Shown here piece after piece: positions 1-64,000 of a DNA stretch of 64,000 bases. A model generated the notes under the pieces. The model worked only from the letters and a program-made list of their open reading frames with translations, did not search any database and was not told the origin of the DNA. Numbering within the stretch: position 1 is the stretch's first letter; each line of letters opens with the position of its first letter. The DNA comes from Mantamonas sphyraenae STR306 (taxonomy: Eukaryota > Protista > CRuMs), in contig JAPMXV010000067.1 of assembly GCA_026936335.1 (NCBI GenBank), positions 62,001-126,000 of the forward strand, in the 5' to 3' direction. Made by a program: the position numbers and the translations under genes.

Positions 1-323
1 GCTGGGGCGACTTCAACACACGCCTGCAGATACACTTTGTCGACCCACGCAACAAGCCCATCAATCTCTACCACGACGTGCTGCTCAACCATCCCGTGCA
101 CGAAAGTCCCTACATCCTCGAACTCGACAAGCAATGGTTTCTCGACCGCAACCTGCTTCCCTCGCCCCCCTCCACCGATGATGCTCACACAGACCATGAC
201 CATGACGACCATGACGGTCACACGCATGCGGGGCAACACCACACATCCTCCTCCTCCTCCTCCTCCTCTTTCTTTGACGCTGCTGACCTTGCCACAATGG
301 CCTCGCTGGCAGCGAGTGAGTGA
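1..323 (+). CDS. YEATS-domain protein (YEATS2-like), 3' part; 5' end lies outside the window
   Basis: Frame from nt 3 reads WGDFNTRLQIHFVDPRNKPINLYHDVLL, matching the YEATS motif GWGEF..R.Q.HF.D..NK. It continues into a His/Ser-rich tail and stops at 321-323. Confidence 0.7.
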   Translation, partial: WGDFNTRLQIHFVDPRNKPINLYHDVLLNHPVHESPYILELDKQWFLDRNLLPSPPSTDDAHTDHDHDDHDGHTHAGQHHTSSSSSSSSFFDAADLATMASLAASE

Positions 324-391
324 GTGAGACGCATGGGACGAATGAACGGTCTTGCGCCCCATCCCCACCACCCCATCCCCCGTTTCCAATC

Positions 392-1123
392 ATGGCGTTC
401 CCTCTGCAGCCACTGATCATGATGCCTGTGCTGTTCTTGATGAACAAGCTGGACCTGGAGGACCCGCAGATGATTCTGTTCATTCGCATCGGGTACGGCC
501 TGAGCGTGGCTCTGGTGATTGCCATGCACCTGTACATGCGCTCCAAGATCACGGCCAACTCAAGCAAGGACACTGTGATGGTGCCCAAGACCGACGAGAT
601 GGGCCAGGTGCCCGACCCCAAGGACACAGAGCCCATCACCGTGCCCGAGTACGACATGCGCGAGTGGAAAAAGGGCGTCCAGCAGGCCGGCATGGGCATG
701 CTCATCACCCTCTTTATCTCCTACCAGTGGGGTGCCATCCGCCCGCTTTTCCTCCAGGCTGTAAGCATGCCCGTCACCCTCTTGTCCAACAAGCTGGCCC
801 GCATTTACCTCTTGGGCCAGGACCCCAAGGACAACAAGGACCTCAAGCGCCCCTTTGTCGTCGAGGGCTTCATGGACAACCTCAAGAAGCAGATGGAGGA
901 GATGGATCCCAACGGTGACAACAAGGATGCCGCCAAGAAGATCACCAACAAGGGCAAGTCCCGTGGGGCAAAGGGAAGCCGCGCCGAACTGCTCAAGCGC
1001 GCCAAGAAGGGCGACAACGACGACGACGACGCAAACGACAACGACAACGACAACGACGACACCCAGCAGGACGAACAGGACGACGACTCTGCCGACCAGG
1101 CCGACACCAAGAAGGACAAGTGA
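392..1123 (+). CDS. PHO88: PHO88/SND3-family ER membrane protein
   Basis: Hydrophobic segments plus ITVPEYD, IRPLFLQAVSMP..L.SNKLARIYLLG and DLKRPF motifs; acidic tail. Confidence 0.85.
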   Translation: MAFPLQPLIMMPVLFLMNKLDLEDPQMILFIRIGYGLSVALVIAMHLYMRSKITANSSKDTVMVPKTDEMGQVPDPKDTEPITVPEYDMREWKKGVQQAGMGMLITLFISYQWGAIRPLFLQAVSMPVTLLSNKLARIYLLGQDPKDNKDLKRPFVVEGFMDNLKKQMEEMDPNGDNKDAAKKITNKGKSRGAKGSRAELLKRAKKGDNDDDDANDNDNDNDDTQQDEQDDDSADQADTKKDK

Positions 1124-1242
1124 GCACGCATTGCGCAGGGAGAAGAAGAGCCGGAACGGAATCTGCCGAAAACAATCCATTCCTTCTTCCCACCAGACAC
1201 GCCACGTCATCAGTCATGGCGACCACAACCCCAGCCCGTGTT

Positions 1243-4057
1243 TCATTCCCACCTCCGCAGCATTTCCCCATTCATCGACACCACGTTCCGGATTTTCTTG
1301 TCACTCCATCCGATGCGAGCAAGGTCGCTGCAGCTGCCAAAGCGCCCGCCTGCTCGCTGGTCGACAATCCGTTGCGCCGTCTTGGCTCCCACTGCATGCA
1401 GACGCATCAGCTCCTTACAGCTGGCCGTGTTCAACAGCTGCACCAGCATAGGACCCACACTCACCTGTGTGTGCATGTGTCAGTTCAGTGTGTCGACACT
1501 CACCCCCCACCCCCCCGCACCCCATTTCTACTTCCCTCAAGTGGAAACACCCCTTCACACACTTACCACCAATTGTGCATACAAGGCATCCGCCTCCTCC
1601 TCCTCCCTCGTTTTCACCTTGCTTTTGCTTCCTTTGCTGCGTTTCCGTGCCTGCTTGACTGCCTTGATCTTGCCCACATCCACCACCACCCCATCCACAA
1701 AATCATCATCATCATCCTCATCCTCGCCATACCCATCCTCTCCGTGTGCCTCCGGTGTCCACTCTCCATCCCCGTCTTCCTCCTGCACATCGCTCCACGA
1801 GCGTTTGAACAGCTTCCTCGACTGCAACGGCGAGTCTGTCGCCACCACCGCATTGGCCCCTGCGTTCTCCTTGTCCACCCCCACCATCCACTGCTGCTGT
1901 TGCTGCTGCACACCTCCCGTTCGATGTGCATCCCTCTTTTGTGCCTTGAGCTCCCTGCGCCATGTGTCCAGCTTCGCCTTGAGTTTGCGGTTGTTTGGCA
2001 TCATCTCCTGTGCCTGCTGCAGCGTCACAATCGCCTCCTGAATCCTTCCCTGAGCGTGTGACTTGCGTGCCTCCACAATCCAGTCCCGTGCGCGCTCCAT
2101 TGCCGCCTTGGGTGTCGATGCCACCGCCTTGCTCGTCAATCCGTACTCGGTGTTGGCCTGCGCCACCTTGGCCGCCATCAGCTGCTGCTCCAGCTTATGC
2201 AGCCGTGCCTGCGTCGCCGCCTGCTGTGCCTTTTGATCACGCAGAAAAGGCGACAGCAGACGCTGAAAGTCTGGCATCCGCTTCAGATCCTCCAATGTCA
2301 TCATCCCTGGCGTGTGACTTCCTGCTTTCACCTCCTCCTCGTCTTCCTCCTCCTCCTCCTCCTTCTTCTTCTTCGTCATCTTCTTCGATGCTTCTTCTTC
2401 CACAACCATTGCAGATTTGCCATGCGAGCTCGCCTTGGGTGTGGTCATCCCTGCCCCACCACTGCCACTCCCACTGCTGACCCCTCCACTGGACTCGCTC
2501 TTCCCACGTCGTGCCTTCCATGCCTCCAACCGCATACGCATGTCCCTTTCCGCCTGGGCCTTGTCCATGCCCACGCCTCCGCCCATCGGCGCACGCACGC
2601 CAAAGCGCATCTTGCGTGCCAGTGCACTGCGTTGCTGCTTGTCCTCCCCTGCCCCCATCGACGACGAACAGGGCATGTCGTGGCTGTGCACAGCCACGTG
2701 GTTCACCACCTCCTTGCTCTTGGTGGCAAAGTTCAACGTCTGGTACGTCTCCCACTGGAACTGGGTGCTGGGTGCAATGTTGGCAATCATGATGGCGCGT
2801 GACTTGCCACCCAGCGAGTCTTGCAGAAGCCGTGTCAGCTTGCTGTCCCTGTACGGCACCCGGATGGTGTGTTCGTCATTCAGTGCGTCCACCACCTTGC
2901 CCAGCACAAACAGCGACTTGTTGATGTTCCCACTCTCCGTCAGCCGTTTGCCCGTGTTTCCCGACCGTCGGTTGTCCTCCGATCCCGCCAAGTCGATCAG
3001 ATGCAACTTGCCCGTGAGCAGCTTCCCGTCCCGTTCCGTGCACACCTTGACAATCACCAACGCATGGCTGCGACTCGACCTCGAGTTCAAATTCGTCGAT
3101 CCCACCGTGCGGTTGTTGCATCCCCGTTCGTACAGACTGTGAAACTCGCTCAGTTCACACACCGTCTCCTCCGTCAGGCCGGGAATCAGAATGTTCCCGT
3201 GCTTGTCTTCACGGATCGGCAAATCCGTCGCCTCGTCACTTCCACCCCCGCCGGCACTCCCTCCACTCCCTCCTCCACTGCTATGCTGCGACTGACTGCT
3301 GTCCCCTGCTGCCAGCAAATCCAACACCTTTTCGTTGTAGATCTCTGCATAGCTGATGCTCACCCTGCACCGCTCCTCCTTCTTTGCCGCCTGCAGCACG
3401 TACCGCACCGAACGCGGAATCACACCGGCGTCCTTCTTGCTCCCCTGCATCGTAAATGTCTTGCCTGCTCCCGTGATGCCGTATGCAAAGCACGTCACGT
3501 TGATTCCCGACAGCAGTTTCTTCAGATGTCCGCGGATCTCCTTTTCAAACAACTGCGCCTGCGTGCATGTCTCGTCGTACGCACTGTCGAAACTGTCCTC
3601 ACGCACCCGGAACCTCGTGTCAGTGTCCACCATCCCTTCCACCCTCTCTCACAATCCCTCCTGTCCATCCACTCCCGCCGTCCCACTTGACGTCTCCGAG
3701 CGCGCCAAAAAGCGTTCCCGATTTGAATCTCTCGTCAAACGGTCACCGCGTCCGCACGCCAACTGTGTTCTGCACATTGCCATGGTCGTGCGTATCTTTG
3801 CATGCATGCCTCACCCTCACTCTCACTCATACACACACTCACTTGTACTGAAGCATTTCGCCACGCTGTTTGGGGTTCTCCATGAGCACGACACGGTCCG
3901 AAGCGCCGCGAGCCGAGCTCGTCTCGTCTGCCCCTTCCTTGTCCTGCACAAACACACACTGACTTTGCTTTTCGTGCTCCAGCGTTGGCCTGAGACGCAC
4001 CACCACCTTGACCTTCTTGCTGGACTGCTGCTTGCTGCTGTTCACCCGCTTGGACAT
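1243..4057 (-). CDS. KIF22: Kinesin-10 (KIF22/Kid-like chromokinesin) with C-terminal helix-hairpin-helix; spliced
   Basis: Motor motifs KVKVVVRLRP, GITGAGKT, SSRSH, DLAGSED and VPYRDSKLTRLLQDSLGG. Last exon has the HhH motif LLNTASCKELMRLHAVGAKTA. Confidence 0.88.
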
Positions 4058-4118
4058 TCGTTTGTTCTATGTTGCCTGCGACGCCGCCACACCCAACCCA
4101 AAACACCCAACCCCCGTC

Positions 4119-4833
4119 ATGCGCGTCACAAACACTCTCAAGACAAAGGCCAAGCTCGTGGAGCTGGTTGCCCAGTACCCGGAAGTCGGCTCCAAGGCTG
4201 CTGCTGGCAAGCTGCTTGATCGCGTGCGTTGCTCGTTTTCCCGCTTCTTTCATCCTGCACACAATTTGTAACCTCGCCCCAAGCTGCACTCACGGCCCCT
4301 CCCTCCTCCTGGCCTTCTCCGCTGCATCCCCCCGTCCCATTTGCACCCTATGGACAAGTCGCTTGCCTCCTTGCCGTCCCCACTCATGCTCCTGCCTGCC
4401 GTTTTGTTCCTGGTCCTTGGTTTCCGTCCTCACCTCCGCTCTCTGACACTCCACACACTTCCTCCCCACAGCTGTTTTCCGATATCACCGCCCTCATCCT
4501 CGAGAACGGCGAGTTCCGCTTCCCGCACTTTGGCACCTTCCGCGTACGTGCCCTCTCCATCCCCCAGGACCGTGCCTCTGTTTTTGGCGCCTTTCCATCC
4601 CATCCGTTCGCTGACCCACACCCGTCCCTACGCCCCCCCTCCAGATCAAGCCGCGTCAGGAGCGTCGCATCACCCACGTGCTTTCCGGAGAGCAGATCAC
4701 CATCCCCAAGCGCATGGGACTGGCCTTCAAGCCGGCCAAGAGCACCAAGAGCGTCATCCAGCGCTACGAGGCCTCCTCCTCCTCCTCCTCGTCTTCCTCC
4801 AACAGCAGCGAGGGTATCTTTAACCGATGGTGA
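4119..4833 (+). CDS. Bacterial-type HU/IHF histone-like DNA-binding protein; 3 exons (4119-4223, 4472-4543, 4645-4833)
   Basis: Spliced product: MRVTNTLKTKAKLVELVAQYPEVGSKAAAGKLLDR|LFSDITALILENGEFRFPHFGTFR|IKPRQERRITHVLSGEQITIPKRMGLAFKPAKSTKSVIQRYEA-polyS-NSSEGIFNRW. Both introns are phase 0 (GTGCGT..CAG, GTACGT..CAG) with CTGAC branch sites. Matches HU motifs TK..L, FGTF, GE.I.IP and F.P.K..K. Confidence 0.85.
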
Positions 4834-4892
4834 ACATGCGGCAACAATGGATGCCAATGTGTATTCCTCCTGAAATCGCCGCCACTCTCTCA

Positions 4893-9776
<4,884 letters not shown>

Positions 9777-12700
9777 CTACATGAACCCGAATCCCACCAC
9801 CCCTTGCTCTTCATCTGCCTCCATGCTTTTGACCAGCTCGTGCAGTTTGCTGATGCTATCGTTCAGCCGGATGGGATCCTCGTGACCCACCCCTGGGCCA
9901 TCTGCTGTTTCCCGCGTGTTTGCTCTTCTGCGCCTTGCTGTGCTACCTCCACCACCACCTCCACCTCCTCCTCCGACCCCACCCACCCTGCTCGATCGCA
10001 CACGCCCCACCATATCCAACACACTCTCCAATTCCTCGTCCCTGGTCACCCCACTGGCCATGGATACGCTTTGCCCCTGCCCATTCCCATTCCCCTGCAA
10101 CTGTCCTTCCATCCCATCCACCATCTCGTGCAACTTGCGCATGGCACTCTCCAACCGTCCCTGCTGCTTGGCCAACTCGCTGTGGCCACTGGACACCTGC
10201 TGCACCCTCGTCAACGCCTCCCCAGCAAGCTCCTCCACCGTCACCAGCCTGTTGCGCACCTCCCTTGCCTCCTCCTCCTCCCGACTCACGCTGTTGCGCA
10301 CAAACCGGCTCACATACTTTTCCATGCGCTCTTCAAACTCCTCCTGCCTGGCCATGGCCGTGTTGACCTCTGCACGTGCATCCTGCGCTGCCACCAACGC
10401 ACGCTCCATGGCCGCCCCACTCTCCGACCCGATGCGTTCCATGTCCCGTCGCTGACTCAACAGGGCACTCTTCAGATCGTCTTCCACCGCCTGGATGCCC
10501 CTGCCCAGCTCGTTGAACTGGCTCACCACGTCGTTGATCTTTTCACGCTGCGCACGCACCCGTTCGTCGTACACCGCACACTCCTTGTGCACCTGCCGTT
10601 GCACCTCTGTGCGCACACTCGCCATTTCCAGCTGTTTGTCACGCACTCGCATCAGTCCTGCCTCCATCTCCTTCATCCGCAGGCTGCCCTCGTGATGCCT
10701 CTCTTCCACCTCGGCTCCCAGTTTGCCCATCCGCTCCTGCACCCACGCCTTCAGATCCGCAAAATCCTCCTTGCTGCCCATACCCATGCCCATGCCCCCT
10801 TCCTTGGCCCCGGCCAATGCACTCCGCTCCCTGTTCAGCCTCTCCACGTTGCTTGCCAGCTCGCCAAACTTGCCGCTGAACGACGCCATTCGCTGCTCCA
10901 CTCGCCGTCCGCTGTCCACCGCATCGGCCACCTGCGACGCCACACGCGACTCCACCGCCTGCAACGACTCACTCAGTCTGTCCCACTGATCCTGCACCCG
11001 TGTGTTGAGATCGCCCGTGCTGCGTGTCACCGTGCTTTCCAGCGAGCGCAGCTGGTGCTCCACACTCGACTCCAGAATGCTGAGTTTGTGCGATTGGTCC
11101 TGTACCGTCGGTGCCATCTCTTCCACCTCCCGTTGCAGTCTGTTCACACGCGTCTCACCCTTGGCCACCTCGTTCTGCACACTCTCCACCATCCGTTTCA
11201 CCTGTCCCTCCACGCTCTCCTTCTGCTGTCGCAACACCTGTCGCATGCGTTCTTCCACCTTGCTCACCCGCTCCTCCATGCTCTTTTCCACCCCACGCAG
11301 CTCATCCGCACTGACCCCTCCTCCCTGCTTGCTTTCAGCCCCGTCGTCCATCATCATCATGCCACGTCGTCCCTCCATCATCATCAACAGCTCCTGCGTG
11401 TGTACAGACGACCGCGACGCACTCGTTTGCTCCTGGATGCCCATCAGTTGGTTTTCCAGCGCCCCCAATCGTCGTGCCGCTCGCTCGCTGTCTGCCTGCT
11501 GCACACGCATGGCCTCCTGCACACTCCGTGCCACAGAGCCCACTTCGCTCTTGTTGCTTCCCACACGCTCCTCCAACGCCGCCAGCCTGTCCACCAGCTT
11601 TTCAATCAACTCGTTCTGTGCACTCACCCGTGCCTCCAACGCGGCCACCGTCTTGTTTGTCGCCGTGCTGGCTCTATTCACATCCTGTGCCAGCTGTGTT
11701 TTCAGCCGATTCTGTTGCGTTTCCATCCCCTTTTGTGCTGCCGCCACCGTGTCCTGCATCACACGCATGGCCGACCCGTTCTCCTGCGCCGCAACCTCCA
11801 TCTGATGCGCCACCTTGCGTTCCAACGAGTGGATGGCATCCTCCAACGCGTGTCGAAAGTCGCCCAACGCATTCGTTTGTGTCCTCCCTTGCTCCTTCAG
11901 TTCATCCTCCAGGATTTGTTTCTGGTTGCTCATCGCCCTCTTCTGCTCCCTGTCAAGCCGCTCCACCTCCCGATCCAACCTTCCCTGCACCTCATCCTGC
12001 TTGCTCTGCAATGCCTCCATGAACTGTGTGCTGTGTTGCTCAAACAGCTCCTTGACCTGAGTGGCCAACTGTGCCAGCTGCTCTTGGGTCTCCTCCACCG
12101 TCTCGCTGTGTGCAAACACACTCAGCTCCTCACGCACCTGCTCCCTGCTGCTTCGTGTCTCCCTCTCCACCAACTCCATGTGTTCCGTATGCCATTGTTC
12201 CAATTGCTGCTCCATGTCTGCTTTCATCTCCATGCATGCTTTCACCGCAGAGCTCAGCTGCGCATCCATCTCGGCGCTCTCCGCTTGCTTCTGCTGCAAC
12301 AGCACCTGGCATGCACTTTGCACCTCTTCCACCTGTTTCTCCAGCTCCATCATGTCCCTTACTGTCTCTTCCTTGTACTGTGCCAGGCTGGCCTCCTGTG
12401 TCTCTGCGTACTCCTGGCTCAGCTTGTGCAGCTTCGTCAGCTGGCCCAGCTTGTCGTGCATCTCGCTCACCTTGATCAACTGCTCGCTTGCCATGGTTTG
12501 AAACTCCCCAAATTCTTCCAGTTGCGTTCCATACCGTTCCAGCTGTGGTCGTGTTGTGTGTCGTGTCGTGATGTGCCCAGTCAACATCGGTGTGCCGCGT
12601 GACAAATCCCGTTCCGTTCCGCGTGGGGAATGTTTTTTGGCGCCAACTCACCTCCCCTTCCAGATGGGTCACGTATGCAGACGATGCCCGTTCGGATCCA

Positions 12701-12939
12701 CTCGAAGAGCTTGTGCCTGCCTGTGTGCGTCCCGATGACGACGATGCGCCTCGTTCGCTGCCGCCTGCGTTGCTTCGTGACAACTTCAACGTGCTGCTCC
12801 CGCCTCCATGACGCACCTGCAGCAGCAAACCCGCCCCACAGTCAGTTTCCATGCCATGTTGCATTCCAACCCCCCCTGTTGGATCCCCCCCACACACACA
12901 CACACCTACCTTGCGGGAGTACGTTGAACTGTAGGACAT
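9777..12939 (-). CDS. Long coiled-coil protein of unknown function; spliced 5' end
   Basis: More than 900 aa of E/Q/L/R/M-rich heptad-like sequence. Likely first exon MSYSSTYSRK followed by a GT donor. Confidence 0.7.
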
Positions 12940-13018
12940 GGTGGCCACGCACAATTCGCTTTGCGCGACGGCGCGCAGGAAAACCGTTGGCGTTTGGGAT
13001 TGGGTTCTGGTTCAGGCC

Positions 13019-15835
13019 ATGCACAAGCGCCAGGGCAAGCTGGAGATGTTCTTTGCCAGCAAGAGTGGCACGGCACCTGTAAAGGCGCCGCTGACGACTG
13101 CGGTGGAGCGGCAAAAGGCGCGGGGCCACGTGACGACGGTGTTGGACAACGGCATGGTTGCACCACGCGTGTGCATGCACGGCCAACCGGCCATTGAACG
13201 CATCTCACAAAAGGACAACGCCAACCGGGGCCGACGCTTCTGGACATGCAACTTCCACCCGCAGTGCGACTACTTTGAATGGGACAACTCCTCAGGCGCC
13301 TTCCATGGCACCGGCGGCTCGCGCACACGCAAACCACGATCTGAAAAGGGCAAACAGGAGGAGAGGAGACGGACGCAAGAGCGCCACATCCAACAGGAGA
13401 GGTTACGCAAGGCCACAGAGGAACCTCCTGCGTGCAACCACGGCGAACCTGCCGTGCTACTCACTGTGCGCAAACCTGGTCCCAACCGTGGGCGCCAATT
13501 CTTCTCCTGCAGCTATCCCATGTCCGACAAGTGTCGCTTCTTCAAGTGGATGGAGGACTGGGAGCAGGAGCGGGGAGAAGGAGGCACCGGTGGGCGATCA
13601 GCCAGCAGCCAGCTCTCTGACAGCCAGACCAGCACCGCAAGCACCACAAGCACCTCCAGCAATTCCACTGCATCGTCCCACACAGGCCCCAAACCACGTG
13701 TCACTGCCCAAGCCATTGACAATCGCGTGTTCTGTCTGCATTCGCGTGATTTCAGCGTGCCTTTCGAGCAGTTCCTGGGAAGCCACCTGTCGCTGCGGTT
13801 GGACGAAGACCAACACCCGCAGGTGGCACACAAACTCAAACAGGAGCTGGGCAAACGCACTCGCTTTGTGTTTCCACTCTCCTCCTACGAAACCATCACC
13901 AAATCCCTGCGTGAACATGCCCAAGTCGACCCCATTCCTCGCCAGGTGCTCGCTTCCCTCCGCAAGAGCGCCACCAAAGACGAATCCTCCCCATACTTTG
14001 CCTCCTCCTCCTCGTCCTCCTCCTCATCATCATCATCCACAGACGACCGAGCCGACTTGCGAGACCTGCTGCCGGGGCAGCTGTGCGACGCACTGTTCCC
14101 GTTCCAAGTGACAGGAGTGCGGTTTGCAATGTCCAAGCAGGGCCGTGTGCTGATTGGCGATGAGATGGGATTGGGAAAGACGGTGCAGGCGCTGGCTGTG
14201 GCATGGATTTACAGGCAGGACTGGCCGTTGTTGATTGTGGTGCCATCGAGTTTGCGATACACCTGGGAGATGGAGGTGCGCAAGTGGTTGGATGTCGAGG
14301 CACACGAGGTGAGTGTGGTGACCAGCAGCAAGAAGGCAGAGGGCATGCGCAGTCGCATCACCATTGTCAGTGTGGACATGCTGCCACGGTGCAAAACCCT
14401 CCTGCAACGCAGCTACGAGTGCATCATTGTCGACGAGAGCCACTACATCAAGAACGAGACCAGCCAACGCGCAAAGGCCCTGCGTCCCATGCTACAGAGT
14501 GCCAAGCGCAGTGTGCTGCTCACGGGCACCCCGGCCCTCAACCGTCCCATCGAACTGTACAGTCAAATCACGGCGCTGCAACCCAAGCTCTTTGGCAGCA
14601 AGCGCACCTTTGCCGTGCGCTACTGCGACGGCCACCGTGGCCGATGGGGCTGGGACGAAACGGGTGCCTCCAATCTGGCCGAGCTGCACGCCGTGTTGAG
14701 CAACACCGTCATGATCCGACGTCTCAAGAAGGACGTCGAGTTGCAATTGCCGCCCAAGCGACGGCAAAAGGTGCTGTTGGACATCGGCCACAAGGATCGC
14801 ACGCAGCTGGCGATGTTGTTTCGCAAAGTGGGTGCGGTGCAGCAGCTGGCCATGAATGGCGACGAAGAGGCGGCCCAGCAATTGGGCAAACTCACCAGCG
14901 AGTTGTACGTCACCACCGGCATGGCCAAGGTCAAACCGGCCGCAGAGTACCTCAAGGGCCTGCTCGAGTGTGGTTGTCGCAAGGTGTTGCTGTTTGCTCA
15001 CCACCGCAGCGTGTTGGACGGCGTGGAAGAGAGTGTGCGAGCCCTCAAGCTGCAGTACATCCGCATCGACGGCAGCACCACCGGTGAGAAACGGTTCCAT
15101 CTGGTGAAACGCTTCCAGACCGACCCGGACGTGCGTGCGGCCGTGTTGTCCATCACCGCGGCTGGCACGGGCTTGACATTGACAGCAGCCAACAACGTGG
15201 TGTTTGTGGAGCTGTACTGGACGCCGGGCATCCTTGCACAGGCGGAGAATCGGGTGCATCGCATTGGTCAGCAGAATGCCAGTGTCATCCACTACCTGGT
15301 GGGCAAGGATACCATGGACACCCGCATCTGGCCCATGATTGAAGACAAGCTGAGCGTTCTCGGTCAGTCTCTGGACGGAGAGAGCACTCGCATGGACGCG
15401 GCAAAGGTCACTCTGCGCGACGTCAGCCAGCAGACACTCTTCCAGAAGAACTTTTTCCTTCGCATGGGCGATGCCAACGCACAGGCGGCGTCCCTAGCCA
15501 GCAGCAGCAGCAGTAGCAAGGAGGAGTTGGCGCAGCCACCGCAACAGTGGGGATCTACAAGCGAAGAGGTGTCGAGAAAGAGAGAGTTGGAAGAGGAGGA
15601 GGAGGAGGAAGGTAGTCACCACGAGGCACAGACCTCATCCAAACGGCAGCGATTGGATGACAGTGGCCAAGGACAACCGGAAGCCAAACCCAGTTTGAAC
15701 AACAGGGAAACGCTAACCCCGCAGGAGACGGGGGCAGAAACAGCCGAAGAGGTGGTGAGTCACCTGGATGGCATCGATCCGCTGGATCTGTTTGCGGAGT
15801 TGTCGGATCTCAGCGACTTTGAGAGCGACGAATGA
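13019..15835 (+). CDS. SMARCAL1/ZRANB3-like SNF2 annealing helicase with N-terminal PIP-like box and two GRF zinc fingers
   Basis: DEMGLGKT, DESH, LLTGTPALNRP.ELY, MIRRLKKDV, RIDGST and QAENRVHRIGQ motifs. Two CxHG...NRGR.F..C...C..F.W fingers. Start codon chosen as the Met of MHKRQGKLEMFF. Confidence 0.9.
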   Translation: MHKRQGKLEMFFASKSGTAPVKAPLTTAVERQKARGHVTTVLDNGMVAPRVCMHGQPAIERISQKDNANRGRRFWTCNFHPQCDYFEWDNSSGAFHGTGGSRTRKPRSEKGKQEERRRTQERHIQQERLRKATEEPPACNHGEPAVLLTVRKPGPNRGRQFFSCSYPMSDKCRFFKWMEDWEQERGEGGTGGRSASSQLSDSQTSTASTTSTSSNSTASSHTGPKPRVTAQAIDNRVFCLHSRDFSVPFEQFLGSHLSLRLDEDQHPQVAHKLKQELGKRTRFVFPLSSYETITKSLREHAQVDPIPRQVLASLRKSATKDESSPYFASSSSSSSSSSSSTDDRADLRDLLPGQLCDALFPFQVTGVRFAMSKQGRVLIGDEMGLGKTVQALAVAWIYRQDWPLLIVVPSSLRYTWEMEVRKWLDVEAHEVSVVTSSKKAEGMRSRITIVSVDMLPRCKTLLQRSYECIIVDESHYIKNETSQRAKALRPMLQSAKRSVLLTGTPALNRPIELYSQITALQPKLFGSKRTFAVRYCDGHRGRWGWDETGASNLAELHAVLSNTVMIRRLKKDVELQLPPKRRQKVLLDIGHKDRTQLAMLFRKVGAVQQLAMNGDEEAAQQLGKLTSELYVTTGMAKVKPAAEYLKGLLECGCRKVLLFAHHRSVLDGVEESVRALKLQYIRIDGSTTGEKRFHLVKRFQTDPDVRAAVLSITAAGTGLTLTAANNVVFVELYWTPGILAQAENRVHRIGQQNASVIHYLVGKDTMDTRIWPMIEDKLSVLGQSLDGESTRMDAAKVTLRDVSQQTLFQKNFFLRMGDANAQAASLASSSSSSKEELAQPPQQWGSTSEEVSRKRELEEEEEEEGSHHEAQTSSKRQRLDDSGQGQPEAKPSLNNRETLTPQETGAETAEEVVSHLDGIDPLDLFAELSDLSDFESDE

Positions 15836-15950
15836 AAGCGACATGTGTGGAAGTGTCTGATGATAGGGGAGGGGAGCTTGTGTTGGGTGTGCATACTTGC
15901 GTGGGTGCTGTGTTGCACAGTGGGAGCCAATTCGACTGTGGAACGACGGG

Positions 15951-16520
15951 ATGTTGGCCAGACGCTCGTTGAGGTCGGTGGCCGGGAGATGCACTCCACA
16001 TGAGGGGTTGGGTGTGCCATTGGGCAATCCTGTGTACAGAGGCGTGGTGGGACGTGTGTGGGGTGGTCAGGAGGCACAGAGGTGTGCCGCTGGTGCGGGG
16101 CTGCACACGACGGCGCGCGCCACGAACGCGCTGGAGAAAGGGAAGCTCAACGCGCGGTTCAACACGTTCATGATCATGCAACACCTGGAGGAGAATGGAT
16201 TCACACAACAGCAGGCGAAAACCATTGTGAGTGTGGTGCAGGACGTCATCAACCACGCCATCGAGCAAGAAATGACCAACCACAAGGTCGCCACAAAGTC
16301 CGAGGTGGAAACGCTTCGCAACGAAATCACCCTGCTGGAAAAGGCAGACTTTGCAGCCATCCGCAGCGACCTGGAACGCAACAGGAACAGTGTGGAACTG
16401 CTCAAACAGGAGCAGGAGGCCAAGCTGGCCAACCTGGACAGTTCCCTGCAACGACGCCTCTTTGGCGGCCTCTTTAGCGGCATTGCCGTCGTCACAGGCA
16501 TCATCCGCCTCCTTACCTGA
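15951..16520 (+). CDS. CCDC90/MCUR1/FMP32-like (DUF1640) mitochondrial coiled-coil protein
   Basis: Arg-rich presequence, FNTF..MQHLEENGFTQQQA, LRNEITLLEKADF, coiled coil and C-terminal TM. Confidence 0.8.
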   Translation: MLARRSLRSVAGRCTPHEGLGVPLGNPVYRGVVGRVWGGQEAQRCAAGAGLHTTARATNALEKGKLNARFNTFMIMQHLEENGFTQQQAKTIVSVVQDVINHAIEQEMTNHKVATKSEVETLRNEITLLEKADFAAIRSDLERNRNSVELLKQEQEAKLANLDSSLQRRLFGGLFSGIAVVTGIIRLLT

Positions 16521-16539
16521 TCTCACATATGCCCCGTTG

Positions 16540-16573
<34 letters not shown>

Positions 16574-16612
16574 CCAATACACACCACGCCCATTCTGTGC
16601 CAACGGAAAAAG

Positions 16613-17923
16613 ATGCCCCACCGTCCCACGGTCCCGCTCCTGTGTGTCGCATTGGGACTGCTTGTGTTGGCCCAGCATGCACACACACATGCCCTCGATG
16701 TCCTTTGGATGGCACCCTTCTTCTCACATGGAGGCTACTCCAGCGAGGCGCACGCGTTTGTGCGCACATTGATCAGGAACGAATCCCTCGTGCGCACCGG
16801 AATGCTCCCACACGGCGATTCGACAGACATGAACTTTGTGAAGTCGCTGAGCAAGGACACTCATGCCATGTTGAGCCGGCTACGTGGCAATGCCATGGCC
16901 ATGGATTCGTTGCAGCTCAACGGCGTGGTGGTGTGCCATTCCGAACCGGGAGCATGGTACACCCCACTGCCAATGTACCACACCACCCCGTGTCCCTTCC
17001 CTTCAGCCAATTTCAAGGTGGGGAGGACCATGTTTGAAACGGATCGGCTGCCCGAGGGCTGGGCGCCGCGGCTGGGGTACATGGACGAGATCTGGGTGCC
17101 CACAGCCTTCCACAAGGACATCTTTGAGAGGGCCGGTGTGAAGAATGTCCATGTGGTGCCGGAACCGGTGGACACACAGGCACTGTTCAATCCCGACTTG
17201 TTTCAAACTCCGTTTCGCTTCCCTGACGTGCCGGGCGCGGACAAAGGCTTCAAGTTCCTTGCAGTGGGCAAGTGGGAGGACCGAAAGGGATGGGACGTGC
17301 TCATCCACGCCTATCTCACTGCGTTCAACGCCGACGACGACGTGGTGCTGTTTGTCAGATCGAGAGGCTACCATTCCGACGAGGGGTTCACGGTGCAGCA
17401 GGAGATCACCAACATCACCGAGGCATTCGGCTTTGGGGACGCCAGCAACAATCGCAGCAGTGCGTCCATTGTCGTGCTTGAACAGGACGTTGACGAACAA
17501 TCCATGGCCAACCTCTTCCGCTCCGTCGATGTCTTTGTCCTTCCATCCCGTGGCGAAGGTTGGGGCAGACCCCACGTCGAAGCCATGGCCATGGGCACTC
17601 CCATCATTGCCACCAACTGGAGTGGACCCACAGAGTATCTCGACGACTCTGTGGGCTATCCTCTGACCATCGACGGTCTCGAACCCGTGGCATCCGGTGA
17701 CTTTGCCGACCACCTTTGGGCGCTGCCTTCCTTCGACCACCTCGTGCAGCTCTTGCGACACACCGCCTCCCATCCAGAGGAGGTCAAGGAGAAGGGCAAG
17801 CTTGCACGTGCTCGCATCCACACTCGTTTTGGCCTTGATGCCATGCAGCATGTCCTGCACGAACATTTCTTGCGCATTGCCCGCAAGATGCACGTCGTTT
17901 CGTCACGCCCACCCTGGGGATAG
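16613..17923 (+). CDS. GT-B glycosyltransferase family 4 with signal peptide or anchor
   Basis: GRTMFETDRLP, DEIWVPT, KWEDRKGWDVL and DVFVLPSRGEGWGRPHVEAMAMG motifs. Confidence 0.9.
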   Translation: MPHRPTVPLLCVALGLLVLAQHAHTHALDVLWMAPFFSHGGYSSEAHAFVRTLIRNESLVRTGMLPHGDSTDMNFVKSLSKDTHAMLSRLRGNAMAMDSLQLNGVVVCHSEPGAWYTPLPMYHTTPCPFPSANFKVGRTMFETDRLPEGWAPRLGYMDEIWVPTAFHKDIFERAGVKNVHVVPEPVDTQALFNPDLFQTPFRFPDVPGADKGFKFLAVGKWEDRKGWDVLIHAYLTAFNADDDVVLFVRSRGYHSDEGFTVQQEITNITEAFGFGDASNNRSSASIVVLEQDVDEQSMANLFRSVDVFVLPSRGEGWGRPHVEAMAMGTPIIATNWSGPTEYLDDSVGYPLTIDGLEPVASGDFADHLWALPSFDHLVQLLRHTASHPEEVKEKGKLARARIHTRFGLDAMQHVLHEHFLRIARKMHVVSSRPPWG

Positions 17924-18070
17924 GAAGAGATGATGATGATGATGATGCTGTTCATTCCCCACAAAGAGATTCCCCCCCTCCTCTTCTTTCCTCCCTTCAC
18001 TGATGCCTTCAAATACACCCTTCCTTCTCTCCTTTGCCCCTTTCTGTCGATTGGTCTGGCCCTCATCACA

Positions 18071-19259
<1,189 letters not shown>

Positions 19260-19364
19260 GGTGTGTGTGTGTGTGGGTTGAGATGGCTAAGCTTGCGCCA
19301 AAGAAACCCCACCACCCACCCCCCCACACACACCCACACACACCCATCCAGTGGCTACTCGCCC

Positions 19365-22300
19365 ATGTCTGCGTTCTTCAAGTGGTACGAACGCCTGGTG
19401 AAGCGAGACGGAGGAAACCGTCTGAGCATCCAGGAGGGGGAGGCGGAGCAGGAGGCCCAGTTCTACCAGGCCATTGAGGCGTACCAAGAGACACAGGACG
19501 TGGAGGCAGGTGCACAACTGCTGAAACTGATGCGAGAGTATGCATTCCCAGTGTCAGAGTTGTGGGCAGCTGTGCGAATCATGCTGCAGGCGCCGGAACG
19601 GGAGGCGCGAGACCTGGGGTTTTGCGTGTTGGACGTGTGCGTGGAGAGTCAGTACGATCAGTTGGGCATCCTTCGCACAGAGATCCTGCACAGCCTGGCC
19701 TCGTTGGAGGGGGATTTGGCACAGCGGATTCGATCGGTGTCCTTGTTGACGCGTGCCGGAAGGGACATTCACCCCTTTGAACGCACACTGGGCCGGCTGC
19801 TGGCACAGTGGTGCACTGTACATTTGCGAGTGGACGAGGGCATGACCGCCCTGGTGAGCAGCAGCAGCAGCAGCAGCAGTGGGGGTGGAGAGGAGGCAGA
19901 GAGTATCAGTGACAAGGACCAGGTGCGTGTGGCGCTGGTGGAGCTGTGCACCCAAGTGGTCCGCTTCAACTTTGCCTCGCTGATTGCCGACGATGTGGCG
20001 CAGGTGTTGCGTGCGGTGTGCCAACTCAGTGACAATGCTGGCCATGTGGACATGTTGCGTTGTTGCATGCAGTTCATGGATGTGCTGGTGCGCTATGGCA
20101 GTGTGCCGACGCACGCCCTGCCCGACTGCGTGCACACCCTGTGTCGTGCCGTCAACATGTCCACCGTCTCCACCAATTGCTGGCAGGTGTTCAAGAACCT
20201 TCTACAGAGCAGGTATGGCACCGATTGTGTCACCATCCTCTGTGCCATCCTGGATGACCACCCACGCAACCCGTTTCTCCTCCTTCGCGGCGCCGTCTAC
20301 TTCCTCGGCATGGCCTGTTGGAGTTCCGAACGCGTTGGATCCCTCAACTATTCCTTTGCCGGTGTGTTGGCGTCCTACGAAGGGGTGCTGCTCAGCCAAC
20401 ACGATCTGGTGGCGTACGAAGTGCTGCTGGCCGTCCACAGGCTCATCCTCAAGTTTGGAGGCACCCTGTACGGCGAATGGGACCAATTGCACGTCATTCT
20501 CTCTCGCATTCACAATCGCAGCTGGCACAGGTTGACCTCGTTCAAAACGGTGTTGGGTCGTGTGTGCCAACAGATCACCCAGCTGTGTCAACAACGCAGC
20601 CATCGTGCACACGCCACCAAGCTACAGGACATCCTGCGCATGCTGGTGGAGTATGACACGTCACTGGACACGGCACAGTATCTGGTGGAGGTGCAGGCAC
20701 AGCACACAAGCACGCTGGAGCCGAATTGGATGGAAAACCTGACGGAGTTGCTGGACATGTTCTTTGTGGGGGCCAACAAGCACACACGTCTGCGTCTGCG
20801 TGCTCTCCAGGTGCTCCACGAGGCATGCATGCACAATCACATCCTTGCGGAACAGGAGTTGCTGCAGGACATCGTGTTGCCATACCTTGGCAATGCCCCA
20901 CGCATCCGCCAGCCCGCGGTACGCTGTGCTGCACTGCGCATTGTCGTCTACGTGGGTGTGCACTACGCTTGCACAGAAGCCCAGTTTGCACAACTGATGG
21001 CCATCCTGCACAACAACCTCACGCTTGCCACCAAGCACGCCAAGGATCACCACCACAATCGACAACACAAGCAGAAGCAACAACAGGAGGAGCAACAGCA
21101 GCAGCAGCAGCAGCAGGAAGTCAACAGCAAGCAAGACAGTGACGGTGGGGATGGTGGGGATGGTGGTGGTGAACTTGTCATACCGCGGAGCAGTCGCGGA
21201 AGGCAACGACGGTGGGAAGGGACTGAGCTGAGCACAAACAGCATTTGGGTGTGTGCACACGGATTGGTGCAACTGCTGCAGGCCACCCTGTATCATATCC
21301 CGCAGAGTCAGAGTCTGATGGTGATCCACACCATGATCAAACACCTGCGTGTGCCACACGCCATGTCCAGACTGGTCATGGTCCACTGCCTGTGCAGTCT
21401 TCGTGCCACACGCCAGTACCGTGTCTACATGGCCCTGGGCAGTCACTTGGGGCGTGAGGACGACAACAAAGAGGAGGGAGAGGAGGAACAGAGTAGGGGC
21501 GGCGGCGACGACGGAGCAGCAACACACGAGCACCCTGCGGACGGTTCCACAGGCGGTGGCAAACGATCTCGACATCAACAGTATGCCAACGCAGACGTGT
21601 GTCCTGAATCAGACAATTGGGACACAGCGTCGCAGGGCCCGCTGTTTGTGCGGTGCCATCGCCGTTTGGGAGAATCCACCGCTGTCGGCAGCAGCGGCAG
21701 CAGCCGATTGACCTCACCAGAAACCTCACCGCCTGGCATACGGACAAGTGTGAGCACAAACAGCAACAACGGCAATGGGTCAGCCAACACGACGACGACG
21801 ACCACCACCACCACAAGTGTCACTGCAGCAAGCTACAACAACAACACGGTGCACATGCGCATGGACGACGTGCTGGACGTGACACAGCTGCTCAAGGCAC
21901 TGATGGGCATCCTGCGGTACGAAACCAATTGGAAAGTGTTCAGTGCGGCTCTGTCGGGTCTGCATGCCATGGTGCTCAACGTGTACCTTGTGCGCGACAT
22001 GAACCTGCAAGAGTTGACGGAATCGCTGTGTGACACGCTTTCCCGTTGCACCCTGGCCAGCCGTGTGGTCAACAGTCAGGAGTTCACCGTGAACGACCGC
22101 GTGAGTTGGTACGTGCGTGCCTACCGTCTGCTGGACGCCCTCGCTGGTCTCCATGCCATCAGTTTCCCCGAGATCCGGCTGCCTCGCAGGCACCGACGCA
22201 CTCGTAGGGCCATCCTGGGCTGTTTTGTGGCAGGGTTGCCTGTGCAGATGTCGCGACTGATGCGCATCCACTCGACGGACATCCAGACGGTGTGTTTGGA

Positions 22301-25300
22301 TGCAGTGGCACGGTGTGCACTGGAATGGCCATGGCTGGTGGAACACCATTACGACCAGATCCTGGACACCATCCAAAGCAATTGCATGTCACCCAGCACC
22401 GCGATGAATGTGTTGCAACTGTTGCGCACCGTGGCCCAGTGTTCGCAGATCAAGGTGGCCGACTTGCAACCCAGCCTGCAACGCAGCACCCTGGAGTACC
22501 TGTTGACCTTTTGCGACGGAAGCAACCACCCGGACATGGTGCTCACCATGGCTCAGGAAACACTCAGTCTCTGGTTCACTCGTATCCGATTGGCAGACCG
22601 CGCATCCCACGCCACCCTCGTGCGCGAGGCTGTGGCTCGTCTCAGTGCCAAACTGGGTTCGCGTGACGCATGGTCGGTGGGCATCCTGGACATGGTGTCG
22701 TGGTACAGTCACAGCGACGCCAGTCCTGCGCTGCCCACACCCACGGTGTTGGAACGGCAACTGATGCAGAACAGCAGCGAGGAACATTGGTTGGGTGACA
22801 ACGCCGTGGTGAGCATCCGAGTGGGCAAACTTGGCTGGTGTCAACTCACGCGTCGGACTCCCGTGGGCACAAGCACATGGTTGCTGCGAACTGCCGAGAG
22901 GGACACCATCCTACGTTCCAAAGACACCTTTGTGGTGGCCTTTAACCAGTTGTGTCTCATGGACCCTCGCCATGTGCCCGTGGCCGACGTGTGGGCCGAT
23001 GTGGCATCGCCGCAGGAGTTCAAACTGTGGATGACCATGCGACGCAACGCCAACATCGGCGATGCACCTGTCAATTACTTTGAATCCAACGTCAATGCCT
23101 TTGTGCATCTGTCACAGACTCACCCTCCCCATGCATTGCCCAAGGGGTCACACGCACCCAGCGAGTACACCCTGACCCTGGTGGACAGTCCCGAAAAGAC
23201 TCTCCTCGACGCACGTCGCATGGGCACGCGTCTCATTGTGCCGCGGCAATCCAAGCGCACACGCAAGCACACGACACAAGCGGACGAGGGTTCGGGCGGC
23301 TCCAAGCTGTTGGAGGCACAGGGGCAGGTGGGAGGTGGATCGGGAGGCATGTTTCGATCGCGATCCATGGATGCAGTGGGCTCCGCGCTGAGGCATCGCA
23401 AAGGGGAGCAAGACGACCACCAAGAAGGCTACGATGACGATGACGACGACGACGACGAATTGGTGTGGAAGGACGATTATGGGGATGTGTTTGAGAGCGA
23501 AGAGGAGATGGATGTGGACATGGAGGAGGATGAGGAGGAGGATGAAGAGGAGGAGGAGCTGGATGGAAAGAACGCCAGGGCAGAGTGGACAGTGGCCAAG
23601 ACTAGAGAAAAGGGTGCCAGTCAGGATGTGGAGGTGCCTCTGCATTGGTTGATGCCTCCCTTGCCTGGGTTTGAAGAGACGGCCACAGAAGAGCCTTTCT
23701 TCCGCATCGATGAATTTGATCTGGCCGGGGAGGAGGAGACGGAGGAGCAGAGTCTGCGTGAGGGGGAGGGACGACAGGGACGGAGTGTGGCAGCTGGGGG
23801 TGGTGCAGGAGGCAGCATAGGTACGGTGGCAACCGTGGCCAGCAGCAATGGGTCGAGTGTGGACAGCGGTGCGGTGGTTGTGGGACGGTTGTCACACAGC
23901 AACACGGGCAACAACACAGCCACCGCCACCAGCAGCACCAACAGCACCAGCAGCACCAGCAGCAACACTGTGTCCACAGCGGCTTCATCGGCTTCCGGTG
24001 GCACAGAGTCGCTTGCCGTGCGCAGCAGTCGGTCTGTGAGTGCCGTGAGCACATCGTCGTCGTCGGATGGAAGTGTGGGCAGTGGTGGTCAGGGAGGAGA
24101 TGGCACAGCCGCAGGGACGGTGTATTTGACCACCGAGGGCCAATTGATGTTGCACCGGCTGGGCACTCAGAGCAGTGTGTCGGAGAACGAACCGGTGGTG
24201 GAGGATGTGTTGGGACGGGCTGCGGGGAGTGTGCTGACCCCGTCCCACAGTGTGACGTTGATGCATGTGTGGAAGGGAATGTCCCCGTCGTCCATGGACA
24301 GCCCCGAGGGACCCTCCACACCCGTGTCAGACTCACCCGTGCCTGCTGACAGCGATGAGGATGCGGTCATCCGTCAGGGCAAGCCCGTTTTGTTGCGTGA
24401 TGACGATGACACGCCACGCGAGAGTCCTGTGCCCATGGGAACGGAGGACGAAGGCATGGATGGACCGCAGGGCATCGCAGGCGTCGAGTCGGACGACGGA
24501 GACACGGTGGCCACCCCAAGTGAGGCGGACAGTGTGGTTGCAGGTGCAGGTGCATCGTCCGTGGGTGTCGGTGGGGATGAGGATGTGAGCAGCATTGTGG
24601 TGCTTGTGGATGGAGCCGTGGAGGGCGATGGGTCGAGCGAGACCATGGGCAGTGAGGCGCATGGTGATGGCCTCTCCACACGCAGCGATGATGTCAAAAC
24701 ACCCACGCAGTTGAGTGTGGCAGTGGATGGGGACCAGGTGCGAAAGGCATTGGTGATGACACTGGAGGAGGAGCAGATGTACGAGGTGGATGAGGAGCAC
24801 GAGGAGGATGTTCGGCACAGGACCAAGGATGTGGGGGATGAAGAAGGAGGACGAGGATGGCAACACAATGCAGCTGTGCGTACGGCGTGGGGAAGCATGG
24901 ACAGCACACAGTATGCGCTGTTTGTGCAGGAGCAGCTGGCACACAGGACAAAACTGCGTGGATTGGAGGGGGGCGATGCGTTGGAACGCAGCATCCGGTT
25001 GTTGGACAAGACGCCGGCCACGTCGTTGCACAAGGTGGGAGTGGTCTATGTGGCACGTGGACAGACGACGGAAGCAGAGATTCTGGGCAACAACGTGGGC
25101 AACACGGCGTACCAGAGCATGCTGGAGCAGCTGGGCACCTTGGTACGACTCAAGGGCACAGACAAGTACACGGGAGGACTGGACAAGGAGAACGACGCCG
25201 ACGGACGGTTCATGGTGCATTGGGAGGACAGGTTCACACAGATGGTGTTCCATGTGGCCACGATGATGAAGAGCGAACAACCCGCGTGGAGGAAGCGACA

Positions 25301-26330
25301 CATTGGCAACGACTTTGTGACCATTGTGTTTGTGGATGGGGAGCAGGCGTACGATGCGCAGACTCTGGCGGGGCAGTTTATCTACGTGGTCATCATTGTG
25401 CGTGCCAAGGAGTATGGACTGTACAGTGTGCGCACACAGGTGCACGTGCCCCTGACATACAAGTTTGGTCCTCTGAATGGCGAGCATGTGGTCACCAAAC
25501 GGGCCTTGGGCGATCTGCTGCGACAGACAGCCTTGCATGCCAACATGGCTGCCACAGCAGCCGCAGCCGACAACAGTCTCCAGTATGCCAGCAGCATGAA
25601 CACACGCCTGAAACAGATCGAACGCATCCAGCAACGGTTTGTACACAGCAGTGGTGGCGAGATGATGGCAGCCAGCCACCACATGGGGATGGGGATGCCC
25701 TTTGCAGGTGACACCGATCGCATGCAACGCACAACGAGCACTGGAAGCAGCAGCAGCAGCAGCAGTGGCAATGGCAGTGGCAATGGCAACGGAAATGGCA
25801 TGGGTGTGGGGGATCGAGGGATGGGCGACGGGGTGGATGTGTCGAGTCCTGCCAGTGACGGTGGACGAGGCTATGGTAGTAGGAGCCACCATGGAAGTGT
25901 CCATGGAGAACAACAGGGTGGGGCGTTGTCAAAGTCGTTGAACAGCACTGTGGGAGGCTACTCTGTGTCTGGGGTGATGTCGGATGTGGGTCGCAGCCAG
26001 AGCACAAACACCCGACAGGGATCCTCACGCATGGCTCCATCGATGGGAACCATGCGAAGCAACAGCCACGGGGCTTTGCGTGGGTCTGCAGGTGGCTACG
26101 AGAACGGTGGAGGCAATGGAGGGGCCCTGCTGGACTCCACCACCCATGGATCCAGTCCCAAGGACAGGGTGTTCAAAAAGGCACGGCAGGCAAAGGATGC
26201 CATGATGCGTCAGGTACGCAACCGCAGTGGCAGCAAGACACGTGCACTGTCGGAGAATGACGAACGAGACGCTGCGTTTGTGATGGCCATGCCTCAGGTG
26301 CGTCGTCTGGAGGAGTTTATCGAGGACTAG
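19365..26330 (+). CDS. TSC2: Tuberin (TSC2)-like protein with C-terminal Rap/Ran-GAP domain
   Basis: N-terminal helical region with LLRGAVYFLGMACW; GAP motifs HKVGVVYV, YTGGLD, VFHVATMM and KRHIGNDFVTIVF. Confidence 0.88.
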   Translation: MSAFFKWYERLVKRDGGNRLSIQEGEAEQEAQFYQAIEAYQETQDVEAGAQLLKLMREYAFPVSELWAAVRIMLQAPEREARDLGFCVLDVCVESQYDQLGILRTEILHSLASLEGDLAQRIRSVSLLTRAGRDIHPFERTLGRLLAQWCTVHLRVDEGMTALVSSSSSSSSGGGEEAESISDKDQVRVALVELCTQVVRFNFASLIADDVAQVLRAVCQLSDNAGHVDMLRCCMQFMDVLVRYGSVPTHALPDCVHTLCRAVNMSTVSTNCWQVFKNLLQSRYGTDCVTILCAILDDHPRNPFLLLRGAVYFLGMACWSSERVGSLNYSFAGVLASYEGVLLSQHDLVAYEVLLAVHRLILKFGGTLYGEWDQLHVILSRIHNRSWHRLTSFKTVLGRVCQQITQLCQQRSHRAHATKLQDILRMLVEYDTSLDTAQYLVEVQAQHTSTLEPNWMENLTELLDMFFVGANKHTRLRLRALQVLHEACMHNHILAEQELLQDIVLPYLGNAPRIRQPAVRCAALRIVVYVGVHYACTEAQFAQLMAILHNNLTLATKHAKDHHHNRQHKQKQQQEEQQQQQQQQEVNSKQDSDGGDGGDGGGELVIPRSSRGRQRRWEGTELSTNSIWVCAHGLVQLLQATLYHIPQSQSLMVIHTMIKHLRVPHAMSRLVMVHCLCSLRATRQYRVYMALGSHLGREDDNKEEGEEEQSRGGGDDGAATHEHPADGSTGGGKRSRHQQYANADVCPESDNWDTASQGPLFVRCHRRLGESTAVGSSGSSRLTSPETSPPGIRTSVSTNSNNGNGSANTTTTTTTTTSVTAASYNNNTVHMRMDDVLDVTQLLKALMGILRYETNWKVFSAALSGLHAMVLNVYLVRDMNLQELTESLCDTLSRCTLASRVVNSQEFTVNDRVSWYVRAYRLLDALAGLHAISFPEIRLPRRHRRTRRAILGCFVAGLPVQMSRLMRIHSTDIQTVCLDAVARCALEWPWLVEHHYDQILDTIQSNCMSPSTAMNVLQLLRTVAQCSQIKVADLQPSLQRSTLEYLLTFCDGSNHPDMVLTMAQETLSLWFTRIRLADRASHATLVREAVARLSAKLGSRDAWSVGILDMVSWYSHSDASPALPTPTVLERQLMQNSSEEHWLGDNAVVSIRVGKLGWCQLTRRTPVGTSTWLLRTAERDTILRSKDTFVVAFNQLCLMDPRHVPVADVWADVASPQEFKLWMTMRRNANIGDAPVNYFESNVNAFVHLSQTHPPHALPKGSHAPSEYTLTLVDSPEKTLLDARRMGTRLIVPRQSKRTRKHTTQADEGSGGSKLLEAQGQVGGGSGGMFRSRSMDAVGSALRHRKGEQDDHQEGYDDDDDDDDELVWKDDYGDVFESEEEMDVDMEEDEEEDEEEEELDGKNARAEWTVAKTREKGASQDVEVPLHWLMPPLPGFEETATEEPFFRIDEFDLAGEEETEEQSLREGEGRQGRSVAAGGGAGGSIGTVATVASSNGSSVDSGAVVVGRLSHSNTGNNTATATSSTNSTSSTSSNTVSTAASSASGGTESLAVRSSRSVSAVSTSSSSDGSVGSGGQGGDGTAAGTVYLTTEGQLMLHRLGTQSSVSENEPVVEDVLGRAAGSVLTPSHSVTLMHVWKGMSPSSMDSPEGPSTPVSDSPVPADSDEDAVIRQGKPVLLRDDDDTPRESPVPMGTEDEGMDGPQGIAGVESDDGDTVATPSEADSVVAGAGASSVGVGGDEDVSSIVVLVDGAVEGDGSSETMGSEAHGDGLSTRSDDVKTPTQLSVAVDGDQVRKALVMTLEEEQMYEVDEEHEEDVRHRTKDVGDEEGGRGWQHNAAVRTAWGSMDSTQYALFVQEQLAHRTKLRGLEGGDALERSIRLLDKTPATSLHKVGVVYVARGQTTEAEILGNNVGNTAYQSMLEQLGTLVRLKGTDKYTGGLDKENDADGRFMVHWEDRFTQMVFHVATMMKSEQPAWRKRHIGNDFVTIVFVDGEQAYDAQTLAGQFIYVVIIVRAKEYGLYSVRTQVHVPLTYKFGPLNGEHVVTKRALGDLLRQTALHANMAATAAAADNSLQYASSMNTRLKQIERIQQRFVHSSGGEMMAASHHMGMGMPFAGDTDRMQRTTSTGSSSSSSSGNGSGNGNGNGMGVGDRGMGDGVDVSSPASDGGRGYGSRSHHGSVHGEQQGGALSKSLNSTVGGYSVSGVMSDVGRSQSTNTRQGSSRMAPSMGTMRSNSHGALRGSAGGYENGGGNGGALLDSTTHGSSPKDRVFKKARQAKDAMMRQVRNRSGSKTRALSENDERDAAFVMAMPQVRRLEEFIED

Positions 26331-26350
26331 AGGGATGATTGTGTGATCAA

Positions 26351-28115
26351 TCAATCAAAATAGTCTTCCAGATCGATGTCTGGGTTGAGTAGATCGTTGC
26401 CATACATGCTGACGTCCAGCTGATTGAGGATGAGATTCTCCATGGTTTCCTCGAGGTCTGTGTCACCCAGCAGCATGGCCCCCTGCACACGTCCACGTTG
26501 CAACACAAGCTTGACATACTCCAGCCCCGGGGTGGAACGGACCAACAATTCGTGCTGGTCTGTGTCCAGGCCCTGGGCGTTGAACAGCCCCAGCAGGATG
26601 AGCTTGCGGCCAAAGAAGCGGGTGACATGGGCAAACAACTCGAAACAGAAATCCAGATCGATCTCATCCTGTGCCTCTGCCATGCATCGTGCTGCATGCA
26701 GACCCATGTACCTGGCTTGACTCCACAGGCGCATCTGAAACCAATGTGGCGACGGGTCGGCAAACACACACGTGCATGCATCCCCTGCTGCGTAGATGTC
26801 TTGCACAGAGGTGGCCATGTGATGGTCGACCACCACGCCTTGGTCGTTCTCATCCACCACCATGCCTTCCACCTCTGCCATTAGGGCCGTGTTGGGTGTG
26901 ACTCCAGTGGCAGACACCACACAATCCACCCTGTACTCTCGTCCATTGTCCAAAGTCACCACAAGTCCCTCCGTGTCCTCATCCTCTCGTATGCTTTCCA
27001 CCTGTGTTTCCAATTGCAAGTCCACACCTGCACCTGTGGGTGTCTCGTCGTCGTTCTGTTGCTCAGCATCCTCATCGTCTGCAAACCACTCCACCTTGGC
27101 CTGTGGCAGCCCTGCCCCATCGTTAGGCTGTTCCACATCCATGTTTCCGTCCAAATGCTGCGTCAATGTCTGTGTCCAATGTGGCCCCATGGCGGTGCCA
27201 GCCAACGAGGCGGCGCCTGTGAGTTCACCGCCAATGACCTCGTCTGCCCCACCCCCGTGCGTCCACCGGTTGGGTTTGATGCGTGTGTCTGTGTCTCCCA
27301 CATGGTCTCTGCTGCTGATTGTGGAGGAGGAGGAGGAGGAGGAAGGGGCCTCCAAGTTGAGCAGGGGCAGGACAAACTCCGAGGCCAAATGGTCCATAAA
27401 CGTGTTGCCAATGTGTTCGTGTTTGACACTCCACACCACACTGCACTGTTGAGCCAATTCAGACACCAATTCCAGAGCAATGCCTCCGTTGCCCACCAGG
27501 AGCACCCTCTGTGCCGACTGCAGTCGTTTGCTGAGTTCCCTCACACTGTCTGTGTCTCGGATGCCCAACACGTGTGGATGATCCATGATCGTGTGTGCCG
27601 ATCCACCTGCACACCAGCACATTCGCCTGTATGCCTGCCATGTATGGCCAGCGGACCCGTCTTTGAGGATTCTCACACGCTGTGTGGTGGTGTGTCAGTG
27701 TCGTTGTGCTGGGAATGTGGGGATGTGGGGATGTGGGGATGGGATGCATGTACCTTGTTGGCTGCGTCTATCTTGTCCACGTGGCCGTGCACCACCTGGA
27801 TGTTGCCGTATTGCTGGCTGATGGACTGCGCTTCCTGCTCTTCCACGTCAAACTCCTCCAGAAGCTTGCCCACCGTGCGTACGTTACATACAGCCTGGCA
27901 ATGGATTCGTGGTCACAATGGGGTTGTGTCAGGCCGTGGAAGAGGGTAGCCATGGGCTGAGGGCGTTGTGTGGTGCTCACCTTGAGCAGGGGAGTGGCCG
28001 AGACAAGCAATACGGGGTCGTCTGGACACAACCTGGCCAGATTCTGGGCACAGGTGACACCTGCAATGCCACCTCCCACCACTACAAAGGGATCGGGTGT
28101 GGTGTCCGTGTCCAT
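26351..28115 (-). CDS. PYROXD1: Pyridine nucleotide-disulphide oxidoreductase PYROXD1; spliced
   Basis: [51 protein letters not shown] and terminal DIDLEDYFD. Confidence 0.92.
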
Positions 28116-28167
28116 CCTGGGAAGGGGGTAGGGGTGCGATGGTGTGGCCAAGTCGTCGCAGACACCC

Positions 28168-29697
28168 ATGGGCAACAGCAGCAGCAGCAGCAGCAGTAGC
28201 ACCAGCCTGCCGTTTAGCAACACGGACGACGACGACGCAGACACATCCATGCGCACACGGGTGACACTCACGTACAAAGGGTACACCGAGTTCCCCACCA
28301 CCAAGGTCCATGCCGGCGTCAAAGATCTGAACCTTCTGGGCAACAAGCTGCAGTCCCTTCCCGCCGATCTGCTGACCATCCTTCCACACTTGCAGGTGTT
28401 GGATGTCCGTGAGAACAAGTTGCAATCCTTTCCCCAGTTGGATGGGACGGAGGAAGGTCAGCCACACCCGCTCAGCAGTCTTCTCTTGTCCAGCAACGAC
28501 CTGGGCGAGTTTTCCACCACCATGCTGCAGCATCTGCCCTCCTTGACCCTCCTCAAGCTGGACAGGAACAACCGCATCAGCACACTGGAGCTCCAGGAGG
28601 ATGTGGTCCACGAAGCGCTGCAGGAACTCGACGTGCACATGTTGATGCAACTCGACACGGTGCCCAGCGCCCTCCTGCGTGTGTTTCCCTCTCTCGAGCG
28701 CTTGAGACTGCGTGCAACCGCAGTGAAGGACGTCTGTTTGGATGGGGCACCAGGGAAATTGAATCTGCTGGATGTGAGCCGTTGTGAGCTGGAAACGCTC
28801 AGCGAATCGATCTGTGCGCTGCAAGAGCTGACATGGCTGGATGCAGAACACAACCCACGGCTGGCACATGTGAGTGACCATTTGTCAAGCATGGGCCAGT
28901 TGCGCACTCTGAAGCTGGGTCATTGCGCCCTGGAAAGCGTGGACAATGTGGCATGGGAAGATCTGGCCATCACGCACCTGTATCTGGAACACAACCAGTT
29001 GCAGAGCATTCCTGATGGGATGATGACCATGCCGTTGCAGGAACTGCGCCTGGAGAACAATCAGCTGACGGAATTGCCAGGAAAGATGAATGAGTGTGCC
29101 ACGTTGTCCACCCTGGATGTGTCCCACAACCTGTTGGACAGCATGCCTGTGGGCATGGACAACATGCTTGCGCTGAGCAGACTCACCACAGTGGGAAACC
29201 CGTTGACGGAGCTGCCTGAGGAACTGTTGGAGCTCCGTTCGGCAGGAAGCCTCACCATCATCTCCCATCTGCCAGACAAGATTCTGGACAAGGTGTACCT
29301 GTGCGACCGTGTCAGCGCTGCCAACAAGGAGGCGCTGCAGGGCCGGGGTGTCACGCACGTGCTCCGTGTTCTGAATAGCGAGATGGAGATTCCGCACCAG
29401 GAAGTATTCACCATCAAGGTCTTTCCTGTGTCCGATGAAGCGTCCACGGATCTGTTGGCGTTGTTTGAAGAGGCACATGAGTTTATGGACGAGGGTGTGG
29501 AAGCTGGGGGTGTGGTGGTGCATTGCATGGCGGGCATTTCGCGGTCAGCCACGATTGTGATCTCCTATCTGATGGCCAGGCACGGCATGCGCTACGCAGA
29601 GGCTATGGAGCATGTGAAGCAGCGCAGACCCATCATCAGCCCCAACCCTGGGTTCCGAGAGCAACTGAAGCAGTACGAGGCACAGCTTGGCCTGTGA
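28168..29697 (+). CDS. LRR-containing dual-specificity phosphatase, probably N-myristoylated
   Basis: MGNSSS start, about ten LxxLxLxxNxL repeats, [12 protein letters not shown] active site and [11 protein letters not shown]. Confidence 0.9.
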
Positions 29698-30571
29698 ACG
29701 GAGGGAGCGAGGCCTCGTGGCGCACGGCACATGTGACCAAGATGCACACAAGCACCACAAACATGGACATAATGTCGATGAGTCGGCGTGTGCGTGTGTT
29801 GATGGGACGCCTCCTCGTGCCAGCAGAGGGATCGTGGGTTGTGGGCTGCGATTGCATGGCGACCACTGCCTGCTTGCGCACTAGGGCCCGCTGTTCGTCC
29901 AATTGCTGTTGAAGATGCAACACAGCAGCGGCTGTGGCTGTGTCGCTTCGGTGGGATGCGAGCGCGGTGGCCTGTTTGCACTCCTGTTGCAGCGCATCGA
30001 TGCGTGCCTGGAGCTGGGAACGGCCCTTGGAGGCCATGGTCCGTTCCTGGAGGATGGCATTGCGAGCAGATTCCACCTGGCTCTCTGCCATGTGCTTCTC
30101 CGTTCGCAATTGGCCATTCTCCATGCGCAAAGAGGCAATCGTCTCGTTCAACGACCTGTTCTCCTCGGCTGCCTCAGCCCACCGGGCATGCAGTGCATCG
30201 TTTGCCTGTCTCTGGGTCTGTTCCGAGCTGGGAGTGAAACGGGAACGCGTCAGGATTCTCCAATGGAATATTTCGAGCAAACAGACGTCCACTCACGCGC
30301 GCAGCTCATCCTGCAGATCGGCACAGGTCACACGCAGGTCGTCCACCTCCTCTGTGTGTGTCTTTTGCTCATTGCGACGCAGTTCGCGTTCCATGGCCAG
30401 GGTGTGTTCTGTGCTGATGAGCACGTCCTTGACGCTTCGCAGTTCCTGCTGGGTGGCCTCCAGCCGACACTCCATGTCACGGACACTGTCACGTATCTCG
30501 TCCACATCCTCCTGGGAAAGCAGGAACATGCCCGAGTCTGCATCATCGTCGTCCGAGAGGGGGGTGGTCAT
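29636..30571 (-). CDS. Coiled-coil protein with C-terminal TM segment, unknown function; one intron
   Basis: Exon 1 MTTPLSDDDD...QDELR ends at a GTGAGT donor. Exon 2 is coiled coil followed by IMSMFVVLVCILVTCAV. The 3' end is uncertain because it overlaps the phosphatase gene. Confidence 0.6.
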
Positions 30572-30579
30572 GGGGAATG
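30459..30579. repeat. 121-bp direct repeat, copy A (5' end of the coiled-coil gene)
   Basis: TCCAGCCGAC...GTCATGGGGAATG recurs at 33483-33603 with two substitutions. Confidence 0.92.
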
Positions 30580-30585
30580 ATGGGT

Positions 30586-33294
30586 TTATTCTGGTTGGAC
30601 CCGACGGCGGCTGCGTGAGCTGCCGCCCGTGGGTCCAACCAGATCATTCATGCCCTCTCTAGGATGAGTGCGCAGCTCCGGTGGTATGGGAATAGGACTG
30701 CGATCTTGGGTCTGTTGTAGCTCATCATCGACGGGATTCGTGTCGACTTGTCGGACCTCAATCTCATCGTCCTCCTCGCCCTCCTCGGCCCCTTCGTCCT
30801 CATCGTTGGTGACGCGATTCACCACATCTTCGTCATTCCCAACCTGAGCAAGCACGGCTTGTTCCGGGTCAGCACACGTCGCTGTGAAGCGCAGGGAGTT
30901 TGGGGCTTCCTCGCCAGCTTTCTCCATTGCGCTAGCATCTTGTACCATACAGAACGTCATACTTCTGTTGGGCAATGTTCCAGAAATCCCGATCGCTGCC
31001 TTGTGCGGCAAGTCGATTGCTGGGTTGTCAATTCTCTCACCCTTTGTCGTCATCTCCACAGAGACCCACATCGGCTTCGTACCTTCCATTCCAAACCGGA
31101 TTTTGCTTAGATCCATCTTCGACAAGCGCGTGTTTGAGCTCGAACGAAGCCCACCAAACGAGTACAGCGTGGTACCGTCAACAGCAAACGAGGCCATGCG
31201 GCTCGGAAGGTCAACGTCGAAACTAATATGCCCACTCGTAACCAGATATCGGACATACATCGACGCAGTGTGAAGCACAAGCACGCATGGATGGCCATCG
31301 TCGTTTAGGAAGCAAAGAATTGCCTCAGCACCAATCAGATTGTTGTCTTCGAACCTCATGTTCAACGCCATGTCTCTATCATCTTGACAGTCCAGCGTAT
31401 AGAATGTGTCGTAATTAACAACAGCAACGGTGGTGGAGATTTGCCGGTTGCTTGGAATTTCCACCCACACGATGGGCCCATTCGGATGCGAAAGTTCGCC
31501 CACATCGTGCGGAATTTGTCTGTCCAATTGCACAGTCACAAACCCTTCGTTAGCGGAATTTCTTGCACTGATGTACGTGTTGTCCTCGTCCTTCCACCTC
31601 CCAACAAACAAAGGCTGAGTTTTGCGCGGCACAACTGATGGCAATTCGTCCCACCCATGCGTTAAGGATGGTTCCCAGAACTCCTGCTCATTCCAAGCGT
31701 CACACACATTTTGTGCGAGTGGTGAATGGGAATCTCCATCCTGTTCAACCTTAAGCCTGCCGTTGGACACAGCGACCAACAGGAAGTCACCGTTTGGCAA
31801 GGGTGTCGGCCATGGAGGCGAACCCGCGTCCCAACCTTCGAGCCGAGCATCCTTTCTTTCAACGACCTCCACCTCATGCTTCTCCCGAGTTGCCTTGGGT
31901 AGGGTCAGAGGCGTGCCTGTGTCCAAATCCAGGTCAAACTTCTTCCAGCGCGCCCTCACAAGTTCCCACAATTGATTCTGGGAAGCGGTGTGCCCCAGCA
32001 GGTCTTGCATCCGCGCCGAGGGGATGGAAACCTTGCTACTGCTGAGTACGAACACCGCAACAATGGACCGCCTTGTAACCTCCTCTTCCGTCCCGTCAAA
32101 GAATGAGGGAAGACAACCTGCAAAACAACCTTCCCACGCTTCAATGGGGACATCCTCTTTGCCCATGACACTAACGTATTCTGACGTATCGCTGACCTCT
32201 TTCTCATCAAAGAAGCCTTTCACGTTCAGACTCAGTCCTGTGTACGCTTCGAGGGAACTGAGCTGTTTTTCTGTCTCATCTTTGATCGTCGACCAGTCCT
32301 GTTCCATCATCCTTCTTGCCCATCCGCTCTGTTTCACACGCACAGGGTTCTGATTGTCTTGCAGCCAGGAAGTCCTGCATCCACACCAATGGTGGTACTC
32401 ACACCCAGACCTAGTGAAGAGTCCAACGCAAAATGCACCCATGGTGAATGTGTGCGCCACAAGCGCTGTAACACAGAGAATTGGATACGCCTGCAAGCTG
32501 AATCCCATCGATGGAGGGAGCTCACACTTGTACTGGCACTGCGATGGAATAGTCGCAACTTGGCGTTGAAGATCGGTGCCTTTGCAGTCAAACTGCGTTT
32601 TCCAGGTGCCCCAACCATCAACACCATGAATGAGATTCAATGTAATCCACGCCATGGCAGCAATCTCGACGACAAAGAATGCCCACATCGTCCTCACGGT
32701 TGTTGCGTTGATCTGCAATATGTCTGCTTCCCGATTGTCTGCACCCTTTGTCCACCTTGCATGCAAAAAATACCTCCTCTCTTTGATACTGCGAACCAGA
32801 GGGGGCACCCATTGTTTCAAAGCCGACACTTCAACGTCCAGCGACGAGAGCAAGCTTGCACTCTTCACCTCCTCACCCAGCTTTCGCTGAAATGCCAGAT
32901 GCAGGGTTTCTACCAAGCCAAGCAACACAGTGTTCACAGAAAGAAACACTGTGGCAGTGAGACCAACCACAGTGGAGCTAGCCGTCTCGTTGGTGCCGAA
33001 AAACAAGGTACGCATCGGCAACGCGTACGAGTCATTTCCCGTCACCTTCCAGCAAGTGTTTTGCGCAAAAGACGTCTGCTTCTCACACGCATCGTTCAGG
33101 GTGGTGTTGTGACTTGCTTGCACCCAGAAGCACTGGCTCGGCACACCTTGCCCAAGGGATACCAAAATGGCCAACGACGCCACCAGCACCAGAGACGTCG
33201 TCACACGGCAGATGGTGCCCACCCTGAATCGCATGGACATGTCTGCATCCTGTCCGTTCGCCAGCAGGGTCTCCAGTAAGAATGTGCTCATCAT
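30586..33294 (-). CDS. Innexin/pannexin/LRRC8-like four-TM protein with long C-terminal region (possible degenerate beta-propeller)
   Basis: Intronless ~900-aa ORF. TM1-GQGVPSQC...FAQNTCW-TM2...TM3-FDC...YKCELP-TM4 topology. Kelch-like FAVDGTTLYSFGG near the C-terminus; acidic tail. Confidence 0.6.
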   Translation of the reverse strand: MMSTFLLETLLANGQDADMSMRFRVGTICRVTTSLVLVASLAILVSLGQGVPSQCFWVQASHNTTLNDACEKQTSFAQNTCWKVTGNDSYALPMRTLFFGTNETASSTVVGLTATVFLSVNTVLLGLVETLHLAFQRKLGEEVKSASLLSSLDVEVSALKQWVPPLVRSIKERRYFLHARWTKGADNREADILQINATTVRTMWAFFVVEIAAMAWITLNLIHGVDGWGTWKTQFDCKGTDLQRQVATIPSQCQYKCELPPSMGFSLQAYPILCVTALVAHTFTMGAFCVGLFTRSGCEYHHWCGCRTSWLQDNQNPVRVKQSGWARRMMEQDWSTIKDETEKQLSSLEAYTGLSLNVKGFFDEKEVSDTSEYVSVMGKEDVPIEAWEGCFAGCLPSFFDGTEEEVTRRSIVAVFVLSSSKVSIPSARMQDLLGHTASQNQLWELVRARWKKFDLDLDTGTPLTLPKATREKHEVEVVERKDARLEGWDAGSPPWPTPLPNGDFLLVAVSNGRLKVEQDGDSHSPLAQNVCDAWNEQEFWEPSLTHGWDELPSVVPRKTQPLFVGRWKDEDNTYISARNSANEGFVTVQLDRQIPHDVGELSHPNGPIVWVEIPSNRQISTTVAVVNYDTFYTLDCQDDRDMALNMRFEDNNLIGAEAILCFLNDDGHPCVLVLHTASMYVRYLVTSGHISFDVDLPSRMASFAVDGTTLYSFGGLRSSSNTRLSKMDLSKIRFGMEGTKPMWVSVEMTTKGERIDNPAIDLPHKAAIGISGTLPNRSMTFCMVQDASAMEKAGEEAPNSLRFTATCADPEQAVLAQVGNDEDVVNRVTNDEDEGAEEGEEDDEIEVRQVDTNPVDDELQQTQDRSPIPIPPELRTHPREGMNDLVGPTGGSSRSRRRVQPE

Positions 33295-33482
33295 CAAACG
33301 GAAACCACGCTTTGTTGTTGTGGTGGAAAACGCGCACAAAACGTACAGAATCGTGTTCGTCCATTTACCAAAGAAGTGGGGGGATCCGTTGCAGCCCAAT
33401 GTGGCGTGCAGATGCCAGACTCGGTGATTTCGCACACACAACCCTGTGTATGGCCGGGAACGGAATGCCAAGTTGTTTCGCG

Positions 33483-33603
33483 TCCAGCCGACACTCCATG
33501 TCACGGACACTGTCACGTATCTCGTCCACATCCTCCTGTGAAAGCAGGAACATGCCCGAGTCTGCATCATCGTCGTCCGAGAGAGGGGTGGTCATGGGGA
33601 ATG
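33483..33603. repeat. 121-bp direct repeat, copy B (truncated 5' fragment of the coiled-coil gene)
   Basis: Encodes MTTPLSDDDDADSGMFLLSQEDVDEIRDSVRDMECRL again, then diverges. Confidence 0.92.
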
Positions 33604-33660
33604 GAAGGGGGGTTGATCAGATCAGGTTGGACCCAACGACGCCTGTGCTTTGCATTTCAA

Positions 33661-34748
33661 TCAACGACGCCCAATGGAGCCCTCCTCCTCCATCTCTGTC
33701 ATGGCTTGGACACTCTTGCGCACTTCATCCACCTCCTTGGCCATCTTGTCGCGAGAGGCAACGTGTTGCACCCGCTTTGCGTTTGCCTGCTCCACGTTTG
33801 TGTGCAGATTGACAAGGGTGGCATTGGTGGAGTTGAGCCACTCGGAAAGGGTGTCGATGATCTCATCCACGGCTCCCTCGGCCAGATCCCGCCCCATGGT
33901 GGACTGCACCTGCAGGATCTGTGCCCGCTGATCCAGCTTGCCCTTGAGGATGCCTGCATAGATGCCCTCAATCACAAGATCCTCCAGATCTCGCACGTCT
34001 TCCAGCTCCAGCTCAGCCATGAGGTCGGCGTACGGAAGCCTCTGTGAAGAAAGAGGGCGGGTGAAAAGGGGTCAGCGCAACGAATTCCCTCTTCGGGTCG
34101 GAGGGTTGCGTCTGTGTGCGCCACACACACACACACACACACCAGCACACGCGTACCTTGTTGTTCACAGCCATGGACACCATGGTCAGCTGACGCAGCT
34201 TGGTGGTCATTGTGCTTGTGAGTTGCGGCAAGCCTGCTGCTTGCTCTGTGTTTGGGCGAGGATGATGTGTCAGGCTTCTCCCTCCTCTGGGTTTTCAACC
34301 CTTCCCGTCTGGCTGTGTACGCACCTTTGTACTCCGAGTATGTGCCGTATGCAAAGATCTTGAGCAGTGCCACCCACTTGGCACCGTCTCCACCCCCCTG
34401 AGCCAGCTGCAGACGGACGGGAGCGTGTGGAAGGACAGTGTGAGTGGGATTCAGGACTGAGAGCAGGGCTTGGTGCACGCACAGCATGCAAGGGGTGAAT
34501 CCGACACATGTCACAGGAAGGGACGTGTGGAAAGGAAGGTGGTGGAAGGTGGTGGGTGAAGCGTGTGACGGGTGCATGGGGTGGGGAGGAGGGTGGGGAG
34601 GTCCCTGTTGGCAACGCACCTGCTGCACAGGATCCGAATCGAGCAGCTCGCCAAAGACAAAGACAGAGCCGTCGTTGAGGGCATTCTCGACCACACCGGC
34701 CACATCATAGCCATCCTTCAGTTGCTGCACATAATCTTGAATGGACAT
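33661..34748 (-). CDS. CSN7: COP9 signalosome subunit 7 (PCI domain); 4 exons
   Basis: VFVFGELL, LLKIFAYGTYSEY, KLRQLTMVSMA and VRDLEDLVIEGIYAGILKGKLDQR...GRD. Confidence 0.9.
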
Positions 34749-34834
34749 GTTGGTTGTGGTTGGCTGGCTGCGATTGGGCGGCGGGTGTGGACCCAGCAGA
34801 AACCCACACACACACACACACAGCAACACACACC

Positions 34835-35330
34835 ATGGACAAGTTCCGCTTTGGTATGGGTGGTTTCAACCTCACCGGTGACGGCCTTGTGTCTGGTCTC
34901 GCTGGAAGCAACGCAGCACAGAACATGCTTTCGATGTTTGGCATGACGGGCGGAGGTGGTCTCCAAGCCCAGTTCGCCTTCCTGGACGAGGACATGGACA
35001 CAGAGGCCTCGGACGCCGCTGCGCTGATGGAGAACCCGGAGAAGAAGATGATCCATAGTGATTTCTACCACGGTAAGCAGTACCCAGGGAGCAAACACAG
35101 GTTTTTTGGTGCGCCAAGAGCTGAGAGGGAATTCCAGCTGGGGATTCGACGCCGCACACAGAGGCAGAAAAGCAGCAGAGAGCCTGTCGGAAGTGTTTGG
35201 TGTGCAGGAGCGGGGGCGAGGGTGCATGCGGAGAGGTGTGATGTGTGTGATGGAGTGCCCTGAGCTGACACGGGAGCGCGACCACTGAGCAGAGTTCATC
35301 GACCACTTTGACGACGATGATCTGGAATGA
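34835..35330 (+). CDS. CSN9: COP9 signalosome subunit 9 (CSNAP/MYEOV2-like); exons 34835-35072 and 35293-35330
   Basis: Splicing GTAAGC..CAG gives the C-terminus EKKMIHSDFYHEFIDHFDDDDLE*, matching the CSN9 acidic/Phe tail (H.DF...F.D.FDDDD). Confidence 0.8.
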
Positions 35331-35594
35331 GGGGGGAAGTAAAGAGCTTGAGCGTGTTCATAGTCTTCTTCTTTTGTGCTTGGTGCGTGGAGGGTATCAT
35401 CTCTTGCCTATTGGAGAAGGTGTAAGGGTCGGTTGATTGGTTGATGTTGGTATTTTGATTCATTTGGTAATTCATGTTGGGATGGGTTTTGTGTGATTTG
35501 TGTCTCAATCAAAATTTACGGTGTTGTAAGTGTGACGTTGTGGGAGGGGCGGATGCGCAGGGCTATCGAGCCAGTCGGCAACTCGATGGGGATT

Positions 35595-37129
<1,535 letters not shown>

Positions 37130-37175
37130 AAGCGTGCAGTGGGTCCCAAATCCCCCTTTCATTCCTTCCTTCCCG

Positions 37176-37998
<823 letters not shown>

Positions 37999-38131
37999 TG
38001 CCTGCCCAACCGATCAAGTGGTGTGTGTGTGTGTGTGATTGTGAGGAGTCCCAGCACAGGTCAGGTGTCTGGAGTGAGAAGCAGTGGTGGCATCAGCGTC
38101 ACGGCAGGCAAACCAACACACCACACTGCAC

Positions 38132-39939
38132 ATGAGCACGACACCAGTCAAGGTGCAACGGCAGGCCAGCATGCCCGAGTCACCCTCCACGCCTCGTACC
38201 AAGGCAATCAACATCACAACAAGTGGCAAGCTGGGTTCGGGAGGACAGTTGGCAAAGACGAGGAAGGAGAGTGTGTTGAATCTGCTGGAGACCCAGGACG
38301 ACCAACTGGAGAGCGAGGAGGCCAAGCGTGACCTGCTTGCTGCCTTGTTTCCCAGTCTCCATGACGAACGCCTCACAGGAAAGATGTCCGAACGCCAGGG
38401 TTCCGTCGAATCCCTGCGGTCGTATGACAAGTACGGATTCCTGACAAGGTGAGTCCCAATTTTCCGTTGACGTTTGCTCGCTTTCGCTCTCTCCCCTCAC
38501 CCGCTGGATGATATCGCTTCCATGCTGACACACTTGTATCCGTGTCACGGCGCTTGCCATGCTGTGTGTGTGTGTGCGTGTGTGCAGTGGTGACGGGTAT
38601 GCAGGGCCGTCCAAGAAGCAGGTCAAGGCCGAGTTGAAGGCTCAGGAAGAGTGGCTGGAGGTGGTGCGAGACTACAAGGTCTGGCAGGTGGACAAACCCA
38701 AGAAGTTGAAGAAAAAGGTGCGCGCAGGCATCCCTGCGTCCATGCGCACGATGGTGTGGCCTCTGTTGGCCGACGTGGCATCGTTGAAGGAGGAGACGCC
38801 CGATTTGTTTGAGGTAAGCGAGCTCGGGGAATCCAAAGCCACCATGGGACAAACGCTGACATGCTCGCCCCATGGCCATGCCACGACACCACAATTGCAT
38901 TGGACGCATGCGCGATGGTGACATGGTTGGTGTGACACAGCAATTGTTGTCACAAGACATCCCCAAAGTGACGGATGAGCAGATTTGCAAGGACATTCCG
39001 CGGACGTTTGCTGGCCACGAACTGTTCCAGCAGGAAAGGTCGCAGTCGAGCAACAGCACAAGCACACGGTACACAGAGGATGGGATGGGCACAGAGTACG
39101 CCAACAAGGCGGGACAGTCTGCGTTGTACAATGTGCTCAAGGCGTATGCAGCGTATGACCCCGAGGTGGGGTACTGCCAGGGAATGAGCTTTGTGGCCGC
39201 CGTGCTGCTGATGCACCTGTGCGAAGAGGACGCCTTTTGGGTGTTGACACGCATGTTGTCTCGTCTGCACATGCGTGGCCTGTACCGTGAGAGCATGCAG
39301 TCGTTGCGGATGTACATGAGTGTGTTTGAGGACATGTTGGGCGAGCTGTGTCCGCGTCTGGCGGCCTCGTTTGAGAGCATGGGGGTGAACGTGTCCATGT
39401 TCACCACCCAATGGTTCATGACCGTCTTTACCTACAGTTGGCCCTTTGCGGTGGCCCTGCGTGTCTTGGATGCCCTCCTCAGCGAGGGTCTCAAGGTGGT
39501 CTTTCGCGTGGGGCTGGCCTTTTTCAAACGCCACGAGCGGGAGCTGTGTGTCAAGAGCATGGAGAAACTGTGTATGAGTATGAAGGAGCTGCCCATGCAG
39601 TATGCAGACAACCCGGAGCCTCTGTTCAAGACGGCGTACGGCTTGCGCATCTCACGCAGGCAGCTGGAGAAGTTCCAAGACAAGTTTAAGGACAACGAAG
39701 AGGCAGAGAGGGCGGCCATTGAGGAGCAACGCAGGTTGTATCACAAGCAGAAGGAGGAGAGGGAACAGAGGCAGCAGGCAGAGTTGGAGGAGGCCAGGAG
39801 GCAGGCCGAGGTGGCTGCACAGGAGGAGAGGGACGAGAGAGAGCGGCAGTTGATGATGGACGAATCTGAGCAAGAGGTGGACGAGGAGGAAGAAGAGGAA
39901 GAAGGGGAAGAAGAGCATGGGGACGAGCCGGAAGATTGA
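38132..39939 (+). CDS. TBC-domain Rab GTPase-activating protein; spliced
   Basis: YDKYGF, GIPASMRTMVW, ICKDIPRTF, GYCQGM and QWFMTVF motifs. Confidence 0.9.
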
Positions 39940-40102
39940 AGAAATGTGCAGGCATTGTTCATCTTCCCTCTCCACACACACACACACACACACACATATG
40001 TGCTCCACCGAAGAAATCCCCATCATCAAAGCCGTGGATTGATGACACAGAGTTGGGCGATGATGCGTTGCGCACCGGGAAACAAAAGGAACCCCGGCGT
40101 GC

Positions 40103-43100
40103 ATGAGTGACGACATCGACGTCGCCCGTGCAGACGAGGGGCACACGGGTGGACATCGGAAAGATGACACCCGTGCCTCCTCCCGGTCACCCACTCGGTT
40201 ACGGGAAGGCGGCGAAAGGCGGATAAGCGGTGGCAGCAGCGCACGTTCACGAGCAGGATCAGCCACATCGACACGGTCGTCGTCGCATGCTGCCATCACC
40301 ACAACGGATGCAGAGGCCATGTCACGTGCCTCACCCACGTTTGCGCCGAGACACTCGTCGCCGTTGCGCAACGTGCGAGCGGCGGACGAGGTGGACCGTG
40401 CGCGAGCGGGCTCGCTGACGAGGCCGTCCGTGCACACACTGGCGGCGACAGAGACACTTGCGCCACGCTCTGTGTCGAGTGCAGGCAGTGGGGGATCGAC
40501 AGGAAGCGACCGAGCGTTGTATCCAGCGCACATGCGTGCCAGGCGGGTGGGCCCCAATGGGGCGCAATTGAGTCGCCGGCGTCTCAGCGTTTCTCAGTTC
40601 CAATTGACCCCATCGATGCGTAAGAATTTGCCGGACATTCCCATGGGCCCCATCCAGGAGGTTGGGTCACATGACGAAGTGTCCAGTCTACCCTCGCCTG
40701 AGATTGAGGGCAATTCGTTGCACAAGGTGCAAAGTAGCGGGAGTTCGAAAGCCACCAGCCACCATGTTTCCCTCCACAGCAGCGTGGACAACTCCGAAGA
40801 CAGTGCCTCCGAAGACGGAGGCAGTGTGCATGATCCAGAGGCCATGGATGCGTTCTGGCAGGAAGATGACGACGAAGGCGACGACGCCGCCCATGACTAC
40901 GACACAGGGCAGTCGCTCTGGGAAAGCGTCCGGTTTCTTGGCAAACTCATGGTAAGGCTTCACAGCGAACCGGTGGCACACACACACACACACAAAGGGA
41001 CCATAGGGTCCACGCGCACGTGCACCCTCCACTCGAGATGTGCCTTTTGTTGGCTGTCCCGTGTCCCGGGGGTGCTGCACTTTCTCGGACGTGAATGAGG
41101 CGCCATCGGGAGGCGAGCAACACGAGTAGAAAAAACGCACGCGAACCGGCTGCACACAGACGCCACTGACACGTACACTATACACACGGGATGACGTTGG
41201 ACGATGGGACACACGCACACAGGTGACGGGACTCCTGATTATTTATCTGAATTTTGTGGTGTTATACAGCACAGTGAGTTTCCAATGCGACGATTTACTT
41301 TTTGCGTTTTGCGTGTTTGTGAGCCCCGACCAAGGCGACACGCATCGCCTGTGGCAGGGATGGCGGTGTCCTGGAGATGGAGATCGAGCAGAGGGTGGAG
41401 TGGCACAGTGTGTGGTGATGTGGGAGGGGACACAGGAGGAGTGGGAGGGAGAGGGAAAGGGAAAAAGCAAAGTGTTGTGTGGAAGGACTGCGAGTGGAAG
41501 GACTCGCACACAGGATTGCTGACACGTTTCGCCGGCACTTACTGGACGCACAGTTCGACATGGCACCATTGGATGTGCCCGAGGCAGGCAACTTGGAGAG
41601 TATGCTTGTGCCCACGCTGGTGGTGTTGATGCCACTGGGCTGCACGGTGACGACGGTGCTTGTGTTGGGCTTTGGCGTGTTCCACCAGGTCTCCTTTTCC
41701 CTGTTTGATCGCAAAACAGTGGTGCGTTCCTTCTCCAACTGGCGACGGTCGTCTGGGTTGCGTGCAGCCAATGTGCGACGGTACCTGGCAGAGGCACGTG
41801 CGAGGACGCCGGCCCAGCGGGGAGGGGCAAAGGAGGGCGTGCACGACGTCACTGCAACCACACCTTCGGAAGAGGAGGCCGATACGGAATTGGCCAGTTT
41901 GGTGGATGAGGATGGGGCCAATCATGGCAGCCGCAGCAACAGTAACAACAGAGAGCGAACGAGCAGCGAAAAGGCGAGGGAGGCAGCGGCAGCAGCAGCA
42001 GCAGCAGCAGACATGGCAGCAGCTTTGGATGGCACCCATGCGACGAATGGAGAAGGAGATGACAGGTTGGGAAGGAGACGATCGTCACGGCGACGAAGCA
42101 GTGCGGGATCCAAGAGGAGTTCACGACGACGAAGTGACAGTGGTGGCGAGAGTGGTGGTGGTGTGTCGGACGGGGGATCGCCCACACGCAAGTATCTGAG
42201 TGCATCCAACACGGCGTTGCGACCCAGGTTACACAGCAACGAGGAGGAGGCGGCGTTTGAGGATGCATTGCGACGCTCCAGTATTACACGCAAGGGAAGC
42301 AGCAGCAGCAGCATCGCAGGGTTGTCGCCCATGCGCACTCGCTCGGTGCGTGGTCATCGACGTGGCTCACGCTCACGTCGTGCCTCGGTGGTCAGTGAAC
42401 TCATTGCAGCCAACATTGAGGAGCAACAGCAACAGCAACAGGTGTCATCCAGCAGCAGCAACACCCCCGTCCGCGAACGCACACGCAGCAGCACCAGTGT
42501 CACGGGTTTGTCTACATTGGCAACACCCACACCCAACAATAGTAACAACAGTCACAATGGCGATGGGTTGGTGGCACGTGCGGAGGCGTCGCCTGCACGC
42601 GTGGGCAAAAGTCCTGTCGCTCTCCCCGGCGCTGTCGTGGGCATGCATGTCATCCACGAGGAAGACGAAACCGAACATACCGGTCGTCGCAACGGTCATA
42701 ATGATAATGATGGTGGTGGTGGTGGTGGTGGTGGTGACGACGAGGCCACAGAGACGGTGCCAGGGGACAAGACACTGCTGGACACACGGCAGTCGCATTC
42801 CCACTCGCCCTCGCAGGCGTCTGAGGCGTCGCGTCTGCTGCGTGACGAACCCGAGTCACCTGGGTGGAAGGAGGAGAGCAAGGAGGCATCATCAAGGGCA
42901 GGCAGTAGCAGCCACAGTCGAGGCAGTGGTCGTGGTGCCGGTGGCAATCCGCCTAGCCGAAGCAGGGGAGGCAGGATGCAGGGACGCACAAGCATGCGTT
43001 TGAACACGGGCGAACTGGTCACGGCGGCGGCTGTGCACACACGCCTGCGCACATCCAGTTCGGGAAGTGCCCACCTGGTGTCCGAGACGGGCTCTGTGGT

Positions 43101-44343
43101 GATGCGATCATCAGAGGGTGGCCATGCAGGAGCGTCCACAGGCAGTGTGGGAGGTGGTGCTGGTGGCGGTGGTGCTGGTGGCGTGCCAGGTGGCGTGGTG
43201 GGATCCAAGGTACACTTTACCAGCAAGCTGGAACACAACGCGTCGCCCATCCATGTCACGGACGATGGAGACGACGTGGAATCGGCGCTGCGCAAGACCA
43301 GTTTGATGAGCATGGACGACGAGGAACACGCACGGATGGCCATGATGGCACGCAATCGCAACATGGTGTTGCGCATCATGGCCAAGACGCTTGCGTTGTC
43401 TCTGGTGCTCAACGTCCTCGTGTCCCTCCTCCTCTTCTTCCTCTTTGGCTACTTCTTCCTGTTTGGCCCCTCCGTGCTGGCCGTGAGCATCCTGGTCATC
43501 CAGTTCTGCTTCTGGATCTTTCAGAACAAGAACAACCGCGCCTCGAGTGCGTTCAACCGCGCCTACCTGCGATGGGTCCTCACCAGCTGCGCATGCATGA
43601 GTGCCTTTTATATCTGCATTGCCTTTGGCTGGTTCTTTGCCCAAGTCGACGATTCCCTCCTGCAAACTGCCCTGGGTTACCTCTTTGTGGCCTTTATGTT
43701 TGCCTTTAAGCAGATCATGTTCACGTTGACCAAGGACTTTCAGTTCAGCGTCTCTGTGCTCCTGTCTGCCTTTGCCCCGCAGCTGTTCACCGATCTGCTC
43801 CTCCTCATGGTGTTCCCTCGCCTCCAGGACTGGCTCTCCTTCTCCCTGGTGCTGGTCCTGCGTGTGTTTGCCTCCCTGTCCATCTCGGGTGGCCTCACAC
43901 GCTTCTGGTGGCAGATCAAACTGCGCCTGGCACGCTGGGGATGGGTGTCGGTGTGGTACTCACGCAAGCAGTACCAGATCAAGGTGTGTGCCACGTCGTT
44001 CTTTGCCATGCTCTCGCAGGTGGTCAGTCCCATCATCTTTGCCCTGCTGGTGTATGTCATGCGCAACTCGGCCAACGCACGCTACTTCCCCTACGCCAGC
44101 ATCGACAGCGACAGCGTCAACAGGCTCCTCCTCTCTGCTCTCGTTTCCATTGGCGCCTTTCTCATCACATGGGCTGTCAACAACCGCATTGTGTACTCCA
44201 CACTGGGCATTTCCCAGTTTGCCATTGGGTTCAACCTCCTCCAGGAGCAGAGTCTCGTCACCGTGGGACTCCTCGTCTGGGTTGCCTCGGTCATGTCCAC
44301 CATTGTGTGGCAGCATGCCATGGTCAACTTTGCCACTGTGTGA
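40103..44343 (+). CDS. Multi-pass membrane protein with large disordered Ser/Arg-rich regions, unknown family; exon structure uncertain
   Basis: Disordered N-terminal ORF, GT donor near 40952, a small hydrophobic exon near 41223, and a long exon ending in roughly 8-9 hydrophobic helices. Confidence 0.6.
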
Positions 44344-44447
44344 GGAGTGATGAGAGAGGAGAGAAGAGATGGAGGGTGTTGCGCGCGAGGCAGCAGTGAA
44401 ATTTGTTTCCAACACACACCTCGCCTCGCACACACTCATTTGACCCC

Positions 44448-47050
44448 ATGCCCAGAGTCAACAGAGAGGCTCTGGAGGAGCTGTTGGTGTACTTTGCCAA
44501 CCATTCATCCCACGGGGACAGCCATAGCTCGGAGAATGAGTTTGTAGGTTGGGGGGAAGGGGGGGAGAGAGAAGTGCGGCAAGGCAGGAAGGAATGCACA
44601 AGATGTGGTGGTGGTGATGATACGATACGATGTGGCCTTTGTTGTCCACTGACAACCCATTGGATGTCACACACACACACACAACAGGTGAGGGGAGTGC
44701 AAGGAAACATCCGCACTTTGTTTGAGTGTGACTATGACATTGACGTGGTGGCCAACCACGAGGGACAACTGTGCAACAGCTATCCACAGGAACTGGTGGT
44801 GCTGGTGAGGGAAAAGGCGTCGTCGAGCAGCGAGGCCGTCAACTCGGCCGAGCAGCTGGAAGAGTTGATTGTCCAGGCGCGGACCTGCCGTGTGCGCCAA
44901 CGCTTCCCCGTACCCGTCATCCTTGTGCGTGGACAGAACATTTGTCGCAGTGGCACTCTGTCCCAGGAGGCAGAGGTCATTGCACGCAACGTGCAAGAGA
45001 CCACGCTGGGCTTTTTCAAACGCTGGGTGTGAGTTTGCACCGCTTTCCCCCCCTCCCTGCTGCCTGTGTGGAGAGAGAGAGGGAGAGAGAGACGAGGCGT
45101 AGGGAAGGATGGGTGTGGTGGGTGGCTTACTGCTGACGGTGAGATGAGTGTCCGCACTGCTGACACACAACCATGGGCGGCCGTTTTCGGCGTTTGCGGC
45201 AACATTCGGCGTTTTTTTCTCGTGTCCCGTTTGCACGGATGGCACACAGGTACGACGAGCAAGACGGGGATGGGAGCGGGGCGGTTGCGACACGGGAGAA
45301 GGAGGGGGACACGCTGATGGACAAGGAGAGGAGAGCAGACATCAAGCTGCTGAACGCGTTGAAGATCCGGTACATCTGCGATCTGATGGTGGAGGACAAG
45401 AAACGGAAGTTTGGGATGCGTGTGTGCAGTTCGGAAAAGGTGGACATGCAACGACGGTACCAACGGGCAGGGTTTGAGCTTGTGGCCATCCCATACCCTG
45501 GGGTGGAGCTGTTTCGGGACGTGTGGAGGAGTGGCAAGGCGGAGGCGCTGACCACACTCAAGTACGGATGGACAGCAAGCAAAGACACGGCTGCGTTGAA
45601 TGTGCCACGCAAACACACCTTTGACTTCCGTTGGGGATCGTACAAGTCGTGGAATCTGGTGCAATTGACGCAAAGGTATCTGCAGTTGATTCTGCGCTTT
45701 GTGGCAGATGAGGAGGCCGGTGTGCTTGTGCATTGCATCAGTGGGTGGGATCGTACCCCAATGATGATCTCGTTGCTGCGGTTGTCGTTGTGGGCCGACG
45801 GTGAGATCCACCAGAGTTTGGATGCCCTGGAGATTCTCTACCTGACCATCGCGTACGATTGGTTCCTGTTTTCGCACCTGTACAAAGACCGCGCTGGCAG
45901 GGGTGAGGACATCTTTGCCTTTTGCTTCCACTTTCTGTCGTACATCGGTGCAGGGAGGTACACCCTGGCGCAGGCGGTGCACGAACACAGCCTGGATGCA
46001 GAGGAGGAGGACAGGCTGAGTCGGGGTGGTGACAGTGTGGATGGTGGTGGCTTTTCGTTGGAGAGGAGCACACGGCCGGCGCCGTTGGTGACCAAGGCCA
46101 AACATAGCATGTACGAAATGGTGAGCAAGGGCTCGTCGTCATCGTCGAACCGATCGCCGCCGCGGCTGCAACTGTTGGACGAGGATAGTGCGGATGTGGA
46201 CGTGGTGGTGTCGGACGAGCTGGAGATCCAGGATAGCTCGTATCATGGGAACGAGTACTTTGACGCAGCCATGCAGGAACGCGGGTTTACAGACAGGGAG
46301 AGGGGGAAGGAGGAGGAGGAGGAGGAGGAGGGCAGGAAGGGCAGAGGGGTCGATGAGAGTGGGGACAGCAGTGACGATGATGATGATGATACAGACACAG
46401 GCACAGGCACAGACATGGAAAGGGACGGGAGCGACGACGAGGAGGTGATGGGGATGATGGATGATGACATGGCCTTTGTGATGGATGAAGATGCAGGGGC
46501 GACGCTGGCCAAGCAGCAGCAGCAACAAAGGGGTGCAGGAGGAGATGAGGAGGGATTGGTGTTGGGACGGCTGAGCCGATCGAGGGACGACGAACAGTCG
46601 CTACGCAAGGGGCAACACCAACACAACAGCAACAACAAGGACGACAACGACGACGAAGACGAAATGGTGAATGTGTTGGGCGATGTGGTGGAGTTGCAAA
46701 ACTCGTGGCATGGGAACAATGGGGCAGCGTTGATGGAACAGGCAGCGAGTGCGCAGCAGCCGGCACAACTCAGTGGCTTGCTGTCCCAGGCAATGGCCAC
46801 ACATGCACCGTTGTCGCCCGGATCGTCATTCGATGACAAGGGCCAGTTGAGGGTGCAACGCATGGACGAGCAGCTGGGCAGGGGCGAAAGTCCGCTTGTG
46901 GTGGACCACAAACAGGTGGAGACTAGGGAGGAGAGGTTGGAAGAGGTGCAGAGTTTGTTTGTGGGCTGCTACACAGAGTGTGTGTTGAGCAAGCGTGATG
47001 AGGATGACGAGTGGAAGCGTTTGTGGCAGGCCCTGCCTCGCCTTCACTAG
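44448..47050 (+). CDS. MTMR14: Myotubularin-related phosphoinositide phosphatase MTMR14 (Jumpy/EDTP); spliced
   Basis: RVRQRFPVPVI...ICRSGTL, ICDLMVEDKKRKFG, PYPGVE, VHCISGWDRTP and YLTIAYDWFLFSH. Confidence 0.9.
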
Positions 47051-47110
47051 ATTTCGTCGTGATCGGCTCCCACTGTGGCCGCACTGAGAAATTACAAATG
47101 TACAGAAAGA

Positions 47111-47806
47111 TTATGAACGAAAGAGGAGGAGGAGGAGGGCAGAGGCGAGGACCAGCAGGGTCAGAACAGGCATGGTGGGTGAGGGAGAAGAGGAAGACCT
47201 GGATTCGTACGGATCAAACCACGTGCGGTTGCCTTGCTTCAGATCCACATTCTTGTCAAAGTGCAGACAGACGCTGTTCATGCAATAGCGATGTCCTGTG
47301 GGTTTGGGTCCGTCTGTGTTGGGCAGGGTAAGGTGTGAGCGAAAGGAGAAGAGCGTGGATTGGGGGGGAAAAGGTGCGCCACGCATACCGTCAAACACAT
47401 GACCCAGATGAGCACCACAGCGGTGGCAATCGACAGCAACACGCTCGCCACAGTACCAGCATGAGTTGTCTTTTTTCAAGGTGACGCTGGTGGCATTCCA
47501 CACGGCCCAGTAGCTTGGCCAGCCGGAACCGGAGTTGTACTTTTCGGACGAGGCAAAAAGGATGTTGCCGCAACAGGAGCATCGATAGACGCCTTTGCCC
47601 GGGTTTGTGCGGTCATACAAGCCTGTGTGTGCTCTCTCTGTGCCCTCGTTCATGCAGACGGCCTTGAATTCGCTCTGTGACTCTGTTTGTGGATTCGGGC
47701 AGTTGCTGGTGGAGCGGCACTGTGCCAGCTCACACGCGAGTGTGTGTGTGGCCACCAGAAGCAGAATGGCCCATAGGAGGAGGTTGGTGGCGGGCAACAA
47801 GCGCAT
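47111..47806 (-). CDS. msrB: Methionine-R-sulfoxide reductase B with signal peptide and hydrophobic C-terminal tail; one intron
   Basis: GTERA, GVYRCSCCG, SGSGWPSY, CHRCGAHLGHVFD|GPKPTGHRYCMNS. Confidence 0.9.
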   Translation of the reverse strand: MRLLPATNLLLWAILLLVATHTLACELAQCRSTSNCPNPQTESQSEFKAVCMNEGTERAHTGLYDRTNPGKGVYRCSCCGNILFASSEKYNSGSGWPSYWAVWNATSVTLKKDNSCWYCGERVAVDCHRCGAHLGHVFDGMRGAPFPPQSTLFSFRSHLTLPNTDGPKPTGHRYCMNSVCLHFDKNVDLKQGNRTWFDPYESRSSSSPSPTMPVLTLLVLASALLLLLFRS

Positions 47807-48025
47807 TGGGGGCGCAAGGAGGGGAGGGAGAGGACGGTGGTGTTTTTGGGTTGGTGGTGGTGCTGCAGAGTGTGGCTAAGCATAGTATGGAACACAAAGT
47901 TAATGATTGGACGTGTGCTGGTGTTATTCCCACTCTTGCTCTTCGTTTACACTTTTTCATTGCCACGTTTGACCCACAGCCCGCTCCGAGCATGTTTGCG
48001 GGGAAGATTCGTGTTCAAATTGGAA

Positions 48026-48436
48026 TCACATCTCTGCCTCTGGCTCAGTGTCTGCATGCTGTTTGTTGAGCATTTGGTGCAAGTGTTCCTCGTTGATGCG
48101 ATGGCGAAAGACTGCGGGAGAAGGAGAGGTGGTTGGAGAACGAGGCAAAGGGCAAGGGCACGGCGTAGGGAGTGAACAAGGTGAGCACAGGACCAATGCT
48201 GGGTGGGATGGGTGAGCACAGGTACCTTCCACGTCGTTGAGGTGCAGCACAGGGATGTCAAACATGTACTTGTCGTGCCATTGCTGGTTTCCTGCGGCCG
48301 TGATGTCGACTTGAGTCAAGCGTGCAGGCACAGAGGTGGAGTTGAGGACATTGGTGACGGCCTCCTTGGCCTTGTCGCACAGGGAACAATTGGCCTTGCC
48401 AAACAGCGTGAGCAGCGTGAGGCGATTTTTGGACAT
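48026..48436 (-). CDS. Glutaredoxin-like protein (DUF836 type); one intron
   Basis: LTLFGKANCSLCDKAK, VDIT, WHDKYMFDIPVLHLN and FRHRI. Confidence 0.85.
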   Translation of the reverse strand: MSKNRLTLLTLFGKANCSLCDKAKEAVTNVLNSTSVPARLTQVDITAAGNQQWHDKYMFDIPVLHLNDVEGTCAHPSHPALVLCSPCSLPTPCPCPLPRSPTTSPSPAVFRHRINEEHLHQMLNKQHADTEPEAEM

Positions 48437-48827
48437 GGCTGGCCCCATCTGCGCATTCCCCACGCATGTGGACAATCGACTGCTGGTCTGACGTGTTTAC
48501 TTATGTGTGTGTGTGTGAGAGAGAGTGTGTGGGAGGGCTGATATGCACGGTCGTGGGTTCATTCAAGGGCAGGTGGGTGGACAAGGGAGGCGTGCGGATA
48601 TTTCCGCCCTCACCGCCTACTCCCATCGCTCCCACGGGGTGGTGGGCACCACAGGCAATGCACAGGGGATGAACGAGTCGTTTGGAGGTGACTGCACGTC
48701 GGGTGCCCCACTGCACATTTGGATCCCGCCCCTAAAGGTTTCTCATGACGGGGAGTGGTTGCGATCCGGATTTTGCGCCGAGCCGTGTGCGCTCCTCTTA
48801 ACCCGCCGGGACATCCTATGTATGCAA

Positions 48828-49163
48828 GCTGGGACCTTCCGCGGCATGCTTTGTCGCGCCGCTAACCATGCGTGTCATCTTTGTTCTGCCCGTACGACGA
48901 GGCGGCTGCTTGCACCTCTGCCAGAAGCGCAGAGGCAGCGGCGCCTCAGCGGGCATCGGAACACAAAGTGGATGACCCACAGTCTTATCATGGCCTGTGC
49001 ACCGACATACTTCGATTTCTCAAAAAAACTTCTGTCTGTTTTCTAAACCCCAACCTTGAACAATGTTATTGCCCTTCGCGGCGGCGTCTGTGCACGCCGC
49101 TGCGGGGCGACGATACTGATCAGGTGCTGCGGGAGGTCCTGGCGTTCTCTCTTTTCTTTTTTT
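48828..49163 (+). ncRNA. Candidate structured ~310-nt non-coding RNA with terminal T-tract; identity unresolved
   Basis: 48828-48847 pairs with 49124-49143 (20 bp, every non-WC pair is G-U on +). Long hairpin 48852-49007, second hairpin ~49064-49115, T7 at 49157-49163. No credible ORF. Confidence 0.55.
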
Positions 49164-49307
49164 GTGCGTGTTTCTTTCGTTGTGTGGGTGTGGGTGTGTG
49201 TGTGTTGGGTGTGGGTGTGTGGACGATTGCATGTGTGTGTGGGTGGAGGAGAGGTGAATGTGGGATGTGTGGGGAAATGGCACGCATTCCTGCGTGCACC
49301 AGCATGC

Positions 49308-50444
49308 TTATTTCAGTCTCACGGAGCGCGTGTTCTCGTGCAGCAGATCCAGGATGCCGTTGAAGCGAAAGAGGGTGGCGAGGGAATGGACAGAGTGGCC
49401 GTCGTCGGCAATATGGTTGATGTCTGCCCCAGCCTCCCACAAGGACTCCACCGTGTCTGCCATGCCCAGTGCCGCTGCCAACTCCACCGCTGTGTATCCT
49501 GGGTGTCTGCTGTCCTGCCTCGACACCTCTTCATTCGGGTCTGCCCCTGCCTGCAGCAGCACTTCCACCCGTGCACCGTATCCCACACGCACAGCATGCA
49601 GCAACGCTGTTTCCCCACGTGCACTGCGTGCATCCACCTCTGCACCCCCCTCCAACAGCTCCTTTACCGTCTCCGCCGACCCGTGTGGAGCAGAGGCTGC
49701 CAGGAGCAGAGCCGTGCAGCCGCTGTGTGGCTCTTGAGCCTCGAGGTCAGCTCCAGCCTCAACCAACATCTCCACCATGCGACTGCTGCCGCATTCCACT
49801 GCGTACATGAGCGCCGTCTTGGATTCGTATGTGCGTGTTTCCGTGTCTGCGCCTGCCTGCAGAAGGAGGTTGAGCACCTGCGGCTGGTTCTCCCTGGCCG
49901 CATGGGTCAGTGCCGTCCAGTTTCCCCTTCGCACTGCATTCACATCCGCCCCAGCGTCCACCAACACACGGAGGGTGTCCACATGCCCACCCTTGGCTGC
50001 CAGCTGCAACGGCGTCCAGGCCAGGCTGTTGCTGGTCTGTGGGTCTGCCCCGTGGCTCAGCAGCATGTCCACAATGGCTGTGTGTCCCTTGGCTGCTGCC
50101 ACACTGAGCGCGGTGCTGCCGTCCTGCTTCCTGGCTTCCACGTCGGCCTGGGCCTCCAGGAGCAGTCGCACCAGATCCCCGCTGCTGTTGCTATCCACGT
50201 CGCAGGCAAGCAGCAAGGGTGTCCAGCCCAGGGCGTTGGCTGCGTTGACGTCGGCACCGTTGTGGAGCAGCGCTTGCACGGTTTGTGGCATGGTGTGTGC
50301 CGTGGCGGCGAGGAGGGCGGTCCATTTGCCGTCGCCGCGGACGTTGACGAGGGACGGATCGAGAGAGGCGAGGGCGTTGAGGGAGCCATGGAGGCCATTG
50401 GAAGCTTGGGTGATGAGTTTCCTGGTGGAGGAGAGGGAGGACAT
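49308..50444 (-). CDS. Ankyrin-repeat protein (copy 1)
   Basis: About ten G.TAL..AA..GH...V..LL..GAD.. repeats. Confidence 0.9.
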   Translation of the reverse strand: MSSLSSTRKLITQASNGLHGSLNALASLDPSLVNVRGDGKWTALLAATAHTMPQTVQALLHNGADVNAANALGWTPLLLACDVDSNSSGDLVRLLLEAQADVEARKQDGSTALSVAAAKGHTAIVDMLLSHGADPQTSNSLAWTPLQLAAKGGHVDTLRVLVDAGADVNAVRRGNWTALTHAARENQPQVLNLLLQAGADTETRTYESKTALMYAVECGSSRMVEMLVEAGADLEAQEPHSGCTALLLAASAPHGSAETVKELLEGGAEVDARSARGETALLHAVRVGYGARVEVLLQAGADPNEEVSRQDSRHPGYTAVELAAALGMADTVESLWEAGADINHIADDGHSVHSLATLFRFNGILDLLHENTRSVRLK

Positions 50445-50537
50445 TGTCGAAGGGGAAGGGACGGGAGTTGGTGTGTGTGTGGGTTTGGGGAAGGTGCGCT
50501 GGGGGAGGCAATAGTTGAAGAGAGGGTGAGAGAGAGA

Positions 50538-53500
50538 ATGAGCAGGGGAAGGGACAGAGACAGAGGGGCAAGGAGAAGGAGGAAGGGTGGGAAGGGAGAG
50601 GTGAGGGAGATGCAAACGCGGTTTGTGGAGGTGGAGGTGTCAGGAGGGAATGGGGAAGGAGGTGGAAACGGGACAGGAGAGGAAGAGGGGAAGGAGGAGG
50701 AGGATGATGAGGGGGTGGATGTGGAGGGAGTGGGGAGGGTGGAAGGGAGGCACACGGGTGAGTCATCGTCGTCGTCAGGAAGGAGGGAGGGGCAGGGAAA
50801 GGCAGGGAACACGAAAGAAAGGAGGAAGTCGGGTGATCACTGGTGGGAGAAGGGCGGAATGAGGGATGTGAGGGTGCTGGTGCTGGGGAATGATGGGGAA
50901 GGGACACTGGGATCTGTGGAGGAGCTCAAGAAAATTGAAACGGTGTGTCATGAGAGGCAATTGGAGCCTTTGGCGAGGCTGGACGCTCGTCAGGACGATG
51001 TACTGCGGCTGTTGCGTGAGTATGGGCAGCACATGGTGCATATTGTGTCACACATGGGAAGGGAGTACGTGAAGGCTGTGGATGGGGACGTGAAGCGGCA
51101 GTCACTCGTGGATGCGGTGAGCAAGGCAAGGCCTGTGCTGGTGTTTCTGAACGGGTGTGAGAGCGAGGAGATGGCAAAGATGGTGGGTGAGTATGTGCCA
51201 GTGGTGGTTGGATACAGGGAGAAGGTGCTGGATGGGGCAGCTGTGAAGATGGCAGGGGCGTTCTATGAGGCATTGGGAGCGGGAGAAAGCGTGGAGACGG
51301 CGTTTGGTGAAGCCCAGAAGGCAGGAGGGGACAGGGAGGGGAAGAAGGCAGTGTTGGAGACATGGGAGGGATGGAAGAAGGAGAGGCTGGTGTATGGGGG
51401 AGGGAGGAGTGCAAAGGAGGCAGAGGCAGCAGCTCGAGTACTGGGTCTCCCCAGTCGCGAGCGGCCATTGACAAAATCCACCCATGGAGTCCCAGCGCAA
51501 TGGTTGTGGAACATTGCGCTGGGAAGCTTAGTCATGCTTGTGCTCATCGGCCTCGCTGTCTCCATCGTACGGGTAAAGCGGGTGGACAATTTGCAGAAGC
51601 AAAGAGAGCTTGTGGCGAGGAATGAGGTCATGGAGGAGGTGTGGGGAGAAGAAGGGGTGGTGGTGATGCATGGGGCACGGGGCATGGGCAAGACAAGTGT
51701 GGCACAGATGTATGCGTGGCAGGTGAAGGATGAAAGGGCGGCGGAGGTGGTGTGGTGGGTGCATGGGCAGAGCAGAGAGGAGGTGGTGAGTGATTTGCTG
51801 CAGTTGGGAGTGGCATTGGGGGTGATTACGGATGAAAAGGTGGAGATGGCGAACAAGGAGGAGGTGCGGGAAGGGATGGCGGGGCAGACGATGCGTGCAC
51901 TGGAGGGACGACGTTGGGTGATGGTTGTGGATGGAGTGGAGGAGTGGGGCGATGTGGAACCTGTGCTGCAGGAGGGAGGGACGGTGGTGGTGACGACGTG
52001 GAAGGATGGGATTTGGGACACGGGGGCGGTGGACAAAGTTGTACGCGTGGGGATCATGGAGGATGAGGAGGTGGATGCAGTGTTTGCCAGTGAAGGGGTG
52101 GTGGTGGTGGATGGAGAGGATGATGATGAGGAGGTGAAGGCGTATGGGGAGCTGAAGGAGCTTCTGGGAGGGATGGCGCTGGCTGTGCGACAAGCAGCGG
52201 CTGTGATTGGGGAAGATTACGGCGAAACGCGAGTGAGAGACTACAGAGAGGGACTCAAGGCGAGTGTGGAGGATATGGAGGAAGGAATTGAATCTGACGC
52301 GTACAACAAGACGACGGTGGCCGTGTGGAAGATGGCGATGGACGCAGCTGGGCAGAAGAACAAGGATGCAGTGGGGCTGATGCAGTGCCTGTCACTGTTG
52401 GATGGAGGAGGGGTGCAAGAGAGGGTGTTGGTGACGCTGATGGAGGATGTGGAGGGCGTTGGTAGCAGGGAATTGGCCAAGAGGACAGCGAAGAAAGCTA
52501 TGAAGGCGCTGAAGCGCGTGTCGCTGGTGCAACGGGCTGTGGATGGGGATGGTTGGCAGGTGCATGGATTGGTGCAAATGATGACACGGGGAGGGGAGGT
52601 GCTACAGGTGAAGGCAGATGGGAGGATGGAGGCATGGAGGCGCGTGATGAAGATGATGCGGAAGGAATTCCGATTCGACAGCAGTGGGGCATTGAAGGAG
52701 CTGGTGTGGCACAGGGAGATGCTGATGCATGGGGAGCGGGTGTGGAGGGTGTGTCATGCAGCGTGCCAAGCTTCAGGTGAGGTGGAAGAGGTCTGCTGGG
52801 TTGGGCAGAATGTGGTTGGTATGCAACTGTGGATGGGTGGATATAGAGAAGCAGAGAGGATGCTGGAGGAGGTGATGGAGGTGCAGAGGAGGGCAGGCAT
52901 GGATGGGGAGGAGAACGAGGGATGGGGAAGGAGCATGCACATCATGGCTGGGGTGTACAAGGCCAAGGGAGAGTACAATCGTGCACTGGAGCTGTATGAG
53001 AAGGCACTTTCGATCAGGCGACGGGTGCATGGTGGGGGTGAGCACCCGGATGTGGCCACGAGCATCAACAACATTGCTCAGGTGTACCATGCCAAGGGAA
53101 AGTACGATCGGGCACTGGGGCTGTATGAGCAGGCACTGGGTATCTGGCGACGGGTGCATGGTGGGGATGAGCACCCGGACGTGGCATCGAGCATCAACAA
53201 CATTGCTGGGGTGTACCATGCCACGGAAGAGTACGATCGGGCACTGGAGCTGTATGAGCAGGCACTGGAGATCTGGCGACGGGTGCATGGTGGGGATGAG
53301 CACCCGGATGTGGCCACGAGCATCCACAACATGGCTGAGGTGTACAATGCCAAGGGAGAGTACGATCGGGCACTACAGCTGCATGAGCAGGCACTGGCGA
53401 TCAAACGACGGGTGCATGGTGGGGATGAGCACCCGGATGTGGCCACGAGCATCAACAACATGGCTGTGGTGTACTTCAACAAGGGAGAGTACGATCGGGC

Positions 53501-53627
53501 ACTCGAGCTGTTTGAACAAGCAAGAGAGATCCTCCAAACGACACAAGCATCCCGTCAGCTTGTGCTCGCTGTCTTGAATGGCATCAAGAGATGCTCTCAG
53601 AAGCTCTCGTCCTCGAACCCGCAATGA
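50538..53627 (+). CDS. NLR-like CHAT-(TM)-NB-ARC-TPR protein (copy 1, five TPR units)
   Basis: CHAT motifs VHIVSHMG and LVFLNGCES. Walker A HGARGMGKT, Walker B WVMVVDGVE, VVVTT, GGMALAV, VHGLVQ. 43-aa TPR units. Confidence 0.85.
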   Translation: MSRGRDRDRGARRRRKGGKGEVREMQTRFVEVEVSGGNGEGGGNGTGEEEGKEEEDDEGVDVEGVGRVEGRHTGESSSSSGRREGQGKAGNTKERRKSGDHWWEKGGMRDVRVLVLGNDGEGTLGSVEELKKIETVCHERQLEPLARLDARQDDVLRLLREYGQHMVHIVSHMGREYVKAVDGDVKRQSLVDAVSKARPVLVFLNGCESEEMAKMVGEYVPVVVGYREKVLDGAAVKMAGAFYEALGAGESVETAFGEAQKAGGDREGKKAVLETWEGWKKERLVYGGGRSAKEAEAAARVLGLPSRERPLTKSTHGVPAQWLWNIALGSLVMLVLIGLAVSIVRVKRVDNLQKQRELVARNEVMEEVWGEEGVVVMHGARGMGKTSVAQMYAWQVKDERAAEVVWWVHGQSREEVVSDLLQLGVALGVITDEKVEMANKEEVREGMAGQTMRALEGRRWVMVVDGVEEWGDVEPVLQEGGTVVVTTWKDGIWDTGAVDKVVRVGIMEDEEVDAVFASEGVVVVDGEDDDEEVKAYGELKELLGGMALAVRQAAAVIGEDYGETRVRDYREGLKASVEDMEEGIESDAYNKTTVAVWKMAMDAAGQKNKDAVGLMQCLSLLDGGGVQERVLVTLMEDVEGVGSRELAKRTAKKAMKALKRVSLVQRAVDGDGWQVHGLVQMMTRGGEVLQVKADGRMEAWRRVMKMMRKEFRFDSSGALKELVWHREMLMHGERVWRVCHAACQASGEVEEVCWVGQNVVGMQLWMGGYREAERMLEEVMEVQRRAGMDGEENEGWGRSMHIMAGVYKAKGEYNRALELYEKALSIRRRVHGGGEHPDVATSINNIAQVYHAKGKYDRALGLYEQALGIWRRVHGGDEHPDVASSINNIAGVYHATEEYDRALELYEQALEIWRRVHGGDEHPDVATSIHNMAEVYNAKGEYDRALQLHEQALAIKRRVHGGDEHPDVATSINNMAVVYFNKGEYDRALELFEQAREILQTTQASRQLVLAVLNGIKRCSQKLSSSNPQ
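52921..53520 (+). repeat. 129-bp coding tandem repeat (TPR), five units
   Basis: HPDVA.SI.N.A.VY...GEYDRAL.L.EQAL.I.RRVHGGDE units. Confidence 0.9.
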
Positions 53628-54280
53628 ATCCTCACTCGTCTCTTCGTCACTCCCATCTCACATGCTTCACATACCCCACCGCGTCCCCAAGTCGCCGCCT
53701 CCTTCCCCCACACGCCCCATACAAACGCCTCGTCCCCTCCACTCCTTCTTCTCCCCCTCCATCCCTCTAATCAGCGCCGACGCTGTATCTCCAATTCCTT
53801 TCTCCTTGAACCCCCCACCAGCGCATGTTCCACAACCTCGCCTCTTTCTGAGCATCGCACACCATCACCACCCTCTCCATCCGTCCCCACCATCCACACG
53901 TGGCACCCTGTGTCTCCTTCCAGCCACGCCTGCATCATGTCACCCACCATCTCCACGAAAGACAGCACCCCATCCACAATGACCACCCACTGCCTCCATT
54001 CCCACCCTCCCTTGCCACGCCCCACCACTTGTCCTTACCAACCACGTGTCACCCCCACAGACATCCACCCGCTCCCTCTCTCTCACACTCCCTTCCCTTC
54101 TCCCCCTTCCAACCCGTCACTATTCCACACCCATTCCAACCCGGCCCCACACACCCCCACCCATTCCAATCTCCCCCAAACCCCCACCATTCCCCAACTC
54201 CTCAAACACCACACTCTCCCCATCACAAGAACCCCCCCCCCACCCCCATGCTCTCCCGCACCAAGCCAACAATGGTTCAT

Positions 54281-54663
54281 TTAAGCAGTCAGCACGCAAG
54301 CACCGCCCACCTTCTTGATCTTGCGCTCGGCCTCGGCAGAAAAGAACTTGGCCTTCACAATCACCGGCTGCTTCGGCAGCACTCCCTTGCCCAGCAGCTT
54401 GTAGAAGCCAGCCTTGGTGATGTCAATCACAGGCACCTTGTCCCCAGTCTTGGCTCCAGCGTACTTGGTGCGCGTCTCCTCGCTCACCAGCGTCCACAGC
54501 TTGTCCACGTTCAGCGCCGGGCGGTAGAACTTCTGCTGCGTCTTGTGGAAGTAGCGCATGCCGACCTTACCAAAGTAACCCGGATGGTAACGATCAAACA
54601 GGGTACGGTGGTGCGTCAGGCCACCCGCGTTACCGCGTCCACCCGGATGCTTTCGGTGCTTGC
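54281..54663 (-). pseudogene. RPL27A: Orphan duplicate of the RPL27A last exon (no adjacent upstream exons)
   Basis: [15 protein letters not shown]...GGACVLTA is intact and the CCCACAG acceptor is retained, but upstream sequence runs into the ankyrin copy 2 stop. Confidence 0.75.
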
Positions 54664-54779
54664 CTGTGGGTTCAATGCACACACACTCACACACACGCAG
54701 AAGCACACCAGAATCAACATTGATCCGTGTTTGCACACACATTCCTCACACACTCACTCTCTCCACTTCTCATGTGATC

Positions 54780-55847
54780 CTAGATGCAATGGGCAGAGTG
54801 GCCGTCGTCGGCAATATGGTTGATGTCTGCCCCAGCCTCCCACAAGGACTCCACCGTGTCTGCCATGCCCAGTGCCGCTGCCAACTCCACCGCTGTGTAT
54901 CCTGGGTGTCTGCTGTCCTGCCTCGACACCTCTTCATTCGGGTCTGCCCCTGCCTGCAGCAGCACTTCCACCCGTGCCCCGTATCCCACACGCACAGCAT
55001 GCAGCAACGCTGTTTCCCCACGTGCACTGCGTGCATCCACCTCTGCACCCCTCTCCAACAGCACCTTTACCGTCTCCGCCGACCCGTGTGGAGCAGAGGC
55101 TGCCAGGAGCAGAGCCGTGCAGCCGCTGTGTCGCTCTTGAGCCTCGAGGTCAGCTCCAGCCTCAACCAGCATCTCCACCATGCGACTGCTGCCACATTCC
55201 ACTGCGTACATGAGCGCCGTCTTGGATTCGTAGGTGCGTGTTTCCGTGTCTGCGCCTGCCTGCAGAAGGAGGTTGAGCACCTGCGGCTGGTTCTCCCTGG
55301 CCGCATGGGTCAGTGCCGTCCAGTTTCCCCTTCGCACTGCATTCACATCCGCCCCAGCGTCCATCAACACACGGAGGGTGTCCACATGTCCACCCTTGGC
55401 TGCCAGCTGCAACGGCGTCCAGGCCAGGCTGTTGCTGGTGTGTGGGTCTGCCCCGTGGCTCAGCAGCATGTCCACAATGGCTGTGTGTCCCTTGGCTGCT
55501 GCCACACTGAGTGCGGTGCTGCCGTCCTGCTTCCTGGCTTCCACGTCGGCCTGGGCCTCCAGGAGCAGTCGCACCAGATCCACGCTGCTGCTGCTATCCA
55601 CGTCGCAGGCAAGCAGCAAGGGTGTCCAGCCCAGGGCGTTGGCTGCGTTGACGTCGGCACCGTTGTGGAGCAGCGCTTGCACGGTTTGTGGCATCGTGTG
55701 TGCCGTGGCGGCGAGGAGGGCGGTCCATTTGCCGTCGCCGCGGACGTTCACGAGGGATGGATCGAGAGAGGCGAGGGCGTTGAGGGAGCCATGGAGGCCA
55801 TTGGAAGCTTGGGTGATGAGTTTCCTGGTGGAGGAGAGGGAGGACAT
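54780..55847 (-). CDS. Ankyrin-repeat protein (copy 2, C-terminus shortened by ~23 aa at the duplication junction)
   Basis: Near-identical to copy 1 but ends DDGHSAHCI* rather than DDGHSVHSLATLF...RLK*. Confidence 0.88.
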   Translation of the reverse strand: MSSLSSTRKLITQASNGLHGSLNALASLDPSLVNVRGDGKWTALLAATAHTMPQTVQALLHNGADVNAANALGWTPLLLACDVDSSSSVDLVRLLLEAQADVEARKQDGSTALSVAAAKGHTAIVDMLLSHGADPHTSNSLAWTPLQLAAKGGHVDTLRVLMDAGADVNAVRRGNWTALTHAARENQPQVLNLLLQAGADTETRTYESKTALMYAVECGSSRMVEMLVEAGADLEAQERHSGCTALLLAASAPHGSAETVKVLLERGAEVDARSARGETALLHAVRVGYGARVEVLLQAGADPNEEVSRQDSRHPGYTAVELAAALGMADTVESLWEAGADINHIADDGHSAHCI

Positions 55848-55952
55848 TGTTAAAGGGAACGGAAGGGTGTTGGTGTGTGTGTGTGTGTGTGGGTTTGGGG
55901 GAAGGTGCGCTGGGGGAGGCAATTGTTGTTGAAGAGAGGGTTGTGAGAGAGA

Positions 55953-58900
55953 ATGAGCAGGGGAAGGGACAGAGACAGAGGGGCAAGGAGAAGGAGGAAG
56001 GGTGGGAAGGGAGAGGTGAGGGAGATGCAGACACGGTTTGTGGAGGTGGAGGTGTCAGGAGGGAGTGGAGAAGGAGGAGGAAAAGGGACAGGGGAGGAAG
56101 AGGGGAAGGAGGAGGAGGATGATGAGGGTGTGGATGTGGAGGGAGTGGGGAGGGTGGAAGGGAGGCACACGGGTGAGTCATCGTCGTCGTCAGGAGGGAG
56201 GGAGGGGCAGGGAAAGGCAGGGAACGCGAAAGGAAGGAGGAAGTTCGGTGATCACCGGTGGGAGAAGGGCGGAATGAGGGATGTGAGGGTGCTGGTGCTG
56301 GGGAATGATGGAGATGGGACACTGGGATCTGTGGAGGAGCTGCGGGTGATTGAAGGGGCATGTCGAGGGAGGGCGATGGATGTATTGGGGCAAGTGGCCA
56401 CACAGCAGGCGGAAGTCCTGCGGCTGGTGCGCGAGTATGGGCAGCACATCGTGCATATTGTGTTTCACATGGGCAAAGAGATGGTGATGAGTGGGGATGC
56501 GCCAGTGACGTGCGATACGCTCGTGGAAGCGGTGTGGGAGGCAGGGCCTGTGCTGGTGTTTCTGAACGGGTGTGAGAGCGAGGAGATGGCAAAGAAGGTG
56601 GGTGAGTATGTGCCAGTGGTGGTTGGATATAGGGAGAAGGTGATGGATGGGGCAGCTGTGAAGATGGCAGGGGCGTTCTATGGGGCATTGGGAGCGGGAG
56701 AAAGCGTGGAGACGGCGTTTGGGGAAGGCCAGAAGGCGGCAGGGGACAGGGAGGGGAAGAAGGCAGTGTTGGTGACATGGGAGGGGTGGGAGAAGGAGAG
56801 GCTGGTGAATGGGAGAGGGAGGAGTGCAAAGGAGGCAGAGGCAGGATGGGCAAAGCGCGTGGACAATCTCAGCATGAAGAGGGAGCTTGTGGAGAGGAAT
56901 GGGGTCATGGAGGAGGTGTGGGGAGAAGAAAGGGTGGTGGTACTGCATGGAGCACGGGGCATGGGCAAGACAAGCGTGGCAGAGATGTATGCGTGGAAGG
57001 TGAAAGAGGAAAGGGCGGCGGAGGTGGTGTGGTGGGTGCATGGGCAGAGTAGGGAGGAGGTGGTGAGTGATGTGCTGCAACTGGGAGTGGCATTGGGGGT
57101 GATTACGGATGAAAAGGTGGAGATGGCGAACAAGGAGGAGGTGCGGGAAGGGATGGCGGGGCAGACAATGCGTGCGCTGAAGGGACGACGGTGGGTGATG
57201 GTTGTGGATGGAGTGGAGGAGTGGGGCGATGTGGAACCTGTGCTGCAGGAGGGAGGGACGGTGGTGGTGACGACGTGGAAGGATGGGATTTGGGACAAGA
57301 GGGCGGTGAACAAAGTGGTGCGAGTGGGGATCATGGAGGATGAGGAGGTGGATGAAGTGTTTGCCAGTGAAGGGGTGGTGGTGGTGGATGGAAAGGATGA
57401 TGAGAGGGAGGTGAAGGCGTATGGGGAGCTGAAGGAGCTTCTGGGAGGGATGGCGCTGGCTGTGCGACAAGCAGCGGCTGTGATTGGGGAAGAAGAAGAC
57501 GAAACGCGAGTGAGCGACTTCAGAGAGGGACTGAAGGCGAGCTTGGAGGATATGGAGGATGGAATTGTGTCTGACGCGTATGACAAGACGGCGATGGCAG
57601 TGTGGAAGCTGGCGATGGAGGCAGCTGGGGAGGAGAACGGGGATGCAGTGGGACTGATGCAGTGTCTGGCACTGTTGGATGGAGGAGGGGTGCAGGAGAG
57701 GGTGGTAGTCACGCTGATGGAGGGTGTGAAGGGCGTTGGTAGCAGAGATAAGGCCAAGAGGAGAGCGAAGAAGGCTCTGAAGGCGCTGAAGCGTGTGTCG
57801 CTTGTGCAACGGGCTGTGGATGGGGATGGTTGGCAGGTGCATGGACTGGTGCAGATGATGACGCGGGAAGGGGAGGTGCTGCAGGTGGAGGCAGACGGGG
57901 GGATGGAGGCATGCCAGCGTGTGCTGAAGATGATGGGGAAGGAGTTTGCCTTTGATCCAAGTGAGCCACTGGAAGAGCTGGTGTGGCACAGAGAGATGCT
58001 GATGCATGGGGAGCGGGTGTGGAGGGTGTGTCATGCAGCGTGCCAAGCTTCAGGTGAAGTGCAAGACGTGTGTTGGGTTGGGCAGAACGTGGCAGAGGTG
58101 CACATGTGGATGGGAGCATATGGGGAGGCGGAGAGGGTGCTGGTGGAGGTGATGGAGGTGCAGAAGAGGGCAGGCATGGATGGTGAGGAAATTGAGGGAT
58201 GGGCAAGAAGTTTGGCCATCATGGCTGGGGTGCACTTTGCCAAGGGAGAGTACGATAGTGCATTGGAGCTGTATGAGCAGGCACTGGCGATCAGGCGACG
58301 TGTGCATGGTGGAGATGAGCACCCAGATGTGGCCAGAAGCATCAACAACATGGCCATGGTGTACGATGCCAAGGGAGAGTACGATCGGGCACTGGAGCTG
58401 TATGAGCAGGCACTGGGGATCAGGCGACGCGTGCATGGTGGAGATGAGCACCCGTCTGTGGCCACGTGCATCATCAACATGGCTGGGGTGTACAAGGCCA
58501 AGGGAGAGTACAATCGGGCACTGGAGCTGTATGAGCAGGCACTGGGGATCAGGCGACGCGTGCATGGTGGAGATGAGCACCCAGATGTGGCCACGTGCAT
58601 CAACAACATGGCTGTGGTGTACCAGGCCAAGGGAGAGTACAATCGTACACTCGAGCTGTTTGAGCAGGCACTGGAGACCAGGCGACGCGTGCATGGTGGG
58701 GATGAGCACCCGGAAGTGGCAGCGAGCATCAACAACATGGCTGGGGTGTACTATGCCAAGGGAGAGTACAATCGGGCACTGAAGCTGTATGAGAAGGCAC
58801 TGGGGATCTGGCGACGTGTGCATGGTGGGGATGAGCACCCGGAAGTGGCAGCGAGCATCAACAACATGGCTGTGGTGTACAATGACAAGGGAGAATGCGA

Positions 58901-59807
58901 TCGGGCACTGGAGCTGTATGAGCAAGCACTGGAGATCCTGCGACGTGTGCATGGTGGGGATGAGCACCCGAATGTGGCCACGAGCATCAACAGCATGGCC
59001 ATGGTGTACTATGCCAAGGGAGAGTACAATCGGGCACTGGAGCTGTATGAGAAGGCACTGGGGATCTGGCGACGTGTGCATGGTGGGGATGAGCACCCGT
59101 CTGTGGCAGCGAGCATCAACAACATGGCTGTGGTGTACCATGCCAAGGGAGAGTACGATCGTGCACTGGAGCTGTATGAGCAGGCACTGGAGATCCTGCG
59201 ACGTGTGCATGGTGGAGATGAGCACCCAGATGTGGCCAGAAGCATCAACAACATGGCCATGGTGTACTATGCCAAGGGAGAGTACAATCGGGCACTGGAG
59301 CTGTATGAGAAGGCACTGGGGATCTGGCGACGTGTGCATGGTGGGGATGAGCACCCGTCTGTGGCTACGAGCATCAACAACATGGCTGTGGTGTACAACG
59401 CCAAGGGAGAGTACGATCGGGCACTGGAGCTGTTTGAGCAGGCACTGGCGATCGAGCGACGGGTGCGTGGTGGGGATGAGCACCCAGATGATGCCATGAG
59501 CATCAACAACATGGCCATGGTGTACCAGGCCAAAGGAGAGTACGATCGTGCATTGGAGCTGTATGAGCAAGCACTGGAGATCTTGCGACGGGTGCATGGT
59601 GGGGATGAGCACCCGAATGTGGCCACGAGCATCATCAACATGGCCATGGTGTACTATGCCAAGGGAGAGTACGATCGTGCACTGGAACTGTATGAGCAGG
59701 CAAGGGAACTCCTCCACATGACACCAGTATCCCCTGAGCTTGTCCTCGCTGTCTCCATTGGCATTCAGAGATGCACTCAGAAGCTATCGTCCCCGAACAC
59801 GCAGTGA
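55953..59807 (+). CDS. NLR-like CHAT-NB-ARC-TPR protein (copy 2, twelve TPR units)
   Basis: VHIVFHMG and LVFLNGCES; HGARGMGKT; WVMVVDGVE; GGMALAV; twelve 43-aa TPR units. Confidence 0.88.
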   Translation: MSRGRDRDRGARRRRKGGKGEVREMQTRFVEVEVSGGSGEGGGKGTGEEEGKEEEDDEGVDVEGVGRVEGRHTGESSSSSGGREGQGKAGNAKGRRKFGDHRWEKGGMRDVRVLVLGNDGDGTLGSVEELRVIEGACRGRAMDVLGQVATQQAEVLRLVREYGQHIVHIVFHMGKEMVMSGDAPVTCDTLVEAVWEAGPVLVFLNGCESEEMAKKVGEYVPVVVGYREKVMDGAAVKMAGAFYGALGAGESVETAFGEGQKAAGDREGKKAVLVTWEGWEKERLVNGRGRSAKEAEAGWAKRVDNLSMKRELVERNGVMEEVWGEERVVVLHGARGMGKTSVAEMYAWKVKEERAAEVVWWVHGQSREEVVSDVLQLGVALGVITDEKVEMANKEEVREGMAGQTMRALKGRRWVMVVDGVEEWGDVEPVLQEGGTVVVTTWKDGIWDKRAVNKVVRVGIMEDEEVDEVFASEGVVVVDGKDDEREVKAYGELKELLGGMALAVRQAAAVIGEEEDETRVSDFREGLKASLEDMEDGIVSDAYDKTAMAVWKLAMEAAGEENGDAVGLMQCLALLDGGGVQERVVVTLMEGVKGVGSRDKAKRRAKKALKALKRVSLVQRAVDGDGWQVHGLVQMMTREGEVLQVEADGGMEACQRVLKMMGKEFAFDPSEPLEELVWHREMLMHGERVWRVCHAACQASGEVQDVCWVGQNVAEVHMWMGAYGEAERVLVEVMEVQKRAGMDGEEIEGWARSLAIMAGVHFAKGEYDSALELYEQALAIRRRVHGGDEHPDVARSINNMAMVYDAKGEYDRALELYEQALGIRRRVHGGDEHPSVATCIINMAGVYKAKGEYNRALELYEQALGIRRRVHGGDEHPDVATCINNMAVVYQAKGEYNRTLELFEQALETRRRVHGGDEHPEVAASINNMAGVYYAKGEYNRALKLYEKALGIWRRVHGGDEHPEVAASINNMAVVYNDKGECDRALELYEQALEILRRVHGGDEHPNVATSINSMAMVYYAKGEYNRALELYEKALGIWRRVHGGDEHPSVAASINNMAVVYHAKGEYDRALELYEQALEILRRVHGGDEHPDVARSINNMAMVYYAKGEYNRALELYEKALGIWRRVHGGDEHPSVATSINNMAVVYNAKGEYDRALELFEQALAIERRVRGGDEHPDDAMSINNMAMVYQAKGEYDRALELYEQALEILRRVHGGDEHPNVATSIINMAMVYYAKGEYDRALELYEQARELLHMTPVSPELVLAVSIGIQRCTQKLSSPNTQ
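58201..59700 (+). repeat. 129-bp coding tandem repeat (TPR), twelve units
   Basis: Highly similar units with variation confined to a few codons. Confidence 0.93.
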
Positions 59808-60453
59808 ATCCTCACTCCTCTCTTCGTCACTCCCTCACCACCCATCTCACATGCTCCAAGTGCACCACGTTGTCCCGGGAATGTACAACCACCTGTACCA
59901 CCCCCCTGACGGTCTGAAGGTGTATCTACCCCCACCATCTTGCCCTTCCCCTGACCTCCACCTCTCTGACCGGCGCCGACGCACCCCTTGTTCCTCGTAC
60001 GGGTCTCCTTGATCCCCAACGAATGCATATTCCACACTCTATTCGCCTCTGTCTGAGGATCTTACTTAACCACCCTCTCCATCCGTCCACCATCCACACG
60101 TGGCTCCCTGTGTCTCCTTCCAGCCACGACTTCATCATGTGCCCAGCACCCCATCCACAATGACCACCCACTGCCTCCATACGCACCCCTCCCTTGCCAC
60201 ACCCACCACCACTTGTCCCTGCCCACCACGTGTCACCCTCCCTGCACCCCACCCGCTCCTTTCCCAGCATCTCTCTTACTCTTTACACTCCCTTTCGCAT
60301 TTTCCCTTCTCCCCCTTCCAACCCCCCACCATTCCCCACAATCTCCAATTTCCTCAAACACCCTTCACACTCTCCCCATCACAAGACCCGCACCTACCCC
60401 CCCCAACCCCCCCCCCCCCCATGCTCTCCCGCACCAAGCCAACAATGGTTCAT

Positions 60454-61567
60454 TTAAGCAGTCAGCACGCAAGCACCGCCCACCTTCTTGATCTTGCGCT
60501 CGGCCTCGGCAGAAAAGAACTTGGCCTTCACAATCACTGGCTGCTTCGGCAGCACTCCCTTGCCCAGCAGCTTGTAGAAGCCAGCCTTGGTGATGTCAAT
60601 CACAGGCACCTTGTCCCCAGTCTTGGCTCCAGCGTACTTGGTGCGCGTCTCCTCGCTCACCAGCGTCCACAGCTTGTCCACGTTCAGCGCCGGGCGGTAG
60701 AACTTCTGCTGCGTCTTGTGGAAGTAGCGCATGCCGACCTTACCAAAGTAACCCGGATGGTAACGATCAAACAGGGTACGGTGGTGCGTCAGGCCACCCG
60801 CGTTACCGCGTCCACCCGGATGCTTTCGGTGCTTGCCTGTGGGTTCAATGCACACACACACACGTCACCGCCGTCCATGTTCCCCATTCTCTGTGTCAGC
60901 TGTCTGCACACACCCACTCCATCATTCCCCATTCCCCCTTCCCCTCTCTCCCTTTCCCCGTTCCTCCACCTCTTCTCTATCCTCCACCGCAGGGCTGCCT
61001 TCATCCTTTGCCAAAGCCGCATTTTTCCCACCCGCCCAGCCACAATTCCCCTCCTCCTGCTCCTTCCGTGCCACCCCACTCCCCTCTCTTCCATCTCTCC
61101 CCATGCACACACCATCCATGCACCCGTTCCCACGCTCCCCATCCCCGTCCGGTCTCCCTTGCGTCGTCCAGGTGGCCCGTTCCCGGCCGCCCCTCGCATG
61201 CAAACCCGCGCCGGCCAGCCATCTTCCCCGCCCATGCCTCCCTGCACCCACTCTGCACCACCCTCCACCCTTCACCATCCTTCCACCAACCCCATCCACC
61301 CATCCACCGCCCATTCCTCCCATTTCCACCTATCCATCGTCCTGCAGCCCCGCCCAAACCCTCTCCCTCGCGCAATCCACCCCGACCCTCCAACTCACCG
61401 ACACGACCGTGACCAGCGCTCACGTGTCCTCGCTTCTTGCGGTTCTTGCTCAAACGGGCAACCTGCACATACATCCCAACCCAACCCAAATGTGTGTCAG
61501 TTTCCCACACACCCATTTCCACAATGCCTCCCCACACGTCGCCGTTCTCGCTGCCAAAGCTCACCAT
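60454..61567 (-). CDS. RPL27A: 60S ribosomal protein L27a (uL15); 3 exons (ATG-only exon, ~61462-61399, 60836-60454)
   Basis: ATG|GTGAGC; [21 protein letters not shown](G)|GTGAGT; [14 protein letters not shown]...[15 protein letters not shown]...GGACVLTA. Confidence 0.93.
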
Positions 61568-61754
61568 TTTCTATTGTGTTTTTGCTGGTGCCGCTCTCGC
61601 ATGCATACACAGCACCCGACACCAAACCACCGCACCCACGCACCCACGCACCTCATCCAAGGACGGGACCTCGCCTGTGATGCCACGTGCAATGCTGCAT
61701 ACCCGCATTCGGGCCCGAGGCTACGCGAGTGCCCAGTCCGGCCCAGCCGAAACG

Positions 61755-63476
61755 ATGTCCCAACAGTCCAAGCTTCTTTCAACGGAGAGCGACCTGCGCA
61801 GCAGCGGGAAGAAACTGAGCATTGTCAACTTCCAGTCGCATCTGGAGCAGTCCATTGCCTCTCAGATCGACGAGGCGGTGGAAAACCTGGGGATGTCCGA
61901 TGCCGAGAAGCAGGGCTTCAGCACCCTCTACCAGCGTTTCCTCAACGAACGCAAGAATGTCATCGATTGGGACAAAATCCAGCTGGTCGACGACGTACGT
62001 GTGCATGTGCATGCCCACAGGCGCCGGCACATTGGACACATTCCTGCGCTGCCGGCGTCCGTTTTTGCAGCCGTTTGTTTCCCCTCTTCTTGCCCCTTCG
62101 TCGCTAACCGCGCCCACGTTGCCACGGCACAGGAAACCGTCATTCCCTACGATTCCCTGGACGAGTGTGCGCCCGAGGACATCAAGGAGCTGCTGTCGGG
62201 TCTGGTGGTGCTCAAGCTCAACGGCGGTGAGTTTTCGGGGTTGTGTGCAGAGGGAAAGGGAATGACGCAACCCTCAAAGTCACTGACACAACACCCCCCC
62301 CCCCGGCTTCGCACAGGACTGGGCACAACCATGGGCTGCAAGGGACCAAAGAGTGCCATCGAGGTGCGCGACGACATGACGTTCCTGGACCTGACGGTGC
62401 GGCAAATCGAGTTTCTGAACGACAAGTACGACGTGGATGTGCCGCTGGTGCTGATGAACTCGTTCAACACGCAGGCGGAAACGGAAAAGATTGTGCGAAA
62501 GTACGACCAGCACAACGTCAACGTGGTGTCGTTCCAACAGTCGCAATACCCGCGTATCAGCAAGGACACGCTGTTGCCCATTGTGAACGGTGAGGACAAG
62601 GACAACAAGGACGGGTGGTATCCTCCGGGCCACGGCGACATCTACTCGTCGTTTTACAACTCGGGACTGATGGAATCGTTCCTGCAACAGGGCAAGAAGT
62701 ACCTGTTTCTGTCCAACGTGGACAACCTGGGTGCCACGGTGGACCTGAACATCCTGCGTCACTTTGCCGCCCAGAACCTGGAGTTCATCATGGAGGTCAC
62801 CGACAAGACACGCGCCGACGTGAAAGGCGGCACCCTCATCGAGTACGAGGACCGCGTCAAGTTGCTCGAAGTGGCCCAGGTGCCGGCAGAGAACCTGGAG
62901 GAGTTTAAGAGCATCAAAAAGTTCAAGATCTTCAACACCAACAACCTGTGGATCAACATCGAGGCCGCACACAAGGTGGTCACACAGGGCAACCTCAAGC
63001 TGGAGGTGATCCAGAACAACAAGACGGTCAACGGGGTCAAGGTGATCCAACTCGAGACGGCCTGCGGTGCTGCCATCCAACACTTTGAGCGCAGCGTGGG
63101 CATCAACGTGCCTCGCTCTCGCTTCCTGCCGGTCAAGAGCACTTCCGACCTGTTTATTGTGCAGAGCAACCTGTTTGAGGTGAACCACGGCAGTTTGGTG
63201 ATGAACCCGCGCAGGCAGATCTCCACCGTGCCTCTCGTCAAGCTCGGACCCAAGTTCAAGCATGTCGACGCCTACATGGAGCGCATCAAGTCGCCCCCCG
63301 ATCTGCTCGAGTTGGACCATCTCACCGTCAGTGGCGACGTCACTTTTGGGTCGGATGTGTCGTTGAAGAGCACGGTGATCATTGTTGCTGCACAGGGTGC
63401 ACGCATCGACATCCCCTCCGGATCCAACCTGGAGAACAAAGTCATTACGGGCGATTTGCGCATCATGGACCACTGA
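61755..63476 (+). CDS. UGP1: UTP--glucose-1-phosphate uridylyltransferase (UGPase); two in-frame introns
   Basis: VLKLNGG|LGTTMGCKGPKS, WYPPGHGD, SNVDNLGA, KTRADVKGG, FNTNNLW and RSRFLPVKSTSDL. Confidence 0.95.
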   Translation: MSQQSKLLSTESDLRSSGKKLSIVNFQSHLEQSIASQIDEAVENLGMSDAEKQGFSTLYQRFLNERKNVIDWDKIQLVDDVRVHVHAHRRRHIGHIPALPASVFAAVCFPSSCPFVANRAHVATAQETVIPYDSLDECAPEDIKELLSGLVVLKLNGGEFSGLCAEGKGMTQPSKSLTQHPPPRLRTGLGTTMGCKGPKSAIEVRDDMTFLDLTVRQIEFLNDKYDVDVPLVLMNSFNTQAETEKIVRKYDQHNVNVVSFQQSQYPRISKDTLLPIVNGEDKDNKDGWYPPGHGDIYSSFYNSGLMESFLQQGKKYLFLSNVDNLGATVDLNILRHFAAQNLEFIMEVTDKTRADVKGGTLIEYEDRVKLLEVAQVPAENLEEFKSIKKFKIFNTNNLWINIEAAHKVVTQGNLKLEVIQNNKTVNGVKVIQLETACGAAIQHFERSVGINVPRSRFLPVKSTSDLFIVQSNLFEVNHGSLVMNPRRQISTVPLVKLGPKFKHVDAYMERIKSPPDLLELDHLTVSGDVTFGSDVSLKSTVIIVAAQGARIDIPSGSNLENKVITGDLRIMDH

Positions 63477-64000
63477 GCAAGGAGTGAGGAAAGGCCAACA
63501 ACGCAATGGAGACATCATGGAAACCCCGCCGAACGAACCAAATCAACCCCCCAAAACCCTTCTGAAACCCACCCTGCACGTGGGCCTGCATCAACCAGAT
63601 CCGAAACGATGTCCAGGCACCACCGCCTCGGCAGCTTGCATCGGATCGTGCGGCTGGTCGTGGTCCTGTGTGTGTGGTTGTGCCTGGCGACCGTGCTAGG
63701 CGCGCGTGGAGAGGAATGCGCAACCTACACAGCCAGGTTCAACGACCAGCCAGCGCGCACACATTCACCCGCAGAAACACAATGCCCACCACAGACGTGG
63801 ACAGGTACGCAGACGCACACACATGCACCCGGTCTCCTCCACCGACTGTCGGGCGATTCCGGCCGCCGTTGGTTGGACGTTAGTCCGGGCCCACTTCCAG
63901 ATCCCCGCTCGCATGGGCCCGTTTTTCCCACCTGCCCACGCGCCACTGACGCATCCGCCACGCCGTACACCAGTGTACACAGACCACATCCGTGCAGGAG

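Follow-up and report, generated by a model that had tools for sequence, protein, structure and literature searches.

Does an ankyrin-repeat (ANK) gene that stands head-to-head with an NLR-like gene in Mantamonas sphyraenae work together with that receptor, or has it merely travelled with it? The window (the whole 64,000-nucleotide stretch analysed) contains, as originally predicted, two head-to-head ANK(-)/CHAT-NB-ARC-TPR(+) pairs with short start-to-start spacers, and both NLR reading frames are intact. The features are listed here by position in the window.

49308..50444 (-): ANK copy 1, ankyrin-repeat-only protein, 378 aa, intact
50445..50537: divergent spacer 1, 93 bp, ATG-to-ATG
50538..53627 (+): NLR copy 1, 1029 aa; low-complexity N-terminus, CHAT, insert, NB-ARC, 5 TPR
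50859..51429 (+): CHAT of NLR copy 1; His172 51051-51053, Cys207 51156-51158, x-His-Met motif
51430..51570 (+): insert unique to NLR copy 1, in frame
51672..52571 (+): NB-ARC of NLR copy 1; Walker A 51672-51695, Walker B 51918-51938, GGMAL 52167-52181, VHG 52560-52568
52944..53570 (+, end approximate): TPR array of NLR copy 1, 5 units of 43 aa
54281..54663 (-): orphan RPL27A terminal exon, 5' exons absent; duplication passenger
54691..54787: duplication junction, ~97 bp, without counterpart at either homologous flank
54780..55847 (-): ANK copy 2, 355 aa, C-terminus truncated by the junction
55848..55952: divergent spacer 2, 105 bp, ATG-to-ATG
55953..59807 (+): NLR copy 2, 1284 aa; CHAT, NB-ARC and 12 TPR (TPR from 58221)
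56274-56846 (+): CHAT of NLR copy 2; His172 56466-56468, Cys207 56571-56573
56949-57845 (+): NB-ARC motifs of NLR copy 2; Walker A 56949-56972, Walker B 57195-57215, VHG 57837-57845
60454..61567 (-): complete RPL27A; terminal exon 60454-60836, intron 60837-61397, putative short 5' exons up to the ATG at 61567

The 141-nt insert between CHAT and NB-ARC of NLR copy 1 is absent from copy 2. It encodes a strongly hydrophobic helix and is bounded by an in-frame GT (51438) and AG (51578); it may be a coding insert or an intron, and no source for it was found among the locus sequences compared. An Rfam search of positions 55001-64000 gave no match.

Receptor architecture and the CHAT catalytic site

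Pfam profiles and structural models bear out the NLR-like order of effector, NB-ARC and repeat sensor. In copy 1, Pfam places CHAT at residues 114-250 and NB-ARC at 358-546 (30.8 bits, cut-off 23.5), together with DUF7779 and TPR_10. The NTPase model (pLDDT 83) matches 6MFV, CED-4, Apaf-1 (TM 0.58 to 1Z6T) and NRC2, and has an NBD-HD1-WHD fold with Walker A, Walker B and an MHD-like His. Walker A (GARGMGKT), Walker B (VMVVDGV) and the MHD-like VHG occur in both copies as predicted, with GxGKT and the MHD-like His invariant in 22 sequences. The GxP motif and the sensor-1 Arg are absent family-wide: the former, which had also been predicted, reads GGMAL, without Pro, and the latter site reads TTW, not TTR. 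Our searches found no close homolog of the NLR (best matches at 23-28% identity, the nearest NB-ARC-TPR relatives including TPR proteins of the Streptomyces FxSxx-COOH system) and none of close identity that has CHAT, NB-ARC and TPR in this full order; a word-indexed search with the CHAT alignment likewise gave no close homolog.

The CHAT model (pLDDT 86) has the caspase-hemoglobinase fold of clan CD proteases, in agreement with the predicted caspase-type fold. Its best match is SAVED-CHAT 8TL0 (E 1e-12; Z 22.1, rmsd 2.3 over 177), and it matches metacaspase and caspase-7 at Z 15. His172 and Cys207, present in both copies, lie at the ends of two core strands in register with SAVED-CHAT H375/C422. 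The Met following the His, already pointed out as unusual, recurs as x-His-Met in all members of the Mantamonas CHAT-NB-ARC-TPR family; both glycines of Gly-His-Gly are lost. The Mantamonas Roco-CHAT proteins share x-His-Met, which is absent from 110 outside homologs: Gly precedes the His in 104 of these and follows it in 91.

Given the loss of both glycines, the x-His-Met CHAT is a putative protease. The same receptors might instead carry CHAT as a pseudo-protease scaffold or recruiter, for example of an active caspase-like enzyme. Besides the altered motif, a post-His loop about 7 residues shorter than in homologs (His-Cys 35 vs a mode of 42-43) would fit such a role, as would the His-flanking segment being the most divergent part between the two NLR copies (dN 0.38, dS 0.42). 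Yet His and Cys are invariant in the family and kept across the clade, including Roco-CHAT proteins at 26-30% identity, the core dN/dS is 0.35, and outside homologs also tolerate Ala, Ser, Thr and Asn after the His. In clan CD, moreover, the oxyanion contact beside the catalytic His is made via a backbone amide. We regard a pseudo-protease as unlikely, if worth keeping in view. The clan CD motif from which x-His-Met departs is nearly invariant, and this natural variant lends itself readily to biochemical testing.

A dispersed and recombining NLR-like family

The Mantamonas genome holds 13 close NLR paralogs, dispersed over contigs. The two NLR copies of the window share 88% nucleotide identity, and copies on other contigs resemble them just as closely (89.3%); the affinities of the two among the paralogs switch along their length. 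The recombination signal is significant (neighbour incompatibility 0.406 vs 0.509 ± 0.010 in shuffled data, 0/1000 shuffles). The NLRs have exchanged segments with ANK-less paralogs while the ANK copies remain ~98% alike.

The sensors vary in a structured way. Their 43-aa TPR units number 5 in NLR copy 1 and 12 in copy 2, reaching at least 56 in the family, and 95 full units have a mean identity of 83%. Within this one assembly, then, near-identical repeats vary in number and at fixed hypervariable positions (4, 7, 10, 14, 17 and 36) on one helix face, five of the six being spaced i, i+3/4, i+7 along a single helix. At positions 7, 10, 14 and 34, pN lies far above pS (0.58 vs 0.08 at position 14). 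Judged from sequence, the NLR-like CHAT-NB-ARC-TPR family is an expanding, fast-shuffling one in a deep-branching single-celled eukaryote, and the variation in repeat number and at fixed positions, with segment shuffling, points to an immune-type mode of evolution. By analogy, the family may have an immune function.

A possible objection is that function here is argued from analogy, and that these could be signalling genes or selfish, fast-turnover genes whose repeats vary by slippage alone. Several paralogs are indeed broken or frameshifted in the assembly (the break in the frameshifted paralog on contig C67 is represented by X), and pN/pS over whole repeats is below 1 (0.11/0.15). Slippage, however, sits poorly with variation confined to six positions in helical register and with the excess of pN at particular sites, and the same pattern has been reported for fungal NLR TPRs (PMC4986451). 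We consider a non-immune family improbable.

Duplication and the ankyrin neighbour

What had been described as a twice-occurring two-gene module is a unit of three genes (ANK, NLR, RPL27A) doubled by one 5.4-kb duplication. The unit spans ~49385-54690 vs 54788-60863 and includes the RPL27A terminal exon. Its right breakpoint falls in the intron of the complete RPL27A, leaving RPL27A copy 1 without 5' exons; the junction cuts ANK copy 2, which has lost its last 27 residues and gained 4 new ones before a stop supplied by junction sequence. Both ANK/NLR copies stem from a single event and count as one case of pairing. Between the copies, the duplication flanks are ~98-100% identical, the spacers 92% and the 3' intergenic DNA 84.5%. 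Selection on the orphan RPL27A exon is not needed as an explanation, because even in the intron the two complete RPL27A copies agree at 98.8%. No shared 3' ends, which would be a sign of transposition or retroposition of the NLR alone, were seen among the paralogs compared.

Could the tandem be an assembly artefact, two alleles joined end to end? The genome is diploid (PMC10492846), the flanks are nearly identical while the NLRs differ as balanced alleles might, and the frameshifts noted above lie in repeats assembled from long reads. Against this, ~97 bp at the junction match neither flank, two genes are cut short there, the 3' intergenic DNA differs by many indels, and FALCON put alternative haplotypes aside as associate contigs (PMC10492846). 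An artefact is very improbable.

The data do not support a paired module whose ANK protein would serve the NLR as guardee, inhibitor or substrate, as had been proposed. First, 10 of the 13 close paralogs have no ANK within ~1.2 kb upstream (the extent inspected before the start of most paralogs), and two of the three that do come from the one duplication. Two paralogs are instead head-to-head with housekeeping genes, and the non-ANK upstream neighbours comprise a nucleotide-sugar transporter (head-to-head at 65 bp), a FAN-like PH gene (also head-to-head), a SNF2-RING helicase, DIM1 and others. Second, the breakpoints cut the ANK gene and take a ribosomal protein exon along; the same passenger pattern is seen in paralog C68:147.6k, with a 3'-terminal piece of the DIM1 gene that stands upstream of C68:159.4k. 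Third, the ANK does not diversify with the NLR (dS 0.035, dN 0.009 between the ANK copies). Searches with the ANK gave generic matches and no close homolog. Nor does the analogy to paired NLRs hold: by definition such pairs consist of two NLRs, and the partner here has ankyrin repeats only. We conclude that the pairing is probably incidental and the ANK gene a passenger of one local duplication, not a proven partner; it probably shares a two-way promoter with the NLR, as predicted, and is probably not needed in cis.

A third locus (C67:190-196k) shows the ANK/NLR/RPL27A order again, its ANK being another, unrelated-looking one 92 bp from the NLR; this is the one point favouring an ANK partnership. 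A pattern derived from copy 2 and this locus defines a 16-18 nt spacer element, which also matches copy 1; in a genome-wide search it occurred only in spacer 1, spacer 2 and the third-locus spacer. As a signature of ANK pairs the element is weakened by an ANK-less paralog that scores equally. Specific kinship of the window ANK and the third-locus ANK was tested four ways and not shown.

These observations bear on the possibility of a true functional pair, in which an old ANK/NLR/RPL27A block encodes a co-transcribed ANK that binds or inhibits the NLR or is guarded by it, the ANK partners having diverged to ~33% while NLR and RPL27A were homogenised by conversion. The repeated gene order and the element, centred alike at its three places, would fit, as would the first repeats of the two ANKs aligning in register (13/35 identical), the purifying selection still acting on ANK copy 2 (dN/dS ~0.26, 16 changes) and a Roco-type frame on C3 that joins ANK and CHAT in one polypeptide. 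But the two ANKs are not mutual best hits and score 259 together vs 197-498 with unrelated ANK proteins of the genome; the spacer similarity is equalled by the ANK-less paralog; in the assembly, the NLR of the third locus has a frameshift; and 12 other stand-alone ANK loci have no adjoining NLR. With at least ~80 ANK frames among 9,416 genes, one more adjacency in 11 loci is expected by chance at ~10%. Together with the ANK-less majority of paralogs and a sensor that reshuffles while the ANK stays fixed, this makes a true pair rather unlikely. A related idea of our own, quite speculative, is a caspase-armed NLR immune system of Mantamonas's own in which an active x-His-Met CHAT is swappable on NB-ARC-TPR and Roco GTPases, the ANK of the founding locus being a co-transcribed inhibitor or guardee that was replaced or diverged between loci.

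Our preferred reading, held with somewhat better than even confidence, is that the locus holds two members of a dispersed, recombining CHAT-NB-ARC-TPR family doubled by the single duplication, with the ANK gene and the RPL27A exon as passengers. Its directly established part comprises architecture, folds, breakpoints, family size, segment shuffling and the variation in repeat number and at fixed positions. From homologs, we suggest that a non-self ligand would bind the TPR array on its variable concave side, upon which NB-ARC would exchange nucleotide and oligomerise; clustering might then activate the CHAT protease at the N-terminus, much as SAVED-CHAT is switched on by forming filaments, and active CHAT could cleave a substrate encoded elsewhere, with cell death or another defence output. 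For a candidate substrate, Pfam Gasdermin PF04598 gave no match in the whole genome, a model that can miss microbial gasdermins; nor was a gasdermin found adjacent to the protease, whose neighbours are ANK and RPL27A.

Comparison with known systems

We found no paper linking Mantamonas with NLRs in the literature searched. A diversifying NLR-like repertoire with caspase-type effectors would carry the repeat-shuffling receptor pattern of fungi and bacteria to a free-living single-celled lineage, and would make NLR-triggered proteolysis in such protists testable.

NB-ARC-TPR NLRs with high internal repeat conservation are known from fungi, for example Podospora anserina Pa_2_10340 (PMC4986451, PMC13449251). 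They share with the Mantamonas family the effector-NB-ARC-TPR order, near-identical repeats of varying number, few hypervariable positions per repeat, intrafamily exchange and broken copies. The Mantamonas family differs in its CRuMs flagellate host, its CHAT effector and, in the one assembly, shuffling that reaches CHAT and NB-ARC and not the repeats alone. Fungal NLRs and TPR proteins with a CHAT protease activate gasdermins (PMC9815663, PMC12881547); these too place CHAT N-terminally on an NLR or TPR sensor, whereas the Mantamonas neighbour is an ANK-only gene, no gasdermin is found by PF04598 and the motif is x-His-Met.

SAVED-CHAT of Haliangium ochraceum (PDB 8TL0), for which activation is modelled as oligomerisation (bioRxiv 10.1101/2023.06.23.546230), matches the protease domain best in both sequence and structure, with His and Cys in register; there, however, a SAVED sensor binds cA3, the operon includes the substrate PCaspase and the inhibitor PCi, and Gly-His-Gly is kept. 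Multicellular bacteria have all-in-one CHAT-STAND-repeat proteins, such as P0066 (CHAT-NB-ARC-WD40) and P0077 (CHAT-NACHT-HEAT; bioRxiv 10.1101/2020.01.06.895854), in which a compact CHAT likewise precedes a STAND NTPase and repeats; their catalytic motif is canonical. Plant head-to-head NLRs, which are sensor/helper pairs (PMC12258605), resemble the window in divergent genes with a short shared spacer; in plants both partners are NLRs, and in Mantamonas an ANK-only partner is not kept across paralogs. Finally, Apaf-1/caspase-9 and CED-4/CED-3 also couple an NB-ARC fold to a clan CD protease, although in Mantamonas the protease is fused to the NTPase, with no CARD and with a TPR sensor.

Architecture and predicted folds of the two NLR genes

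The two predicted arrangements, each with an ankyrin gene on the minus strand facing a CHAT-NB-ARC-TPR gene on the plus strand, are indeed found, with intact reading frames and start codons (ATG to ATG) 93 and 105 bp apart:

49308-50444, minus strand: ANK copy 1, ankyrin repeats only, 378 aa
50538-53627, plus strand: NLR copy 1, CHAT-NB-ARC-TPR, 1029 aa
54780-55847, minus strand: ANK copy 2, ankyrin repeats only, 355 aa
55953-59807, plus strand: NLR copy 2, CHAT-NB-ARC-TPR, 1284 aa

Both NLRs run from a low-complexity N-terminus of ~107 aa through CHAT and an NB-ARC module to the TPRs. His172, Cys207, Walker A, Walker B and an MHD-like VHG occur in both, as originally predicted; the GxP-like motif of that prediction lacks its Pro, and sensor 1 is Trp in place of Arg. 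The predicted structure of the copy-2 CHAT (pLDDT 86) best matches the Haliangium ochraceum protease SAVED-CHAT (PDB 8TL0; E 1e-12, Z 22.1, rmsd 2.3 over 177 residues; next-best match Z 15), and the alignment puts its His and Cys in register with catalytic H375 and C422, so that the modelling supports the proposed caspase-type fold. The NTPase-TPR model (pLDDT 83) matches the STAND-TPR structure 6MFV, CED-4, Apaf-1 and plant NRCs.

An insert exclusive to NLR copy 1 (window 51430-51570) codes for a strongly hydrophobic helix, scoring 2.76 on the Kyte-Doolittle scale across 19 aa, which, judging from sequence, would place CHAT and NB-ARC on opposite sides of a membrane; an in-frame GT..AG pair (window 51438-51578) would excise the insert almost exactly. 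On the coding strand of the NLRs, window 50000-59000 is extremely GC-skewed (up to +0.63), and the proteins encoded there are Gly/Glu/Val-rich; this skew may distort phylogenies and make stop-free frames look longer.

A segmental duplication and the ankyrin neighbours

The original prediction took the duplicated unit to be a two-gene module, but self-comparison (~49385-54690 vs 54788-60863) shows that it also takes in the terminal exon of the ribosomal protein gene RPL27A, that ANK copy 2 is cut short by the duplication junction, and that the NLR is the sole gene complete in both copies. The breakpoint falls inside the RPL27A intron, and thus the copy-1 RPL27A exon is without its 5' exons. This looks like one segmental duplication centred on the NLR, so the two copies amount to one instance of ANK adjacency, not two. 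That the tandem pair arose from a haplotype mis-join in the assembly is unlikely, because the junction holds ~97 bp that neither homologous flank contains and the 3' intergenic DNA of the two copies is only 84.5% identical. The orphan RPL27A exon (in the 54281-54790 stretch) retains its splice acceptor and shows no difference from the copy at C67:191k, and a GTGAGT donor lies just past the ANK copy 2 stop; the exon could act as a spliced 3' end of ANK copy 2. A second local duplication (1.5 kb, 98.6% identity) pairs window 17874-19409 with 35595-37129.

The assembly comprises 78 contigs (25,061,354 bp in total), and the genome (FALCON assembly) is diploid, with 9,416 genes, mostly mono-exonic and on average 2,282 bp long (PMC10492846). 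The mean intergenic distance computed from assembly size, gene number and gene length is ~380 bp, and short divergent spacers are therefore expected.

There are 13 close NLR paralogs in the genome, eight of subfamily A (75-85% identity) and five of subfamily B (42-59%), with distant ones besides.

Upstream neighbours of subfamily A NLR genes
ANK: both window copies and C67:195k
Nucleotide-sugar transporter: head-to-head, 65 bp
FAN-like PH-domain gene: head-to-head
SNF2-RING helicase; DIM1; DIM1 3' fragment: one paralog each

No ANK was found beside subfamily B NLRs in the DNA examined (for most paralogs ~1.2 kb upstream of the start), nor any NLR within 2 kb of 12 other stand-alone ANK loci. 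ANK adjacency, which the prediction would extend to other paralogs, is thus seen at 3 of 13, two of them from a single duplication. NLR copies 1 and 2 share 88% DNA identity, and a copy on contig C51 is at least as close (89.3%); paralog affinities of the window NLRs switch along the gene, and recombination is strong in the family (neighbour incompatibility 0.406 vs 0.509 +/- 0.010). The two ANK copies differ by dS 0.035 and dN 0.009. Since the NLR exchanges parts of both its protease and its sensor with paralogs that lack ANK while ANK is static, we infer that ANK is a poor lock-and-key candidate. With most paralogs ANK-less as well, the suggested partnership of ANK with the NLR finds little support, and an ANK-NLR module is unlikely. 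An additional upstream exon in L030-L034, all subfamily B NLRs, encodes a small helical domain with no Pfam match.

The third ANK-bearing locus lies outside the window. C67:190.5-195.2k (sequences L050:317-1135 and L013/L055) is an inverted copy of the NLR plus complete RPL27A block (window 56115-61651), its RPL27A intron 98.8% identical to that of the window and its NLR frameshifted at the CHAT start in the assembly. Its ANK (272 aa, ~33% identical to window ANK) is head-to-head with the NLR at 92 bp; beyond it lies a histone H3 C-terminal fragment. The shared NLR, RPL27A and head-to-head ANK fit an old block, later homogenised, which is synteny and not yet function. The third-locus and window ANKs score no higher with each other than with unrelated ANK proteins and are not mutual best hits. 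A 16-18 nt mid-spacer element, a pattern chosen post hoc, occurs in the genome only at the three ANK/NLR spacers; the spacer similarity of third locus and window has p 0.005, and an ANK-less paralog scores equally, so the element may be the NLR's own promoter. Given a hand-counted minimum of about 80 frames with ANK in this genome, the chance of one further ANK adjacency among 11 loci is roughly 10%; that it should land on the sole RPL27A-sharing locus is less likely by chance than this figure.

The TPR sensor and the x-His-Met protease site

The TPR unit is 43 aa long (mean identity 83% across 95 full units), and arrays hold 5 units in NLR copy 1, 12 in copy 2 and at least 56 in the C51 paralog. 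The latter (C51:133-143k; L012/L051) is a 3,375-aa frame with one stretch in another frame, a shifted tail and more TPR units after the stop. Variation is limited to positions 4, 7, 10, 14, 17 and 36, five of which follow an i, i+3/4, i+7 spacing that places them on one helix face; non-synonymous differences far exceed synonymous ones at positions 7, 10, 14 and 34 in pairwise counts, which are not a phylogenetic test. Fungal NB-ARC-TPR NLRs likewise have conserved repeats of varying number, with sites under selection lying on the concave face (PMC4986451; PMC13449251), and the Mantamonas TPRs resemble them in near-identical repeats, number variation and variability on one helix face.

That the His is followed by Met instead of the usual Gly holds for all family members (x-His-Met-Gly). 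Among 110 outside CHAT homologs, drawn from a 1.84-billion-protein search, Gly stands before the His in 104 and after it in 91 (alternatives are Ala, Ser, Thr and Asn), and Met stands after it in none; their His-Cys distance has its mode at 42-43, vs 35 in the Mantamonas NLRs. The nearest Atlas clusters are bacterial. Within the same genome, His-Met recurs at 26-30% identity in a distant NLR and in Roco-type CHAT proteins, His and Cys being kept throughout. The His-Met proteins group in a single long-branched clade (98/93) together with one His-Gly protein, and three canonical Mantamonas CHAT-STAND proteins fall outside it. A scaffold role for the variant CHAT is possible given the loss of both Gly around the His, but retention of His and Cys over such a distance argues for an active dyad.

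The Roco-type proteins (L037, L039, L052, L003 and L004; COR-like region, then CHAT) belong to this His-Met or His-Gly variant clade; the L037 frame also has ankyrin repeats, and L052 has an NLR paralog as its tail-to-tail neighbour. A distinct CHAT-STAND group (L001, L002, L005, L006 and L008) has Gly-His-Gly in the three members with a readable His motif. At C21:17.9-21.0k, a single 2,005-aa frame matches the CHAT query N-terminally and ankyrin repeats downstream, a possible CHAT-NTPase-ANK receptor on sequence grounds.

Proposed activation and known systems

Beyond the architecture, folds and family dynamics that we observe, we propose that a ligand would bind the TPR face, after which NB-ARC would oligomerise; CHAT would be switched on by proximity, by analogy with SAVED-CHAT filaments, and would then cleave a substrate encoded elsewhere. 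The substrates of fungal CHAT-NLRs are gasdermins, encoded by genes next door (PMC9815663; PMC12881547). Unlike in those pairs, no gasdermin gene adjoins the Mantamonas NLR copies, and the Pfam Gasdermin profile, which may overlook gasdermins of microbes, has no match anywhere in the M. sphyraenae genome. In the literature searched, no paper joins Mantamonas with NLRs. CHAT is already known as an NLR effector in fungi and bacteria, and NLRs with shuffling repeats have been described across domains; new here are the host lineage, shuffling that spans the full length of the gene, and the clade of x-His-Met CHATs.
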